Source of the DNA: Alphaproteobacteria bacterium
GTDB lineage: Bacteria > Pseudomonadota > Alphaproteobacteria > Caulobacterales > Aquidulcibacteraceae
Direction: 5' to 3'
Assembly: GCA_016124255.1 (NCBI GenBank)
Contig: WGOB01000012.1
Span: 54,682 to 118,681, forward strand
DNA: 64,000 nucleotides
The notes beneath the pieces were generated by a model, which did not search any database, had not been told where the DNA came from, and was given only the letters and a program-made list of their open reading frames with translations. How positions within the stretch are numbered: the stretch's first letter is position 1; each line of letters starts with the position of its first letter. This document shows positions 1 to 64,000 of the stretch, piece after piece. The translations under genes and the position numbers were made by a program.

Positions 1-1313
1 TCGGTGATCTCGGAGACGAGGCGGATCGTGTAGGGGAATTGCTCAGGCGTCGGCAGCACAGCCTGCAGCGCGCGCCACGCGAGCTTGCCGTGACCGATCT
101 CGCGGCGCCCCGCCCCGCCCATGCGGCCGGTCTCGCCGACGCTGTAGGGGGGGAAATTGTAGTGCAGCATGAAGCGCTGCTTCGAAGTGCCGGAAAGCGC
201 ATCGATAAATTGCTCATCGTCGGCGGTGCCGAGCGTGGCGACAACGATCGCCTGGGTCTCGCCGCGGGTGAAGAGCGCCGAGCCGTGGGTGCGTGGCAGG
301 AAGCCGACTTCCGACACGATCGGGCGGACTTTGTCCACCGGGCGGCCGTCGATGCGGGCTTTCTCCTTGATGATCCGTGAGCGGACGATGTCGCTCTCGA
401 CGTCCTTGAACGCCTCCTTGAACTGGTTCGGATCGGCGCCGTCTGGATTGGCGTCGGATTTCACGAGGGCGGCCTTGGCCTTGTCGCGCGCTTGCCCGAC
501 GGCGGCGTAGCGCTCGTCCTTCTTGACGATCTGATAGGCGCTGCGGAGGTCGGCTTCGACGAGGCCGACGATCTTGCTCTTGAGCGGCTTCAGATCCACC
601 GGCTCGAATTCGAAGGGCTCTTTGCCGGCCTTCTCCGCCAGCTCCATGATCGCGTCGATAACCGGCTGCATGCCTTTGTGCGCGAGGCTCAGCGCCTGCA
701 GCATCTCGGCTTCGGTGAGCTCCTTCACCTCGGATTCGACCATCATCAGCGCGTCGTGGGTGCCGGCGACGACGAGGTCGAGCTTGGACTCCGCCATCTG
801 CGCGATGGTGGGGTTGAGGACGGGCTTATCGCTGATCCAGCCGACGCGCGAGCAACCGATGGGGCCGCGGAACGGCACGCCGGAGATCGTCAGCGCCGCA
901 GAGGCCGCGACCATGGCGAGGATGTCGCTCTCGTTCTCATTGTCCCACGAGAGCACGGTGATGATCACCTGCACTTCGTTCTTGAAGCCTTCGACGAAGA
1001 GCGGGCGGATCGGCCGGTCGATCAGGCGCGAGAGCAGCGTTTCGCGCTCCGTGGGGCGGCCTTCGCGCTTGAAGAAACCGCCCGGGATGCGGCCCGAGGC
1101 GAAGTACTTTTCCTGATAGTTCACCGTGAGCGGGAAGAAATCTTGGCCGGGCTTGGCTTCCTTTGCGAACACGACGGTCGCAAGAAGCGCGGTTTCGCCC
1201 CAGCTGGCGTAGACGGCGCCGTCCGCCTGGCGGGCGACCTTGCCGGTTTCGAGCGTGAGCTTGCGCCCGGCCCAATCAAGCGAAACGGAATGGGTGTTGA
1301 ACATTGCGGTCAT
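1..1313 (-). CDS. pnp: Polynucleotide phosphorylase, 5' part only (3' end lies beyond window start)
   Basis: Reverse translation from ATG at 1313 reads [38 protein letters not shown], a canonical PNPase N-terminus. A second ATG at 1304 gives MFNTH. Absent from the ORF track because it runs off the edge. Classical rpsO-pnp synteny. Confidence 0.9.
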
Positions 1314-1618
1314 CTCCAGGCGAGCGGGCCCCTGCCCGTCGCCTTCAAAGCCTCTTCCGGTGAAGAGGCGCGTGCGGCTCGCGCCCCATGCGCGGCCGTG
1401 TTTGCGGGATGTCGTTTCCTTGGTTTGACATCCCGCCCCGGCGCGCAGGCTGCGCGGCGGGTAGCGGTATGGCGCTCGACTTTTTCTCCTACTCCCCGGA
1501 TTCGCCACAGGCGAAGTCCGGGGCCCACAAACTCAGTCGACTGTGGTTATGAGCTCCGGCGTGTCCGCTTGCGCGGCCATCCGGGGAAGGGTGGCGGCGG
1601 GCGCCCTTGTGTATGCGC

Positions 1619-1888
1619 TTAGCGGCGCAGGCCCAGTTTCTCGATCAAGGACTGATAACGCGCGACGTCGCGGTCCTTCAGATAGTCCAGAAGCCGACGG
1701 CGCTGAGACACCATCTTCAGCAGACCGCTGCGCGAGTGATTGTCCTTTTTGTGGGTCTTGAAGCGTTCGGTGAGGTTGGCGATCCGCTCGGAGAGGATCG
1801 CCACCTGAACTTCGGGCGAGCCGGTGTCTTGCTTGCCGGCGCCATATTCTTGGATGAGCGCGGATTTGCGCTCGGTCGAAATCGACAT
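1619..1888 (-). CDS. rpsO: 30S ribosomal protein S15
   Basis: 89-aa [19 protein letters not shown]...[26 protein letters not shown], a typical S15. Lies between truB and pnp. Confidence 0.97.
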
Positions 1889-1899
1889 CGTGGTCTCCT

Positions 1900-2850
1900 C
1901 TAAGCGAGATGGAACACGCGGGTGGGCTGGAATTGCCCGGCCCGCACGTCGCCCAGAGCCACGGGCCGGCCATCGCAGAGCGCCAAAGCCGCGCGGGAGG
2001 CGTCTTGGCCTGCCGCTTTGCGCGGTTTGAACTTGGCGCGCAGCTGCTCCACCACGTGGGGCAACAGCACGATGGCCCGTCCTTGTCTGAGCTTGAACGC
2101 GTCCTCGCCGCTGACGGCCAGCGCCGGGATGTCGGCCAGCGCGGTCTCAACGGGTTCGAGGCGTTCGGACGCGGCGCCCTTATGGCTCAAATCCTCCAAA
2201 AGGTCGAGGGTGACGGCGCGGCCTTCCTCGAACGGGCCGACGGCCAGTCGCCGCAGGCTGGCCACGTGGCCGGCGCACCCAAGTTGATCCGAGAGGTCGC
2301 GCGCGAAGGCGCGGACGTAAAAGCCCTTGCCGCAGCGCAGCAGGAAGGTCGCTTGATCCGGTGCGGCCTCAATCAACGCCGCCTCGTGGACCGTCACGGG
2401 ACGTGCCTTCAACGTCACCTCCTCGCCCGCCCGGGCGAGATCATAGGCGCGCTCGCCATCCACCTTGATGGCGCTGAAGGCAGGCGGGATCTGTGCAATC
2501 TCGCCGACGAAAGCCGGCAGCGCAGCGACGATGGCGGCTTCTGTGGGCCGCGCATCGCTTTCGGCGATGATTACGCCTTCGCGGTCCTGGGTGGCGGTGG
2601 AGACGCCCCAGCGGATCGTGAAGCGATAGGCTTTGTCCGCCTCCATCAGGAACGGGATGGTCTTGGTGGCCTCGCCAAGGGCGATCGGCAGCACGCCGGA
2701 CGCCAGCGGATCGAGCGTGCCGGCATGGCCGGCCTTATTGGCGTTGAAGATGCGGCGCACGCGCGCGACGGCGTCGGTGGAGGTGAGATTGTCGGGCTTG
2801 TCGAGCACGATCCAGCCGTCGACATCCACCCCCTTCTTGCGGCGCCCCAT
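1900..2850 (-). CDS. truB: tRNA pseudouridine(55) synthase
   Basis: 316-aa ORF with the [10 protein letters not shown] and [22 protein letters not shown] catalytic-Asp motif. rbfA-truB-rpsO synteny. Confidence 0.95.
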
Positions 2851-3266
2851 CAGGAATCCTCGCCCAATTTGTCGAGGTCGCGGGCGACTTCGGGGCGGCG
2901 AAGGACTTCGTCGATGTGGCTGGCCTCGTCGTATGAAACGTCGGCGACGAAGTGCAATTCGGGCGTGAACTTGAGATCAACGCTGCGCGCGAGACGACTG
3001 CGCAGGAAGCCGGACACGCGCGTGAGCGCGGCGGCGATCTTCTTGGGATCGTGTTCGCCGAGCGCGGCGACGAAGGCCGTCATGTGCTTGAGATCGGGCG
3101 AGGCGCGCACTTCGCCGACCGTCACGGACACGCCCTTGAGATCAGGGTCGCGCAGATCCTCACGCGCCAGGACCTCAACCAGCGCATGACGCACAAGCTC
3201 GCCGGCGCGCAATTGACGCTGGCTCGGCCCTGCGGCCTGTGAACGAGAAGAACGACGACGACTCAC
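2850..3266 (-). CDS. rbfA: Ribosome-binding factor A
   Basis: The C-terminal part of ORF 2850..3467 ([18 protein letters not shown]...[19 protein letters not shown]...LKFTPELHF) is RbfA-like. Start trimmed to GTG at 3266, because the longer ORF overlaps the lipoprotein gene ending at 3302. Its stop overlaps the truB start by 1 nt. Confidence 0.85.
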
Positions 3267-3301
3267 GATGGTCTCTGATTCTACAGAATCGCGCAGCGCG
3301 A

Positions 3302-3937
3302 TCAGCCCGGCTGCTTGAATGCGAAAAGCCCGCAGATTTCGGGATCGCCGCCGCGCTCGCCGGGCGGGCGGCGGCCCTTGAACGCGGCGATGCGCAGCGC
3401 CCAATCGCCCTCTTCGTCCACGAATTCTGCGGCGGCGATCGCCGTGGTGCGCGCATCGCGACCGCAAAGGCCGCCGGCGGGCGCGCTTGCGGCGGTGCGC
3501 TCATCGATCACGCGATAGACCCGGGCGCGAACCTCGGGCGGGACGCCCAACACGGCGCGGAAGGTGGCGTCGGCCGCCCCGACGCGGGTGTTGGCCTCAT
3601 GCACCGCGAGCTCTTCTGCGCGCACCGTGACGCCGCTGGCGAAGGCGAGCGCGAGCGGGCCGCCGCGCCCCTCCTCCAGGCTGACAGTGAGATTGCCGGT
3701 GACGTCGCGGGCGCCGGCGTTCGCCGTCTCCCAGCGGGAGCGCGCCCAGCCCGGCTCCTCCTGCGGCACCGGCTCGACGTCCAGATCCACTTCGGTGACC
3801 GTGGCGGAGCGCCGGTCGGTTTCGCCGTTGCGCGCGCCGGAGCGGTCGGTGCAGGCGGCCGCAGCGAGCGCAGCGATCAGAAGCGCGGCGCAAACCCTAG
3901 AGCGAGCGCTGGACCACTTCGACATTGAAGCACTCAA
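3302..3937 (-). CDS. Hypothetical lipoprotein (signal peptide plus lipobox-like LAAAAC)
   Basis: 211-aa ORF with N-terminus [31 protein letters not shown]. No recognisable family. Its 5' end overlaps the 3' end of infB (stop at 3897). Confidence 0.55.
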
Positions 3938-6542
3938 TGATGTCGCCCTGCTTGATATCCTGGAACGGGCCGAAGCTCATGCCGCATTCTTGGCCGGCCG
4001 TGACCTCGTTCACCTCATCCTTGAAGCGTTTGAGCGTGCTCAGAACGCCCATCTCCTGGATCACCACGTTGTCGCGGATGACGCGCACTTTGGCGCCCTT
4101 GCGCACAACGCCCTCGGTGACCCGGCACCCGGCCACTTTGCCGACCTTGGAGATGTTGAACACCTCCAGGATCTCGGCGTTGCCGAGGAAGGTCTCGCGC
4201 ATGGTCGGCGCGAGCATGCCTGACATCACGCCCTTCATGTCGTCGATCAGGTCGTAGATGATCGCGTAATAGCGGATCTCCACGCCTTCACGCTCGGCGA
4301 GGTCGCGCGCTTCCTTCGAGGCGCGGACGTTGAAGCCGATTACCGGCGAGTTCGATGCCTTGGCGAGCTGGATATCGGATTCATTGATGGCGCCGACGCC
4401 GGAATGGACGATGCGCGCGCGCACTTCCTCATTGCCCAGCTTCTCTAGCGCGTTGGAGATCGCCTCCGCCGAGCCTTGCACGTCCGCCTTAATCAGCACG
4501 GCGAGCTCGGAGATGTCGTTCTCCTTGATCCGCGCCATCATGGTTTCGAGCGTCGTGCGGCTTCCCGGGCCCGCGGCCGCCTTCTGACGCTTGGCGCGCT
4601 GGCGGTAATCGGCGACCTCGCGGGCGCGGTTTTCGCTTTCGACGACGTTCAGCACGTCGCCGGGATCGGGCACGCCTTCGAGCCCCATGATCTCCACGGG
4701 CTGCGAGGGGCCGGCCTCCTTCAATTGAGCGCCGCGTTCGTCCATCAACGCGCGCACCCTGCCCCACACGCCGCCGACGACGACAATGTCGCCGCGATTG
4801 AGCGTGCCGCGCTTCACCAGCACCGTCGCCACCGCGCCGCGGCCGCGATCGAGCTTTGATTCAATGACAACCGCTTCGGCGAGGCGATCGGCGTTGGCGC
4901 GCAGATCGAGCACTTCGGCCTGCAGCAGGATCGTCTCCACCAGCTTTTCCAGCCCGCGCTTCTCGGTGGCCGACACCTCGACGTGCAGCGTGTCGCCGCC
5001 GAAATTCTCGGTGATCACTTCATGCTGCAGCAATTCCTGCAGCACACGCTCGGGGTTGGCCTCGGGCTTATCGATCTTGTTGACGGCGACGATGATCGGG
5101 ACGCCGGCAGCCCTTGCGTGGCTGATCGCCTCGACGGTCTGGGGCATCACGCCGTCATCGGCCGCAACAACGAGAATGACGACGTCGGTGATCTGGGCGC
5201 CGCGCGCACGCATCGAGGAGAACGCGGCGTGGCCGGGCGTATCGAGGAAGGTGACGCGCTGGCCGTCCGGCAGGCGCACCTGATAATCGCCGATGTGCTG
5301 GGTGATGCCGCCGGCTTCGCCGGCTGCGACGTCGGTCTGGCGCAGTGCATCCAGCAGGGATGTCTTGCCGTGATCGACGTGGCCCATGACCGCGACGACG
5401 GGCGGTCGCGCGGTGAGATTGTCGGGCGCGTCCTCTTCGCCGGCGAGGCCGGTTTCGATGTCGGATTCCGCGACGCGCTTCACGGCGTGGCCGTAATCGG
5501 TGGCGATCAGTTCGGCGGTGTCGGCGTCGAGCACATCGGTGAGCTTCACCATCTGGCCCTGGCGCATCATGAACTTGATGATGTCGGCCGCACGAGTGGC
5601 CATACGGTTCGCCAGTTCCTGAACCGTGATCGTCTCCGGGATCACGACTTCGCGCTTGACGGATTCGCGTTCGCCGCCGCCGAACATTTTGGCGCGGCGC
5701 TCCTTCTCCTTCTGCTGGGCGCGCCGATAGGCGGCGAGGGAGCGGACGCGATCGTCGTCGCCCTCGGTGATCCGCTCGACCATGTCCAGCGTCAGCTTGC
5801 CTTCGCGGCGTTTTGGTTCGCCCTTCTTGGTCGGCTTGACCGGCGCGGGCGCCAGCGGCTTGCGCGCCGATTTCACCCGGCCGCCCAGCTCGGAGAGGAT
5901 ATCGCCGCCGCCGCCTGCGGCGGGGCGCTGCTCGGCGGGGGCGGCGTTGTCGCGGGCGGCGAGATTGGCGGCGGAGCGCGCAGCCAGCGCATCGCGGGCG
6001 GCGACAGCTGCGGCAGCGCGCTCCTCTTCTTCCTGTTCGGCGCGCCGGCGTGCTTCGGCCTCGGCGGCGATCGCCTCCTCTTGTTCGTGGCGGCGGCGCT
6101 GGGCGTCTTCCAAGGCGCGGCGCTGGGATTCTTCCTCGGCCGTGCGCGCGGCGCGCTCCTGACGGTCGCCCACGGCGCGGCGGACGGCTTCGGCGCGGCG
6201 GCGCGCCTCCTCATCGGAAATCTGGCCGCGAGGATCGGCTGGGGCGGGACGCTCCGCTTCCGGGGCGGGCGGGGGCGCGGACCGGCGGGCGCCGCCGGCG
6301 AGATCGGCGGGCACGCCGGGGCCCGGTGCGGCGGGCTTGCCCGGCTCCGGCTTGGCTGGCGCGGCGCCCGGCGTCCGCAGGGCGCGCTTCTCCTTCACCT
6401 CAACCGCGACCGCCTTGGTGCGGCCGTGAGAAAAGCTCTGCCGCACCGTCCCGGTCTGGTGGGTGCGGGTCAGCGTCAGAGGCTTGCGCCCGGAGGCCGG
6501 CTTTTCCTGTTCAGTCCCGTCGCTCAAAAAAGCATCCTTCAA
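3897..6542 (-). CDS. infB: Translation initiation factor IF-2
   Basis: 881-aa ORF with the GTPase domain [29 protein letters not shown] and an Ala/Glu/Arg-rich N-terminal region. The start is TTG at 6542. A second in-frame TTG at 6527 (giving [19 protein letters not shown]) follows an AGGA motif and may be the true start. Confidence 0.97.
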
Positions 6543-6586
6543 TCACGCGTCTGTCACGTTCGAGTGCGCAACGGCTTGCGCCGCGC

Positions 6587-7282
6587 TCATTCACTGTCCT
6601 CGCGCCCCCTGTCCTCGCGCCCGCCCTCCCCGTCGCCAGACGCGGGGGCGGCGCGATCCACATCCTGGCCCGCGTCGGGGCGGCCCCCCTGGGAGGAGCG
6701 CCATGAATCGGGCCAAGAGGCGGGAACGATGGCGCGAAATCCGGAGAGGCGGCCCGTCTCGGCCGCCCAGCGCTGCGCCATACGCTCATCGAGCACGACG
6801 GCATGTACCACATGATCGCGGCCGAGCGCCACGCCCATTTCCGACGCGGTGAACGCAGCAGAGAGATGGGGAAGCGCGCCCCATAGACCAAGCGCCAGCT
6901 TGAAAAGCTTTTCGCGACCGTCTTCTGCGCCATCCGACGCCTCGATCATCGCATGGGGGCGCGCGCGCCGAATCGCCGCCTCCACCTGATCGAATCCGGT
7001 CGTGATCGCGCCGGCGCGCCGCATCAGGCCCAGCAGATCGAGACAGCGGCGCGCCAGCAGCGATTCGATCTGGTCCGCGAGCCCGGGCGCGACCTGCACG
7101 GGCTGCTTCAGGGAGCGGGCAAAACCGCCTCGCTTGATCGCGCGTGTCACGGCGTCGCGGGAGGCGCATACCCACACGCCCCGGCCCGGAAGCTTGGCGG
7201 CGACGTCCGGGACGATGCGGTCTTCGGGGCCGAGCACAAAGCGCACTAGGCGATCTTCGGGAAACACCTCGCCGGTCGCCAC
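6587..7282 (-). CDS. YlxR/DUF448-type RNA-binding protein fused to an L7Ae-like region (start codon unresolved)
   Basis: ATGEVFPEDRLVRFVLGPEDRIVPDVAAKLPGRGVWV matches the DUF448 core. Lies immediately upstream of infB, as usual. The conserved RRC motif is in frame upstream of the GTG listed in the track (see finding). Confidence 0.8.
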   Translation of the reverse strand: MATGEVFPEDRLVRFVLGPEDRIVPDVAAKLPGRGVWVCASRDAVTRAIKRGGFARSLKQPVQVAPGLADQIESLLARRCLDLLGLMRRAGAITTGFDQVEAAIRRARPHAMIEASDGAEDGREKLFKLALGLWGALPHLSAAFTASEMGVALGRDHVVHAVVLDERMAQRWAAETGRLSGFRAIVPASWPDSWRSSQGGRPDAGQDVDRAAPASGDGEGGREDRGREDSE

Positions 7283-7375
7283 ACAGCGGCGCTCGCGGCT
7301 CGCCTTTGCGGCGTCTTCATCGTCCGCGCTTGATTTCGCTCGGTGCTTGGCGCCGCGGGTGATGGCGATCCCCCA

Positions 7376-8506
<1,131 letters not shown>

Positions 8507-10138
8507 TTAACCTTCGCTTGTCGCTTCCTCGACGATTTCTTCTTCGACCGTCTCTTCGGGCGGCGCCTCGATCCAGCCGGCGGCGATGCGGGCCTTGAGG
8601 ATGAGATCATCGGCCTGTTCCTGGGTGAGGCCGAAGCTGTCCAGCACGCCGGGTTCGCGGACGCGCTCCCCGTTCTTGGTCTCGAACCAGCCGCGGACGT
8701 CGTCGGCGGTGAGGCCGGCGAAATCCTCAAGCGTCTTCACGCCGGCTTCGCCGAGCGCGACGGCCATCGGCAGCGTGATCCCCTCCACCTGAAGGAGGTC
8801 ATCTTCAACGCCGAGATCCTTGCGCTTTGCGTCCTGTTCGGCGGCGAGCTTTTCCAGATATTCGACGGCGCGGGCCTGGAGTTCTTCGGCGATCTCTTCG
8901 TTCAGGCCCTCGATGAAGGCGAGTTCGTTGAGATCGACATAGGCGATCTCCTCGACGGTTTCGAAGCCTTCGGAAGCCAAGAGCTGCGCGAAGGTCTCGT
9001 CGACTTCGAGCGCGGTGATGAAGAGCTGCGAGCGTTCGGCGAATTCCTTCTGCCGGCGCGCGGATTCCTCATCCTCGGTCATGATGTCGATCGACCAGCC
9101 GGTGAGCTGAGAGGCCAAGCGCACGTTCTGGCCGCGGCGCCCGATCGCCAGCGAGAGCTGCGGTTCGGCGACAACGACTTCGACGCGGCGGTCTTCGGGA
9201 TCGAGCACGACCTTGGTGACTTCCGCCGGCTGCAGCGCATTGACGATGAAGGTCGCGGGATCGTTCGACCACGGGATGATGTCGATCTTCTCGCCCTGCA
9301 ATTCGCCAACGACCGCCTGCACGCGGGCGCCGCGCATGCCGACGCAGGCGCCGACGGGATCGATCGAGCTGTCATGGGAGAGCACGGCGATCTTGGCGCG
9401 CGAGCCTGGATCGCGGGCGGCGGCCTTGATCTCGATCACGCCTTCATAGACTTCCGGCACTTCCTGGGCGAAGAGCCGCGCCATGAATTCCGGCTTGGCG
9501 CGGGAGAGGAAGATCTGCGGCCCTTTGGTTTCGCGGCGCACGTCGAAGACGTAGGCGCGGACGCGGTCCCCCTGGTGCAGGTTCTCGCGCGGAATGCTTT
9601 CGTTGCGGCGGATGACGCCTTCGGCTCGGCCGAGATCGACGACGATGTTGCCGTATTCGACGCGCTTGACGATGCCGTTCACGATCTCGCCGGCGCGGTC
9701 CTTGTATTCCTCGAACTGGCGTTCGCGCTCTGCTTCGCGGACTTCGTGGTTGATGACCTGCTTGGCGGTCTGCGCGGCGACGCGGCCGAAATCCATCGGC
9801 GGCAGCGTCTCTTCGTAGGTCTTGCCGGCGTGCGCCTCGGGGTCGCTCTTCAGCGCCTCGTCCAGCATGATGTCCGTGGACGGATTAAAGGGCCGGGTTT
9901 CGTCGTCGAGCATGGAATCCTCGACGACCGTCATCACGCGGATCAGCGTCATCTCGCCGGTCTTGGCGTCGATCTTGGCGCGGATGTCGTGCTCGGCGCC
10001 GTAGCGCGAGCGCGCGGCCTTCTGCAGCGCATGCTCCATCGCCGCGATGACGATGTCTTTCTCGATCGATTTCTCGCGCGCGACCGCGTCGGCGATCTGC
10101 ATGATCTCCAGACGGTTCGCCGAAATGCCGGTGCTCAT
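8507..10138 (-). CDS. nusA: Transcription termination/antitermination factor NusA
   Basis: 543-aa ORF with S1 and KH regions (GEIVNGIVKRVEYGNIVVDLG, AARDPGSRAKIAV, IGRRGQNVRLASQLTGW) and a C-terminal acidic repeat domain. ATGA overlap with rimP. Confidence 0.96.
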   Translation of the reverse strand: MSTGISANRLEIMQIADAVAREKSIEKDIVIAAMEHALQKAARSRYGAEHDIRAKIDAKTGEMTLIRVMTVVEDSMLDDETRPFNPSTDIMLDEALKSDPEAHAGKTYEETLPPMDFGRVAAQTAKQVINHEVREAERERQFEEYKDRAGEIVNGIVKRVEYGNIVVDLGRAEGVIRRNESIPRENLHQGDRVRAYVFDVRRETKGPQIFLSRAKPEFMARLFAQEVPEVYEGVIEIKAAARDPGSRAKIAVLSHDSSIDPVGACVGMRGARVQAVVGELQGEKIDIIPWSNDPATFIVNALQPAEVTKVVLDPEDRRVEVVVAEPQLSLAIGRRGQNVRLASQLTGWSIDIMTEDEESARRQKEFAERSQLFITALEVDETFAQLLASEGFETVEEIAYVDLNELAFIEGLNEEIAEELQARAVEYLEKLAAEQDAKRKDLGVEDDLLQVEGITLPMAVALGEAGVKTLEDFAGLTADDVRGWFETKNGERVREPGVLDSFGLTQEQADDLILKARIAAGWIEAPPEETVEEEIVEEATSEG

Positions 10139-10698
10139 GGCTCTTTCCTCTTTGCGTTGTCTTCTGCTTCCAGCGCTTTTGCGCGCTTCAAATCTTCTTC
10201 GATCAGCCTGTCGGTCAGGACGAGCTTGGCGTCGACGAGCCAGGAGAACGGGATCGCCGCCTCCCCTTCCGCCGCCGCGATCTTCACGCGCTCGCCATCG
10301 ACGCCGGACAGTACGCCCTTGAAGCGCTTGCGGCCTTCGATCATCTGCGCGGTTTCGAGCTTGGCTTCGTACCCTTCGAAGCGCGCGAAATCCTCCAGGC
10401 GCACGAGCGGGCGATCGATGCCGGGCGAGGAAACTTCGAGATCGTAGTGGGCGTCGATCGGATCGGCGGCGTCAAGAATGGGCGAGATGGCGCGGGAGAG
10501 CTTTTCGCAATCCTCGAGCAGCATTACCCCATCGTCGCGCTCGGCCATGATCTGCAGCCGCTTGCGGCGAAGACCTGAAAGACGCACGCGAACCAGGCGG
10601 TAGCCAAGCTCGGCCGCCGCCGGCTCGATTGCGGCGATCACTTTCTCTTCGACGTGGTTCGAAGCCCGCATGATTTCCGTTTGGCTTCGATCCGACAT
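10135..10698 (-). CDS. rimP: Ribosome maturation factor RimP
   Basis: 187-aa ORF with LEVSSPGIDRPL and the position upstream of nusA. An alternative start at M10 (10671) is possible. Confidence 0.88.
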   Translation of the reverse strand: MSDRSQTEIMRASNHVEEKVIAAIEPAAAELGYRLVRVRLSGLRRKRLQIMAERDDGVMLLEDCEKLSRAISPILDAADPIDAHYDLEVSSPGIDRPLVRLEDFARFEGYEAKLETAQMIEGRKRFKGVLSGVDGERVKIAAAEGEAAIPFSWLVDAKLVLTDRLIEEDLKRAKALEAEDNAKRKEP

Positions 10699-10725
10699 GC
10701 GGATCGAAGGGCGACCCTGATAATG

Positions 10726-10756
10726 AAAAAGCGGCGGCCCCTCCCGGGACCGCCGC
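10726..10756 (-). terminator. Intrinsic terminator / leader attenuator upstream of rimP
   Basis: The minus strand reads GCGGCGGUCCC-GGGA-GGGGCCGCCGC followed by UUUUU. It lies only about 30 nt upstream of the rimP start. Confidence 0.7.
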
Positions 10757-10795
10757 CGATGCTCTCATCGAGAGCGTCAGCGATGATGTGACCTC

Positions 10796-10823
10796 AATAT
10801 AGCGCGCAATTGCGCCGGCGCAA
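10796..10823 (-). promoter_or_regulatory. Putative sigma70-type promoter of the rimP-nusA-infB operon
   Basis: The minus strand reads TTGCGC-N16-TATATT, about 40 nt upstream of the leader hairpin. Confidence 0.4.
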
Positions 10824-10846
10824 TCGGCGATCGCGCCGACGCGATA

Positions 10847-11197
10847 TCAGAACGCGGAGTCGGCGACCCGGCCGCGCAGCACGTCGCAATTCATGCGGCT
10901 CTCCGCCAGCAGCAATTGCGCGCGGCGGACTTCGGCGGAGGCGCGCGCGGCGTCGCGTTCGCGCAGGTTGCCGACGCTGCGGTCGGCGGCGGCAGGCACC
11001 AGGCTCACCGGCGCGGATGCGTTGACCTCGAACAGGAAGCCCTCGACGCGATGAAGCTCGGCGGCGACGTCGGCGCAGGTGAGCGCCTCAGCCTCGGCCT
11101 CAGTCAGCGGTTGGAGACGACCATAGTGCTGCGACGAGGCGCAAGCGGAGAGAGCGACGGCCACGGCGACGGCCAGGCAAGCAATGCGGCGGTTCAC
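10847..11197 (-). CDS. Hypothetical lipoprotein
   Basis: 116-aa ORF MNRRIACLAVAVAVALSACASS, with a signal peptide and the lipobox LSAC. Confidence 0.6.
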   Translation of the reverse strand: MNRRIACLAVAVAVALSACASSQHYGRLQPLTEAEAEALTCADVAAELHRVEGFLFEVNASAPVSLVPAAADRSVGNLRERDAARASAEVRRAQLLLAESRMNCDVLRGRVADSAF

Positions 11198-11265
11198 GAG
11201 ACACCCCTATGGTTAGCGCGGCTTTCACCAAGACTTCGCGCCAGCCTCTTCTTTATTTGGGCGTC

Positions 11266-12054
11266 TTATCTCAGACTTTGGCGACTAAACCGTAAATAAA
11301 TCGGGGGGCTATCCCCGAGTCTCTTCTTCTCGTAGCGGGTTTCGACATGGCCGAGCCAGGGTTTGCGCCAATCGTCGGGGCGCTCCGCGGTCCAGAAGAA
11401 GGCTGGGGATTTAAGAACATGCGCCAACGTCCAGGCTGCGTAGTCGCGCCAGTCGGTGGCGAAGCGCAGCTCGCCGCCCGGCGCCAGCACGCGCGCGAGT
11501 TCGGCCACAAAGGCGGGCTGGATCAGCCGGCGCTTATGGTGGCGGGCCTTCGGCCAGGGGTCGGGGAAGAGGATGTCGATCTGGGCGAGGCTTAAGTCCG
11601 GCAGGCGCTGAAGGATGTCGCGCGCGTCGCCCTGGTGCAGGCGGATGTTCGCGACGCCGGCTTCGTCGATGTGACGGAGGCAGGATGCGACGCCGTTCAG
11701 GAACGGCTCGACGCCGATGAAGCGACGCTCAGGATGGGCCAGCGCCTGCGCGACCAGATGCTCGCCGCCGCCGAACCCGATTTCCAGAGCCGTCTCCCTT
11801 CCCCCTTGCGGGGAGGGGGCGGGGGGGGAGGGGCGCTCGAACAATACATCGAGATCGATCGGGCCGTCGGGGATCGCGAGCTGCGGCAGCAGCGTCTCCA
11901 GCAGCGCTTCCTGGCGCGGCTTCAGCGTGCGCGCCTTGATGCGGCCGTAGGACCGAATGGGGGCACGAAGCGGGGTGTGGCGATCATTCATCCGATGACG
12001 CGGCGCGAACTCGACGATAGGGCGCCCAGGGATTAGATAGTCAGGCGCGTCCAA
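11266..12054 (-). CDS. trmB: tRNA (guanine46-N7)-methyltransferase
   Basis: LEIGFGGGEHL, FIGVEPF, ILFPDPWPKARHHKRRL and LRFATDW motifs. The start may be the internal ATG at 11991 (MNDRHTPL). Confidence 0.9.
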   Translation of the reverse strand: MDAPDYLIPGRPIVEFAPRHRMNDRHTPLRAPIRSYGRIKARTLKPRQEALLETLLPQLAIPDGPIDLDVLFERPSPPAPSPQGGRETALEIGFGGGEHLVAQALAHPERRFIGVEPFLNGVASCLRHIDEAGVANIRLHQGDARDILQRLPDLSLAQIDILFPDPWPKARHHKRRLIQPAFVAELARVLAPGGELRFATDWRDYAAWTLAHVLKSPAFFWTAERPDDWRKPWLGHVETRYEKKRLGDSPPIYLRFSRQSLR

Positions 12055-12080
12055 GCCAGCACGACGACGGAGGAGCCCCC

Positions 12081-13514
12081 ATGCGCGAACATCTCAAATT
12101 CTACATCAACGGCGAGTGGGTGGACCCCGCTCAGCCGCGCACGCATGAGGTGATCAATCCGGCGACCGAAGAGCCGATCGCGAAAATCTCGCTCGGCTCG
12201 GCGGCGGACGTGAACAAGGCGGTGGCCGCGGCCAAGGCCGCGTTCGACGGCTTCTCGCGGACGTCCAAGAAGGAGCGCGCCGAACTCCTGCAGGCGATCA
12301 TCGGCGGCTATCAGAAGCGGATGGGCGAGATCGCCGAGACGATCAGCTCGGAAATGGGCGCGCCGATGTGGCTGGCGCAGGCGGCGCAGGCGCCGTCGGG
12401 CCTCGGGCACTTTGCTGAAGCGCTGAACCTGCTCAATTCCTACGAGTTCGAGCGCTCGATGAACGGCACGCGGATCCTGAAGGAGCCGGTGGGCGTGTGC
12501 GGGTTCATCACGCCGTGGAACTGGCCGATCAACCAGATCGCCTGCAAAGTGGCCCCTGCCCTGGCTGTCGGGTGCACGATGGTGCTGAAGCCATCGGAAC
12601 TGGCGCCGCTCAATGCGCTGCTGCTTGCGGAAATCCTGCACGAAGCCGGCGTGCCGAAGGGCGTGTTCAACCTGGTGAACGGCGACGGGCCGGGCGTGGG
12701 CGAAGCGCTCTCGCGCCATCCCGACATCGACATGATGAGCTTCACCGGCTCGACGCGCGCGGGCGTGCTGGTGGCGAAGGCTGCGGCGGAAACCGTGAAA
12801 CGCGTGTCGCAGGAGCTGGGCGGCAAGAGCGCCAACATCGTGCTGGAAGACGCCGACCTGCAGAAGGCCGTCTCTTCCGGCATGATCCAGATGGTCACGA
12901 ACTCGGGCCAAAGCTGCAACGCGCCCTCCCGCATGCTGGTGCCGCGCAAGCTGCATGACCAGGCGGCCGAGATCGCAGCCGCGACCGCCAAGGCGATCAA
13001 GGTGCAGGCGCCTGGCGAAGCCGAGCGCGGCGCGATCGGCCCGCTCGCCAACGCCAACCAATTCCAGAAGGTGCAGGCGCTCATCCAGAAGGGCATCGAC
13101 GAAGGCGCGACGCTGATGGCCGGCGGAACGGGGCGCCCGGAAGGCTTCAACCGCGGCTATTACGTGAAGCCGACGGTGTTCGCGAACGTCACCAACGACA
13201 TGACGATCGCGCGCGAGGAAATCTTCGGGCCGGTGCTCTCGATTCTGCCGTACGACACAGAAGAAGACGCGATCCGCATCGCCAACGACACCGTGTACGG
13301 ATTGTCCGGCTACGTGCAGTCGGGCTCGCTTGAGCATGCGCAGACCGTGGCCAAGCGCCTGCGGACGGGCAACGTGCACCTCAATGGCGCGGGCGCGGAC
13401 TTCAAGGCGCCGTTCGGCGGCTACAAGCAATCGGGCAATGGCCGCGAATGGGGCGAGTTCGGTCTTGAGGAATTCCTGGAGACCAAGGCCGTGCTTGGCT
13501 GGGCCGCACAATAG
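12081..13514 (+). CDS. NAD(P)-dependent aldehyde dehydrogenase
   Basis: 477-aa ORF with FTGSTRAG, ELGGKSANIV and NSGQSCNAPSR (catalytic Cys) motifs. Confidence 0.93.
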   Translation: MREHLKFYINGEWVDPAQPRTHEVINPATEEPIAKISLGSAADVNKAVAAAKAAFDGFSRTSKKERAELLQAIIGGYQKRMGEIAETISSEMGAPMWLAQAAQAPSGLGHFAEALNLLNSYEFERSMNGTRILKEPVGVCGFITPWNWPINQIACKVAPALAVGCTMVLKPSELAPLNALLLAEILHEAGVPKGVFNLVNGDGPGVGEALSRHPDIDMMSFTGSTRAGVLVAKAAAETVKRVSQELGGKSANIVLEDADLQKAVSSGMIQMVTNSGQSCNAPSRMLVPRKLHDQAAEIAAATAKAIKVQAPGEAERGAIGPLANANQFQKVQALIQKGIDEGATLMAGGTGRPEGFNRGYYVKPTVFANVTNDMTIAREEIFGPVLSILPYDTEEDAIRIANDTVYGLSGYVQSGSLEHAQTVAKRLRTGNVHLNGAGADFKAPFGGYKQSGNGREWGEFGLEEFLETKAVLGWAAQ

Positions 13515-13534
13515 GTCATCCAAAAAACGCGACG

Positions 13535-13568
13535 AACGCCGGGGCCTTCCGCCCCGGCGTTTTCGTTT
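13535..13568 (+). terminator. Intrinsic terminator after the aldehyde dehydrogenase gene
   Basis: AACGCCGGGGC-CTTCC-GCCCCGGCGTT followed by TTCGTTT. Confidence 0.75.
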
Positions 13569-13616
13569 CGGGGCAGTTTTCATTCCGCATTAGGCTTCTC
13601 GGCCTAGGGTGGGCGC

Positions 13617-14267
13617 ATGCAGGATGAGGCGCCCCCACCCACCGATGCGCCGTCGCGCGCCCACGCCGCGGCGTGGGAGGACGTCAGCGGCGGCCTGCAT
13701 CAGAGTCGTCCGCACCCGGCGCACGCGGCGCACCCGGCCGATCCGTTCGACGCCTTTGCAAGCGGCCACGACCTAACCGGCGATTTCGCCGACACGCCCT
13801 GCTCGGACGACGTCTACGCGTTGCTCGACGACGCCGGCGGGCGGTTCCGGATCGATCCAGACAGCGGCGTCGTTCGGCTGAGCGACGCGCTTCTGTTGCG
13901 CGAGGAATACGGCCGCGTGCACAGCGTGCGCATCCGTGCGCCCGGCGGCTACGAAGCGGCGTTCGATCTGCGCATCGCCGCGCCGCTGCCCGAAGCAGTG
14001 GACGCCAACGGCGAGGCGCTGTTTGCGGGACCCGACGCGCTGACCGAGCCGGCGCCGGTTTCGCCCGCATACGATTGGTCCACGATCGCTGCGGCGCTCG
14101 GCGCGCTCCGCGCCCGCACCGCGCCGTCCGCGCATGCGCCGTTCGGCGCCGCGCTTGTGGTTGCGCCGGAAACGCTCGCCGCACTCGACGGCGCGCCAGC
14201 GCCGCTCAGTCTCGACGCGCCCCTCCCCTCACTCGCCGGCGAAGACGCGATCTGGTCTGCGGCTTAG
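13617..14267 (+). CDS. Hypothetical protein with one cadherin-like repeat signature
   Basis: 216-aa ORF. Third codon positions are GC-rich in this frame. The segment GGRFRIDPDSGVVRLSDALLLREEYGRVHSVRIRA resembles a cadherin-repeat motif. No signal peptide. Confidence 0.5.
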   Translation: MQDEAPPPTDAPSRAHAAAWEDVSGGLHQSRPHPAHAAHPADPFDAFASGHDLTGDFADTPCSDDVYALLDDAGGRFRIDPDSGVVRLSDALLLREEYGRVHSVRIRAPGGYEAAFDLRIAAPLPEAVDANGEALFAGPDALTEPAPVSPAYDWSTIAAALGALRARTAPSAHAPFGAALVVAPETLAALDGAPAPLSLDAPLPSLAGEDAIWSAA

Positions 14268-14331
14268 GCCCCATTGCCAAGCGCTGCGCGAGGCGGGACA
14301 AGGCGGCAAATCGCGATCATGGAGGCGCGTC

Positions 14332-15615
14332 ATGGCGCAACGAACGTGGCGCAAGCGCGTGCTGGGAAACCGGCCGCTTTCGCCGGAAACGCTGATGATG
14401 GGCTACGGCTACGATCCGCAGCTCTCGGAAGGGTCGCTCAAGCCGCCACAATTCCAAACGTCGACGTTCGTCTTCAAGTCGGCCGAGGACGGGAAGAATT
14501 TCTTCGCGCAGATGCAGGGGCGCCGGAAGCTCGGGCCCGACGAAGAACCGGGCCTCGTCTATTCGCGGTTCAACAATCCCAATCTCGAAGTGCTGGAAGA
14601 CCGCCTCGCGATCTGGGACGAAGCGGAAGCGAGCCTCGCGTTCGCCTCCGGCATGGCCGCGATCTCAACATGCCTGTGGGCGTTCCTGCGGCCTGGCGAC
14701 GTGATCCTGCAGAGCCAACCGATCTATGGCGGCACCGAGACGCTGATCCATTCGATCATGCCGGAATTCGGCGTGCGCCAAGTGGGCTTTGAGGCCGAGC
14801 ACGGCGTCGACGCGATGCGTGCGGCCGCGGAGGAGGCCAAGCGCCTCGGGCGCGTCGGCGCTATCTTTCTTGAGACGCCGGCCAATCCGACGAACGCGCT
14901 TGTCGACATTGCTGCGGCGCGCGAAATTTCAGAGGCGCTCACCGCCGACGGCAAGCGCCCGCCTGTCATCGTCGACAACACGCTTCTGGGACCCGTGTTT
15001 TCCAGTCCGACGCGTCATGGCGCCGACATCGTCGTCACCTCGCTCACAAAATATGTCGGCGGGCATTCCGATCTCATCGCCGGCGGCGCCTCGGGCGCAA
15101 AGGAAATGCTGCAGCCGGTGCGGCGCATGCGGTCCACGCTGGGCACGATGTGCGATCCGCATACGGCGTGGCTGCTGATGCGCTCGCTGGAGACGCTGAA
15201 GCTGCGCATGGAGGCCGGCGCGCTCGGCGCGCGCAAGGTCGCCGAGTTCCTCGCCGCGCATCCGAAGATCGATAGCGTGTGGTTCCTCGATTTCCTGCCG
15301 GACGATCACCCCGATCGCGCGCTGCACCTGAAGCAGAACAAGAGCGCTGGCTCGACGTTCTCGTTCGAGGTGAAGGGCGGCGAGAAGGCCGCGTTCGCAT
15401 TGCTCGACCGGCTGCAGGTGATCAAGCTCGCTGTCAGCCTTGGCGGCACCGAGACGCTCGCGTCGCATCCCGCCGCGATGACGCATTCGGGCATGGACAA
15501 GGCGGCGCTGAAGCGCTTCTCGATCACGCCATCGCTGATCCGCGTGTCGATCGGCGTGGAGAATCCCGACGCCCTGATCGCCGATCTCGCGCAGGCGCTG
15601 GACGGGGTGGCGTGA
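14332..15615 (+). CDS. Cys/Met-metabolism PLP-dependent enzyme (cystathionine gamma-synthase / methionine gamma-lyase family)
   Basis: Trimmed from ORF 14134..15615 to the ATG at 14332, which is preceded by GGAGG. Carries the family motif TSLTKYVGGHSDLIAGG (PLP Lys). Confidence 0.88.
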   Translation: MAQRTWRKRVLGNRPLSPETLMMGYGYDPQLSEGSLKPPQFQTSTFVFKSAEDGKNFFAQMQGRRKLGPDEEPGLVYSRFNNPNLEVLEDRLAIWDEAEASLAFASGMAAISTCLWAFLRPGDVILQSQPIYGGTETLIHSIMPEFGVRQVGFEAEHGVDAMRAAAEEAKRLGRVGAIFLETPANPTNALVDIAAAREISEALTADGKRPPVIVDNTLLGPVFSSPTRHGADIVVTSLTKYVGGHSDLIAGGASGAKEMLQPVRRMRSTLGTMCDPHTAWLLMRSLETLKLRMEAGALGARKVAEFLAAHPKIDSVWFLDFLPDDHPDRALHLKQNKSAGSTFSFEVKGGEKAAFALLDRLQVIKLAVSLGGTETLASHPAAMTHSGMDKAALKRFSITPSLIRVSIGVENPDALIADLAQALDGVA

Positions 15616-15667
15616 CGCGCGTCGCGATACGCTCTTGCCTGCCGGCCTGAAAGGCCGCGGTTCAACC

Positions 15668-15898
15668 CTATTCCGGGCGCCAGAGATCCTTGTCGTTGAA
15701 GTGCGGGCCCAGGCGCGCGCCCTTGCCTTCGGCGGTCTCGATCAGGACTTCTGCGGCCTCGCGCAGCGTCTGCGCTTGCACATACGCCCGCTTCTGCTTG
15801 CCGCGCGGCGGCTTGATCTCAGTGTCGGAATGCATCGTCATGGCCATCAGCTGGTGCTCCCCTGCCCGCTTCGTGCAGGGATTCGGGCCGGGTTTCAT
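15668..15898 (-). CDS. Small hypothetical protein (76 aa)
   Basis: MKPGPNPCTKRAGEHQLMAMTMHSDTEIKPPRGKQKRAYVQAQTLREAAEVLIETAEGKG... with GC-rich third positions. The start is uncertain (15910, 15898 or internal Met codons). Confidence 0.45.
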   Translation of the reverse strand: MKPGPNPCTKRAGEHQLMAMTMHSDTEIKPPRGKQKRAYVQAQTLREAAEVLIETAEGKGARLGPHFNDKDLWRPE

Positions 15899-15927
15899 GC
15901 CGGGCGGCATCGGGTAGTGTTGATTCG

Positions 15928-17250
15928 ATGGCTGAACGCACCGCCGCCGCCTCTCGTTCCAACGATTTCGATCCCGCAATCGCCGCGGCGCATCAGGCGC
16001 TTTCGGAGCTTACGCCGATAGTGTTGCTCACAGGCCGCGCCGGCACAGGAAAAAGTCATTTCATCCGGGCGCTCGCGAACGAAGGCCGGGTTCCGCAGGC
16101 GATCCTGGCGCCGACGGGGCTCGCGGCGATGAATATCGGCGGGCAGACGGTGCATTCGTTCTTCGGGTTCCCGCCGCGGGCGCTGATCAATCACGCGGAG
16201 AAGCCGAACTGGTTCTTCCAGCGCAACGCCAAGCATCTGAAGCGGCTGATCGTGGACGAAGTCTCGATGCTGCGCGCGGACGTGCTCGACGCAATGGATT
16301 TCGCGCTGCGCGCGGCGCGCAAGAGCGTGCGGCCGTTCGGCGGCGTGCAGATGCTGCTGGTCGGCGATTTCTACCAGCTGCCGCCGGTGGTGCGCGGCGA
16401 CGAGGGGCGGCTGTTGGAGGATGCGGGTTATGCCAGCCCCTACGCGTTCTCCGCGCACGCGCTCAAGGACCCGCCGGTTGCGGCGTTCGAGTTGACCGAA
16501 GTGCGCCGGCAAACGGATGCGGATTTCATTGCGCTGCTCTCCGCGATCCGCGAGCGGCGCGGCGCGGGCGAGGCGGTCGAGGCGCTGAACGCGGCGTGCT
16601 TGGAGCGCAGGCTGAAGCAAAAGCCCGTGCTGCTGACGGCCACGAACGCGGTGGCGGATCGCTACAACGCCGCGGGCCTCGCCGCGCTGGCGGGCGACAC
16701 GGCGGTGTTCACCGGCGGTTTCGAGGGCGAGGCGCGAAAAAACAATAGTGCGGGCAATGTGAACGAGCGGCTGCCGGCGCCGATGGAGCTGGCGCTGAAG
16801 AAGGGCGCGCGGGTCATCTTCACGCAGAACGATTCCGAGGGGCGGTGGGTGAACGGCTCGCTCGGCACCGTGGAGGGCATGGACGCCGAGATCGTCCGTG
16901 TGCGGATGGATGATAGCGGAGAAATGGAGGATGTGTCGCGCTCGACCTGGCCGCAGGCCCGCTGGCAGTGGAACGAGACGACGCGCCAGATGGAGGTGAA
17001 GGAGGAGTTCAAGTACGTGCAATTCCCGCTCGCGCCGGCCTGGGCGCTGACGATCCACAAGGCGCAGGGCATGACGCTCGACAGCGTGGAGATCGACCTT
17101 GGGCGCGGCGCGTTCGCACCGGGGCAAACCTATGTGGCGCTCTCGCGCGCGCGCAGCATGGAGGGGCTGCGGCTCACACGGCCGCTGCGTGAAAGCGACG
17201 TCCGCGTCGATCCCGCGATCGCGGAGGGGCTGGCGCGGCTCGGGTTGTGA
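15928..17250 (+). CDS. SF1B DNA helicase of the Pif1/RecD-like family
   Basis: Walker A GRAGTGKS, Walker B LIVDEVSML, LLVGDFYQLPPV, and C-terminal ALTIHKAQGMTLDSVEIDL...QTYVALSRAR. Confidence 0.85.
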   Translation: MAERTAAASRSNDFDPAIAAAHQALSELTPIVLLTGRAGTGKSHFIRALANEGRVPQAILAPTGLAAMNIGGQTVHSFFGFPPRALINHAEKPNWFFQRNAKHLKRLIVDEVSMLRADVLDAMDFALRAARKSVRPFGGVQMLLVGDFYQLPPVVRGDEGRLLEDAGYASPYAFSAHALKDPPVAAFELTEVRRQTDADFIALLSAIRERRGAGEAVEALNAACLERRLKQKPVLLTATNAVADRYNAAGLAALAGDTAVFTGGFEGEARKNNSAGNVNERLPAPMELALKKGARVIFTQNDSEGRWVNGSLGTVEGMDAEIVRVRMDDSGEMEDVSRSTWPQARWQWNETTRQMEVKEEFKYVQFPLAPAWALTIHKAQGMTLDSVEIDLGRGAFAPGQTYVALSRARSMEGLRLTRPLRESDVRVDPAIAEGLARLGL

Positions 17251-17260
17251 AGAACACGCC

Positions 17261-17357
17261 GTCATTCCGGACGCGCCGTAGGCGCGATCCGGAACCTAGG
17301 GGGACGTAGATCGCTGCGGCCTCTGGGTTCCGGATCGTCGCTTCGCTCCGGAATGAC
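17261..17357. repeat. REP/MITE-like palindromic element, copy 1 (97 bp)
   Basis: Termini are GTCATTCCGG...CCGGAATGAC, with inner inverted GATCCGGAACC...GGGTTCCGGATC. Intergenic. Homologous to 23815-23927, 43988-44100 and 48120-48221. Confidence 0.85.
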
Positions 17358-17368
17358 GAAGTCTTGAG

Positions 17369-17452
17369 TTACTTCTTCGCCGCGCTCGCCTTCGGCTTTT
17401 CCTTTTTCGGCTTCCGCTTTTCCTTGGTCGGGCGTTGCTGACCTTTGGCCAT
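17369..17452 (-). CDS. 27-aa lysine-rich peptide
   Basis: Minus strand GAAGGAGG-N5-ATG, then MAKGQQRPTKEKRKPKKEKPKASAAKK-stop. Too short for the ORF track. Strong Shine-Dalgarno sequence. Confidence 0.5.
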   Translation of the reverse strand: MAKGQQRPTKEKRKPKKEKPKASAAKK

Positions 17453-17544
17453 GACGGCCTCCTTCGTTCAGAGAAAATCCTGGGCGCGTTTGACTTCGCG
17501 GGCAAGGGTTCGTCTCCTTCGCCACGGAACGCGGAGGACATGCG

Positions 17545-18429
17545 ATGGCGACGGGACGGGCGTTGGTGTTGGGCGGGGGCGGGCCTGTCGGCATCGCGTG
17601 GGAGAGCGGGCTGGCGGCGGGGCTCGCGGAAGAAGGCGTGGAGATCGCGCAGGCGGATCTGATTGTCGGCACGTCGGCTGGATCCTTCGTCGGCGCGCAG
17701 CTGGCGAGCGCGCGCAGCGCGCACTCGCTGGCGGAGGCGCAGATCGCGCAGGGGCGGCGCGAGGCGGAGGCGCGTGCGGCGGGCGCCGGCCATCCGCTCG
17801 GCAAAGCGCCGGACCTCCAGGGCCTGCTTGGGCTGATGGCGAAGGCGCCGGCGGACGGGCCGCCGGACGATGCGCTGATGGCGGAGTTCGGCGCCTATGC
17901 GCGCGGCGCCGAGACGATCAGCGAGGCGGATTTCATCAAGGGCTTCGGTTGGGTGGGTGAAGACGGGACGCCCTTCCCTGCCGGCTATCGTGCGACCACA
18001 ATCGATGCGGAGACGGGCGCGTTCCGGACCTGGGGCGCGGAGGACGGCGTTCCGCTCGGGCGCGCGGTCGCGTCGTCATGCTCCGTACCCGGCATATTTC
18101 CCCCGATCGCGATCAACGGGCGGCGTTATATCGACGGCGGCATGCGTACGCCGACCAACGCCGATCTCGTTGCGGGGCACGAGCGCGTGATCGTCGTCGC
18201 CGTCACGATCATGGGGCCGTTCGCGGAGTACATGCGCAAGCGTATGCAATGGGAGCTCGACGCGATCACCGCGGCCGGCGGGCAGGTGGAGCTGATCGTC
18301 CCCGACGCGCAGGCGCTGGACGCGTTCGGCGTGAACCTGATGGACGCGAGCCGGCGCGCGGAGGTGACGGAGGCGGGTTTGGCGCAGGGAAGGCGCGAGG
18401 CGGGGCGGATGCGCGGGGTGTGGGGTTAG
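17545..18429 (+). CDS. Patatin-like phospholipase
   Basis: LVLGGGGPVGIAWESG (oxyanion GGG), GTSAGS (GxSxG) and a DGG motif. Confidence 0.9.
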   Translation: MATGRALVLGGGGPVGIAWESGLAAGLAEEGVEIAQADLIVGTSAGSFVGAQLASARSAHSLAEAQIAQGRREAEARAAGAGHPLGKAPDLQGLLGLMAKAPADGPPDDALMAEFGAYARGAETISEADFIKGFGWVGEDGTPFPAGYRATTIDAETGAFRTWGAEDGVPLGRAVASSCSVPGIFPPIAINGRRYIDGGMRTPTNADLVAGHERVIVVAVTIMGPFAEYMRKRMQWELDAITAAGGQVELIVPDAQALDAFGVNLMDASRRAEVTEAGLAQGRREAGRMRGVWG

Positions 18430-19076
18430 GCGGCGGACTTTCCGCCCATGCTGCGAGCCTTCTCGGAAAACGCTTGTGACGCATCGTGCATCTTCCAGAT
18501 ACGATCCAACGCTGCCCTTTTGCTGGTGCCTTTGGCCATCTTGAACGCAAAGCGGCTCGCGATCTCAACAATGTGTTCGCGCGCCAGACTCTTGTCACGC
18601 TGCAGCGCGCGGAAGACCTTCTGAAACTCGTCGCCGTCGTGCAACGCGTCGGTAAGCGATTTCACATAAGCGCTCACCGTCGTTTCGGGCGCGGGTTGTT
18701 CGTCCCCCAAGACGGCCGCAGAGAGAGCCTCCATGTACGAGCGAATCGACATGGTCGGACGCTGAGTCAAAATCCTTTCCAGGTTCTTGATCGCCGCGTT
18801 CATCGACGGCTTTGCGGCTACGGACATGAACGGCTTGATAAGCTGAAGCGCATCCAAGAAGGTAGAGATCGATGGGCCGTCCGCCCGGGATTCCGCCGTG
18901 TCGGACATTAACGCACTTGCCTTGGACAGAGTCTCGATTGAGGCCGCCCCAAGACGATTCAGCCCTTGCGCGAAGGTGTAGACCGCGGTCGCGTGATCGG
19001 CAGCGCGCGCCGCAGCAAGCACGTCACCGTAGAGAACAAGAACTCGGGCTATCGCGTCCGTTCGCATTATTTCCAT
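18426..19076 (-). CDS. Hypothetical 216-aa protein, predicted all-helical, partner of the ParA-like ATPase
   Basis: ORF 8 bp downstream of 19084..20265 on the same strand, in the AT-richer stretch. No motif recognised. Confidence 0.6.
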   Translation of the reverse strand: MEIMRTDAIARVLVLYGDVLAAARAADHATAVYTFAQGLNRLGAASIETLSKASALMSDTAESRADGPSISTFLDALQLIKPFMSVAAKPSMNAAIKNLERILTQRPTMSIRSYMEALSAAVLGDEQPAPETTVSAYVKSLTDALHDGDEFQKVFRALQRDKSLAREHIVEIASRFAFKMAKGTSKRAALDRIWKMHDASQAFSEKARSMGGKSAA

Positions 19077-19083
19077 TTACGAA

Positions 19084-20265
19084 CTAAGCGCCTGAGAGGC
19101 GCAGTTCAACCTCGCGGCCTAGCCTGTCAAACATTTCGCGAACAGTCTCTCCGCCGTTCAGATAGGTCGGCGCCTCTCCAGCTTGGCTCGCAATAGCTGC
19201 CAGCCTCTGGATATAGGTGTCCGGCGGCAATAATTTGACGGGAGGCTCCATCAAATTGTTATCCTTCTGCACCCTCCCGAGCGCAGCTCTAATTGCCGCA
19301 ACGCCCTGTCGCTCGGCAACGGTCATCGGGGGATCGGCGTCTGGGTCGTCGTCCAGCCTCTTGCCGATGTTGTGGTTAGTCATCGATCCGACCACCCCCA
19401 ACAATTCAATGTGCGGACACACACCGCCGTTTCTAAGCTTGATCAATTCGTTCACAAATGTCGACACTGCGTCGCCTGACAGCTTATCGAGCACAGTGGG
19501 AATGAGCACATGCGTCGATGCGCAAAACGCCTGAACCGCGCCGATCGTCATGCGCGGCGGCGCATCGATGATGATCTTCGTGAACGCTGTCTGCACCTGT
19601 TGGCTCAACAGTATCTTTGCGAGGCGATATCGGACATCGCCGCCCTCCTCCCCCAAGAGCCAGCGAACCAGCACGCGGTTCTCGACCGCCGCGACATCGT
19701 AGTACGCTGTCAGCGCCTTTGCGCGAGACATGTCATTCACCGGCGCGAGGATGTCGAGGAATTCGCCCGGAGCCATGTCGGCGGCAAGCGTTCTTGCGGT
19801 TTTGCTCTGGCCCGCGAGCGGAAGCATGTGCTCGCGATGCACCAGCATCGATGACAGAGAGCCTTGAAAATCCAAGTCGATGAGGAGCAACCGCTCCTCT
19901 GAGCTTGTGTTGTGGAAGTGCGCCGCCAGGTTCGCTGCGATCGTCGTCTTGCCGACACCTCCCTTCAGATTAGCAATTGTAAGAATCGGAATGCTGTTTC
20001 GCATCCGCAGCATGTACTGCTCGGCGCTTTCGGGAAATTCGATCGGGTCGTCCAGCCAAACGCCCCGCGAATTTACGGCTTCCAGCGCTCGCTCGAGGCG
20101 CACTTCCGCCGACCAGGATCGTCGAAGTCGTGTCCCTGCACGCGAGAAGAATTCCCGGATTGGTCTGATTGCGATCGCCGCCAGGGTCAGAATCAGCGCC
20201 GCGACGACGCTAATTACAATCTCGTTTGACAGGGCTAGGGCGATCCTCTGGCCAACATCCCCCAT
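19084..20265 (-). CDS. Membrane-anchored ParA/MinD-class (deviant Walker A) P-loop ATPase
   Basis: N-terminal hydrophobic helix IVISVVAALILTLAAIAI, then ILTIANLKGGVGKTTIAANL (KGGxxGKT), LLLIDLDFQGSLS and IIIDAPPRM (Walker B). Confidence 0.8.
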   Translation of the reverse strand: MGDVGQRIALALSNEIVISVVAALILTLAAIAIRPIREFFSRAGTRLRRSWSAEVRLERALEAVNSRGVWLDDPIEFPESAEQYMLRMRNSIPILTIANLKGGVGKTTIAANLAAHFHNTSSEERLLLIDLDFQGSLSSMLVHREHMLPLAGQSKTARTLAADMAPGEFLDILAPVNDMSRAKALTAYYDVAAVENRVLVRWLLGEEGGDVRYRLAKILLSQQVQTAFTKIIIDAPPRMTIGAVQAFCASTHVLIPTVLDKLSGDAVSTFVNELIKLRNGGVCPHIELLGVVGSMTNHNIGKRLDDDPDADPPMTVAERQGVAAIRAALGRVQKDNNLMEPPVKLLPPDTYIQRLAAIASQAGEAPTYLNGGETVREMFDRLGREVELRLSGA

Positions 20266-20319
20266 CTGCGCCTCCCGCTTTACAGGAGAGTAAGCTTCAA
20301 CGGCGAGTTGCGAGTCAAA

Positions 20320-20394
20320 TGGAGCGGGTGATGAGATTCGAACTCACGACCCTCACGTTGGCAACGTGATGCTCTACCCCTGAGCTACACCCGC
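20320..20394 (-). tRNA. tRNA-Gly (anticodon GCC), CCA encoded
   Basis: The minus strand reads GCGGGTGTAGCTCAGGGGTAGAGCATCACGTTGCCAACGTGAGGGTCGTGAGTTCGAATCTCATCACCCGCTCCA. The cloverleaf arms pair, and the anticodon loop is TTGCCAA. Confidence 0.95.
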
Positions 20395-20666
20395 GTCCGA
20401 TGGGGTACCCGGCCGCGACGAGGCCGCCGTCCGGGAGGGCGCTCATATCGCGCAAGGCGACGCGCGGCGCAAGGGGGCGGCTTTTGTGGCGCGCCGGCGA
20501 TGTGAAGGAGTCCCCATCGTCGAGGCGCGCCGATTGGCGTGACCGGCGCTGCAGGGCGCGTTGATTGGCGTGCGGGCGGCTGGTTCAGGTTTGAGGCTCC
20601 CGCCCCACCCCGCGGGCTTTGCGCGACACCCTCCCCTCTCGGGGAGGGACGCGGGGCCGTGGTCCC

Positions 20667-21425
20667 CTATTCCCCGTCCTTCGCCCAGCGCGGCGGGTTC
20701 AGCCGGCGGCGGTTGACGTGGGTTCCGTCGGGGGCGGGGGCGCCGGAGGGGGTCTGGCCTTTGAAATAGTCCCGCTGCCAGCCCTGCTTGATGGTCTCGG
20801 GATCGCGGCCGCGCAGGTTCTCCAGGAACTTGGTGCGGCTTTCGCCCCAGCCTTCGTATTCCTTCATCAGTTCCGGCTCGCTCGCGAGCTTCTTGAAGAT
20901 CGGCTGGACATCGTCGATCGCGGCGTGCGGCACCGGCATGACAAAGCAGAACGGCTCGCCCTTCTTGAACGAGATCATGCCCGGCCGCGTGAACCGCCAG
21001 TTCATCGTGAACGGGAACGGCAGCCAGAACGTCTCGACCACGCCGATCAGGGGCTGGATGCCGTCCTTGATGGCGTTGGGCGGGCCGCCGACCCAGAGAT
21101 CCCAGCCCGGATCGGTGCGGAAGAGATAGCCGGTGTGGAAGGTGATCGTGCCGCCGGCGAAGTGGGAGACGCACCAGCGATCGAGCATCTCGGCGCTGGT
21201 GTCGCCGTCGGCGTCGATGCGGATGTCGCTCGCCAGCGGGCCGCCGTTCCAGCTGGCGGTGAACGAAACGGGCGACAGGAGCTCCCAGCCGGTGGTGTTC
21301 GCCACGACCAACGGCAGGCAGCGATAGGGGTGGCGGTTGGAGAATTCGTCCATCCAGCCGCGCTCGGGGCGGCCAGGGACCATCTCGGCGCCGCCGTCGT
21401 GGACGACGTAGCAGGTCAGTTTCAT
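20667..21425 (-). CDS. DUF6065-like conserved hypothetical protein
   Basis: 252-aa ORF. The family assignment rests on recalled similarity (HPYRCLPLVVANTTGWEL, FWLPFPFTMNW) and is not verified. Confidence 0.6.
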   Translation of the reverse strand: MKLTCYVVHDGGAEMVPGRPERGWMDEFSNRHPYRCLPLVVANTTGWELLSPVSFTASWNGGPLASDIRIDADGDTSAEMLDRWCVSHFAGGTITFHTGYLFRTDPGWDLWVGGPPNAIKDGIQPLIGVVETFWLPFPFTMNWRFTRPGMISFKKGEPFCFVMPVPHAAIDDVQPIFKKLASEPELMKEYEGWGESRTKFLENLRGRDPETIKQGWQRDYFKGQTPSGAPAPDGTHVNRRRLNPPRWAKDGE

Positions 21426-21475
21426 CGCCGCTCTCCTAGACGAGCCGCATCGGCTGCGCCAACAGCTTCCCCCAT

Positions 21476-21994
21476 ATGCCCGCCAGTGAAACCGCCCTCT
21501 TCGCCCTCCTCGATCGCCTCGGGATCGCGCATCGCACCGTGCGGCACAGGCCGGTGTTCACCGTCGACGAGGGCGGCGACATCAAGGCGCAGATGCCCGG
21601 CGGGCACACGAAGAACCTCTTTCTGAAAGACAAGAAGGGTCAGCTCGCGCTGATCTCGGCGCTGGCGGACACGAAGATCGATCTCAACGCGACCGCGAAG
21701 CTCATCGGCTTGGGCCGGCCGAGCTTCGGCTCGGCGGACCTCTTGATGGAGGCGCTGGGCGTGACGCCCGGCTCGGTCACGGCGTTCGCCAAGATGAACG
21801 ACGCCGAGGGCCATGTGCGCATGATCCTCGATGCGGCGCTGTTCGACCACGATCCCGTGAACTTCCATCCGCTGCGCAATGACGCCACCACCGCGATCAG
21901 CCCGGGGGACCTCAAGCGCTTCCTGGAGGCCGTCGGCGCCCCTCCCCTTTTGATCTCCTTCAATGCCGACGGGACGCCGCAATTGAAGGCTTGA
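21476..21994 (+). CDS. YbaK/ProX-family aminoacyl-tRNA editing (deacylase) protein
   Basis: 172-aa ORF with [14 protein letters not shown] and [11 protein letters not shown], as in ProX/YbaK trans-editing domains. Confidence 0.8.
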
Positions 21995-22047
21995 GGCCAA
22001 TGCGCCATCTAGGAGATGCATTCTCCGCCTCATCCGACAGAAAGCCC

Positions 22048-22950
22048 ATGACAGCCACCTATCTCGACGGCGCAGCGCCCGATCCCGTCAGCGCCGGCAC
22101 CGACGCCTCCTTCATGGCCGACGTGATCCAGGCCTCGCAGCAGCAGCCGGTGATCGTCGATTTCTGGGCGCCGTGGTGCGGGCCGTGCCGGCAGCTGACG
22201 CCGGCGCTGGAGAAGCACGTGCGCGCCGCCGGCGGCCGCGTGAAGATGGTCAAGATCAATATCGACGAGAACCCGCAATTCGCCGGGCGCATGGGCGTGC
22301 AATCAATTCCCGCCGTGTTCGCGTTCAGCGGCGGGCGCCCTGTCGACGGCTTCATGGGCGCGGTGCCGGACAGCCAGATCAAAACGTTCATCGACCGGCT
22401 GGCGGGCGGCGCCGGCGACCGCGGAGACGACGTCGCCGCGCACCTCGCCGAAGCGCAGGAGAGCCTGGCTCTCGGCGACCCCGCCGGCGCCGCGCAAAGC
22501 TATGAGATGGCGCTGCAGGTCGAGCCGGAGAACGTCAAGGCGCTGGCCGGCCTCGCGCGCGTCTACATGATGATGGGCGAGCGCGACCAGGCGCGCGAGA
22601 TCCTGGCGACTGTGCCGGAAGACAAGCGCAACGACGCCGACGTGCAGGGCGCGCTCGCGGCGCTGGAGCTCAGCCAAGACGGCGCAAGCGGCCCCTCCAG
22701 CGCGCTGCGCGCCAAAGTGCAGGCGGCGCCGCAGGATCACGCGATCCGTTTCGACCTCGCCGGCGCGCTCGCCGCGGAAGGCGACCTTGAAGGCGCCGTC
22801 GATGAATTGCTGGCGATCATCGAAGCCAAGCGCGACTGGAACGAAGATGCCGCGCGCAAGCAGCTGATCAAGATTTTCGACGCCGCCGGCCCGGCTTCCG
22901 AGATCGCCAAGCAAGGGCGCCGGCGGCTCTCCGCGATCCTGTTCTCCTGA
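22048..22950 (+). CDS. Thioredoxin-domain plus TPR co-chaperone (YbbN/CnoX-like)
   Basis: VIVDFWAPWCGPCRQLTP thioredoxin motif followed by TPR-like helices. Trimmed to the ATG at 22048. Confidence 0.85.
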   Translation: MTATYLDGAAPDPVSAGTDASFMADVIQASQQQPVIVDFWAPWCGPCRQLTPALEKHVRAAGGRVKMVKINIDENPQFAGRMGVQSIPAVFAFSGGRPVDGFMGAVPDSQIKTFIDRLAGGAGDRGDDVAAHLAEAQESLALGDPAGAAQSYEMALQVEPENVKALAGLARVYMMMGERDQAREILATVPEDKRNDADVQGALAALELSQDGASGPSSALRAKVQAAPQDHAIRFDLAGALAAEGDLEGAVDELLAIIEAKRDWNEDAARKQLIKIFDAAGPASEIAKQGRRRLSAILFS

Positions 22951-22962
22951 TCGCGAGGGACG

Positions 22963-23613
22963 ATGGCGATGTTCGGCTACCGCAAGATCGGCGATCTGCC
23001 GCGAACGATCCCGGTGTTTCCGCTCACCGGCGCGCTGTTGCTGCCGCACGACACGCTGCCGCTCAACATCTTCGAGCCGCGCTATCTCAACATGATCGAC
23101 GATGCGCTCGCGGGCGAACGCGTGATCGGCATGATCCAACCCGCCGAGCCCGATCCGGCGCAGCCGCCGCTCTCCGAGGTCGGCACCCTCGGCAAAATCA
23201 CCTCGTTCGCAGAGACCGAAGACGGGCGGTATCTGATCACGCTGTCCGGAATCTGCCGCTTCCGCGTCGCGGCTGAACTCGAAGCCGGCACGCCCTACCG
23301 GCAAATCAACGCCGTGTACGACGACTTCGCGGACGACATGCGCCGGCAGGCCGGGCCGTGGGCGATCGACAAGCCGCGGCTCACCGCGGCGCTCGAACGG
23401 TACGGGCGGCTGCGCGGCTTTGCCGTCGATTGGGAGGTTGTCGAGAAGGCCGCGCCGGAGGCGCTGGTCAACGCGGTGGCGACGCTGTGCCCGTTCGGGG
23501 CGGCGGCGAAGCAGCATCTGCTTGAGGCGTCCACCATCGAAGACCGCGCCGCGGCGCTGATCGCGCTCCTGGAGATCGAGTCCGATCCAGACGCGGAACG
23601 GCGCGTGCAATGA
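22963..23613 (+). CDS. LON N-terminal (substrate-binding) domain protein
   Basis: [30 protein letters not shown] is typical of the Lon-N/PUA-like domain. Confidence 0.85.
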
Positions 23614-23792
23614 GCGATCTCGATCCGAAATTGCTGGAGGCGCTGGTCTGCCCGCAGACGCGCACGCCGCTGCGCTACGACCGTGAGAAGCAGGAGCTGG
23701 TCAGCGTCGCCGCGCGGCTCGCCTATCCCGTGCGCGACGGCGTTGCGATCCTGATCGCAGACGAAGCGCGCGAGCTGAGCGCGGACGAATGA
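23610..23792 (+). CDS. Trm112/UPF0434 family small protein
   Basis: 60-aa [17 protein letters not shown]...[17 protein letters not shown]. Confidence 0.85.
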
Positions 23793-23814
23793 AGCGCCGC
23801 GATGCCGCTCACAC

Positions 23815-23927
23815 GTTCCCCGGACGCCGTGCAACGGCGATCCGGGGCCCAGGGTCGGCATCGGCTGCAGGAGGAAGAGGACGCCTGAACGTTGGGCCCC
23901 GGCTCTCGCTGCGCTCGGCCGGGGAGC
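23815..23927. repeat. REP/MITE-like palindromic element, diverged copy (113 bp)
   Basis: GTTCCCCGGACGCCGTGCAACGGCGATCCGGGGCC...GGGCCCCGGCTCTCGCTGCGCTCGGCCGGGGAGC aligns with both halves of copy 1. Intergenic. Confidence 0.7.
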
Positions 23928-23934
23928 GTGTGCA

Positions 23935-24279
23935 ATGAACCCTCGGCCCTGGCCGACGGAGCTGACGTTCCGGCGTGACGCGAAGGCGCTGCGCGTCGTG
24001 TTTGACGATGGCGCGCGGTTTTCGATCCCGTTCGAGCTGCTGCGCGTGGAGAGTCCGTCGGCGGAAGTGCGCGGGCATGGCGGCGGGCCCCTGCCCGCGA
24101 TTGCGGGCAAAGAAAATGTCGGCGTAAAAGACGCGCTGCCGGTGGGGCGCTACGCCGTGCGCATCGTGTTCGACGACGGCCACGACACCGGCATCTTTCC
24201 GTGGGAGCTGCTTTACGAGCTCGGCGCGAACGTGGACGCGCGCATGGCCGCGCACCGCCAACGGATCGGACGCCACTGA
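23935..24279 (+). CDS. DUF971 (gamma-butyrobetaine hydroxylase-like N-terminal) protein
   Basis: 114-aa ORF with LRVESPSAEVRGH and YAVRIVFDDGHDTGIFPWELLYELG. Confidence 0.8.
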   Translation: MNPRPWPTELTFRRDAKALRVVFDDGARFSIPFELLRVESPSAEVRGHGGGPLPAIAGKENVGVKDALPVGRYAVRIVFDDGHDTGIFPWELLYELGANVDARMAAHRQRIGRH

Positions 24280-24288
24280 GGGGAATGC

Positions 24289-24927
24289 ATGAACGCTGTC
24301 GTGAAGGACCGCCGCTTCTGGGACAAGACCGCGAGGAAATACGCCGCGAGCCCGATATCGGACATGGAAGGCTATGAGCGGACGCTTGCGCGGACGCGGG
24401 AATTCTTGAAGCCGGACCACGCCGTCTTGGAGGTCGGCTGCGGGACGGGATCGACGGCGGTGAAGCTCGCGCCGTCCGTTGCGCGCTATCTGGGGACGGA
24501 CATTTCGCCCGAGATGATCGCGATTGCGCGGGAGAAGGCGCAGGCGGAAGGCGTGGGCACTCTCACGTTCGAGGCGACCGCGCTCGACGATGCGGCTTGG
24601 GCGGATGGTTCGTTCGACGTCGTACTTGGCTTCAACATTCTGCACTTGGTGCAGGATCGCGCCGCGGTGCTGGCGACGCTTCATCGTGTGCTCAAGCCGG
24701 GCGGGCTTCTCATCACCAAGACGCCGCTGCTCGGCGAGATGAACCCGATCTTCCGCGTCGCCGTGCCGGTGATGCAGGCCGTGGGCGCGGCGCCGAGCGT
24801 CACCTTCTTCAACGCCAAGACGCTCGCGCGCGAGACCGAAGCCGCGGGGTTCACGATGATGGCCGACGAACGCCACGGCTCGAAGAAGAAGGACGCTCGC
24901 GTGTTCCTTGTCGCGCAGCGCGCTTAA
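24289..24927 (+). CDS. Class I SAM-dependent methyltransferase
   Basis: VLEVGCGTGS motif I, and a LKPGGLLI post-I region. Confidence 0.85.
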   Translation: MNAVVKDRRFWDKTARKYAASPISDMEGYERTLARTREFLKPDHAVLEVGCGTGSTAVKLAPSVARYLGTDISPEMIAIAREKAQAEGVGTLTFEATALDDAAWADGSFDVVLGFNILHLVQDRAAVLATLHRVLKPGGLLITKTPLLGEMNPIFRVAVPVMQAVGAAPSVTFFNAKTLARETEAAGFTMMADERHGSKKKDARVFLVAQRA

Positions 24928-26204
24928 GCGCCCAGCGCCTCGCCCTTTAGCAGTTTCGGCAGATCGCCGGCGGCGCCGCCGGCGGTGCGCATGAAATAGC
25001 GGCGGGCGGGGCCGATGGCGTTCACCGCCGCCATGCCGAGATCGCGGGCGAGGCGCAGCGGCGGGATGTCGTTGGAGAAGAGCCGATCGAAGCCGTCGGT
25101 CGCCACCGCCATCGCGACATTATCGAAGCGGCGCCAGCGCTGATAGCGCTCGAGCGCTGAGGCGTCTCCCGCGTCGAGGCCGAGCGCGACGCTATCGGCC
25201 ACGCACTCGGCGAGCGCGGCGACATCCTTCAGGCCCATGTTGAGCCCCTGCCCTGCGATCGGGTGGATGCCGTGGGCGCTGTCGCCGGCGAGCGCTGCGC
25301 GCGGGGCGATCATCTTCTCCGCGAACTGCAGCGAGAGCGGGTAAGAGAAGCGCGGGCCTTCGAGCGACAGGGCGCCGAGGAAGTCGCCGAAGCGCAATGC
25401 GAGCTCGGCGAGGAAGTCCTCTTCGTCGAGCGCGAGGAGCGCGGCGGCCACGGCGTGCGGCTCGGCCCAGACGATGTTGGCGCGGTTTCCCTTCAAGGGC
25501 AGGATCGCGAACGGGCCGCTGGGCAGGAAGAATTCGTGCGCCACCGCATCGTGCGGCTTCTCGTGCTGCACGGTGGCGACGACGGCGGTGACCTTGTAGG
25601 GCCAGCCGATCGTCCGGATACGGAGCTGTTCGCGGACGAAGCTCTTGCGCCCGTCGGCGCCGATGATGAGAGACGCCGCGATCTCCTCGCCGCCCTCCAG
25701 CCGCACCGAAGCGCCGGCGGCGCCGCGCTCCAGGCCCGCCACGCGTGCTGGCGCAAAGCGCCGGATCGAGGGTCGGGCGGCCACCGCCGCCTCCAGCGCG
25801 CGGCGGAGGTGGCGGTTCTCCACCATGAAGCCCAGCGCGCCCTCCCCTGCCGCATCGCCGAGTTCGCCCTGATCGAAGAAGAGATGCAGGAGGCTGGGGC
25901 CGGCGCCGCGGCGATCGTTCAGCGGCCGCCCGTCGGTGACCATGATCTTCTTGATCGGCTGCACGTCCGGATCGAGAGCGTCCGCCACGCCCAGGGCGCG
26001 CCACATGCGGTAATTGGCGTAGGCGATGGCGAAGGCGCGGCCGTCGAAATGCGGGGCGAGCGCCGCCTGTGGGGGCGCCGCGTCGATCACAGCGGTCTCC
26101 ACGCCGGCCTGGTCCAGCGCCAGGGCGAGCGTCAGCCCCACCGGGCCGCCGCCGATGATCGCGGCGTCCACGCGGGCGTGATTCGGGGTCGACAGCGCGG
26201 CCAT
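24924..26204 (-). CDS. UbiH/UbiF/VisC/COQ6-family FAD-dependent ubiquinone hydroxylase
   Basis: Trimmed from ORF 24924..26699 to the ATG at 26204. Carries DAAIIGGGPVGLTLALAL (GxGxxG), GDSAHGIHPIAGQGLNMG. Confidence 0.88.
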   Translation of the reverse strand: MAALSTPNHARVDAAIIGGGPVGLTLALALDQAGVETAVIDAAPPQAALAPHFDGRAFAIAYANYRMWRALGVADALDPDVQPIKKIMVTDGRPLNDRRGAGPSLLHLFFDQGELGDAAGEGALGFMVENRHLRRALEAAVAARPSIRRFAPARVAGLERGAAGASVRLEGGEEIAASLIIGADGRKSFVREQLRIRTIGWPYKVTAVVATVQHEKPHDAVAHEFFLPSGPFAILPLKGNRANIVWAEPHAVAAALLALDEEDFLAELALRFGDFLGALSLEGPRFSYPLSLQFAEKMIAPRAALAGDSAHGIHPIAGQGLNMGLKDVAALAECVADSVALGLDAGDASALERYQRWRRFDNVAMAVATDGFDRLFSNDIPPLRLARDLGMAAVNAIGPARRYFMRTAGGAAGDLPKLLKGEALGA

Positions 26205-26442
26205 GCTCAACAATGCGCCGTCGGCGCGCCGGCGTCGATGCGGCGCGGCGCGCGCGGGTCCGTGCTCGGCGCCGGAGGGCGCCCAAAACAGGGGGGCCGG
26301 CGCCCAGCAAAGCGGCCATCGGTTAATCTGCAGCGAAGGCCGGGGCTCCTCTTCTTGCAGCGCAGCAAAGCGCCTCCGCCAATCGCGCGAGCCCGACAGA
26401 GGGGAGCCGCCGAAGGGATTCGGCGCAAACGGGAGAGGCCGG

Positions 26443-27894
26443 ATGAAGAGTTCTCGACACACGCTATGGACGCTGGTGCGAATCGGCGCGCTCGCAGCGA
26501 TCGCCGCGGTCGCGCTGCACCTCGCCGCGCCCGACATCGCGATCGCCCAAGATGCGCCCGTCGTCACGGAGGCGGCCCCTGATGCGGCGGCCGCAGAAGC
26601 CGCCGCGGCGGCGGAAGAGCCCGCGGCCGAACCGATCACCGAAAAAGGCGACGTCGCCTGGATGATGATGGCGACGATCCTGGTCGTCGCGATGATCATT
26701 CCGGGGCTGGCGCTGTTCTATGGCGGCCTCGTGCGCGCCAAGAACATGCTCTCGGTGCTGATGCAGGTGTCCACCTGCGCGATCATCGGGATGCTGTGCT
26801 GGGCGCTCTGGGGTTATGCGCTCGCGTTCGGCACCGGGTTCGAGGAGACGCCGCTGGCGCCGTTCCTCGGCGGGCTGACGCAGCTCTTCCTCGGCGGCGT
26901 GACGGTGGAAAGCACGGCGGCCACGTTTACCGACGGCGTCGTTCTGCCGGAGTTCCTGTTCATCGCGTTCCAGATGACGTTCGCAGCGATCACCGCCGCG
27001 CTCGTGCTGGGTTCGGTGGCGGAACGCATGAAGTTCTCCGCCGTGGTGGTGTTCTCAATCCTCTGGCCGCTGCTGTCGTACTATCCGATCGCGCACATGG
27101 TGTGGGCCGGCAACGGCCTGCTGTACGAGATGGGCGCGATCGATTTCGCCGGCGGCACGGTGGTGCACATCAACGCCGGCGTCGCCGGCCTCGTGGGCGG
27201 CATCATCCTCGGCCATCGTTCCGGCTACAAATCGGAGCCGTGGCCGCCGCACTCGCTGACCATGACCTATATCGGCGCGGCGCTCTTGTGGGTCGGCTGG
27301 TTCGGGTTCAATGCGGGCTCGAACCTGGAAGCGACGTCAGGCGCAGTGCTGCCGGTCATCAACACATTGCTGGCGACCGCGTCCGCCGGTTTCGCTTGGA
27401 TCCTCACGGAGTGGGTCACCAAGGGCAAGCCGAGCATGCTGGGTCTTGCGTCCGGCATCATCGCGGGCCTCGTCGCGATCACGCCGGCCTGCGGGACGAT
27501 CGGTCCGATGGGCGCGATCGTGCTCGGCGCCGTTGCAGCGCCGATCGCCGTGATCTTCTGCTCGGTGATCAAGAATGCGCTGAACTACGACGACAGCCTG
27601 GATGTCTTCGGCATCCACGGCGTGTGCGGGATCATCGGCGCCATCGGCACCGGCATCCTCACGGCGCCGGCGTTCGGCGGCCTGGGAACGGGCGCGGAAA
27701 CGCCCGAGGCGTACAGCATCGTCGGTCAAACGACGACGCAAGCAATCGCCGTGGGCGTGTCGTTCGCTTGGGCCGCGGTTGCAAGCATCGTCGTGTTCAT
27801 CGTGCTGAGGCTGATCGGGCTGCGCGCTTCGAAAGAAGCCGAAGAAGAAGGCCTCGACATCATCGAGCACGGCGAACGCGCCTATCACAGCTGA
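26443..27894 (+). CDS. amt: Ammonium transporter (Amt family) with N-terminal signal sequence
   Basis: Trimmed to the ATG at 26443. Carries DFAGGTVVHINAGVAGL and FGIHGVCGIIGAIGTGI signatures. No glnK upstream. Confidence 0.92.
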   Translation: MKSSRHTLWTLVRIGALAAIAAVALHLAAPDIAIAQDAPVVTEAAPDAAAAEAAAAAEEPAAEPITEKGDVAWMMMATILVVAMIIPGLALFYGGLVRAKNMLSVLMQVSTCAIIGMLCWALWGYALAFGTGFEETPLAPFLGGLTQLFLGGVTVESTAATFTDGVVLPEFLFIAFQMTFAAITAALVLGSVAERMKFSAVVVFSILWPLLSYYPIAHMVWAGNGLLYEMGAIDFAGGTVVHINAGVAGLVGGIILGHRSGYKSEPWPPHSLTMTYIGAALLWVGWFGFNAGSNLEATSGAVLPVINTLLATASAGFAWILTEWVTKGKPSMLGLASGIIAGLVAITPACGTIGPMGAIVLGAVAAPIAVIFCSVIKNALNYDDSLDVFGIHGVCGIIGAIGTGILTAPAFGGLGTGAETPEAYSIVGQTTTQAIAVGVSFAWAAVASIVVFIVLRLIGLRASKEAEEEGLDIIEHGERAYHS

Positions 27895-28172
27895 TGCGCG
27901 GGCGGCGCACGCGAGCGCCGTTTCGCAATGCAAGCTGAAACACACACTGCAACGGGCGCAGGCTTAACGAAGCTTGCGCCCGTTAGCATTTGTGCGCGGC
28001 GCAGTAAGGTTACCACGCGCGCTACCAAGTAGCGCTTTGCGCACAACAGCGGCGATTCATCGACAGTGTTCCGCAGAAACGCGGCGCTACCGCGCTTACC
28101 GTCAACGGCTTGGTAACCCCCGCGGCCCCAAGGATCGCGTCCGAAACGCCGCAAAGAAGGCGCACCAGCCCG

Positions 28173-30563
28173 ATGAGCAAATCCGCCGCCATTCCCGAGG
28201 GTGATGAACCCTCCGCCGCCGCGCCGTCCGAAGACGGCCGCGCGCAGCTGAAGCGCGCGACGCTGACGATCGGCGCGGGGCTGATCGGCGTCTATGGGCT
28301 CGGCGCCATCCTCACCTATTCGCCGGAAGATCCGAGCTTCAACCACGCAACGGATGCGGCTGCGCGCAATCTGTTCGGCGGACCCGGCGCCGCGCTCGCG
28401 GACCTGACGATCCAAACGCTCGGCGCGGCGGCGCCGCTGGCGATGGGCGCGCTGGCGGCTGCGGGCGCGCTGCGCATCCTGCGCAAGCGCCTGGTGCGTC
28501 CGATCGAGCGCTCGCGGCTTTTCGCCGGCGTCGCGGGCGTTGCGCTGCTCGCCGGCGCCGCCTCCTCCATTCCGACCGACGTGATGGAGGGCTGGCCGCT
28601 CGGCGCCGGGTTCGGCGGCGTGGTCGGCGATTTCTTCATGAACATCGTTTCGGGTCTGCTTTCGCTGCCGGGGCTGCCGTTCGCGCATGCAACGTCGGGC
28701 GTCTTGTGCGCGATGGGCGGGCTGCTCGGCGTCGGCTGGGCGTTTCAGCTGAAAGCGGACGACGTGCGCACCGCGGCGGATCGCGCGCGCAAGGCCGCGA
28801 CCACCCAAGCGACGCGCGCCATCACGTTCATGGGCGAGCGGATGCGGCGCGACGAGATCGAGGCGCCGCGCGAGGCGGCCGACGAGTCTGCGTATTTCCC
28901 GCGGCGCCTCGCGCCGGTTCCGCCCGCCTTCACTTATGAGGAGCCGGAGACTGCCCCCGCTCGCGTTGCGCCGCAGCCGGCCGAGCCGCCCCGGCGCGCG
29001 CCTGCGCCGCCGCGACGCGAAACGCGACCGGCGCAAAGCACGACCTATCAGCGCGGCGCGCGGTTCGAGTTGCCGAACGAAGCGCATTTCGCCGCGCCGA
29101 AGGCGCGCACGAGCCACGCCGACCCCGCGCAGCTGCAGGCGATGAGCAAGCAGCTGGAAGACGTGCTCGCCGATTTCGGCGTGCAGGGCGAGATCGTGTC
29201 GGCGCGGCCGGGCCCCGTCGTCACGCTGTTCGAGCTTGAGCCGGCGCCGGGCGTTAAATCCGCGCGCGTGATCGGCCTCGCCGACGACATCGCGCGCTCG
29301 ATGAGCGCCACCGCCGCGCGCGTCGCGGTCATCCCCGGGCGGAACGCGATCGGCATCGAGCTGCCGAACCCAAAACGCGAAACCGTGTTCATGCGCACGC
29401 TGCTCACCTCGCCGTCGTTCGCGGGCGTGCAAGGCGGGCTGCCGCTGGCGCTGGGCGAAACGATCGAGGGGGACCCGTTCGCGGCCGACCTCACGAAGAT
29501 GCCGCACCTGCTGATCGCCGGCACCACCGGCTCGGGCAAGTCTGTCGGCATCAACGCGATGATCCTTTCGCTCATCTATCGGCATCCGCCGGATGAGTGC
29601 CGGTTCATCATGATCGATCCGAAGATGCTGGAGCTTTCGGTCTACGAAGGTATCCCGCATCTCCTCTCCCCTGTCGTGACGGATCCGAAGAAGGCCGTCG
29701 TCGCGCTCAAATGGACCGTGCGCGAGATGGAGGAGCGCTACCGGCGCATGTCCAAGCTCGGCGTGCGCAACATCATCGGCTACAACGAGCGCGTCACCGA
29801 AGCGCGCCGCACCGGGGGCAAGCTGGAGCGGACAACGCATGTCGGTTTCGATCCCGAAACCGGCGCGCCGATCCACGAGACCCAGGAGCTGCCGCTCGAA
29901 CCGATGCCATACATCGTCGTCGTGATCGACGAGATGGCCGATCTCATGATCGTTGCCGGCAAGGAGATCGAAGCGGCGGTGCAGCGCCTCGCGCAAATGG
30001 CGCGCGCGGCCGGCATCCATCTGATCATGGCGACGCAGCGCCCATCGGTGGACGTGATCACCGGCACGATCAAGGCGAACTTCCCGACGCGGATCTCGTA
30101 CCAGGTCGCGTCGCGCGTCGACAGCCGCACCATCCTCAACGAAAACGGCGCCGAACAATTGCTCGGCATGGGCGATCTGCTCTACATGGCGGGCGGGGGC
30201 CGCATCCGGCGTCTGCACGGCCCGTTCGTCTCCGATGCGGAAGTCGAGCGCGTCGTGGCAATGCTGAAGGCGCAGGGCACGCCGCAATACCGGATGGACG
30301 TGACCGAGGACGAGCAAGACGGCGACGGGGATCTGGAGCCGGATCTGTTCGACGGCGCAAACGCCACCGGCGACGAGCTCTACGACCGCGCCGTCGAGAT
30401 CGTGACGCGCGACCGAAAGGCCTCCACCTCCTACCTGCAGCGGCGCCTGCAGATCGGCTACAATCGCGCGGCCACGCTGATCGAGCGGCTGGAGAAGGAA
30501 GGCGTCATCTCCACCGCCAACGCGGCGGGCAAACGCGACATCCTGATCGGGCAACCGGATTAA
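28173..30563 (+). CDS. ftsK: DNA translocase FtsK
   Basis: N-terminal TM helices, a Pro-rich linker, [17 protein letters not shown] (Walker A), [11 protein letters not shown], and a C-terminal gamma domain (winged helix) [18 protein letters not shown]. Confidence 0.96.
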
Positions 30564-30645
30564 TTTTGGCGCGCCGATTGTCGGCGGCCGACCATCGCGT
30601 TGCGAGCGGATTTACACCGCTCCCAGTGTGGCGCAGCGCGTCCGG

Positions 30646-31095
30646 TTATCGCGGCGGGCCCGCGAGGGCGAAGAACTCGATCACGTTGCCGTCGGGATCG
30701 ACGAAGCGGAACAGGCTGATCGGGCCTTCGCGAACGATGACGTCGTCGCGGAGCGCGCCCGGCGCGACCGCGCGCACGCGTTCGAACTCGGCGTCGATAT
30801 CGCGCACGCGAATGTAGGGCACGGTGCTCTCGCCGCGCGGCGCGTCGGGCGCGAACGCTGCGCGCGAGGCGATCGCGTAGAACCCGCCGGCGACGTCGAA
30901 CCCGACCAGCGCCGGCGTGCGCACCGCGGGCGGCTCGGCAAAGACGCGCTCGTAGAACGCCGCCGCGCGGTCGAGATCGTCGGACAGCACATAGAGGCCG
31001 AACCGCTCCGGCGCGAACGCCGCGTCCTGGCTTTGGGCGGCCTTGGGGATGATCAGTGTCATGACCAGGAACACGACGACGACGAAAGAACGCAT
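30646..31095 (-). CDS. Secreted VOC (glyoxalase/bleomycin resistance) family protein
   Basis: MRSFVVVVFLVMTLIIPKAAQSQ signal peptide. C-terminal FRFVDPDGNVIEF is typical of the VOC fold. Confidence 0.7.
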   Translation of the reverse strand: MRSFVVVVFLVMTLIIPKAAQSQDAAFAPERFGLYVLSDDLDRAAAFYERVFAEPPAVRTPALVGFDVAGGFYAIASRAAFAPDAPRGESTVPYIRVRDIDAEFERVRAVAPGALRDDVIVREGPISLFRFVDPDGNVIEFFALAGPPR

Positions 31096-31266
31096 GGGAA
31101 TCTCCTCTTCGCCCACACCCTAGTCGGGGCTGGTGTCAGGAGATGTCAGCAGTCGAACCGCGACCTGGGCGCCCCGGAACCGGGCCGGCGGATGAACGCT
31201 GTCTGAGTTTCGCCGACGCGAAATCGCCCCGCGGGCGCCCTTTCCTTCGCCTTCAACGGAAGCCAT

Positions 31267-31920
31267 GTGGACGCCATGAGACGCCAATTCCTCGCTGGCC
31301 TTTTGGGCCTCGCAGCCGCCCTCGCCTTCGCCGCGCCCGCCAGCGCGCAATCGGGACAGGCGCTGCAGGGCGCCGAACGCACGCGGGCGCTGACCCAAGC
31401 CAGCGCCGCACTCAACAGCCAGCGGCTGCTGGCCGGGCGCTTTCGCCAGACCGCGCCCGACGGCTCGGTGAGCCAGGGGCGCTTCTATCTGCAGCGGCCC
31501 GGCCGGGTGCGGTTCGAGTACGATCCGCCGACCTCAATGCTGATCGTGGCGGACGGCTCGATCGTCGCCATCGAAGACCGAGCGCTGCGCAGCACCAACC
31601 GGTCGCCGCTGCGGGAGACGCCGCTCTTCTTTGTGCTCAAGAACGACATCAATCTGGAGCGTGACGCGCGCGTCACGCGCGTGCGGCGCGAAGGCGGAGC
31701 GCTCCTCGTCTCCGCGCGGGACCGCACGGGCCAGGCCGATGGCGAGATCACGCTGCGCCTTGAAGGGCCGAACTACGAGCTGCGGTCATGGGACGTGGTC
31801 GACGCGTCGGGCGCGCTGACGCGAATCGCGCTGACGCAGGTGAGTCGCCCAGAACGCGTCGACCCGCGCCTGTTCCGGGCGCCGGCGGCCACTGCGGTGT
31901 CGCCGCGCGCGCAGCGCTAA
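31267..31920 (+). CDS. lolA: Outer-membrane lipoprotein carrier protein LolA-like
   Basis: Signal peptide, then LAGRFRQTAPDGSVSQGRFYLQRPGRVRFEY. ftsK-lolA synteny. Confidence 0.85.
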   Translation: MDAMRRQFLAGLLGLAAALAFAAPASAQSGQALQGAERTRALTQASAALNSQRLLAGRFRQTAPDGSVSQGRFYLQRPGRVRFEYDPPTSMLIVADGSIVAIEDRALRSTNRSPLRETPLFFVLKNDINLERDARVTRVRREGGALLVSARDRTGQADGEITLRLEGPNYELRSWDVVDASGALTRIALTQVSRPERVDPRLFRAPAATAVSPRAQR

Positions 31921-32010
31921 GCGTGCGGCTAAGCCTTTGCGAAGGTTGATAAATCCATAACGTCACCGTTTCGTGAGCCGCACACGCAAGTCGTTTCACC
32001 TGGTGAAGGA

Positions 32011-32039
32011 TTGATTTTCTGAGGTCTGTGATCTATATG
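32011..32039 (+). promoter_or_regulatory. Sigma70-like promoter TTGATT-N17-TATATG
   Basis: The -35 is at 32011-32016 and the -10 at 32034-32039. A palindrome TTCACC-T-GGTGAA lies at 31995-32007, just upstream. Confidence 0.5.
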
Positions 32040-32045
32040 CCACTT

Positions 32046-32200
32046 ACGGCCGCCGCTCATCCCCCTGGATCAGCGTCGTCCCCCCGCTGACGGATCCAGC
32101 GCGGCGGCCCCGCCGGAACTTTTCCCCTCCCGGCGCGTGCGCCCACCCTCAAGGCGCATGATAGAGGCCCGGCCCGAAAGGGTCGGGCCTCTCACTTTTT
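32046..32200 (+). ncRNA. Candidate ~155-nt trans-acting sRNA with three C-rich hairpin loops and an intrinsic terminator
   Basis: Hairpin 32065-32099 has loop UCGUCCCCC. Hairpin 32111-32135 has loop AACUUUUCCCCUC. Hairpin 32138-32158 has loop CACCCUCAA. The terminator GAGGCCCGGCCC-GAAA-GGGUCGGGCCUC plus a U-run lies at 32165-32200. The 5' end is inferred from the promoter. Confidence 0.5.
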
Positions 32201-32390
32201 GTGGCTCTCTTTTTGGCGCGCCGGACACGTGACGGAGACCCCGTCGCCGAGGCGCGCCAGGGACCGGAACCGGCCTTGGCGCGCAAGCGGGCCCGGCCCC
32301 CGTGATCTGGTGTTGGAGCTGGATTGGGCCCGCGGGCTTCCAGCTCGCGGGCCCTTCCCTTCTTCGGCGAAGCGCACGATCTGGGGCGCG

Positions 32391-33176
32391 ATGAAGATTG
32401 CGACGTGGAACATCAATTCCGTGCGGCTGCGGGCGGCGACGGTGGGGCGATGGGTTTCGGAGGCGAAGCCGGACGTCTTGTGCCTGCAGGAGATCAAGTG
32501 CCGGAACGGGGAGTTTCCGACGGCGATCTTCAAGGAGATGGGCTTCAAACATTTCCACATCGTCGGGCAAAAGGGCTGGCACGGCGTGGCGATCATCTCG
32601 AAACGCAAACTGGAGCCGCTGGAGGGACCGCCGCTCTGCGCCAGGAAAGAAGCGCGCGTGGCTGCGGCGAAAATCGACGGGATCGAAATCCACAATCTCT
32701 ATGTGCCGGCGGGCGCCGATGTGCCCGATCCGGCGCTTAATCCAAAATTCGCGCACAAGTTGGATGTGCTCGCGCGGATGAAACGCGCCTACAAGAAGCG
32801 CAAGGGGGATGGGCCGCTCGTCATCGTCGGCGATCTCAATGTCGCGCCGGGCGAACACGACGTGTGGAGCCACAAGCAATTGCTCGACGTTGTCTCGCAC
32901 ACGCCCGTGGAGACGAGCGGGCTCGAAGCGGCGCGCGAGGCCGGCGGATTCGTTGATCTGGCGCGGCGGCACAAGCCTGATCCGGAAAAGCTCTTCACGT
33001 GGTGGAGCTATCGATCGCCGGACTGGACGAAGAACAATCGCGGGCGCCGGCTTGATCACATCTGGTCGAGCGGCGATCTCGCGGACGTGTCGCGCGACTA
33101 CCAGATTCATATCCCCTGCCGCTCGTGGGAGCGGCCAAGCGACCACGTGCCGGTGACCACGACGTTCAAGCTTTGA
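32391..33176 (+). CDS. xthA: Exodeoxyribonuclease III
   Basis: MKIATWNINSVRLR...DVLCLQEIK...GDLNVAP...RLDHIW...SDHVPV. Trimmed to the ATG at 32391. Confidence 0.93.
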   Translation: MKIATWNINSVRLRAATVGRWVSEAKPDVLCLQEIKCRNGEFPTAIFKEMGFKHFHIVGQKGWHGVAIISKRKLEPLEGPPLCARKEARVAAAKIDGIEIHNLYVPAGADVPDPALNPKFAHKLDVLARMKRAYKKRKGDGPLVIVGDLNVAPGEHDVWSHKQLLDVVSHTPVETSGLEAAREAGGFVDLARRHKPDPEKLFTWWSYRSPDWTKNNRGRRLDHIWSSGDLADVSRDYQIHIPCRSWERPSDHVPVTTTFKL

Positions 33177-33249
33177 CGCAACAGATCGTCACCAAAAGTG
33201 CGCAGCACGGCGATGGCGGCGAGGCGGGCGCCGGTCTAAGCATTGTGCG

Positions 33250-33918
33250 ATGACCCTGCATGACGCGATCCGGCAGCTCTATCCGAGCAATCTTGAGCGC
33301 CTGGCGGATCGCTGGGTGCACATTGTCGGGCTCGTGATTGCGGGCGCCGCCGGCGCAACGCTGCTCGGGCTGTCGATCTGGCAGGGCGGCGCGGGGCGGA
33401 TTTCGTCGGTGACGCTCTATGCGCTCTGCTGGATCGCGATGCTCTCGGCTTCGGCGCTCTACAATATGCGCGACCGGTCGGCGCGGCAGGGCCTCTTCCG
33501 CCGGTTCGATCATGCGGCGATCTTCCTCATGATCGCGGGCTCCTACACCCCCTTCACGACGCAGCGGTTCGAGGGCGCGTGGGCGATCGGGATGACCGCG
33601 GCGGTGTGGGGCGTGGCGCTGCTTGGCGCCGCGGGGAAGCTCTTTCTCCCGGGCTTGTCGAAGAAGATCTGGGTGGCGCTCTATCTGGCGCTCGGCTGGA
33701 TCGCGCTCATCGCGCTGCAGCCGTTCATGGAGGGCGTGCCGCTGCCGGCGCTGATCCTCTTGATCGTGGGCGGGGGCGTCTACACGCTCGGCGTCGTCTT
33801 CTATCTCATCCGCGCGCTCCCCTTCCGGCGCGCGATCTGGCACGGGCACGTGCTTGCGGCTTCCGCGACGCACTACGCGGCGGTGCTGGTGGGCGTCGTG
33901 CTCGCCGCACCGCGCTAG
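33250..33918 (+). CDS. Hemolysin III / PAQR-family membrane protein
   Basis: 222-aa ORF, multi-TM, with RRFDHAAIFLMIAGSYTPF and a HYAAV C-terminal motif. Confidence 0.8.
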   Translation: MTLHDAIRQLYPSNLERLADRWVHIVGLVIAGAAGATLLGLSIWQGGAGRISSVTLYALCWIAMLSASALYNMRDRSARQGLFRRFDHAAIFLMIAGSYTPFTTQRFEGAWAIGMTAAVWGVALLGAAGKLFLPGLSKKIWVALYLALGWIALIALQPFMEGVPLPALILLIVGGGVYTLGVVFYLIRALPFRRAIWHGHVLAASATHYAAVLVGVVLAAPR

Positions 33919-33925
33919 GTCAGGC

Positions 33926-34621
33926 TCAAACCTGCAGGCGATAGCCGCCGGTTTCGGTGATGAGGAGTTTCGGGCTTTGGGCGTCGGGCTCGATTTTCTG
34001 GCGCAGGCGATAGACGTGGGTTTCCAGCGTGTGGGTGGTGACGTTGGCGTTGTAGCCCCACACTTCGCGCAGGAGTTCGTCACGGCTGACGGGCTTTTCG
34101 CCTGAACGATAGAGATAGCGCAGGATGTTCGTCTCTTTCTCGGTGAGGCGGATCTTGCGGCTCTCAGCGTCCACCAACAGCTTCATCGCCGGGCGGAACT
34201 CGTAGGGGCCGATGCGGAAGGTCGCGTCTTCGCTCGCCTCGTGTGAGCGAAGGTGCGCGCGCATGCGGGCGACGAGCACTGAGAACTTGAACGGCTTCAG
34301 CACGTAATCGTTGGCGCCGGCGTCGAGGCCCTTGACCTGATCGGCGTCGGCGCGGGCCTCGCCCGTCAAGAGGATGATGGGCGTCTTCACGCCGGACTCG
34401 CGGAGCTTCTTCGTCGTCTCGATGCCGTCGGCGTCGTCGGGCAGGTGCACATCGAGGAGGATGAGCGCGGGCTTGGCCTCATCCGCGAGGCGCATCCCCT
34501 CCTCCGCGCTCTCGGCGGCGACGGCCTCGAAGCCGTCCTCGCGGTCGAGCTGTTCGACGAGCTCGTCGCGGAGCTCGGCGTCGTCGTCGATGATCAGGAT
34601 CCGGGCTTTGCGCGCCTGCAT
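33926..34621 (-). CDS. OmpR-family response regulator (CenR-like), orphan
   Basis: Receiver domain ILIIDDD...LILLDVHLPD...DYVLKPF, and a winged-helix LTEKETNILRYL...THTLETHVYRLRQKIE. No adjacent histidine kinase. The CenR assignment is tentative. Confidence 0.85.
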   Translation of the reverse strand: MQARKARILIIDDDAELRDELVEQLDREDGFEAVAAESAEEGMRLADEAKPALILLDVHLPDDADGIETTKKLRESGVKTPIILLTGEARADADQVKGLDAGANDYVLKPFKFSVLVARMRAHLRSHEASEDATFRIGPYEFRPAMKLLVDAESRKIRLTEKETNILRYLYRSGEKPVSRDELLREVWGYNANVTTHTLETHVYRLRQKIEPDAQSPKLLITETGGYRLQV

Positions 34622-34775
34622 GGTTCGTCCTTTGCGAACGCCTAAGTCCAACATGGTGTGCATTGCGGCTCCAGCCAATCGGCGCTGTACACTGGAACCG
34701 CACTATGCCCCCGCGCTCGACCGATGGAACAATGACGTTCCGGTGATCGCCGATGGTCTTTATGCGGAGCATTGG

Positions 34776-35474
34776 TCATGCGCGGGCGCCGAACAGCGCC
34801 GACCCGACGCGGACCTGCGTGGCGCCAAACCGAACCGCGGTCTCGTAGTCGCCGCTCATGCCCATGGAGAGCTCCGCCAGGCCGTTGCGGGCGGCGATCT
34901 TGGCGAGGAGCGCAAAGTGCATCGCCGGCTCCTCGTTCACCGGCGGGATGCACATGAGGCCCCGCACCGGCAGCGCGAAGGTCTCGCGCGCGATTTGGAT
35001 GAAGGCGTCGGCGTCCTGGGGGAGAACGCCCGCCTTCTGCGGCTCTGCGCCGGTGTTCACCTGGATCAGGATGTCGGGGCAGCGGCCGGCCTTTTGCGCC
35101 GCGTCGGCGAGCGCGCGGGCGAGCTTTTCTCGGTCGAGGCTGTCGATCGCGTCGAACAGCGCGACGGCGTCGGGGGCCTTGTTGGTCTGCAGCGGGCCGA
35201 TCAGGCGGAGGTGCAGATCGGGATGCACGCGGCGCCGCTTCGGCCAGCGCGCCTGGGCTTCCTGCACGCGGTTCTCTCCGAACAGGCGCTGGCCAGCGGC
35301 GAGCACGGCGTCGATGCGGCCGTCCGGCTGCTGCTTGGAGACGGCGACCAGCGCGATCTCGCCCGGATCGCGCCCGGCCTTGCGGGCGGCGCCGGCGATG
35401 CGCTCCAACACCGTCTGGCGGGCCGCGGCGGCGTCGAAGGGCGGATCAATGGCGGAATCGGCGGAAGCGCTCAT
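34776..35474 (-). CDS. yggS: YggS-family pyridoxal-phosphate homeostasis protein
   Basis: LVAVSKQQP (PLP Lys), FGENRVQE, and LSMGMSGDYETAVRFGATQVRVGSALFG. Confidence 0.9.
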   Translation of the reverse strand: MSASADSAIDPPFDAAAARQTVLERIAGAARKAGRDPGEIALVAVSKQQPDGRIDAVLAAGQRLFGENRVQEAQARWPKRRRVHPDLHLRLIGPLQTNKAPDAVALFDAIDSLDREKLARALADAAQKAGRCPDILIQVNTGAEPQKAGVLPQDADAFIQIARETFALPVRGLMCIPPVNEEPAMHFALLAKIAARNGLAELSMGMSGDYETAVRFGATQVRVGSALFGARA

Positions 35475-36048
35475 GACTATCGCCCGGCAGCTTAGCGCGG
35501 AAACGGGGGCGCGAGGATCGCCGCCCCTGCTTTTCCTGACCGATCCGGCGCGAACGCCTGATCCAGTCGCGATCGCCGCGCGGCTGCCGGCGGGGGCCGG
35601 CGTGATCTACCGGCATTTCGGTGCGGCGGACCGGCGCGGGACGGCGGCGGCTCTGGCGGCGGTATGCCGGACGCGCGGGCTGGCGCTGCTGATCGCGGCG
35701 GATCCGGATCTGGCGATGGCGACGGGGGCTGCGGGCGTGCACTGGCCGGAGCGGCTGATCCCGGGCAGGCGGCATGGCTTCCCGCTGGAGACGGCCGCGA
35801 CGCATGGGGCGGAGGCGCTGGCGCGGGCCGCCCGGGCGGGGCTGGACGCGGCCCTGCTCTCTCCGGTCTTCCCCAGCCGCAGCGCCCCGGCCGGGCGGCC
35901 GCTGGGCCCAATGCGGGCCGCGGGGCTGGCGCAGCGGGCCGGGCTGCCGGTCTATGCGCTGGGCGGCGTCAATGCGCGCTCAGCGCGGCGGCTCAAGGGG
36001 CTTGGATTTTCAGGGATCGCCGCGGTGGGCGCGATCGCCGGTGCCTAG
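35473..36048 (+). CDS. Thiamine-phosphate synthase (ThiE)-family protein
   Basis: 191-aa product trimmed from ORF 34858..36048. Carries GVHWPE, ALLSPVFPS and VYALGGVN motifs of the TMP-TENI fold. Its start overlaps the yggS start. Confidence 0.7.
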   Translation: MTIARQLSAETGARGSPPLLFLTDPARTPDPVAIAARLPAGAGVIYRHFGAADRRGTAAALAAVCRTRGLALLIAADPDLAMATGAAGVHWPERLIPGRRHGFPLETAATHGAEALARAARAGLDAALLSPVFPSRSAPAGRPLGPMRAAGLAQRAGLPVYALGGVNARSARRLKGLGFSGIAAVGAIAGA

Positions 36049-36482
36049 AACCGGAACGCCGATTCCAGGCGGACGCCGGCCTCGGCTTCCTCATCCCGGC
36101 GTGCGGGAGACAGCGGGTCGCGCTGGCCGAAGCTGACCTGGCCGCCGACGCGGACACTGGGCGTGAATTGGTAATACGCGCCCACGGCGGTCTCATCGCC
36201 CGGCGCGGGCGCCGTGACCGAGCGTTCGGCGTTGTTCAGATCAACCGTGACGCCCCAGCGATTGCCAGGCGTCCAAGCCTGGGCGCGCCGCTCGGACTGG
36301 CCGAACGAGGCGGTTTGCTCCGACGTGCCGTGATTATAGGTAAAGCGCTCATACCACGGGATTTCCGCGCGCATGGCGTTGCGTTCGGCGACAGTGTCCT
36401 GGGCGGCGGCCACGCCGGGCGCAGCGATACCGACCGTCATGATGACGGCCCCCGCCAGCCAGAGTGCATTACGCTTGCCCAC
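36045..36482 (-). CDS. Secreted hypothetical protein with C-terminal aromatic residue (beta-barrel-like end SAFRF)
   Basis: Signal peptide MGKRNALWLAGAVIMTVGIAAPGVAAAQ. No confident family. Confidence 0.55.
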   Translation of the reverse strand: MGKRNALWLAGAVIMTVGIAAPGVAAAQDTVAERNAMRAEIPWYERFTYNHGTSEQTASFGQSERRAQAWTPGNRWGVTVDLNNAERSVTAPAPGDETAVGAYYQFTPSVRVGGQVSFGQRDPLSPARRDEEAEAGVRLESAFRF

Positions 36483-36891
36483 TTCCGAACACCCACCTCT
36501 TCCACAGTTCCGCTTCGCAAGACCGACGCCAAGCCGGCGCTTCCTCAGGGAACCCGCCCAACGATCCCCCTACCCGAAGGGACCGCGTTATCTAGGAGCC
36601 TTCGCTCCAACCTCAAGCCTATACCCGACTCGCACTTAACGCGCTGTGAAAAGAAAGACACAGGTCCGTGGCGAAATAAGGAACCCGCCGGAAATCAAGG
36701 GTCGTTGCGGGACGAAATCTGTGGCTGGGGGGAACGCAGCGCCGCCTCTGGCCGGAAGGTGAACGCGTGGTATAGAGCCGACGCCGGCGCGGCCCGCCGG
36801 CGCCGCGTCCCGGCCACGTTTGGGGCGGCTTTTGATGACGATTATAGGCCGGCCGCGGTTCGGACGCGGCGGCGCTGGGGAGTTGCAGGGC

Positions 36892-37383
36892 ATGAATCGG
36901 ATCGGGCGCACTCTCATCCTGACGGCCGCGCTCATCGCGCCGCTCGGCGCGTGCGCGTCGCGCGGCGACGACAAGCAGGACGGCGCCCGCCAGGAGCGCA
37001 GCGGCGGGTTCGGCATACCGTTTCTCGGCGGCGGGCGCGAGGAAGCGACCCAGGATCCTGAAATCGGGGTCAATTCGTTCCTCTGGCGGGCCTCGCTCGA
37101 CACCCTCAATTTCATGCCGCTGGCGTCGGCCGATCCGTTCGGCGGGGTGATCATCACCGATTGGTATACGGACCCGACACGCCCGAACGAGCGGTTCAAG
37201 GCCACGGTCTACATCCTCGACACGCGCCTGCGCGCGGATGCGCTCAACGTCTCGATCTTCCGCCAGGAGATGTCACAGGGCGCGTGGGCGGACGCGCGGG
37301 TGAGCCCCGACACCGGCATCCAGATCGAGAACGCCATTCTGCGGCGGGCGCGCGAGCTGCGACTTAGCACCTTGCGCAATTGA
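36892..37383 (+). CDS. DUF3576-like lipoprotein
   Basis: MNRIGRTLILTAALIAPLGAC lipobox, then VNSFLWRASLDTLNFMPLASADPFGGVIITDWY. Lies upstream of leuS, as in many alphaproteobacteria. Confidence 0.75.
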   Translation: MNRIGRTLILTAALIAPLGACASRGDDKQDGARQERSGGFGIPFLGGGREEATQDPEIGVNSFLWRASLDTLNFMPLASADPFGGVIITDWYTDPTRPNERFKATVYILDTRLRADALNVSIFRQEMSQGAWADARVSPDTGIQIENAILRRARELRLSTLRN

Positions 37384-37457
37384 GGCGCGTGCGCAGCTCT
37401 TCCTTGGATTTCGCGCCTCGTTGACGTCCGGCCCGGCGCCGGACAAAGGGTGCGATC

Positions 37458-40103
37458 ATGTCCCGCTACAATCACCGCGAAGTCGAACAGAAATGGCGCG
37501 CCCGCTGGGATGGCGCTCAGCTCTATCGCGCGCTTGAACCGCACGAGGCCGGCGACCGGCCGAAGGCGTACGTCCTGGAGATGTTTCCCTACCCGTCGGG
37601 GCGGATCCATGTGGGGCACTCGCGCAATTACGCGATGGGCGACGTGACAGCGCGCTTCCGCCGGGCGCAGGGCTACAACGTCCTGCACCCAATGGGCTGG
37701 GACGCGTTCGGGCTGCCGGCGGAGAACGCCGCGATGGACCGCGGCGCGCACCCGCGCGACTGGACGCTGGCGAACATCGAAACGATGAAGGAGCAGCTGA
37801 AGCTGCTCGGCGTCGCGATCGATTGGGAGCGCGAGATCGCGACATGCGATCCGGCCTATTACACGCACCAGCAGGCGATGTTCCTGGCGTTCTGGAAGAA
37901 GGGCCTGGTCGCGCGGCGCAAGCAGAAGGTGAATTGGGATCCGGTCGACCAGACGGTCCTGGCGAACGAACAGGTCGTCGACGGGCGGGGCTGGCGCTCG
38001 GGCGCGGCAGTGGAGACGCGCGAGCTCGACCAATGGGTGCTGCGCGTTACGGCGTATGCGGACGATCTGCTCGAGGCGATCGGAGGCCTGGAGAAATGGC
38101 CGGACAAAGTGCGGCTGATGCAGGCGAACTGGATCGGCAAGAGCCAGGGCGCGAAGGTGTGGTGGCCAATCGCGACCGTGCCCGACGAGATGGAGCACGA
38201 CACGGCGGACGCGTCGGGGCGCAGCCATGCGCGCGATCCGATCGAGGTCTATACGACGCGCCCGGACACGCTGTTCGGCGCGAGTTTTTTGGCGTTGGCG
38301 CCGGACCATCCGCTGACAAAACACGTCGCGCGATTCCGCCCCGACGTGGCGCAGTTCATGGCCGATTGCGCCGCGCTGGGCACGAGCGAGGCGGATATCG
38401 AAAAGGCCGAGAAAGTCGGCGTCGATCTTGGCATCCGCGTCAAGCACCCGTTCGATGAGTCCTGGGAATTGCCGGTGTGGGCGGCGAATTTCGTCTTGTC
38501 GTCCTACGGGACGGGCGCGATTTTCGGATCGCCGGCAGGCGATCAGCGCGACCTCGACTTCGCCAACAAGTACAAGCTCCCGTACGCGATCGTGGTGCTG
38601 CCGCCGGGGGAGAACCCCGATCTGCACACGATCACAGACACGGCCTTCACCGGGCATGGAATCGCCTACAATTCCCGCTTCCTCGATGGTCTGCCTACGG
38701 AAGAAGCGATCCCGCGCGCGATCGCGGAATTGAAGAAGCGCGGCGCGGGCGAAGCGCATACGCAATACCGGCTGCGCGATTGGGGCGTATCGCGGCAGCG
38801 CTATTGGGGCTGCCCGATCCCGGTGATCCATTGCGCTGATTGCGGGCCTGTGGCCGTGGCGGCGAAGGATCTCCCGGTCGAGCTGCCGTGCGACGTGCGC
38901 TTCGATCAGCCAGGCAATCCGCTCGATCGGCACCCGACGTGGAAACATGTGAAATGCCCGGACTGCGGCAAGGATGCGGTGCGCGAGACCGACACGCTCG
39001 ACACGTTCGTGGATTCGTCGTGGTATTTCTGCCGCTTCACCGATCCGCACAATTCCAAGAAGCCGTTCGACAAGAAGAAGGCGGCGTATTGGCTGCCGGT
39101 CGATCAATATGTCGGCGGCGTCGAGCACGCGGTGCTGCACCTGCTCTATTCGCGTTTCTTTGCGCGGGCGATGCGCGATTGCGGCTATCTCGATCTGAAG
39201 AGCGGCGAGCCGTTCGCGAGCCTGTTCACGCAGGGCATGGTCGTCCACGAGACGTACAAGGTGACGGCGGACGGGCGTTGGATCGGGCCCGATGAGATCG
39301 AGCAGCGCGACGGCGTCGTCGTAGAGTCTGCGACTGGGCAACAGGTCGAAGTCGGCTCGATCGAGAAGATGTCGAAGTCGAAGAAGAACGTCGTCGATCT
39401 GACGGGCTTCGTGGAGGATTACGGGGCGGATGTTGCGCGGTGGTTCGTGCTTTCGGATTCGCCGCCGGAGCGGGACGTGGAATGGACGGCCGGGGGCGTG
39501 GAAGGCGCATGGCGGTTCGTGCAGCGGGTCTGGGCCGCGGTCGAAGCGCATGGGCAGCCGGCGCCGAACGCTGGCGAGACTCCTCCTCCGGGTACGGACG
39601 ATGGCGGGGAAGCTTTGGCGCTGCGCCAAGCCGCGCACCGCGCGCTCAAGGGCGTGACCGGCGATATCGAGGGCTTCCGGTTCAATGTCGCGGTGGCGCG
39701 CTGCTACGAGCTGATGAACACGATCGCCAAGGCGAAGGCGGCGAACGATCCCGCGGTGATGTGGGCGCGCGGCGAAGCGCTGACGATTCTGGTTCAATGC
39801 ATCGCGCCGTTCATGCCGCACCTGGCGGAGGAATGCTGGGAGACGCTGGGCCAGGACGGCTTCGTCGCAAGCGCTGCGTGGCCCGCGGCCGATCCGGCGC
39901 TGACGGCGGAGACGACCGTGAGGCTGCCCGTCCAGGTGAACGGCAAACGGCGGGCGGAGATCGTCGCCGCCAAGGGGCTCGGCGAGGACGAGGTGAAGGC
40001 GCTGGCGCTCGGCCACGAGCAGGTCGCGGCCTTCCTGAAAGGCCTCACTGTCCGCAAAGTCATTGTCGTTCCGGACCGGATCGTGAATATCGTTGCGCAA
40101 TGA
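37458..40103 (+). CDS. leuS: Leucine--tRNA ligase
   Basis: 881-aa ORF with [11 protein letters not shown] (HIGH) and KMSKSKKN (KMSKS). Confidence 0.98.
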
Positions 40104-40621
40104 GCGGCCAAGCGGGAGCTTTCATGCGGGGGATCGTGATCGCGTTTGCGGCGCTGGCGGCGGGGCTGGTCTCGGCGTGCGGGTTCCAGCCGCTCTATGC
40201 GCCGCCGCCGGCCAACGGCGCGCCCGGCGGGGCGGTGATCGGGGCGGTCGACATCCCCATGATCGAGGGCAAGGCCGGGCACGTGCTGCGCACGGAGCTC
40301 GACCGGCTGCTCTCGGTGGAGCGCGGATCCGGGACGGCGCAGCGGCTGGAGGTCGCGCTCTGGGAGCGCGTGGACCGGCTGGGCATCCGGGTTGATGAAT
40401 CGGCGTCGCGGGCGGATCTGCACCTCACGGCGCGCTACACGCTGACGCCGACCAACGGGCGCGCCGTCCGCGGCACGGTGCGGACGGTGGCGACCTACCA
40501 AATCCCGACGGCGGCGTTCGCCGAGATCGCGGCGCAGGACGACGCCCGCGAGCGCGCGGCTGAAACGCTGGCGCGGATGATCCGCGCCGACCTTGCGCTG
40601 CGGCTGGCGGAACGGCGCTAG
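40100..40621 (+). CDS. lptE: LPS-assembly lipoprotein LptE
   Basis: ATGA overlap with leuS. Lipobox [11 protein letters not shown]. leuS-lptE-holA synteny. Confidence 0.85.
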
Positions 40622-41650
40622 ATGAAGCTCGCGGCGGCCGCGGCGCGCCGGTTCGTCGACAAGCCGGATGGACGCGCGGCGCTGGTCTATGGGCCAAATC
40701 GCGCTGCGGCGAACGATGCGGCGCGGGCGATCGCGGCGGCGCTGGTGAGGGGCGGCGATGATCCGTACGCCCTCACAAAGCTCTCCGAAGACGAGATCAA
40801 GAAGGACAAGGCCGCGCTCGGCGATGCGCTGGCGGCGCAATCGCTGCTGGGGGATGTGCGCCTGGTGTGGGCGCGAATCGAAGGGGCCGGCGCTGACGAT
40901 GCGATTCTCGCGGCGCTTGGCGACATCGAGGGCGGCGCGGCGCTGACGTTTCTCCTGGTGGAAGCCGGCGATCTCGGCGGCGGCGCCAAAATGGTGAAGG
41001 CGTTCGAGGCGGCGAAGAGCGCAGCCGCGATGGCGTTCTATGACGACTCCGAGGCCGAGCGTGGGCAATTCGCGCGCGGGCTGTTGAAGGACGAAGGCGT
41101 GACGCTCACGCGCGAAGCAGGCGAAGCGCTGATCGATCTCCTGCCGGCCGATCGCGGGCTGATCCGGCGCGAAGTGGAGAAGATTGCGGCGTTCGCGCAC
41201 GGGCGCGCCGAACCGATGGGGCTGGACGATCTGACCACCCTCCTCCCGGACGCCGGCTACTCCGCGCTCGACGAGGCGGTAAGCGCGGCGACGGACGGGC
41301 GCGGGGCGGCGGCGATGGAAGCGCTGGCGCGGATCGACGCGCTGTCCGGGGTCTCCGCGATCAAGGCGCTGGAGCGCAAATTGATGCGGCTCCTGGAAGC
41401 GCGCGGACACATGGACCGCGGCGCGTCTCCAATCGACGCGGCGGGGAAGCTGCGGCCGCCGGTGTTCTGGAAAGAGCGCGATGCGTTCCAGGCGCAATTG
41501 CGCGCGTGGAGCACGCCGCGGATTCTGCGTGCGCTCGACGCGCTCTGGGCGGCGGAAATCGCGGCGAAGAGCGCGCAGAGCCCGCAGGCGCTCCTGGCCG
41601 CGGACGCGTTCCAGAAGGTGAGCGGTCTCTTGAGCGCGCAAGCGCCGTAA
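40622..41650 (+). CDS. holA: DNA polymerase III subunit delta
   Basis: 342-aa ORF directly after lptE. The N-terminal ALVYGPN pattern and the synteny fit holA. Confidence 0.85.
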   Translation: MKLAAAAARRFVDKPDGRAALVYGPNRAAANDAARAIAAALVRGGDDPYALTKLSEDEIKKDKAALGDALAAQSLLGDVRLVWARIEGAGADDAILAALGDIEGGAALTFLLVEAGDLGGGAKMVKAFEAAKSAAAMAFYDDSEAERGQFARGLLKDEGVTLTREAGEALIDLLPADRGLIRREVEKIAAFAHGRAEPMGLDDLTTLLPDAGYSALDEAVSAATDGRGAAAMEALARIDALSGVSAIKALERKLMRLLEARGHMDRGASPIDAAGKLRPPVFWKERDAFQAQLRAWSTPRILRALDALWAAEIAAKSAQSPQALLAADAFQKVSGLLSAQAP

Positions 41651-41742
41651 CGGAGACCCGGTCGTGGAGGCGCGCGATTCGCCGGCGCCGGCCTGCGCGC
41701 ACATGTGGGAATCGCTCCGTGATCCACGGTGCGGTTTGAGGA

Positions 41743-42165
41743 GTGCTCATGGCGGTTTCGCTCAACCACACGATCGTTCATGCGCGGGACAAGGACGCGA
41801 CGGCGCGATTTCTGACGGCGCTGCTGGGGCTTCCCGCGCACAGAAACCTGGCGCATTTCGCGGTGGTGCAGGTCGGCGAAACGTCGCTCGACTTTATTGA
41901 GACGCAGGGGCCGATCGTGTCGCGGCACTTTGCGTTTCTCGTGAGCGACGCGGAGTTCGACGCGATCTTCACGCGGATCACAGCGCGCGGCCTCTCCTAT
42001 TGGGCCGATCCGTTCCATCGCGAGCCCCGCGCGATCAATCATTGGGACGATGGGCGCGGGGTCTATTTCGACGATCCCAACGGACATCTGCTCGAAGTGA
42101 TCACGCGCGCGTATGGCAGCGGCGGACTCGATGCGACACACGTCAACCCGCTGCTACGGCGCTAG
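41743..42165 (+). CDS. VOC-family (glyoxalase-like) protein
   Basis: LNHTIVHARDKDATARFL...HFAFLVSDAEFD...YFDDPNGHLLEVI. Confidence 0.75.
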   Translation: MLMAVSLNHTIVHARDKDATARFLTALLGLPAHRNLAHFAVVQVGETSLDFIETQGPIVSRHFAFLVSDAEFDAIFTRITARGLSYWADPFHREPRAINHWDDGRGVYFDDPNGHLLEVITRAYGSGGLDATHVNPLLRR

Positions 42166-42234
42166 GCGTGCGCTGGCGACCGCGCGGAACGGCTTTCCGC
42201 ACGGCGTTTTCTCGCGATGTGGACGATGGCGGGC

Positions 42235-42762
42235 CTAGGAGGAATCGGCGAAGCGCGGCGGCGGCGGCGGCGCGCGTTCAATCGGCAGCGACGAAGGCGG
42301 ACGCGTCATCACAGGGGTGACGAGCGGGAGAAATCCGCGCTTCAAACGCTTGAGCAGGCGCGCCGCGAGAGCATCGATGCGCGTGTGGACGGCGCGCAGC
42401 GCCGCGATGCGCGCGGCAAGGCCAAGCGCGGGGCGGCGGACGTCGCGGCGGATGGGGCCGTAGAGAATGCGCGCGATGCGCCGGCCGCGCCGCTGCAGCC
42501 GCGCCCCGTTGCGGCGATCATGGAGACGCATCGCCAGCGGGCGCATCTTGAACGACCCATGCGCATGGATCGCGCGCCAAGCGACGACGCCGAGGATAGC
42601 CTGTTCGATGACGCTGAGGCGGCGCTGCACCAGGGCGCGGACGGCGGCATCGGCCTCCAGGACGCCGCCGATCAACGGCAGCGCCTGCACCAGCCACGCA
42701 AGCCACAGCTGCGCCCAGAGGGCGAGACGGGTGATGCGGGCGGGTGTCGGCGGCGCGGACAT
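42235..42762 (-). CDS. Hypothetical protein with N-terminal hydrophobic helix
   Basis: 175-aa ORF. GC-rich third positions in this frame. The competing plus-strand ORF is Arg-rich low complexity. Confidence 0.5.
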   Translation of the reverse strand: MSAPPTPARITRLALWAQLWLAWLVQALPLIGGVLEADAAVRALVQRRLSVIEQAILGVVAWRAIHAHGSFKMRPLAMRLHDRRNGARLQRRGRRIARILYGPIRRDVRRPALGLAARIAALRAVHTRIDALAARLLKRLKRGFLPLVTPVMTRPPSSLPIERAPPPPPRFADSS

Positions 42763-42929
42763 GGGCGCTCCGATCGTCGCACGCGGCGCAGCCGGTCTGA
42801 TCCGCCCTGCCCTATCCGCGGTGTTGCGGGAGGAATCGGTGGCAGGGCCGAGATGTCGGCGGCGGCGGCTCTTTGCCGGGAGCGGACATTCGGCTCAAAT
42901 CGGAGTAAGATTTTCAGCTTCAGGTCTCG

Positions 42930-43928
42930 GTGCGCTTTATGACCGCTGTTGCGTCGACGCTTCACGTCGTTTCGGGCGACTCCGGCGCGGCCGGCATCAA
43001 GGAAGCCTTCGGACTCACACCTGACCTGGTGCTCATTCAACGAGACCCGGTGTCCTATGGTCCTGCGCCACAGACGAGCGACCTCCGCGAATGGCGCGCC
43101 ATCCGAGAACAATTCCTAAAAGGGATTCATCCGCGATTTCCGGACTTTTCGTTCGATGAGTGGAAACAAGACGACCTAATCCTCAACTTCAGTCGTCTAA
43201 ATGCAGCGCCAATGATTGTCGCGTGGCTTGGCGAGGGAACGGCAGATCAACTGTTCGCAGCTTGGCTCATTCACTACCTGCGCGCCACACAGTGCGACTT
43301 GGCAAAGTTGCATTTCGTCACCTTTGCGCGCGGCTCGTGGCGAAGCATCCTGAGCGCCGGTGAGCTATCCGCTGAACAGATTCGTGAGCTTGCATCGGGA
43401 CCAGTCCCAGCGGCTGCTGAGCAAGCTGACGAATTGGCCCTCGTTTGGCAAAGCTACTCTTCAGACAACCCTCGTGCGTTGGCGACATATCTGGATACCC
43501 ACGCTGGTCCGTTGCGTGACGCCATTGCGCCGATCTTGATGCGCTATCCGGAGGTGAAGTCCGGCCTCGGGTTTTGGGATCGGCTGTTGCTGGAAAACGC
43601 TCGGGACCACGGTCCCAAACTAGCAAGGGCGATCGGGAACACGATGATCCCGATTCAACCAGAAAACTATCTCGACTCTGTGGGCGACGGCTTCTTGTTT
43701 GACCGAGCCATTCGGATGTCATCGCCACTCGCCGCGCGGCCCCTCATTTCAGTCTGCGGCAACCGCCAAGAGATGCGGGCTTGCACGGTCGCGCTCACTG
43801 AAGACGGCGTCGGCGTGTTGGCGGCAGAGAGAAATGCCGTTCAGCTTAACGGGATCGATGATTGGATCGGCGGCGTGCATCTGACGCCTAGTACGGTTGT
43901 CTTTCGAGATGAAGCGCGGCTGATCTAG
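42930..43928 (+). CDS. DUF1835/DUF3658-like hypothetical protein
   Basis: 332-aa ORF in a visibly AT-richer stretch. N-terminus LHVVSGDSGAAGIKEAF resembles DUF1835 (recalled, not verified). Confidence 0.6.
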   Translation: MRFMTAVASTLHVVSGDSGAAGIKEAFGLTPDLVLIQRDPVSYGPAPQTSDLREWRAIREQFLKGIHPRFPDFSFDEWKQDDLILNFSRLNAAPMIVAWLGEGTADQLFAAWLIHYLRATQCDLAKLHFVTFARGSWRSILSAGELSAEQIRELASGPVPAAAEQADELALVWQSYSSDNPRALATYLDTHAGPLRDAIAPILMRYPEVKSGLGFWDRLLLENARDHGPKLARAIGNTMIPIQPENYLDSVGDGFLFDRAIRMSSPLAARPLISVCGNRQEMRACTVALTEDGVGVLAAERNAVQLNGIDDWIGGVHLTPSTVVFRDEARLI

Positions 43929-43987
43929 CCGGTCACCCGACAATGTCCGCCTTGGGGCCAGAGGCGGACCATGGCGCGCCTCGCGGC

Positions 43988-44100
43988 GTCATTCCAGACG
44001 CGCACAGCGCGATCGGGAAACGCAGGTGATCGAAGGGCGCGGCGTGAGCCCCTGGATTCCGAGTTCGCCCCGGATCAAGTCCGGGGCGCCCCGGAATGAC
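43988..44100. repeat. REP/MITE-like palindromic element, copy (113 bp)
   Basis: GTCATTCCAGACGCGCACAGCGCGATCGGGAAAC...CCGGGGCGCCCCGGAATGAC. Intergenic. Confidence 0.8.
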
Positions 44101-44224
44101 GGACTCTCTGGGTTGCGGGCTCAACGCCAAGAGTGACGCGGGTCACGGCGGGCGGGGGCGGGCGGCTCTAGGGTTGGTTCATCGCAGAGACGCGATGCGC
44201 TGACAAACACCTGGAGCTGAGCCA

Positions 44225-44317
44225 ATGACCCGCATGTTCTCCCTGATCGCCGCCGCGTTCGTGGTCGCCGCCGTCGCCGCGCCCGTGCTGATGCAGGCCT
44301 CGCGGATCGTCGCGTAA
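44225..44317 (+). CDS. 30-aa hydrophobic peptide
   Basis: GGAG-N8-ATG, then MTRMFSLIAAAFVVAAVAAPVLMQASRIVA-stop. Followed by its own terminator. Confidence 0.45.
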   Translation: MTRMFSLIAAAFVVAAVAAPVLMQASRIVA

Positions 44318-44342
44318 GCCCGACGCTTCAATGCGACCACGA

Positions 44343-44375
44343 ACGGCGCGTCTTCGGACGCGCCGTTTGTGTTTT
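44343..44375 (+). terminator. Intrinsic terminator
   Basis: ACGGCGCGTC-TTCG-GACGCGCCGT followed by TTGTGTTTT. Confidence 0.75.
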
Positions 44376-44430
44376 GCGCTTTTCGGAACTGAGCGCGGCC
44401 CTCCTGCATTCCTTGCTGGAGGAGCGTGCA

Positions 44431-44505
44431 ATGAATTCGATCATCTATCTCGTCGGCCTGATCGTGATCGTGCTGGCGATCCTTTCGTTTCTCGGCATTC
44501 GATAG
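44431..44505 (+). CDS. 24-aa single-TM peptide
   Basis: GGAGGAG-N5-ATG, then MNSIIYLVGLIVIVLAILSFLGIR-stop. Confidence 0.55.
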   Translation: MNSIIYLVGLIVIVLAILSFLGIR

Positions 44506-44514
44506 GACGCGCGC

Positions 44515-45216
44515 ATGGATTCCGCCTCGTCGTATTCGGCGCGCAGCATTGTCGATTGGGGCGCCGCGTTCGCCGGCGGCGCGATCGCGACCGGCATCGC
44601 GCTTGTGCTGCTGGCGTTCGGCGCAGCGCTGGGGCTGAGCGTTGCATCGCCGTATGAAGGCGAAGGGCTTTCGCCGGCGGCGTTTGCGATCGCAGCGGGG
44701 CTTTATCTGCTCTGGGTGCAGCTGATGAGTTTCGGCGTCGGCGGGTATGTCGCCGGGCGCCTGCGGCCGCGCAGCGGCGAAGCAACGGAACACGAGGTCG
44801 ATACGCGCGATGCGCTGCATGGGCTCCTGGTGTGGGCGCTGGGCGTGATCGCGGCGGCGGCGATTGCGACGGCGAGCCTCGGCGGCGCGGGCGCCGCGGC
44901 GCGCGCGGCGGAGGCGCGCAGCGAGATCGCCGCGAGCATCAGCGACGTCGCCGATGAAGCGATCGCGGAAAGCGCGGCGGAGGAAGCGGCGACAAACCCG
45001 GACGCGGCAGCGGCCGCCGTCGATGCGCGGCGCGCCGAGATCGCGCGCAAGTTCACGGTGATTTCGGCGTTCATCGCGGCGGCGTCGCTGCTTGCGGGCG
45101 CAGTCGCGGCGATTTTCGCGGCGGGCCTCGGCGGGCGGCACCGCGATCAAAACACGCTGGTTGGATTCTTCGTGCTGCGACCGAGCGCTGCGCCGAAGAC
45201 GACGCCGGCGCCTTAA
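44515..45216 (+). CDS. Hypothetical multi-pass membrane protein
   Basis: 233-aa ORF with Ala/Gly-rich TM segments and a central acidic Ala-rich helix. Confidence 0.6.
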   Translation: MDSASSYSARSIVDWGAAFAGGAIATGIALVLLAFGAALGLSVASPYEGEGLSPAAFAIAAGLYLLWVQLMSFGVGGYVAGRLRPRSGEATEHEVDTRDALHGLLVWALGVIAAAAIATASLGGAGAAARAAEARSEIAASISDVADEAIAESAAEEAATNPDAAAAAVDARRAEIARKFTVISAFIAAASLLAGAVAAIFAAGLGGRHRDQNTLVGFFVLRPSAAPKTTPAP

Positions 45217-45231
45217 CCCAGGAGACGCGCA

Positions 45232-45312
45232 ATGCGATCGATTTTCCTTTGGCTCATCGGCATTCCGCTGCCGATCATTCTGCTGCTCGCGTTCTGCACG
45301 GGCGAGTTCTAG
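45232..45312 (+). CDS. 26-aa single-TM peptide
   Basis: AGGAG-N7-ATG, then MRSIFLWLIGIPLPIILLLAFCTGEF-stop. Confidence 0.5.
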   Translation: MRSIFLWLIGIPLPIILLLAFCTGEF

Positions 45313-45361
45313 AGCCTTTGCGACCTGATTGGATCAGGTCTCCACTTAAGCGGACATTGCT

Positions 45362-46399
45362 CTAGAAGCTCGATGGCTTGGCGGCGGTGATGCGGCGGGC
45401 GATCTCGTCGAGCTGTTCGAGCGTCTTGTAGGCGATCTTCACCTCGCCGGCGCCGTCCTTGTCGGCGATCAGCACTTCAAGACCGAGCGCTTCGGAGAGC
45501 CGGCGCTCCATGGCGATGGTGTCGGCATCCTTGCCGGCCCCTCCTCCCCCGCTCGTGCGCGGGCCGTCCTTCGCATCTTTCGCGGCCTGCGCAATGCGTT
45601 CGATCTCGCGGACGTTCAATTGCTCGCGGATGGCCTTCAGCGCCAATTCCATCGGATCGGGCGCGGTGAGGATTGCGCGGGCGTGTCCGGCGGACAGGCG
45701 TCCGTCGCGCACCATGTCCTGGATGTCGCCGGAGAGGCTCAGCAAACGCAGCATGTTGGCGACGTGCGGGCGCGACTTGCCGACGACGTCGGCGACGTCC
45801 TGCTGGGTGCGGCCGAAGCGATCCATCAGCGCCTGGTAGCCCTGCGCTTCTTCGATCGGATTCAGATCGGCGCGCTGCACGTTCTCGATGATGCCGATCT
45901 CAAGGATTTCGGTGTCGTCGAGTTCGCGGATGACCGCGGGGATGACGTGGAGGCTCGCCTTCTGCGCGGCGCGCCAGCGGCGCTCGCCGGCGACGATCTC
46001 GTAGCGGCCGGGGTGGTTGGGCAGCGGACGCACGAGGATGGGCTGCAGCACGCCGTGGGTGCGGATCGAGTCCGCGAGCTCTTCGAGTTCGCGCTCGTCG
46101 AAATGCTTGCGCGGCTGATCGGGGTTGCGCTGGATCAGCTCGATGGCGATGCCGCGGGGCGTCGGCTCCAGCGAGGCCGTCGGCGGCGCGGGCTGCGGGG
46201 CCTGGTGGGCGGACGGGAGCTCGACAACGTTGGGGGCCGGATTGGCCGCCGGCGAAGGCGGCGTCTCCTGAACCGGCGGGGCCGGCGGAATCCAGGCGCT
46301 GGGCTTCGGCGGCTCGGCGGGGCGCTGGAAGTCGGTCGTGCGCACGGGTTCGCCCAAGAGCGCCGACAGCCCCCGCCCCAGTCCTCGCCGTTCGCTCAT
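45362..46399 (-). CDS. parB: Chromosome partitioning protein ParB
   Basis: Trimmed from ORF 45362..47017 to the ATG at 46399. Carries MSERRGLGRGLSALL, GVLQPILVRP, IVAGERRWRAA and the HTH QQDVADVVGKSRPHVANMLRLL. Confidence 0.95.
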   Translation of the reverse strand: MSERRGLGRGLSALLGEPVRTTDFQRPAEPPKPSAWIPPAPPVQETPPSPAANPAPNVVELPSAHQAPQPAPPTASLEPTPRGIAIELIQRNPDQPRKHFDERELEELADSIRTHGVLQPILVRPLPNHPGRYEIVAGERRWRAAQKASLHVIPAVIRELDDTEILEIGIIENVQRADLNPIEEAQGYQALMDRFGRTQQDVADVVGKSRPHVANMLRLLSLSGDIQDMVRDGRLSAGHARAILTAPDPMELALKAIREQLNVREIERIAQAAKDAKDGPRTSGGGGAGKDADTIAMERRLSEALGLEVLIADKDGAGEVKIAYKTLEQLDEIARRITAAKPSSF

Positions 46400-46608
46400 G
46401 ACGTCTGCTCCCGCCCAGCTTGATTCGTGGAATCCACAGTAGTGCTGGGTAGTTCTTGCCGAGTTCCTAATGATCGCTTGACTTGGCGGGGACTCAAGCC
46501 CCTGCCCTGCTGATTGAATCGACTCTGGTTTTTTGGGGGTAGCGCCGGGTAGCGCCCCCTCCCCTCCGCTGCGCGGACACTCCGCTCGTGAACGGGGGAG
46601 AAGCCGCG

Positions 46609-47400
<792 letters not shown>

Positions 47401-47425
47401 GGACCCCTCTCCTTCCGATGCGGCG

Positions 47426-48124
47426 CTACCGCCGCTTCCGAATCCGTACGATGCGGGCGCGGGGATCGCTCACGCTCTCCGCCACGTCCGCTTCCCAGAC
47501 GTCGCCTTCCGGGCCTTCGAACACTCCACCCTGATCGGAGAAACCGGCGGCCTGAAGCTCGGATCCATAGTCCGCGCCCTTGGGGAACAGGCCCAGAGCG
47601 CCCCGGTCGAGCCAGGGTCTGGCATGGGCGATGAGTCGCGGCAAGGGCGCGAGGGCGCGGGCGGTGACCGCGTCATAGGTTTGCTGGGGATCATGGGATT
47701 CGAGCTTTCCGTGGATGACTCGCGCCTGGACGCCCATGGCGCGGGCCGCTTCGCGGAGGAAGGCGGCTTTCTTGGCGTTCTGCTCGACCAGGTCGACGCG
47801 GCATGGCCCCTCTTCCGCCGCGAGGACGGCGGCGATGGCGAGGCCGGGGAAGCCGGCGCCTGAGCCCAAGTCGAGCCAGATGCGCGCCTCGGGGGCGAGG
47901 CGCCGGAGCTGGGCGCAGTCGAGGGCGTGGCGGGACCAGTAGTGCGCCAGTTCGTCGGGGCCGATCAGGTTGATGCGCCGGGCCCAAGCGGCGAGCAGCG
48001 CGCGATGGGTTTCCAGCCGTTCAAGCGTTTCCCGTGAAACGCCGAGATCGATTCGGAGGCGATCCGAAGAGTCAGCCGTCACGCCGATGCGCCTTTGCAC
48101 CCGCCCGCCCACGCCGTCCGTCAT
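47426..48124 (-). CDS. rsmG: 16S rRNA (guanine527-N7)-methyltransferase
   Basis: VSRETLERLE, WLDLGSGAGFPGL and the position between mnmG and parA. The exact start is uncertain. Confidence 0.9.
   Translation of the reverse strand: MTDGVGGRVQRRIGVTADSSDRLRIDLGVSRETLERLETHRALLAAWARRINLIGPDELAHYWSRHALDCAQLRRLAPEARIWLDLGSGAGFPGLAIAAVLAAEEGPCRVDLVEQNAKKAAFLREAARAMGVQARVIHGKLESHDPQQTYDAVTARALAPLPRLIAHARPWLDRGALGLFPKGADYGSELQAAGFSDQGGVFEGPEGDVWEADVAESVSDPRARIVRIRKRR
48025..48040. promoter_or_regulatory. parS-like site (one central mismatch), inside rsmG
   Basis: CGTTTCCCGTGAAACG against canonical TGTTTCACGTGAAACA. It encodes the VSRET motif of RsmG. Confidence 0.4.
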
Positions 48125-48221
48125 TCCGGGCGAGCGGAGCGAGACCCGGAAGCCAGGGGCCTGCGAAGCGCCCCTCGATCACATGGGTTCCGGATCGGCC
48201 TTTTAGGCCGTCCGGAATGAC
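48120..48221. repeat. REP/MITE-like palindromic element, copy (102 bp)
   Basis: GTCATTCCGGGCGAGCGGAGCGAGACCCGGAAGCC...GGGTTCCGGATCGGCCTTTTAGGCCGTCCGGAATGAC. Lies in the mnmG-rsmG intergenic region, with its first nucleotides overlapping the longest rsmG ORF start. Confidence 0.85.
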
Positions 48222-48252
48222 GGGAGCTTGGAACGCGATCATCGAACGGGGG

Positions 48253-50331
48253 TCACGCGCGCTTCTTGACGTGGGCGAGGAGCGCGGTGAGGGCGCCGGG
48301 AGTGACGCCTTCGATGCGGGAGGCCTGGCCGAGCGTGACGGGTTTGGCGGCGGCGAGCTTCTGGCGGATCTCGGCGGAGAGGCCGCCGACGCGCGCGTAA
48401 TCAAGGTCCGCCGGCAGCGCCAATTGCTCGTCGCGCTTGAAGGCGACGACGTCGGCTTCCTGACGTTCGAGGTAGCCCGCATAGAGCGCGTCGATTTCGA
48501 GCTGCTCGCGTGCGGTTTGCGGCAGCGTGTTGAGGTCGGGCCAGATGCGCGCGAGATCGTCGAACGCGATCGTCGGGTACGACAAGAGCTGCAGCGCGGT
48601 GCGCGGCTTGCCGTCCTGATTGACTTTCAAATCGTGCTTCTGCGCTTCGCGCGGCGTGAGCGCGAGCGATTGCGCGAGTGTGCGGGCGCGCTCGATCTCG
48701 CGCATCTTCGCAGCGAAACGCGCTGCGCGCTCGGCGCCGACGCAACCGAGATCGATGCCCTTTTGCGTGAGGCGCTGATCGGCGTTGTCGGCGCGCAGCG
48801 AGAGGCGATACTCGGCGCGCGAGGTGAACATGCGATAGGGCTCGGTGACGCCGCGGGTGACGAGGTCATCGATCAGAACGCCGAGATACGCCTCGGCTCT
48901 ATCGAACGCGATCGCTTCGTTTTCGCCGATTTCAAAGGCTGTTTCACGTGAATCATCCGGGATCGGAATTTCCGATTCCGGAGCGAACCTTGTCCGATTC
49001 TGGCCTGTTCGCTTCGCCGCGTTGAGGCCGGCGATGAGGCCCTGGGCGCCCGCCTCCTCGTAGCCGGTGGTGCCGTTGATCTGGCCGGCGAGATAGAGGC
49101 CGGCGAGGCGCTTGGTCTCCAGCGTCGGGTAGAGTTCGCGCGGGTCGACGTAGTCGTATTCGATCGCGTAGGCGTGGCGCAGAATCTCCGCGCGCTCGAG
49201 GCCGGGGATGGTGCGGATGAAGCGATCCTGGATCTCTTCCGGCAGCGAGGTGGAGATGCCGTTCGGATAGATCACATCGCCGTCAGGCGTGCCGGGCAGG
49301 CCTTCCGGCTCGAGAAAGATCTGATGCGCGTCGCGCTCGGCGAAGCGGACGACCTTGTCCTCGATCGAGGGGCAGTAGCGCGGGCCCCTGCCCTCGATCG
49401 CGCCGGAGTACACTGCGGACTGATCGAGGCTTTCGGCGATGATGCGGTGGGTTTCGGGCGTCGTGTACGTGACGCCGCAGTCGACTTGCGGGTTCGCGAT
49501 GCGGTCGGTGAGGAAGGAGAACGGCGACGGGGCTTCGTCGCCCTTCTGCATGTCGAGCGAGGCCCAGTCGATGGCGTGTGCGGCCAGGCGTGCGGGCGTG
49601 CCGGTCTTCAAGCGCCCCATCTGGAAGCCGAGGCCGTAGAGGCGGTCGGAGAGACCGACGGCCGGCGCCTCGCCGACGCGGCCGGCGGGGATGCGCTTCT
49701 GGCCGATATGGATGACGCCTTTGAGGAACGTGCCGGTGGTGAGGATGACCGCGGGGGCATGGAACTCGGTTCCGTCTGCGGTCGTCACACCCACCACACG
49801 CTCCCCGGCCGAAGCCGCTGCAGGCGGCGGAGAGCCGGGGGCCATGTTCGCGCTGGCCTCGACATGGGCCCCGGATCGGCCCTGCGGACCGTCCGGGGAA
49901 CGGGTGGTGAGGAGGTCCTCCACCGCGGCGGCGAGGATGGTGAGGTTTGGCTGTGCGGCCAGCGCGGCCTGCATGGCGGCCTTGTAGAGGGCGCGGTCGG
50001 ACTGGGCGCGAGGGCCGCGGACGGCAGGGCCTTTGGAGCGGTTGAGCAGGCGGAACTGGATGCCGGCGGCGTCGGCGACGCGGCCCATGAGGCCGTCGAG
50101 CGCGTCGATCTCGCGGACGAGGTGGCCCTTGCCCAAACCGCCGATGGCCGGGTTGCAGCTCATCTCGCCGATGGTCTCGGGCTTGTGGGTGAGCAGCAGC
50201 GTGTGGGCGCCCATGCGCGCGGCGGCGCTCGCGGCTTCGCAGCCGGCGTGGCCGCCGCCGATGACGATGACGTCGTAGTTCTTCGGGACGTCGTAGGTGT
50301 TGCGCGCTGCGCTCATGGGAGCGCTCGACAT
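48253..50331 (-). CDS. mnmG: tRNA uridine-5-carboxymethylaminomethyl modification enzyme MnmG (GidA)
   Basis: [39 protein letters not shown] and [13 protein letters not shown]. Start trimmed to the ATG at 50331 (alternative at 50316). Contains an about 34-codon repeat-derived insertion. Confidence 0.95.
48940..48955. promoter_or_regulatory. parS-like site inside mnmG
   Basis: TGTTTCACGTGAATCA, 15/16 to canonical parS. Confidence 0.6.
49798..49905. repeat. REP/MITE-like element copy embedded in frame in mnmG
   Basis: CTCCCCGGCCGAAGCC...GAGAGCCGGGGGCC...CATGGGCCCCGGATCGGCCCTGCGGACCGTCCGGGGAAC aligns along the whole length of copy 48120-48221. It is translated as [34 protein letters not shown]. 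Confidence 0.7.
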
Positions 50332-50403
50332 AGCGGAAATATGGGCTCCTGTCCTGTCGACGGCATTGGTGACCGGACCGATGCGGCGGACTAGATTGCC
50401 GCA

Positions 50404-50889
50404 ATGCAAGCCGGTCTAGCTGTCGCTTCGGTCGCGGTGCTGCTTTGCGGCACTGCGTCAGCGCAGAGCTATGCGCCCGCGACCCCCGCGGAAATCGTAG
50501 CGCGTGAGAATGTGAGCGCGCCCTCGGCGGAGGAAATCGCTGCAGCGCCCCTGATCGAGCGTCCGGTTTGGACCGCCAGGCCAACATGGCAGGACATGGG
50601 CCCCTGGCCGTCGCACCTTCGTGAAGGCGCACGCGTGGAGCTGCTATGCCTTGTCACCGATGACCGCGCCCTCAGGTGTCGACTCGGCGCCTTGAGCATC
50701 GGAGGCCGAGAAGGCAGCGAATACGCAACCATTTCGATGAGAGCCTCCCGCTTCTTCCGCATCGCCGAAGTCATTGACGGCTCGCCAACAGCTGGGAGGC
50801 GCGTGCGCCTACCGATTGTCTTTCGGCTTGGAGATGAATCCCCAGAGACGACGGAAGCGGAGCCTCGCTCGCAGATCGGGCCGCAATAG
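50404..50889 (+). CDS. Secreted hypothetical protein with TonB-C-terminal-like region
   Basis: Signal peptide [22 protein letters not shown]. The C-terminal segment [10 protein letters not shown]...RFFRIAEV...[10 protein letters not shown] resembles a TonB C-terminal fold (weak). Confidence 0.5.
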
Positions 50890-50903
50890 ATTCGGGGTAG
50901 GAA

Positions 50904-50919
50904 AGTTTCACGTGAATCA
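50904..50919. promoter_or_regulatory. parS-like site, intergenic
   Basis: AGTTTCACGTGAATCA. Confidence 0.6.
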
Positions 50920-50974
50920 TTGGGGATGACTCGCGCGTGTTCCTGCGAGGACTCTTCGTTGACTCGGATTTACC

Positions 50975-50990
50975 TGTTTCGCGTGAAACG
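50975..50990. promoter_or_regulatory. parS-like site, intergenic
   Basis: TGTTTCGCGTGAAACG. Both outer half-sites are canonical and the centre is CGCG. Confidence 0.5.
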
Positions 50991-51070
50991 CGGCGAAGGA
51001 CTCGGCAGGTATTGGACCGAGCTGGATTGGACCGCCGGCGCCCTCGCCGGCGGGGCGCCGGCGGTCCGGA

Positions 51071-52408
51071 TCACTTGCCGATGCAGAAGCGGGAGAAGAT
51101 TTCGCCGAGGATGTCTTCGACGTCGACGCGGCCGGTGATGCGGCCGAGCGCGCGGGCGGCGAGGCGGAGGTCTTCGGCGGCGAGTTCGGCGCCCTCTTCC
51201 AAAGCCGCGTCGGCGCGTGTGAGCGCGGCGTGCGTTTCCTCGATCAGCGCGCGGTGGCGGGCTCGGGTGATGGGCGCGGCTTCCTCTGAGGCGAGCGCGG
51301 CGGCGACGCGTTGCTCGACGGCGACGACAAGCGCGGCGACGCCTTCGCCGGTTCTCACGGAAAGCGGGCGCGGTTCGAGATCACGTGTGCGCGCTTCGCG
51401 CATCGCGTCAGCATGCGGCGCGGCGAGATCAACTTTTGAGAAGACCGCGATGTCGTGCGCGGCGAGCGCATCGGGAATCGCGGTTTCACGTGAATCAATC
51501 ACGCCGATGCGGAGGTCCGCGTCGCGCGCGCGCTCCAATGCGCGGCGGACGCCTTCGGCTTCGATGGCGTCGGAGGCTTCGCGGAGGCCGGCGGTGTCGG
51601 CGATCCAGACGGGGTAGCCGGCGAGGACCATGCGGACTTCGACGATGTCGCGCGTAGTCCCCGGGATGTCGGAGACGATGGCGGCTTCGCGCTTGGCGAG
51701 CGCGTTCAAGAGCGACGACTTGCCGGCGTTGGGCGCGCCGATGATGGCGATGCGGAAGCCGTCGCGCACGCGTTCGCCGCGATGCGCGTCATCGAGGAAG
51801 GAGGCGAGTTCGACGCTGAGCGATGCGATCAGCGGGCGCGCGGTTTGCGCAAGCTGATCGGGCAAATCCTCATCGGGAAAGTCGATCTCTGCTTCGCAGA
51901 GCGCCATGATGCGAATGAGCGCAGAACGCCATTGTTCAATGCGGTTTTCGAGGGCGCCGCGAAATTGGCGCAGCGCCTGTTTGCGCTGGCCTTCGGTCTC
52001 GGCGTCGACGAGATCGGCGATCGCTTCGGCTTGTGTGAGATCGAGCTTGCCGTGTTCGAACGCGCGGCGCGTGAACTCGCCAGGCTCGGCAAGGCGCACG
52101 TTCGGCAGTGCGGTCAGCGCGTCGATGAGCGCGGCGACGATGGCGCCGCCGCCGTGCACCTGAAACTCGGCGACGTCTTCACCGGTGAAGCTGTTCGGCG
52201 AAGGCATGAAGAGCGCGAGGCCTTCGTCGATCTGTTCGCGGGTGTGCGGGTGCATGAAAGTGCGCACCGTCGCGCGGTGCGGCTTGGGGCGCGGCTTCTG
52301 CGTCAGCGCGTCGAGGCACGCGCCGGCGTGCGGACCCGACACGCGCACGATCGCGACGCCGGCGCGGCCGGCGCCGGTGGCGAGCGCGGCGATGGTGTCA
52401 GCGGGCAT
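51071..52408 (-). CDS. mnmE: tRNA modification GTPase MnmE (TrmE)
   Basis: DTIAALATGAGRAGVAIVRVSG, GAPNAGKSSLLNAL, DTAGLRE, and the C-terminal FCIGK. Confidence 0.96.
   Translation of the reverse strand: MPADTIAALATGAGRAGVAIVRVSGPHAGACLDALTQKPRPKPHRATVRTFMHPHTREQIDEGLALFMPSPNSFTGEDVAEFQVHGGGAIVAALIDALTALPNVRLAEPGEFTRRAFEHGKLDLTQAEAIADLVDAETEGQRKQALRQFRGALENRIEQWRSALIRIMALCEAEIDFPDEDLPDQLAQTARPLIASLSVELASFLDDAHRGERVRDGFRIAIIGAPNAGKSSLLNALAKREAAIVSDIPGTTRDIVEVRMVLAGYPVWIADTAGLREASDAIEAEGVRRALERARDADLRIGVIDSRETAIPDALAAHDIAVFSKVDLAAPHADAMREARTRDLEPRPLSVRTGEGVAALVVAVEQRVAAALASEEAAPITRARHRALIEETHAALTRADAALEEGAELAAEDLRLAARALGRITGRVDVEDILGEIFSRFCIGK
51482..51497. promoter_or_regulatory. parS-like site inside mnmE
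   Basis: GGTTTCACGTGAATCA. Confidence 0.6.
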
Positions 52409-52428
52409 GATCCGGGGTCGGAAGGTTG

Positions 52429-52444
52429 CGTTTCACGTGACTCA
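52429..52444. promoter_or_regulatory. parS-like site, intergenic upstream of mnmE
   Basis: CGTTTCACGTGACTCA. Confidence 0.5.
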
Positions 52445-52484
52445 TTTTTGCGGGCCGTTTGCCGGCGAGGGCGCCGGCGGTCCG

Positions 52485-52500
52485 CGTTTCACGTGAATCA
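52485..52500. promoter_or_regulatory. parS-like site, intergenic upstream of mnmE
   Basis: CGTTTCACGTGAATCA. Confidence 0.6.
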
Positions 52501-52512
52501 TTCGAGCGCGTG

Positions 52513-52764
52513 TCATTCGCCGCGGGCGCCTTTGGCGGCGCCGGTCGCGGCCGAGGTCATGAGCTTCAGGAAGGCGTCCTGCGCTTGCGTGCCGATCGAC
52601 ATCCAGGAGGACATCATCGTCTCGGGCGCCATCAGCGCGAGGTTCTTCTCCATGCGCTTGCCCATCTCCTGGACCATCAACTCGTTGATCGGCGTGACGT
52701 CGGGCAGGCCCATGAAGCGGCGCGCTTCCTCTGGGCTGCACTCGACATTGACGGTGAACTTCAT
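52513..52764 (-). CDS. Small conserved hypothetical protein (DUF6489-like)
   Basis: 83-aa ORF MKFTVNVECSPEEARRFMGLPDVTPINELMVQEM. The family name is recalled, not verified. Confidence 0.65.
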   Translation of the reverse strand: MKFTVNVECSPEEARRFMGLPDVTPINELMVQEMGKRMEKNLALMAPETMMSSWMSIGTQAQDAFLKLMTSAATGAAKGARGE

Positions 52765-52836
52765 TTGAGCGGCTCCGCGGGTCGAAACTTCTGAGTCCGG
52801 CCTCTATAGACCCAACCAGCAGCGAAGGAGAGCGGT

Positions 52837-53523
52837 ATGGCCGAATGGGTCGACATCAAAGTTCCGGATGGGTCTTTTCGCGCCTATGTGGCGCGGCCGA
52901 CGGGGACGCCTAAGGCGGCGGTGGTCGCGATCCAGGAGATCTTCGGGGTCAACGCGGTGATGCGCAGCAAGGCGGACTGGCTGGCCAGCGAAGGCTTCCT
53001 GGCGATCGCGCCGGACCTGTTCTGGCGGATCGAGCCTGGCATCGACATCACCGACCAGAGCGAGGCGGAGTGGAAGCGCGCGTTCGAGTTGTTCGGGCTG
53101 TTCGACCAGGAGGCGGGCGTCGGCGACATCCAGGCGACGATCAGCGCCGCGCGCGCGATGGTCGGCGGGGGGAAGGTCGGGGCGATCGGGTATTGCCTGG
53201 GCGGGCTGATGGCGTACCTGACCGCGTGCCGGACGGACGCCGACGCGAGCGTCGGGTATTACGGGGTGTCGATCGATCAGCGCCTTGGCGAGGCGGCGCA
53301 GCTGACCACGCCGCTGATGCTGCACATCGCGGGCAAGGACCAGTTCGTGAAGCCGGATGCGCAGAAGGCTATTCTGGACGGGCTGGCGGGCAAGGCTGCG
53401 CTGCACGTCTATCCCGAGCAGGATCATGCGTTCACGCGGCCGGGCGGGCAGCATTTCGACGCCGCCGCCGCGCAGGTCGCGGACGCGCGCACGATCGCGT
53501 TCCTGAAGGACAAGCTCGGGTGA
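52837..53523 (+). CDS. Dienelactone hydrolase family protein
   Basis: AVVAIQEIFGVN, and GAIGYCLGG (nucleophile elbow). Confidence 0.88.
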   Translation: MAEWVDIKVPDGSFRAYVARPTGTPKAAVVAIQEIFGVNAVMRSKADWLASEGFLAIAPDLFWRIEPGIDITDQSEAEWKRAFELFGLFDQEAGVGDIQATISAARAMVGGGKVGAIGYCLGGLMAYLTACRTDADASVGYYGVSIDQRLGEAAQLTTPLMLHIAGKDQFVKPDAQKAILDGLAGKAALHVYPEQDHAFTRPGGQHFDAAAAQVADARTIAFLKDKLG

Positions 53524-54461
53524 GGGCGGCGCTTCTCGCCGGCGCGCTGGCGATGGCGCTCAGCGCGTGCACCAGCCAGGTCCCGACCGCGGCGGCGCCG
53601 GACGCGCCGGCGGCCGCGCGCGCAACGCCCAGCGATCTCGGGGCCTTCTTCGACTGCCTGCGGGAGGCGAGCGCGACGATCGTGGCGGCGCATCGCGGCG
53701 GGCCGGCGCCGGGTTATCCGGAGAATGCGCTGGAGACGTTCGCGCGCACGACCGACGCGATCCCGGCGCTGCTCGAAGTCGATGTCGCGCTGACGCGCGA
53801 CGGCGCACTCGTGCTGATGCACGACGATACGGTGGACCGTACGACGACCGGGCAGGGGCGCGTCCGCGAGCTCACGCTGGCGGAGATCCAGGCGCTTAGA
53901 CTGCGCGACGAGCGGGGGACGATCACCGGCGCGCGGACGCCGACGCTGGCGCAGGCGCTCGACTGGGCGGCGGGCAAAGCGGTGCTCGAACTCGACGTAA
54001 AGCGCGGGACGCCGTTCGAGCGCGTGGTGGACGCGGTGCGCGCCGCGCAGGCGGAAGAGCGCGTGGTGGTGATCGTGTACTCGCTGCGCGACGCGATCGT
54101 TGTGCATCGCCTGGCGCCGCGGCTGATGCTTTCGGTTTCGAACGACGAGACGCGGGACGTGCAGGCGCTGACGGACGCGGGCGTCGATCTTTCGCGCGTG
54201 CTGGCGTGGACGGGAATCGAGGAGCCGAACGCGGCGCTCAATGTTTCGCTGCGCGCGCGTGGAATCGAGGTGTTGTTCGGCACGCTCGGCGGATCGGGGA
54301 GCTGGGATCGCCGCTTCGCGCGCGAGGGCGACGAAGGGTACGCGGCGTTCGCGGAGACGGGGCTCCAGGTGATCGCGTCGGATCGGCCGGTCGACGCGCA
54401 CGGCGCGATCGACGCGGGCGATGGCGTTGACGGATGGGCGGGTGCTGCGTGCCTGCGGTGA
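53520..54461 (+). CDS. Glycerophosphodiester phosphodiesterase-family lipoprotein
   Basis: GTG start at 53520 (GTGA overlap with the preceding stop). Carries the lipobox LSAC, AHRGG..GYPENALETF, and LEVDVALTRDGALVLMHDDTVDRTT. Trimmed from ORF 53070..54461. Confidence 0.8.
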   Translation: MRAALLAGALAMALSACTSQVPTAAAPDAPAAARATPSDLGAFFDCLREASATIVAAHRGGPAPGYPENALETFARTTDAIPALLEVDVALTRDGALVLMHDDTVDRTTTGQGRVRELTLAEIQALRLRDERGTITGARTPTLAQALDWAAGKAVLELDVKRGTPFERVVDAVRAAQAEERVVVIVYSLRDAIVVHRLAPRLMLSVSNDETRDVQALTDAGVDLSRVLAWTGIEEPNAALNVSLRARGIEVLFGTLGGSGSWDRRFAREGDEGYAAFAETGLQVIASDRPVDAHGAIDAGDGVDGWAGAACLR

Positions 54462-54473
54462 ACGAGGTTTGAG

Positions 54474-55445
54474 ATGAAAGCGATCAGATTTGCGGAGACC
54501 GGCGGGCCGGAGGTGTTGCGGCTCGAAGACGTTGAGATTGCGGCGCCGGGCGCGGGGCAGGTGCGCATTCGCCATGAGGCGATCGGGGTCAATTTCATCG
54601 ACACGTATCACCGCACCGGGCTCTATCCACTGGGCCTGCCGAGCGGGCTCGGGATGGAGGCGGCGGGCGTCGTCGAAGCCGTGGGCGAAGGCGTGACGCG
54701 GTTCGCTGTAGGCGATCGCGCGGGGTATTGCTCGGGGCCGATCGGCGCTTACGCAGAGGCGCAGAACGTGCCGGCGGATCGTGCGGTGAAGTTGCCGGAG
54801 GGCGTGAGTTTCGACATCGCCGCGGCGGCGATGCTGAAAGGGATGACGGCGCGCTACCTGCTGCGGAAGACGTTTCCGCTGCAGCGTGGCCAGGTGTGCG
54901 TGATCCATGCGGCCGCCGGCGGCGTGGGGCAGATCGCGGTGCAGTGGGCGAAGCATCTTGGCGCGGGGGTCATCGCGGTGGTGGGCTCCGATGCGAAGGC
55001 GGAGATCGCGCGGGGGCTCGGCGCCGACCATACGATCGTTTCGACGCGCGAACAGATCGCGCCGCGCGTGCGCGAGATCACCGGAGGGGAGGGGGCCGAT
55101 GTCGTTTACGACTCGGTCGGCAAAGACACGTTTGACGCGTCGCTCGATAGCTTGAAGCCGCTTGGGATGTTCGTGAGCTTCGGGAATGCGTCGGGCGCGG
55201 CGCCGCCGTTCGCGCCGGGGATTCTATCTGCGAAGGGGTCGCTGTTTTTCACGCGACCGACGCTGATGCACTACACGCGCACGCCGGCGCTGCTGCAGGA
55301 GACGGCGGACGATCTCTGGGGCGTGATGGCGTCGGGCGCGGTGACGGTGGCGGCGCCGGCGCAGTACAAGCTGGCGGACGCGGCGCAAGCGCATCGCGAT
55401 CTCGAAGCGCGGAAGACGACGGGGAGTGTTGTTCTCGCGCCTTAA
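54474..55445 (+). CDS. qor: NADPH:quinone oxidoreductase (zeta-crystallin type MDR)
   Basis: MKAIRFAETGGPEVL, GVNFIDTYHRTGLYP, and AAAGGVG. Confidence 0.9.
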   Translation: MKAIRFAETGGPEVLRLEDVEIAAPGAGQVRIRHEAIGVNFIDTYHRTGLYPLGLPSGLGMEAAGVVEAVGEGVTRFAVGDRAGYCSGPIGAYAEAQNVPADRAVKLPEGVSFDIAAAAMLKGMTARYLLRKTFPLQRGQVCVIHAAAGGVGQIAVQWAKHLGAGVIAVVGSDAKAEIARGLGADHTIVSTREQIAPRVREITGGEGADVVYDSVGKDTFDASLDSLKPLGMFVSFGNASGAAPPFAPGILSAKGSLFFTRPTLMHYTRTPALLQETADDLWGVMASGAVTVAAPAQYKLADAAQAHRDLEARKTTGSVVLAP

Positions 55446-56065
55446 GCAGGGGCGTTGTTGGCTTCGAGGGCGCGCTGGTAGGCGGGGCGCTTGGCGAGGC
55501 GGTCGCGGTAAGCGTCGAGCTTCGGGGTGAGCGGTTTCTGGAGCGCGCCTTTGTAGACGCCGAGCGCGGTGACGATGGCGATGTCGGCCAGGGAGAAGGC
55601 GCCGGCGAGATAGTCGGACTCGCCGAGGATGTCTTCGATGAACGCGAGCGCCTGGCGTGCGGCGCCTTCCTGCATCCGCACGGACCAGTTTTGCTTGTCG
55701 GCGTCGGGCGCGCCGAAATGGGCGGCCATGAGCGTGTTGGTTCCGGCGCCGAAGGTGGCTTCGGAGAAGACGGTCAGCTGCAGGATGCGCGGGAAGCGCG
55801 GATCGTCGGGCGCGGGGAGGAGGGGCGTGGGGCCGTATCGGCGCGCGAGATAGAGGAGCTGGGCGACGCTTTCATTGATCGCGACCCGTTCGTTCTCCGG
55901 GCCGTCCTCGAGGAAAGGGACGGAGCCGAGCGGGTTCTTGGCGCGGTAGGCGTCGGGGACGGGGTAGCCGATTTTTTCGATGCGGTAGGCGAGGTCCATT
56001 TCCTCGCAGAGCCAGGCCACGCGCAGGCCGCGCGCGCCGCGCGGGAAGTTGGTGATCGTGATCAT
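55442..56065 (-). CDS. Glutathione S-transferase
   Basis: 207-aa ORF with GSVPFLEDG and ESVAQLLYL in the thioredoxin-like N-domain, and a helical C-domain. Confidence 0.85.
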   Translation of the reverse strand: MITITNFPRGARGLRVAWLCEEMDLAYRIEKIGYPVPDAYRAKNPLGSVPFLEDGPENERVAINESVAQLLYLARRYGPTPLLPAPDDPRFPRILQLTVFSEATFGAGTNTLMAAHFGAPDADKQNWSVRMQEGAARQALAFIEDILGESDYLAGAFSLADIAIVTALGVYKGALQKPLTPKLDAYRDRLAKRPAYQRALEANNAPA

Positions 56066-56089
56066 GGCGCGCTTGTAGCGGCGCGCGCT

Positions 56090-56218
56090 CTATTCCGCCA
56101 TCGTGGGCGGGTCCTTGGGCGGCGGCGGATTGCGGTACTGAAGGACGTGGACGAGCGAAAGGAGAGCGATAACGCCTGCAGTCATTCCGATGATGGTCCA
56201 GAACTCTGACCAAGGCAT
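56090..56218 (-). CDS. 42-aa single-TM peptide
   Basis: MPWSEFWTIIGMTAGVIALLSLVHVLQYRNPPPPKDPPTMAE-stop. Its ATG overlaps the TGA of the upstream 86-aa ORF by 1 nt. Confidence 0.45.
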   Translation of the reverse strand: MPWSEFWTIIGMTAGVIALLSLVHVLQYRNPPPPKDPPTMAE

Positions 56219-56478
56219 CACTTGTCCTCAACGCTCCAGAGAATGGCTCTAACGACGAGGTGGGCCGCAACACCGCTTAGCACAAGCCCGACCCTGCGCG
56301 CCACATCCAGGGTCGGCTCAAGGCTCGGATTGATTGCCGGTCCAATCAGTCCCGTGACGATGAGAGCGATCGCCAAGGCGTTGAAGACCGCAGCAAGGGC
56401 TTTGCGCTGCTCGTTGCGCGCTTCGCGGCCATTGGGTCGGCGCGCGAACCGGTGGAGAACGCGGCGGCTTCTGGACAT
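56218..56478 (-). CDS. 86-aa two-TM hypothetical membrane protein
   Basis: ORF-track entry with hydrophobic segments ALAAVFNALAIALIVTGLIGPAI and VGLVLSGVAAHLVVRAIL. Confidence 0.5.
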   Translation of the reverse strand: MSRSRRVLHRFARRPNGREARNEQRKALAAVFNALAIALIVTGLIGPAINPSLEPTLDVARRVGLVLSGVAAHLVVRAILWSVEDK

Positions 56479-56508
56479 TCGCGCCCTTTGTGCCGAAGCG
56501 CCGCGCCG

Positions 56509-57843
56509 TTAGCCGTTCATGCTCTGGAAGAATTCGTCGTTGTTCTTGGTGGAGCGCAGCTTGTCCAAGAGGAACTCGATGGCGTCCGTGGTGCCCATGG
56601 GCGCCAGGATGCGGCGGAGCACGTACATCTTCTGCAGATGCTCCTTCGGCGTGATGAGCTCTTCTTTCCGGGTGCCGGATTCCAGGATGTCCATCGCCGG
56701 GAAGGTGCGCTTGTCGGCGACCTTGCGGTCGAGGACGATTTCCGAGTTCCCGGTGCCCTTGAACTCTTCGAAGATGACTTCGTCCATCCGCGAACCGGTG
56801 TCGATGAGCGCGGTGGAGATGATCGTGAGCGAGCCGCCGCCTTCGATGTTGCGGGCGGCGCCGAAGAAGCGCTTGGGGCGCTGGAGCGCGTTGGCGTCGA
56901 CGCCGCCGGTGAGCACCTTGCCGGAAGAGGGGACGACGGTGTTGTAGGCGCGGCCGAGGCGGGTGATGTTGTCGAGCAGGATGACGACATCGTGGCCGTG
57001 CTCGACCAGACGCTTGGCTTTCTCGATCACCATTTCCGCAACGGAGACGTGCCGCGTGGCGGGCTCGTCGAAGGTGGAGGCCACGACCTCGCCCTTCACC
57101 GTGCGCTGCATGTCGGTGACTTCTTCCGGGCGCTCGTCGATCAGGAGAACGATGAGGTAGATTTCCGGGTGGTTGTTGGCGATCGCCTTGGCGATGTTCT
57201 GCAACAGGATCGTTTTGCCGACGCGCGGGGGCGCCACGATGAGGCAGCGCTGGCCCTTGCCGATGGGGGCGACGATGTCGATGACGCGGCCGGAGCGATC
57301 TTTGATCGTCGGATCATCCATCTCCATCTTGATGCGGCTGTCGGGATAGAGCGGCGTCAGGTTGTCGAAATGAACCTTGTGGCGGACGCGCTCCGGGTCC
57401 TCGAAATTGATCGCATTGACCTTGGTGAGGGCGAAATAGCGCTCGCCATCTTTGGGCGCGCGGATCTGGCCGTCCACCGTGTCGCCGGTGCGGAGGCCGA
57501 ATTTCCGGATCTGCTGGGGCGAGACGTAGATGTCGTCCGGACCCGGAAGATAATTGGATTGCGGGCTGCGGAGGAAACCGAAGCCGTCGGACAGAATCTC
57601 GATCACGCCGCCGCCGCCGATGTCGACGCCGCGTTCGGCCAGCTCCTTCAGGATGGCGAACATCATGTCCTGCGTGCGCAGGTTGTTGGCGTTCTCGACC
57701 TCCAGGCTCTCGGCCATCTCGAGCAGCTCAGCCGGGGGCTTGCGCTTCAGTTCCTGGAGGGTGAGCGAGGTGAGGCCCTCGGGCGGCGCAGGCGGCGCGT
57801 CTTCAATGTCGAGGGTGGTTTCCGGGCGGATATCGTCTGGCAT
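56509..57843 (-). CDS. rho: Transcription termination factor Rho
   Basis: [26 protein letters not shown], and [23 protein letters not shown]. Preceded by an about 230-nt leader. Confidence 0.97.
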
Positions 57844-58074
57844 GGATGAGCCTTAGGGCGTCGGGGCGCGGTTTGAGGCGCGGGCCGGACGCTGCAGTGG
57901 ATGAGATGTCGGCGGTGAGGAGGGTGCTTGCGCGCCGCCGGCGCGTGCACGGGACCGACCCCAATCGGCGTCCGCGCGAAGCAATCGGATGCTGATATAA
58001 GAGCCGCCCGGCGTCAAGCCAAGGTTCAGCGATCCTTCTGGAGGAAATCCGTTGCCGATCCGTTGCCGGCGCGC

Positions 58075-58512
58075 TCAGCCGACCCAGGGCTCAAGCACGG
58101 CCAGAAGCACGATGGCGATCGCAAGAACGATCGGAATCTCGCCGGTCATGCGCCAGAACTTGGCGCTGCGGCGGCGCTCGCCCCTGGCGAGGCGCTTTCC
58201 CTCCGCGAGGCAGAGCCCGTGATAGCCGGCGAGGCAGAGCGCCAGGAGGACCTTCAAGCCGAGCCAGATCGGGGGGGCGCCCGACGGGACGCGCTGAACG
58301 TAGAGGAGCAGCCCAAAGGCGAAGGCCAGAACCAACGCCGGCGCGAGGATCAGCACGCGCAGGCGGCGCGCGGCCTCAATCATCTTCTTTTCCAGCTCGC
58401 CGCCGGGCTCGCTCTCATATTGGTAGGCGTAGAGGCGCGGGAGCATCAGCAGGCCCGCCATCCAGGCGATGACGGCGATGATGTGCAGCGCACGGATCAG
58501 TTCGAAACTCAT
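58075..58512 (-). CDS. hemJ: Protoporphyrinogen IX oxidase HemJ (UPF0093/CopD-like)
   Basis: MSFELIRALHIIAVIAWMAGLLMLPRLY. ATGA overlap with the hemH stop. Confidence 0.8.
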   Translation of the reverse strand: MSFELIRALHIIAVIAWMAGLLMLPRLYAYQYESEPGGELEKKMIEAARRLRVLILAPALVLAFAFGLLLYVQRVPSGAPPIWLGLKVLLALCLAGYHGLCLAEGKRLARGERRRSAKFWRMTGEIPIVLAIAIVLLAVLEPWVG

Positions 58513-59534
58513 GCCGCATCCATAGGGCAAAGCCGGCGACCGGCGGAACAGAGGCGATCGCCGGTTTCGGAGAAGGACCCGAACGGGCGCTCCAGAGCTG
58601 CGGCGACGAGATCGGCCAACGCGTCGATGAAGCTCGCGCGGGCGCCGAGCGCGGGGGCGCGCAGATAAAAGGGCAGGGGCGCTGCGCGTTCGGCGTAATC
58701 GATGTCGAGCTCGACCAGCGTCTCGATGTGCTCGGACACGAAGGCGATCGGCGAGACAATCACGCCGCGGCGGTCAGCGATGGCGCGATCGATCTCTTCC
58801 TCCGTGGACGGACCAATCCAGGCGAGCGGGCCGACGCGGGACTGATAGCAGATCGCGTGCTCCCAGTCGGCGGGGAGGCGCGCACGGACGGCGGCGACCG
58901 TCATCTCGACATGCTCCTGGTAGGGATCGCCGGCTTCGATGGCGCGCTCAGGCAGGCCGTGGGCCGAGAAGAGCACGCGCGGCGCCGGCGGCGACCCTGC
59001 GGCGCGCCAGGTCTCGAAGATGGCTTCGGCATGGGCGGCGACGAATTTCTCTGACGCCGGCCAGCAGCAGAGCGCGCGGGCGGGCAGTGTGGAGCGGCGG
59101 CGCCATTCGGCGAACGAGGACGCGGTCGTCGATTGCGAGAATTGCGGATAGAGCGGCAGGAGCAGCGCTTCGGTCGCGCCCCAGGCGGCGGCGTCCTCTA
59201 CGGTGGTGCGGGTGAACGGGCGCCAATGGCGCATGGCGATGAAGCATTTCGCCTCGACTGCGCCGCGCGCGGCGAGCGCCGCGTCCAGCGCCGCGGCCTG
59301 CTTCTGCGTTTCCTCCAGCAGCGGCGAACGGCCGCCCATCTTGGCGTAATTCTCTTGCGCTGCCTTGTTGCGCAGCGTGGAGATCAGGGCGGCGAGGGGC
59401 GTGCGGACGAGCCCAGGCGCTGCGATGATGTCGGGATCATTGAACAGGTTGAAGAGGAACGGCCGCACCGCCTTCAGCGAATCCGGGCCGCCGAGATTGA
59501 AGAGAATGATGGCGACCTTTCGCGCGACCATCAT
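58509..59534 (-). CDS. hemH: Ferrochelatase
   Basis: VAIILFNLGGPD, LLPLYPQFS, FSAHGLPE, and SEHIETLVELD. Confidence 0.95.
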   Translation of the reverse strand: MMVARKVAIILFNLGGPDSLKAVRPFLFNLFNDPDIIAAPGLVRTPLAALISTLRNKAAQENYAKMGGRSPLLEETQKQAAALDAALAARGAVEAKCFIAMRHWRPFTRTTVEDAAAWGATEALLLPLYPQFSQSTTASSFAEWRRRSTLPARALCCWPASEKFVAAHAEAIFETWRAAGSPPAPRVLFSAHGLPERAIEAGDPYQEHVEMTVAAVRARLPADWEHAICYQSRVGPLAWIGPSTEEEIDRAIADRRGVIVSPIAFVSEHIETLVELDIDYAERAAPLPFYLRAPALGARASFIDALADLVAAALERPFGSFSETGDRLCSAGRRLCPMDAA

Positions 59535-59634
59535 GCGCCGCCCGTGAAGGCGTCCGCGCCGATGCGATCGCGGGCGCCAGCGTGCGTGGGCCCCGGGCTC
59601 GCAGCGCTGCTGCGACCCGGGGATGGGTGGAGGA

Positions 59635-60708
59635 TCATGCGCCGCTCTTCACGATCTCGATGAGGCGGGCGACGTTTTCGGGCTTGGCGTCGGGCGTGAT
59701 GCCGTGACCCAGATTGAAGATGTGGGGGCCGCCGGCGAAGTCGGCGAGGACTTTGGCGGCGCCCGCTTCGAGATCGGCGCCGCCTTCGACCATGGCGCGG
59801 GGATCAAGATTGCCCTGCAGCGCGATCGGGCGATTGATCCGTGCACGGATGTCCGTCGCGCTGGCGCTGGTATCGAGGCCGATCGCGGCGACGCCGGTCG
59901 CGGCGGCGTAGCGGGCGATCTGGGCCGGCGCAGCGGCGCGCGGAAAGCCGATCACCGGCGCGGTCGCGCCGTGTGCGCGCAGCCGGGTGATGAGATGGAC
60001 GGTCGGCGCGATGACCAGCCGATCGAATTGATTGTCGGTCAGGTTTTCCGCCCAGGATTCGAACACCTGAACGCAATCGGCGCCGGCCTTCAGTTGCGCC
60101 GCCAGGTGCTGCGCCGTGGCCTCGGCGAGGCGGAGGAGGAGGGCGTCGACATCGTCGGCGCGCGCATCGGCGCAGGCGAGGGCGCGATCCTTGGGGCCGC
60201 CTTCGCCTTGCAGCATGTAGGTGGCGACAGTCCACGGCCCCCCGGCAAATCCGATGAGAGTCTTTGCGTCCGCGAGCTCCGACCGCACGCGCTCGACGGT
60301 CTCATAGACCGGAGCAAGGCGATGGACCGCGCGCTCAGGCTCATCGAACCGCCAGCGGGCCTCAGCGATCAGTGGATCGAGTCGCGGGCCTTCGCCATCG
60401 ACAAACCAAACTTTCCGGCCGAGCGCGTCGGGGATGGTCAGGATGTCGGAGAACAGGATCGCGGCGTCGAGGTCGAACCGGCGCAGCGGCTGCAGCGTGG
60501 CCTCCACCGCGAGCGCCGGGGCATAGCAGAATTCCAGGAAGCTCTTGGCCCGCGTGCGCAGCTCCCGGTACTCGGGCAGGTACCGTCCAGCCTGGCGCAT
60601 GATCCAGATGGGCGCTGGCGTCACCTGTTCGCCGGCAAGGACGCGCAACAGGGCTTTATTCGCCCCAGGCGTCCCTCCATTTCTTTTCTCTTTCTGATCA
60701 GAAGTCAT
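59635..60708 (-). CDS. hemE: Uroporphyrinogen decarboxylase
   Basis: PIWIMRQAGRYLPEYR, ILFSDIL, and IFNLGHGI. Start trimmed to the ATG at 60708 (the ORF extends to 60771). Confidence 0.93.
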   Translation of the reverse strand: MTSDQKEKRNGGTPGANKALLRVLAGEQVTPAPIWIMRQAGRYLPEYRELRTRAKSFLEFCYAPALAVEATLQPLRRFDLDAAILFSDILTIPDALGRKVWFVDGEGPRLDPLIAEARWRFDEPERAVHRLAPVYETVERVRSELADAKTLIGFAGGPWTVATYMLQGEGGPKDRALACADARADDVDALLLRLAEATAQHLAAQLKAGADCVQVFESWAENLTDNQFDRLVIAPTVHLITRLRAHGATAPVIGFPRAAAPAQIARYAAATGVAAIGLDTSASATDIRARINRPIALQGNLDPRAMVEGGADLEAGAAKVLADFAGGPHIFNLGHGITPDAKPENVARLIEIVKSGA

Positions 60709-61020
60709 GAGGAGGTCTTTGTAGTGGGCGGGTGAAGTTCGGGAAATGCGACGTATCCCCCGATCGCTCACAGGTTACGCGCGTCAGCCGGGGCGAGATC
60801 AGGCCGGCGGGGAGCCGGCCGGCGCGAGTCGTCCCCAGTCTTGTGATTCCGTCATGGGCGATCGGAGGGGTGTTGAAAAGCGTTGAGCAAAAGCCGGAAG
60901 GAAAACGAAGAAACGGCGCGGGCCGAAACGCGGGCGCGCATTTCCCCGCTGGACAGGCCGTTCTCGGCCGTTCTTAAACAGGTTATCCAGGGCGGGCGAC
61001 GCTGCTGGCGAAAAGGCGCG
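60709..61020. other. Predicted chromosomal replication origin (oriC) region
   Basis: hemE-DUF299 intergenic position, as in Caulobacter crescentus Cori. Degenerate DnaA-box-like motifs are TTATCCAGG (60983-60991), GTATCCCCC (60753-60761) and ATTTCCCCG (60940-60948). There is a purine/AT-richer tract at 60875-60915. Conserved genes diverge from this point. Confidence 0.45.
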
Positions 61021-61914
61021 ATGACGGATTTTCCTGTCGAAAGACCATCCCCCGAGAACGGGGCCGGCGCAGGCGACGCCGCGCGGCCGGGCAAGCCGGG
61101 CGTCTATTTCAACGTCCACCTGGTGTCGGATTCGACGGGCGAGACGCTGGCCGGCGTGGTGCGGGCGTCGTGCGCGCAGTTCGACAATATCCTGCCGATC
61201 GAACACACCTATTTCCTGGTGCGTTCGGGCCGGCAGATGGACCGGGTGCTCGCCGAAATCGAGGAGGCGCCGGGCGTGGTGATGTTCACGCTCTCGAATG
61301 TGGCGCAGCGGGAGCGGCTGGAAGAATTCTGCAAGACGCGCGGCATCCCGCACGTCGCGGTGCTCGATTCGGCGCTCGACATGATGAGTCGCTATCTGGG
61401 GCTTGACCTCAATCACCGCGTCGGCGCGGGGCGGATCCTGTCGGCGGAATATTTCCGGCGGATCGATGCGTTGAATTTCGCCGCCAGCCACGATGACGGC
61501 CAGCAGGTGGTTGAGCTTCGGGACGCCGATGTGATCCTGGTCGGGGTGTCGCGGACCTCGAAGACGCCGACGAGCGTCTATCTCGCGAATCGCGGGGTGA
61601 AGGCGGCGAACGTGCCGATCGTGCCGCATATCCCGCTGCCGCAGGCGCTGTTCGAGCTGGAGGACACGCTGATCGTGGGGCTGACGATCAGCGCGGACCG
61701 GCTCGTCGGGGTGCGGCGGAACCGGCTGAAGGCGATGAACGAGGCGCGCGAGACGTCTTACGTGGACGAAGAGGCGGTGCGCTCCGAAATCGTGCACGCC
61801 ACGCGGACGTTCGAGCGGCATGGCTGGCCGGTGATCGACGTGTCGCGGCGGTCGGTTGAGGAAACGGCGGCGGCGATCCTCAATCTGATCGCGGAGCGGC
61901 GGTCCGGCGAATGA
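61021..61914 (+). CDS. Pyruvate,phosphate dikinase / PEP synthase regulatory protein (DUF299 kinase/pyrophosphorylase)
   Basis: HLVSDSTGETL, and ILVGVSRTSKTPTSVYLA. Trimmed to the ATG at 61021. Confidence 0.9.
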   Translation: MTDFPVERPSPENGAGAGDAARPGKPGVYFNVHLVSDSTGETLAGVVRASCAQFDNILPIEHTYFLVRSGRQMDRVLAEIEEAPGVVMFTLSNVAQRERLEEFCKTRGIPHVAVLDSALDMMSRYLGLDLNHRVGAGRILSAEYFRRIDALNFAASHDDGQQVVELRDADVILVGVSRTSKTPTSVYLANRGVKAANVPIVPHIPLPQALFELEDTLIVGLTISADRLVGVRRNRLKAMNEARETSYVDEEAVRSEIVHATRTFERHGWPVIDVSRRSVEETAAAILNLIAERRSGE

Positions 61915-62504
61915 CGAGCCTTGTCCTGGCGTCGGCCAGCGCGATCCGGGCGAGCCTGTTGCGTGGGGCGGGCGTGGCGTTCGAGATCGACCCTGCCAAC
62001 ATCGACGAAGATGAGGTGAAGCGGTCGATGCGCGCGGCGGGGGCCTCGCCGCGGGAGCAGGCGGACGCGCTGGCGGCGCTCAAGGCCGCGCATGTCTCGC
62101 GACGGCGGCCGGGATTGGTGCTGGGCGCGGACCAGATGCTGGCGATCGAGGGCGAGACGCTCGACAAGCCTGCGGATCGGGCCGCGGCGCGCGCGCATCT
62201 GCACCGGCTGCGCGGGCGGACGCACCAGCTGATGTGCGCGGCGGCCATCGCGGCGGAGGGCGCGGTCGTGTGGCGGTTCGTGGCGACGCCGACGCTCCGC
62301 ATGCGGATGTTTTCCGATGAATTCATGGAGGATTATCTGGACCGGGTCGGCGAGGCGGCGCTGAAATCGGTGGGGGCCTATCAGCTGGAGGGCCTCGGCG
62401 CGCAGCTGTTCGAGCAGGTGGACGGAGATTATTTCTCGGTGCTGGGGCTGCCGCTCCTGCCGCTGCTCGCGTTCCTGCGGGAGTACGGGGTCGTGCCGGC
62501 ATGA
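61911..62504 (+). CDS. maf: Maf-like nucleoside-triphosphate pyrophosphatase
   Basis: LVLASASAIRASLL, GADQ, and GAYQLEGLG. Confidence 0.9.
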   Translation: MTSLVLASASAIRASLLRGAGVAFEIDPANIDEDEVKRSMRAAGASPREQADALAALKAAHVSRRRPGLVLGADQMLAIEGETLDKPADRAAARAHLHRLRGRTHQLMCAAAIAAEGAVVWRFVATPTLRMRMFSDEFMEDYLDRVGEAALKSVGAYQLEGLGAQLFEQVDGDYFSVLGLPLLPLLAFLREYGVVPA

Positions 62505-63328
62505 CGATCAGCGCACGGACGAAACTCATCGCGCTCTTTGGTGATCCGGTGTCGCACTCGCTGTCGCCCGCGCTGCACAATTCCTGGATCGCGGCGATGG
62601 GGCTCGACGCGGCCTATGTCGCGGTGCGGATCGCGGAGACGGACGCGGATGCGGCGTTCGCGTCGCTCAAGGCCTTCGGGTTTCATGGCGCCAACGTGAC
62701 CGTGCCGCACAAGGCGCGGGCGGCGGCGGCGGCGCAGCGGCCGGCGCCGGCGGCGGCGGCGCTCGGCGCGGCGAACACGCTGCTCTGGGAGGAGGGCGGC
62801 GTCGCTGCGTTCAACACCGACGCGCAGGGCGCGGTCGATGCGCTCGACGCCGGGGCGCCGGGTTGGCGCGCACAAACCAAGAGGGCGCTGGTCATCGGCG
62901 CCGGCGGCGCTGGCAGGGCGGTCACGTGGGGACTGCGCCAGGCGGGGGTTGGGCGGATCGACGTCATCAACCGCACGCCGGAACGGGCGGCGGCGACGCC
63001 GGACGTTTTCGTCCATCCCTGGGAGGCGATGGAGGCGGCGTTTTCCGAAGCGGACCTGATCGTTCAGACGACGACGCTCGGCATGGAGGGGCAACCGCCG
63101 GGCGACTGGCCAATGGGGGCGGCGCGGGCGTCCGCGATCGTGATGGACGCGGTCTATGCGCCGCTGGAGACACCGTTTCTGAAAACGGCGCGGGGGCGGG
63201 GGCTGACGGCCGTCGACGGGCTCGGCATGTTGCTGTTCCAGGCGGCGCGGGCGTTCGAGATCTGGTTCGGCGCGACGCCCGATATCGCGTTGGGCCGGAA
63301 GGTTTTGGAAAGGTCCGCAGGCGGATGA
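62501..63328 (+). CDS. aroE: Shikimate dehydrogenase
   Basis: [26 protein letters not shown], and [10 protein letters not shown]. Confidence 0.93.
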
Positions 63329-63954
63329 TCCGGCCCGTGACTCCGGACGAAGACGCGTCGATGATTCTCCTTGGGCTGACCGGCTCGATCGGGATGGGCA
63401 AGAGCGCCACCGCGCAGATGTTCGCGGAGGCCGGCGCGCCGGTCTATGATGCTGATGCAGCTGTGCATCAGCTCTACGCGCCAGGCGGCGCCGCGGTCGG
63501 CCCGGTCGGGGAGGCGTTTCCCGGCGTCGTGAAGGACGGGGCGATCGATCGCGAGGCGCTCTCGCGCGCGGTGCTCCACAACGCCGCGGCGATGAAGCGG
63601 CTGGAGGGCATCGTGCATCCCTTGGTGCGCGCGGCGCAGGAGCGGTTCCTGCAGGATCAGCGGCGGGCGGGCGCGCCGGTGGTGGTGCTCGATATTCCGC
63701 TGCTGTTCGAGGGCGGGGGCGAGCGGTTCCTGGATGCCGTGATCGTCGTGAGCGCGCCGGCGGCGGCGCAACGGGCGCGGGTGCTGCGCCGCCCGGGCAT
63801 GACGGAAGAGAAGTTCGAAGCGATCCTCGCCAAGCAGATGGCGGATGCCGAGAAGCGCAAGCGGGCCGATTTTGTCATCAATACAGGGCTTGGCTTCGAA
63901 GAAGCGCGCGCGCAGGTCCAGCAGGTGCTGGACGCGGTGCTCGAACCGGCTTAG
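63325..63954 (+). CDS. coaE: Dephospho-CoA kinase
   Basis: [13 protein letters not shown]-loop. ATGA overlap with aroE at 63325 (alternative start at 63361). Confidence 0.9.
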
Positions 63955-63965
63955 CGGCGATCGGC

Positions 63966-64000
63966 ATGCGCGAGGTGGTGTTCGATACGGAAACGACGGG
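63966..64000 (+). CDS. dnaQ: DNA polymerase III epsilon subunit (3'-5' exonuclease), first 11 codons only
   Basis: MREVVFDTETTG is the Exo I motif. coaE-dnaQ synteny. Truncated by the window end. Confidence 0.7.
   Translation, partial: MREVVFDTETT

What the first reader, a model, noticed from the sequence alone, without database searches (positions are those of the whole stretch)
18426..20394. AT-richer two-gene module beside tRNA-Gly: membrane-anchored ParA/MinD-class ATPase plus an unknown helical partner
Seen:
- The stretch between the patatin stop (18429) and the 3' end of tRNA-Gly(GCC) (20320) is visibly less GC-rich than its flanks.
- It holds exactly two co-directional genes 8 bp apart.
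- Gene 1 (19084-20265, 393 aa) has one N-terminal TM helix, an about 60-aa linker, and then a complete deviant-Walker-A ATPase (KGGVGKT, DLDFQGS, IIIDAPP).
- Gene 2 (18426-19076, 216 aa) has no motif I can recognise and looks all-helical.

Established: the bona fide chromosomal parAB pair is elsewhere (45362-47400), so this ATPase is not the partition ATPase. The 3' sides of tRNA genes are hotspots for acquired DNA.

Inference: this is an acquired accessory module of unknown function. It could be a defence, conflict or element-maintenance system in which a membrane-tethered ParA-like NTPase works with a novel partner. I see no ParB-like HTH, nuclease, integrase or att repeat, so the module does not match any named system I know.
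Basis: partly seen in the sequence, partly recalled or inferred. Interest (0 to 1): 0.7.

Follow-up and report, generated by a model that had tools for sequence, protein, structure and literature searches.

The report
Mobile membrane-anchored ParA ATPase gene pair
Next to a glycine tRNA gene this bacterium has picked up a two-gene cassette, a membrane-anchored ParA-type ATPase plus a small protein with a previously unseen fold. The cassette is widespread, has never been studied, and behaves in genomes like a defence or conflict system, not like a DNA-partition system.

Summary
Window 18430-20319 is the most AT-rich stretch of the 64 kb (GC 0.585 vs 0.674, z = -4.5). It holds exactly two minus-strand genes just 3' of tRNA-Gly(GCC).

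Gene 1 (393 aa) has a conserved N-terminal TM helix, a stalk helix and a complete Soj/ParA-fold ATPase. Gene 2 (213 aa from the conserved start) is not an orphan. An exhaustive profile search finds 828 representative clusters.

In all 13 distinct loci examined the two genes are adjacent and co-directional. The partner's conserved core is an ~85-aa C-terminal domain ending in G-[KR]-[ST]-A-A. Short 88-aa partners consist of this domain alone. Its fold matches nothing in PDB or BFVD.

The pair is absent from this site in 80 related loci and sits at other sites in related genomes. Its GC3 is 9-33 points below its neighbours everywhere. It rides on four different mobile backbones, often beside defence genes. 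It is only 43-44%/30% identical between two genomes whose adjacent UvrB is 86% identical.

It has no orthologues on 72,556 plasmids, 50,697 phages or 2.9 M viral contigs. It has no centromere repeats and lacks the ParA D-x-R DNA-binding motif.

Best reading: an acquired, fast-diversifying conflict cassette. Its function is untested.

The parts
20320..20394 (-). tRNA-Gly(GCC). Its 3' end abuts the acquired segment. It is a conserved backbone landmark and integration hotspot.
   Evidence: ARAGORN and Rfam RF00005 at 70.3 bits. The same tRNA follows DUF6065 in about 45 related loci. In L003 an integrase sits directly beside it.
20266..20319 (-). 54-nt leader between the tRNA and the ATPase start. 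It has a GGGAGG Shine-Dalgarno 7 nt before the ATG. No sigma-70-like promoter or terminator was detected on this strand.
   Evidence: Sequence read; promoter/terminator scan.
19084..20265 (-). Gene 1: 393-aa membrane-anchored ParA/Soj-fold ATPase.
   Evidence: ORF. Pfam AAA_31 4.1e-19 and CbiA 3.6e-11. PHROG 164 'ParA-like' 7.6e-32. AF2 model pLDDT 95.3. Foldseek against Soj 2bek: E 1.3e-14, TM 0.85. More than 1000 full-length homologues.
20164..20232 (-). N-terminal transmembrane helix (about aa 12-34), followed by an Arg/Lys-rich stretch, so the ATPase domain is predicted to be cytoplasmic.
   Evidence: Kyte-Doolittle 19-aa maximum of 2.66. A hydrophobic segment of at least 1.6 is present in 59 of 61 homologues. 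It forms part of one continuous helix, aa 15-65, in the model.
20071..20163 (-). Cytoplasmic stalk helix (about aa 35-65) linking the TM to the ATPase. Its length varies across the family, with Walker A at residue 81 to 183.
   Evidence: Model secondary structure; Walker A positions per homologue.
19942..19965 (-). Deviant Walker A, KGGVGKTT (aa 101-108), including the signature lysine K101.
   Evidence: Translation; invariant in 61 of 61 homologues.
19858..19878 (-). Walker A' / switch I, DLDFQGS (aa 130-136).
   Evidence: D130, D132, Q134 and G135 are invariant.
19552..19575 (-). Walker B, IIIDAPPR (aa 231-238), with the family-specific invariant R238.
   Evidence: D234, P237 and R238 are invariant.
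19216..19377 (-). Family-specific acidic insertion (aa 297-350, ...NIGKRLDDDPDADPP...AERQG...). It replaces the ParA/Soj D-x-R DNA-binding motif after strand GVVGSM.
   Evidence: Family alignment. The HMMER alignment to solved ParA-type ATPases ends at residue 295.
18426..19067 (-). Gene 2: 213-aa basic all-helical partner. The ORF extends to 19076, but the conserved start is at 19067.
   Evidence: 38-40% identical (BLASTP) to the partners downstream of the homologous ATPases. 828 representative clusters at E<=1e-3. AF2 pLDDT 91.4 with 10 helices. No fold match in PDB (best E 2.0) or BFVD (best E 0.21). Median family pI 9.5.
18429..18689 (-). Conserved C-terminal domain of the partner (aa 127-213). 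This is the only part present in the 88-aa short partners.
   Evidence: Alignments. Identity of the window protein to the family is 53-60% here against 20-29% in the N-terminal parts. The sub-threshold Pfam DUF7646 match falls on this region.
18429..18446 (-). C-terminal tail GGKSAA-COOH, an instance of the family motif G-[KR]-[ST]-A-A at the extreme C-terminus.
   Evidence: 144 of 165 family representatives end in AA and 12 in AG; about 125 match G[KR][ST]AA. The tail has lower confidence and is non-helical in the model. The last 30 aa carry a median net charge of +5.

Best explanation
Shown: the segment is a horizontally acquired, self-contained two-gene cassette of a large, uncharacterised family.

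Gene 1 is an ATP-dependent dimerisation switch of the ParA/Soj fold. It is permanently tethered to the inner membrane by an N-terminal TM helix and stalk. It has lost the ParA DNA-binding motif.

Gene 2 is its dedicated partner. A fast-evolving N-terminal two-thirds is joined to a conserved basic C-terminal domain with an exposed G-[KR]-[ST]-A-A tail.

Inferred: the cassette is a conflict module, either anti-phage/anti-plasmid defence or an addiction-type system. The partner's conserved C-domain and tail dock on the cytoplasmic ATPase, perhaps on its acidic insertion, and set its ATP/dimer state. The variable N-terminal part provides specificity. The C-terminal Ala-Ala makes the partner proteolytically labile, as with a ClpXP-type degron. 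A trigger such as an invader, or loss of partner synthesis, would shift the membrane-bound ATPase into its active dimeric state. That would arrest the cell or exclude the invader at the membrane.

The cassette is not a DNA-partition system.
For: - **Acquired:** The segment has the lowest GC of the window (z = -4.5), and GC3 of 0.70-0.72 against 0.84-0.92 for neighbours. It is absent from the same conserved backbone in 80 relatives. It sits at different sites in related genomes.
- **Obligate pair:** The genes are adjacent and co-directional in 13 of 13 loci, usually with a 4-nt overlap. This was found starting from either gene. Twelve further ATPase/partner hits share contig lengths.
- **Family size:** More than 1000 ATPases and 828 partner clusters.
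- **Active switch:** Walker A, A' and B are invariant, and the fold is Soj-like.
- **Membrane instead of DNA:** The TM is present in 59 of 61 homologues. There is no D-x-R motif, and an acidic insertion takes its place.
- **Conflict-like behaviour:**
  - GC3 is 9-33 points below neighbours in all 12 loci measured.
  - Copies that are 74-83% identical sit on four different mobile backbones: a TIR/HigBA island, a tRNA-Gly integrase island, a T4SS element and a relaxase/ArdC element.
  - Immediate neighbours include ThsB-type TIR (4.8e-11), PDC-S67 (1.6e-14) and PDC-M48B (1.7e-55). GmrSD and HEPN lie just beyond uvrB, two genes from the pair in L176.
  - The pair is 43-44%/30% identical at the same uvrB-adjacent site in two genomes whose UvrB is 86% identical.
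  - The partner's N-terminal part diverges much faster than its C-domain.
- **Tail:** The G[KR][ST]AA-COOH motif is conserved in about 125 of 165 representatives. That C-terminal Ala-Ala marks ClpXP substrates (ssrA tag, Caulobacter CtrA) is established knowledge and was not tested here.
Against: - No experiment has been done, and there is no recognisable effector domain (nuclease, NADase or pore-former) beyond the TM helix.
- About half of the 13 contexts are ordinary chromosomal neighbourhoods with no mobile or defence genes within the adjacent few genes (PriA, RpoD/DnaG, PheT, hydantoinase).
- The PADLOC neighbours PDC-S67 and PDC-M48 are themselves untested candidates.
- The PDC-M28B similarity covers only the generic ParA core.
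- A uniform GC3 deficit could partly reflect a family-intrinsic codon bias, not recent transfer.
- The degron reading of the AA tail and the docking of the tail on the acidic insertion are inferences. No complex model could be run.
Confidence: 0.45

Rival explanations
1. Housekeeping or niche-specific membrane positioning/assembly system. A membrane-bound ParA/MinD-type ATPase and its activator or adaptor (like MinD-MinE, BcsQ-BcsR or FlhG) place or regulate an envelope machine in some alphaproteobacteria. The patchy distribution would reflect lineage-specific loss and gain.
For: Several loci lie among core genes with no mobile genes nearby: PriA (L006), RpoD/DnaG (L011), PheT/ribosomal genes (L008) and hydantoinase (L010, L012). 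The ATPase core is under strong purifying selection. Known membrane-associated members of the superfamily work with small partners, and BcsRQ appears among the fold matches.
Against: - No conserved third gene or cargo operon exists in any locus.
- GC3 is atypical even in the 'core' contexts, for example L007 at 0.39-0.42 against 0.72-0.74 and L012 at 0.56-0.61 against 0.87-0.89.
- The pair is absent from 80 related backbones and sits at different sites in related genomes.
- The pair is 43-44%/30% identical next to an 86%-identical UvrB.
- The curated MinD and BcsQ models are far below cutoff (26.5 vs 212.9; 36.4 vs 157.85).
Confidence: 0.2
2. Purely selfish addiction (toxin-antitoxin-like) module. 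The membrane ATPase is toxic when free. The labile partner neutralises it. The cassette persists by post-segregational killing and gives the host no defence benefit.
For: - The genes are tightly coupled, with a 4-nt overlap in most long-partner loci.
- The conserved exposed C-terminal AA tail is compatible with a protease degron.
- The pair is carried on ICE/IME/island backbones beside the TA pairs HigBA, HipBA and HicB.
- It shows low GC and patchy distribution.
Against: At 393 aa with a fully conserved ATPase cycle, gene 1 is unlike known type II toxins. The gene order (putative toxin first) is the minority arrangement. No autoregulatory DNA-binding domain is recognisable in the partner. Many TA-like modules in fact act in defence, so this rival overlaps the best explanation.
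Confidence: 0.15
3. Maintenance or transfer function for integrative/conjugative elements. This would be a non-canonical partition or relaxosome-recruitment pair (like VirC1-VirC2 or Soj of PAPI-1/ICEclc-type islands) that tethers element DNA to the membrane or T4SS. The window copy would be a remnant of a decayed tRNA-Gly island.
For: - Four of the closest relatives sit on mobile backbones. L005 is next to VirB4/8/9/10-type genes and L173 next to a relaxase.
- L003 shows an integrase island at the same tRNA-Gly.
- The ATPase's nearest solved relatives are partition ATPases.
- The partner is basic (pI 9.5).
Against: - There are no orthologues on 72,556 plasmids, 50,697 phages or 2.9 M viral contigs.
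- There are no iterated centromere-like repeats near any copy.
- The D-x-R DNA-binding motif is missing.
- A permanent TM anchor is incompatible with a nucleoid diffusion-ratchet.
- Many copies lie far from any element gene.
- The window has no integrase or att repeat, and the pair's orientation relative to the tRNA is opposite to that in L003.
- VirC1 scores 11.9 against a cutoff of 24.
Confidence: 0.1
4. Plasmid-incompatibility (anti-plasmid) factor in the manner of ParI. An island-borne orphan ParA-family ATPase would interfere with the partition machinery of incoming plasmids. This is a special case of the conflict reading.
For: There is a precedent for a genomic-island ParA that destabilises IncP-7 plasmids in a Walker-A-dependent way (Miyakoshi 2012, as summarised in PMC9178275). 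The pair is island-borne and mobile.
Against: ParI is described there as an orphan ParA. I found no mention of a TM anchor or a dedicated partner for it. This family's ATPase shares only 29-32% core identity with plasmid ParAs and lacks the DNA-binding motif, so mimicry of a plasmid ParA is not obvious.
Confidence: 0.07

Closest known systems
Soj/ParA type I partition ATPases (Thermus Soj 1wcv/2bek; ParA 8ray)
   Same: Same fold (TM-score 0.80-0.85 to the target, E 1e-14 to 3e-15). Same deviant Walker A with signature lysine, plus Walker A' and B. A small co-transcribed downstream partner.
   Different: - An N-terminal TM helix and stalk of about 90 aa precede the core.
- The D-x-R motif is replaced by an acidic insertion.
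- The partner is not ParB, RHH or HTH and has no known fold.
- There are no centromere repeats.
- The family is absent from plasmids and phages.
- NCBIfam ParA_partition scores 63.9 against a cutoff of 180.
MinD-MinE and BcsQ-BcsR (membrane-associated ParA/MinD ATPases with small regulators)
   Same: An ATPase of the same superfamily working at the inner membrane with a small dedicated partner. BcsRQ structures appear among the fold matches.
   Different: - Membrane attachment here is a permanent N-terminal TM helix. MinD uses a reversible C-terminal amphipathic helix.
- The curated models are far below cutoff: MinD 26.5 vs 212.9 and BcsQ 36.4 vs 157.85.
- There are no min or bcs genes nearby.
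- The pair shows mobile, low-GC, diversifying behaviour.
- JGI's automatic 'BcsQ' labels on family members are therefore not supported.
ParI of the Pseudomonas putida KT2440 genomic island
   Same: A ParA-family ATPase carried on a genomic island with a conflict-type role, destabilising IncP-7 plasmids in a Walker-A-dependent way (PMC9178275).
   Different: ParI is described as an orphan ParA. No TM anchor or dedicated conserved partner is reported in the text I read.
VirC1-VirC2 of Agrobacterium Ti plasmids
   Same: A ParA-like ATPase plus a partner of about 200 aa that acts at the membrane/T4SS (my own knowledge). One relative (L005) lies beside T4SS genes.
   Different: Pfam VirC1 scores 11.9 against 24 and NCBIfam VirC1 14 against 313. 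VirC1 has no TM. Only 1 of 13 contexts has T4SS genes, and one more has a relaxase. The family is absent from all PLSDB plasmids.
PADLOC candidate system PDC-M28 (subunit B)
   Same: All 61 family ATPases hit the PDC-M28B profile, best E 1.2e-11.
   Different: The matches cover only the generic ParA core, profile positions about 104-278 of 438. No PADLOC model matches any long or short partner. PDC-M28 is itself an untested candidate, and I found no paper on it.
Pfam DUF7646 (PF24657)
   Same: An 85-position model whose positions 32-80 align to the partner's conserved C-domain.
   Different: It is always below the gathering score: 13.6 against 27 bits for the window protein. It matches 4 of 10 and 2 of 7 members, best E 0.0015. 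No literature was found.

Membership tests
ParA/MinD (deviant Walker A, SIMIBI) ATPase superfamily | Deviant Walker A KGGxGK[ST] with signature lysine, plus Walker A' and Walker B aspartates | tested here: met
   KGGVGKT (aa 101-107), D130/D132 and D234 are invariant in 61 of 61 homologues. Pfam AAA_31 scores 69.6 against 27 and CbiA 43.6 against 25.4.
ParA/MinD (deviant Walker A, SIMIBI) ATPase superfamily | Soj/MinD-type alpha/beta fold | tested here: met
   AF2 model pLDDT 95.3. Foldseek against 2bek gives E 1.3e-14 and TMt 0.85; 254 PDB matches have E<=1e-3.
ParABS-type partition system (type Ia/Ib) | ATPase reaches the curated partition-ParA model cutoffs | tested here: not met
   NF041546 scores 63.9 against 180, TIGR03453 RepA 51 against 348, and SopA 19.9 against 725.
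ParABS-type partition system (type Ia/Ib) | Partner is a centromere-binding protein (ParB HTH/CTPase or RHH) | tested here: not met
   No Pfam, NCBIfam, PHROG or PADLOC family matches. The PDB profile search gives only spurious or weak hits. No fold match in PDB or BFVD.
ParABS-type partition system (type Ia/Ib) | Iterated centromere-like repeats next to the operon | tested here: not met
   Only short two-copy, chance-level repeats occur in six loci.
ParABS-type partition system (type Ia/Ib) | Non-specific DNA-binding arginine (D-x-R after the strand equivalent to Soj R189; motif assignment from my own knowledge) | tested here: not met
   The family has ...GVVGSMT followed by an acidic insertion. 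No conserved D-x-R is present, and the alignment to solved ParAs ends at residue 295.
ParABS-type partition system (type Ia/Ib) | Occurs on plasmids, phage-plasmids or near chromosomal origins | tested here: not met
   There are no orthologues in 72,556 plasmids or 50,697 phages, only ParA cores at 29-32% identity. Only generic ParAs occur in 2.9 M viral contigs. The true parAB is at 45.4-47.4 kb.
MinD/MinE | Curated MinD model; reversible C-terminal amphipathic membrane-targeting helix; minC/minE neighbours | tested here: not met
   TIGR01968 scores 26.5 against 212.9. The anchor is an N-terminal TM helix. No min genes occur in any locus.
BcsQ/BcsR cellulose module | Curated BcsQ model and bcs operon context | tested here: not met
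   TIGR03371 scores 36.4 against 157.85 and Pfam CBP_BcsQ 21.2 against 21.3. No bcs genes are nearby in any locus.
VirC1/VirC2 | VirC1 model; T4SS/relaxosome context | tested here: not met
   PF07015 scores 11.9 against 24 and NF010423 14 against 313. T4SS genes occur in 1 of 13 contexts and a relaxase in 1 of 13.
PADLOC PDC-M28 candidate defence system | Full-length match to subunit B and presence of subunit A | tested here: not met
   The subunit B match is core-only (profile about 104-278 of 438). No PADLOC hit exists for any partner.
Pfam DUF7646 | Score above the gathering threshold (27 bits) | tested here: inconclusive
   The window partner scores 13.6 bits. The best E among 17 members scanned is 0.0015. 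The hit falls on the conserved C-domain every time. An HMM-HMM comparison was not possible.
tRNA-linked genomic island | Tyrosine integrase next to the tRNA and a direct repeat of the tRNA 3' end (attL/attR) | tested here: not met
   The window has no repeat of the last 18-26 nt of the tRNA even with 3 mismatches and no integrase. The integrase feature is met in relative L003, where an integrase lies 130 nt from the same tRNA; an att repeat was not searched for there.
Type II toxin-antitoxin / addiction module | Toxicity of one product neutralised by a labile cognate partner | not testable with these tools
   Only indirect evidence exists: a 4-nt gene overlap in most loci and the conserved C-terminal AA tail.
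Anti-phage defence system (operational definition) | Statistical enrichment next to known defence genes, and experimental protection | not testable with these tools
   Defence-type neighbours occur in 4-6 of 13 contexts.

The most novel reading that the evidence does not exclude
The pair is a new class of bacterial immune or conflict system in which a permanently membrane-tethered ParA-type ATPase is itself the effector. The basic helical partner, with its hyper-variable N-terminal part, senses an invader at the inner membrane: a phage or plasmid protein, or DNA. Alternatively the partner is destroyed through its Ala-Ala tail. The ATPase then dimerises in the membrane, and this either collapses membrane function (abortive infection) or physically blocks entry or segregation of foreign DNA. 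That would extend the ParA/MinD 'positioning' ATPases into immunity and add a protein fold with no solved relative.
Probability: 0.3. Interest if true: 0.8.

Novelty: new variant of a known kind. Interest (0 to 1): 0.6.

Why it matters
ParA/MinD ATPases are textbook positioning machines that work by reversible binding to the nucleoid or membrane. This family breaks that rule in three ways. Its membrane anchor is permanent, it has lost the DNA-binding motif, and its obligate partner has a fold not seen in PDB or in predicted viral structures.

The family is large: more than 1000 ATPases and 828 partner clusters at 50% identity. It is completely unannotated; the partner is labelled 'hypothetical' and the ATPase is mislabelled 'BcsQ' or 'chromosome partitioning'. 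It behaves like a mobile, rapidly diversifying conflict gene set.

If it is a defence or addiction system, it would be a mechanistically new one with no nuclease, NADase or classical pore-former. If it is instead a positioning system, it would identify an unknown membrane process in environmental alphaproteobacteria. Either way the cassette is only 1.9 kb with two genes, so it is directly testable by heterologous expression.

Tried and rejected
1. **Partner as an orphan.** The first word-indexed search found only the self hit. This was rejected after downstream genes of ATPase homologues aligned at 38-40% and the exhaustive profile search found 828 clusters.
2. **Family libraries for the partner.** Nothing scored above threshold in Pfam, NCBIfam, PHROGs or PADLOC. 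YfdX (E 0.02) and the DUF7646 hints are below threshold.
3. **TAL-effector hit (3ugm, 9.4e-9).** This is a sum of sub-threshold matches of one helix-loop-helix to many TAL repeats, with 0 stretches passing on their own. I treat it as a curiosity, not homology.
4. **Internal repeats in the partner.** hhalign of non-overlapping segments gave no signal, with probability at most 1.4%.
5. **A conserved third gene.** None was found among upstream and downstream ORFs.
6. **Att repeat or integrase in the window.** None exists. A tblastx hint at window 299-1048 turned out to be PNPase.
7. **Centromere-like repeats.** None were found.
8. **Plasmid, phage or viral-contig homes.** None were found.
9. **PDC-M28 membership.** The match is to the core only.
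10. **P0279 fusion.** This 1414-aa protein carrying the C-domain has no Pfam domains and was uninformative.
11. **RNA elements.** Only the tRNA was found. No sigma-70 promoter or terminator was found on the coding strand.
12. **Literature.** Searches for DUF7646, PDC-M28, PF13614 with defence, and ParA-like with anti-phage or membrane-anchored terms found no description of this module.
13. **Organism names.** The cluster look-up gave almost no taxonomy.
14. **Empty site.** No relative had patatin or PIF1 beside tRNA-Gly, so the exact insertion junction could not be mapped.

Full report
**1. The observation**

ARAGORN and Rfam place one tRNA-Gly(GCC) at 20320-20394 on the minus strand. Between its 3' end and the stop of a patatin gene (17545-18429; Pfam Patatin 8.3e-19) lie two minus-strand ORFs, 19084-20265 (393 aa) and 18426-19076 (216 aa).

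The 1890-nt stretch 18430-20319 has GC 0.585. Thirty-one non-overlapping segments of the same length elsewhere in the window average 0.674 (sd 0.020), so z = -4.5. The lowest-GC sliding window of the whole 64 kb starts at 18460 (profile). At third codon positions the two genes have GC3 of 0.70 and 0.72, against 0.84-0.92 for seven flanking genes.

The canonical chromosomal parA (46609-47400, 263 aa, E 1.9e-75 to ParA 8ray) and parB (E 2.9e-71 to Caulobacter ParB 6t1f) are indeed elsewhere.

The only correction concerns gene 2. Its conserved start is the second ATG (nt 19067), giving 213 aa, as in the public record for this MAG, 'Alphaproteobacteria bacterium', locus GC206_03560.

**2. Gene 1**

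Pfam AAA_31 (4.1e-19) and CbiA (3.6e-11), PHROG 164 'ParA-like partition protein' (7.6e-32), and a string of far-sub-threshold NCBIfam hits place it in the ParA/MinD superfamily. It belongs to none of the curated subfamilies:
- ParA_partition scores 63.9 against a cutoff of 180.
- MinD scores 26.5 against 212.9.
- BcsQ scores 36.4 against 157.85.
- RepA scores 51 against 348.

An AlphaFold2 model built on 61 homologues is confident (pLDDT 95.3, pTM 0.88). It shows one continuous helix spanning aa 15-65, a short linker, and a Soj-type core. Foldseek gives ParA 8ray (E 2.9e-15) and Thermus Soj 2bek (E 1.3e-14, TM 0.85) as best matches.

The hydrophobic N-terminal segment is a family feature. In 59 of 61 homologues the best 19-residue window upstream of Walker A has a Kyte-Doolittle mean of at least 1.6 (median 2.14). 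It is followed by Arg/Lys-rich sequence, which predicts a cytoplasmic ATPase. Walker A (K101, K106), A' (D130, D132) and B (D234) are invariant, so the ATP switch is maintained.

Two things separate the family from partition ParAs. First, the HMMER alignment to solved ParA-type proteins stops at residue 295. Second, ParA/Soj proteins carry the D-x-R motif with the non-specific DNA-binding arginine after the strand GVVGSM (motif assignment from my own knowledge of Soj R189). This family instead has an acidic insertion...NIGRKLEEDPDxDPP...AERxG....

**3. Gene 2**

The first search returned only the self hit. However, the ~212-aa genes directly downstream of three ATPase homologues align with it over their full length. 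They are 39-40% identical, with E 9e-45 for one pair. A profile search then retrieved 21 proteins. An exhaustive HMMER scan of 1.84 billion representatives found 828 clusters at E<=1e-3 and 434 at E<=1e-10, mostly 205-225 aa.

Conservation is concentrated in the C-terminal ~85 residues. The window protein is 53-60% identical to the family there, against 20-29% in the N-terminal parts. More distant ATPases are followed by 88-aa proteins that are this domain alone.

The domain ends in a striking tail. Of 165 representatives, 144 end in Ala-Ala and 12 in Ala-Gly, and about 125 match G-[KR]-[ST]-A-A-COOH. The protein is basic (median pI 9.5), and the last 30 residues carry a median charge of +5.

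The AF2 model is confident (pLDDT 91.4) and all-helical, with ten helices and a lower-confidence, non-helical tail. It has no significant match in PDB (best E 2.0) or among predicted viral structures (best E 0.21). No internal repeats are detectable. Pfam DUF7646 aligns to the conserved domain but always below threshold.

**4. Co-occurrence**

I examined 13 distinct loci: the window, L001/2, L003/4/9, L005, L006, L007, L008, L010, L011, L012, L173-175, L176/177 and one JGI contig. In every one the ATPase is immediately followed on the same strand by a long or short partner. In most long-partner loci the genes overlap by 4 nt. Two of these loci were reached by starting from distant partners.

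No third gene is conserved.

**5. Acquired, mobile, diversifying**

The Trx-TPR / tRNA_edit / DUF6065 / tRNA-Gly(GCC) backbone to the right of the module is conserved in 80 metagenomic relatives, with DUF6065 52-79% identical (best aligned segment). None of them has the ATPase, the partner, patatin or the PIF1-like helicase nearby. In 23 of 24 relatives with sequence beyond the tRNA, nothing there matches the window's left flank. The tRNA's 3' side is therefore a synteny breakpoint with variable content.

Related genomes hold the pair elsewhere. L001's flank is syntenic with window 25.4-30.5 kb (Amt, FtsK), and the pair lies 3 kb beyond ftsK. L003 has the same right-hand backbone and tRNA-Gly, but with an integrase 130 nt from the tRNA and the pair 3.4 kb inside a larger island in the opposite orientation. 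The window itself has no integrase and no repeat of the tRNA 3' end.

In all 12 loci measured, the pair's GC3 is 9-33 points below neighbouring genes. This holds even beside core genes, for example L007 at 0.39-0.42 against 0.72-0.74 and L012 at 0.56-0.61 against 0.87-0.89.

Copies that are 74-83% (ATPase) and 64-71% (partner) identical sit on four different backbones:
- L001 has HigBA, a ThsB-type TIR and a terminase.
- L003 is a tRNA-Gly island with an integrase and a resolvase.
- L005 has HipBA, Endonuclease_1 and a T4SS.
- L173 has ArdC, HicB and a relaxase.

Conversely, L007 and L176 both have the pair directly upstream of uvrB. Their UvrB proteins are 86% identical, but the ATPases are 43-44% and the partners 30% identical. 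Either the cassette has been replaced at one site, or it evolves far faster than its neighbour.

**6. Defence-type neighbours**

- The uncalled ORF directly upstream of the pair in L001/L002 is a ThsB-type TIR (Pfam 4.8e-11, above cutoff; PADLOC ThsB 2.2e-11).
- The ORF directly upstream in L003 matches PADLOC candidate PDC-S67 (1.6e-14).
- The convergent ORF directly downstream in L005 matches PDC-M48B (1.7e-55).
- In L176, uvrB is followed by GmrSD_N and HEPN genes.
- L007 has a caspase-domain protein 5.5 kb away.
- The TA pairs HigBA, HipBA and HicB are nearby in three loci.

Against this, about half of the contexts show only ordinary chromosomal genes. The PDC systems are untested candidates. 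All 61 ATPases hit PADLOC PDC-M28B (best 1.2e-11), but only over the generic ParA core, and no partner hits anything in PADLOC.

**7. What it is not**

A partition system is unlikely for these reasons:
- tblastn finds no partner and no orthologous ATPase on 72,556 plasmids or 50,697 phages. The only hits are three generic ParAs at 29-32% over the core.
- 2.9 M viral contigs yield no partner and only generic ParAs at 22-34%.
- No locus has iterated repeats near the operon.
- The DNA-binding motif is gone.
- A fixed TM anchor is at odds with a nucleoid ratchet.

MinD, BcsQ and VirC1 memberships fail their curated thresholds and lack the expected neighbours.

**8. Most likely mechanism (inference)**

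The invariant ATP-sandwich residues imply an ATP-dependent dimer, as in all ParA/MinD proteins. The TM helix fixes that switch in the membrane. The obligate, translationally coupled partner is the natural regulator of the cycle, as ParB, MinE, BcsR and McdB are for their ATPases.

I propose that its conserved basic C-domain and tail contact the ATPase, with the acidic insertion as an obvious candidate surface. I also propose that the fast-evolving N-terminal part confers specificity. The exposed, near-universal C-terminal Ala-Ala resembles ClpXP-type degrons (ssrA tag, Caulobacter CtrA; established knowledge, not tested here). It suggests that partner level is proteolytically controlled.

Together with the genomic behaviour, this points to a conflict module, meaning defence or addiction. 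In this model, loss or engagement of the partner switches the membrane ATPase on. The output would be membrane damage or growth arrest, or exclusion of foreign DNA at the membrane.

I put about 0.45 on the conflict reading as a whole, and much less on any particular output. A housekeeping membrane-positioning role (about 0.2), a purely selfish addiction module (about 0.15), an ICE maintenance or transfer role (about 0.1) and a ParI-like anti-plasmid role (about 0.07) remain open.

**9. Novelty**

I found no paper describing this module. Public annotations are 'hypothetical protein', 'AAA family ATPase', 'ParA family protein', or automatic 'BcsQ' and 'chromosome partitioning' labels.

The ATPase is a new, membrane-anchored branch of a well-known superfamily. 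The partner is an unannotated family with no structural relative. I therefore rate it a new variant of a known kind, a ParA/MinD-type two-component ATPase module, and not categorically new. It is of above-average interest because the family is large, compact, directly testable, and shows the genomic hallmarks of conflict systems.

Noticed in passing
L002:2-718 (+); same ORF uncalled in L001 at about 7250-8000 (+): The gene caller missed a ThsB-type TIR-domain protein in L001. It sits directly upstream of the pair (Pfam ThsB_TIR 4.8e-11, PADLOC ThsB 2.2e-11). No ThsA was seen within the locus.
   Followed up: partly
L003:7264-7815 (+) and L005:5962-7514 (-): ORFs immediately flanking the pair match the PADLOC candidate systems PDC-S67 (1.6e-14, nearly full length) and PDC-M48B (1.7e-55, full length). 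An adjacent 218-aa ORF is possibly the PDC-M48 partner.
   Followed up: no
window 15928-18429 (+): A PIF1-like SF1 helicase (Pfam PIF1 9e-25; partial PADLOC PDC-S68/RecD-like hits) and a patatin phospholipase lie directly beside the module. They have native GC but are absent from the tRNA-Gly flank of all 80 relatives. They may be an older, ameliorated acquisition at the same hotspot.
   Followed up: partly
window about 42667-44800: This is the only other stretch of the window where a 1.9-kb sliding window falls below GC 0.62. It lies just beside the parAB region. I did not examine it.
   Followed up: no
P0279 (1414 aa), residues 1275-1356: A large low-complexity protein with no Pfam domain carries the partner's C-terminal domain (E 1.1e-20). 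A Gly-rich hydrophobic tail follows it in place of the AA end. The partner's best, non-significant, viral fold match was a phage internal virion protein. A phage-borne mimic is conceivable but unsupported.
   Followed up: partly
window 18490-18600 (partner aa about 156-192): The partner motif L-x-K-D-D-V-V-E-I-A-S-R-F...K-S-T-S-K-K-x-A-L-E-R-I resembles a single TAL-effector repeat (LTPxQVVAIAS..GGKQALETV). This produces a summed hit to 3ugm (9.4e-9) with no individually significant stretch. It is probably convergent helix-loop-helix similarity.
   Followed up: partly
L176:12099-13846 (+): GmrSD_N (DUF262) and HEPN (RiboL-PSP/MAE_28990) genes with GC3 of 0.44-0.47 lie immediately after uvrB. 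That gives two separate low-GC insertions flanking a core gene.
   Followed up: no
L018:1359-2863, L025:9253-10753, L029:9247-10753: DUF6065 is tandemly duplicated in several relatives, with the second copy 56-57% identical to the window protein. In some relatives a Peptidase_M19 gene lies between DUF6065 and the tRNA-Gly.
   Followed up: no
L071 downstream of tRNA-Gly (locus about 13300-16200) vs window 1-2866: In one more distant relative the PNPase region begins about 4.5 kb after tRNA-Gly, against about 19 kb in the window. This suggests that much of window 3-20 kb may be variable relative to that lineage.
   Followed up: no
L010:9607-13251 and L012:5662-9413: Two divergent versions of the pair (ATPases 38% identical; one short partner, one long) both sit beside hydantoinase/oxoprolinase genes. 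Those genes are themselves only 31% identical. This could be coincidence or a preferred neighbourhood.
   Followed up: partly
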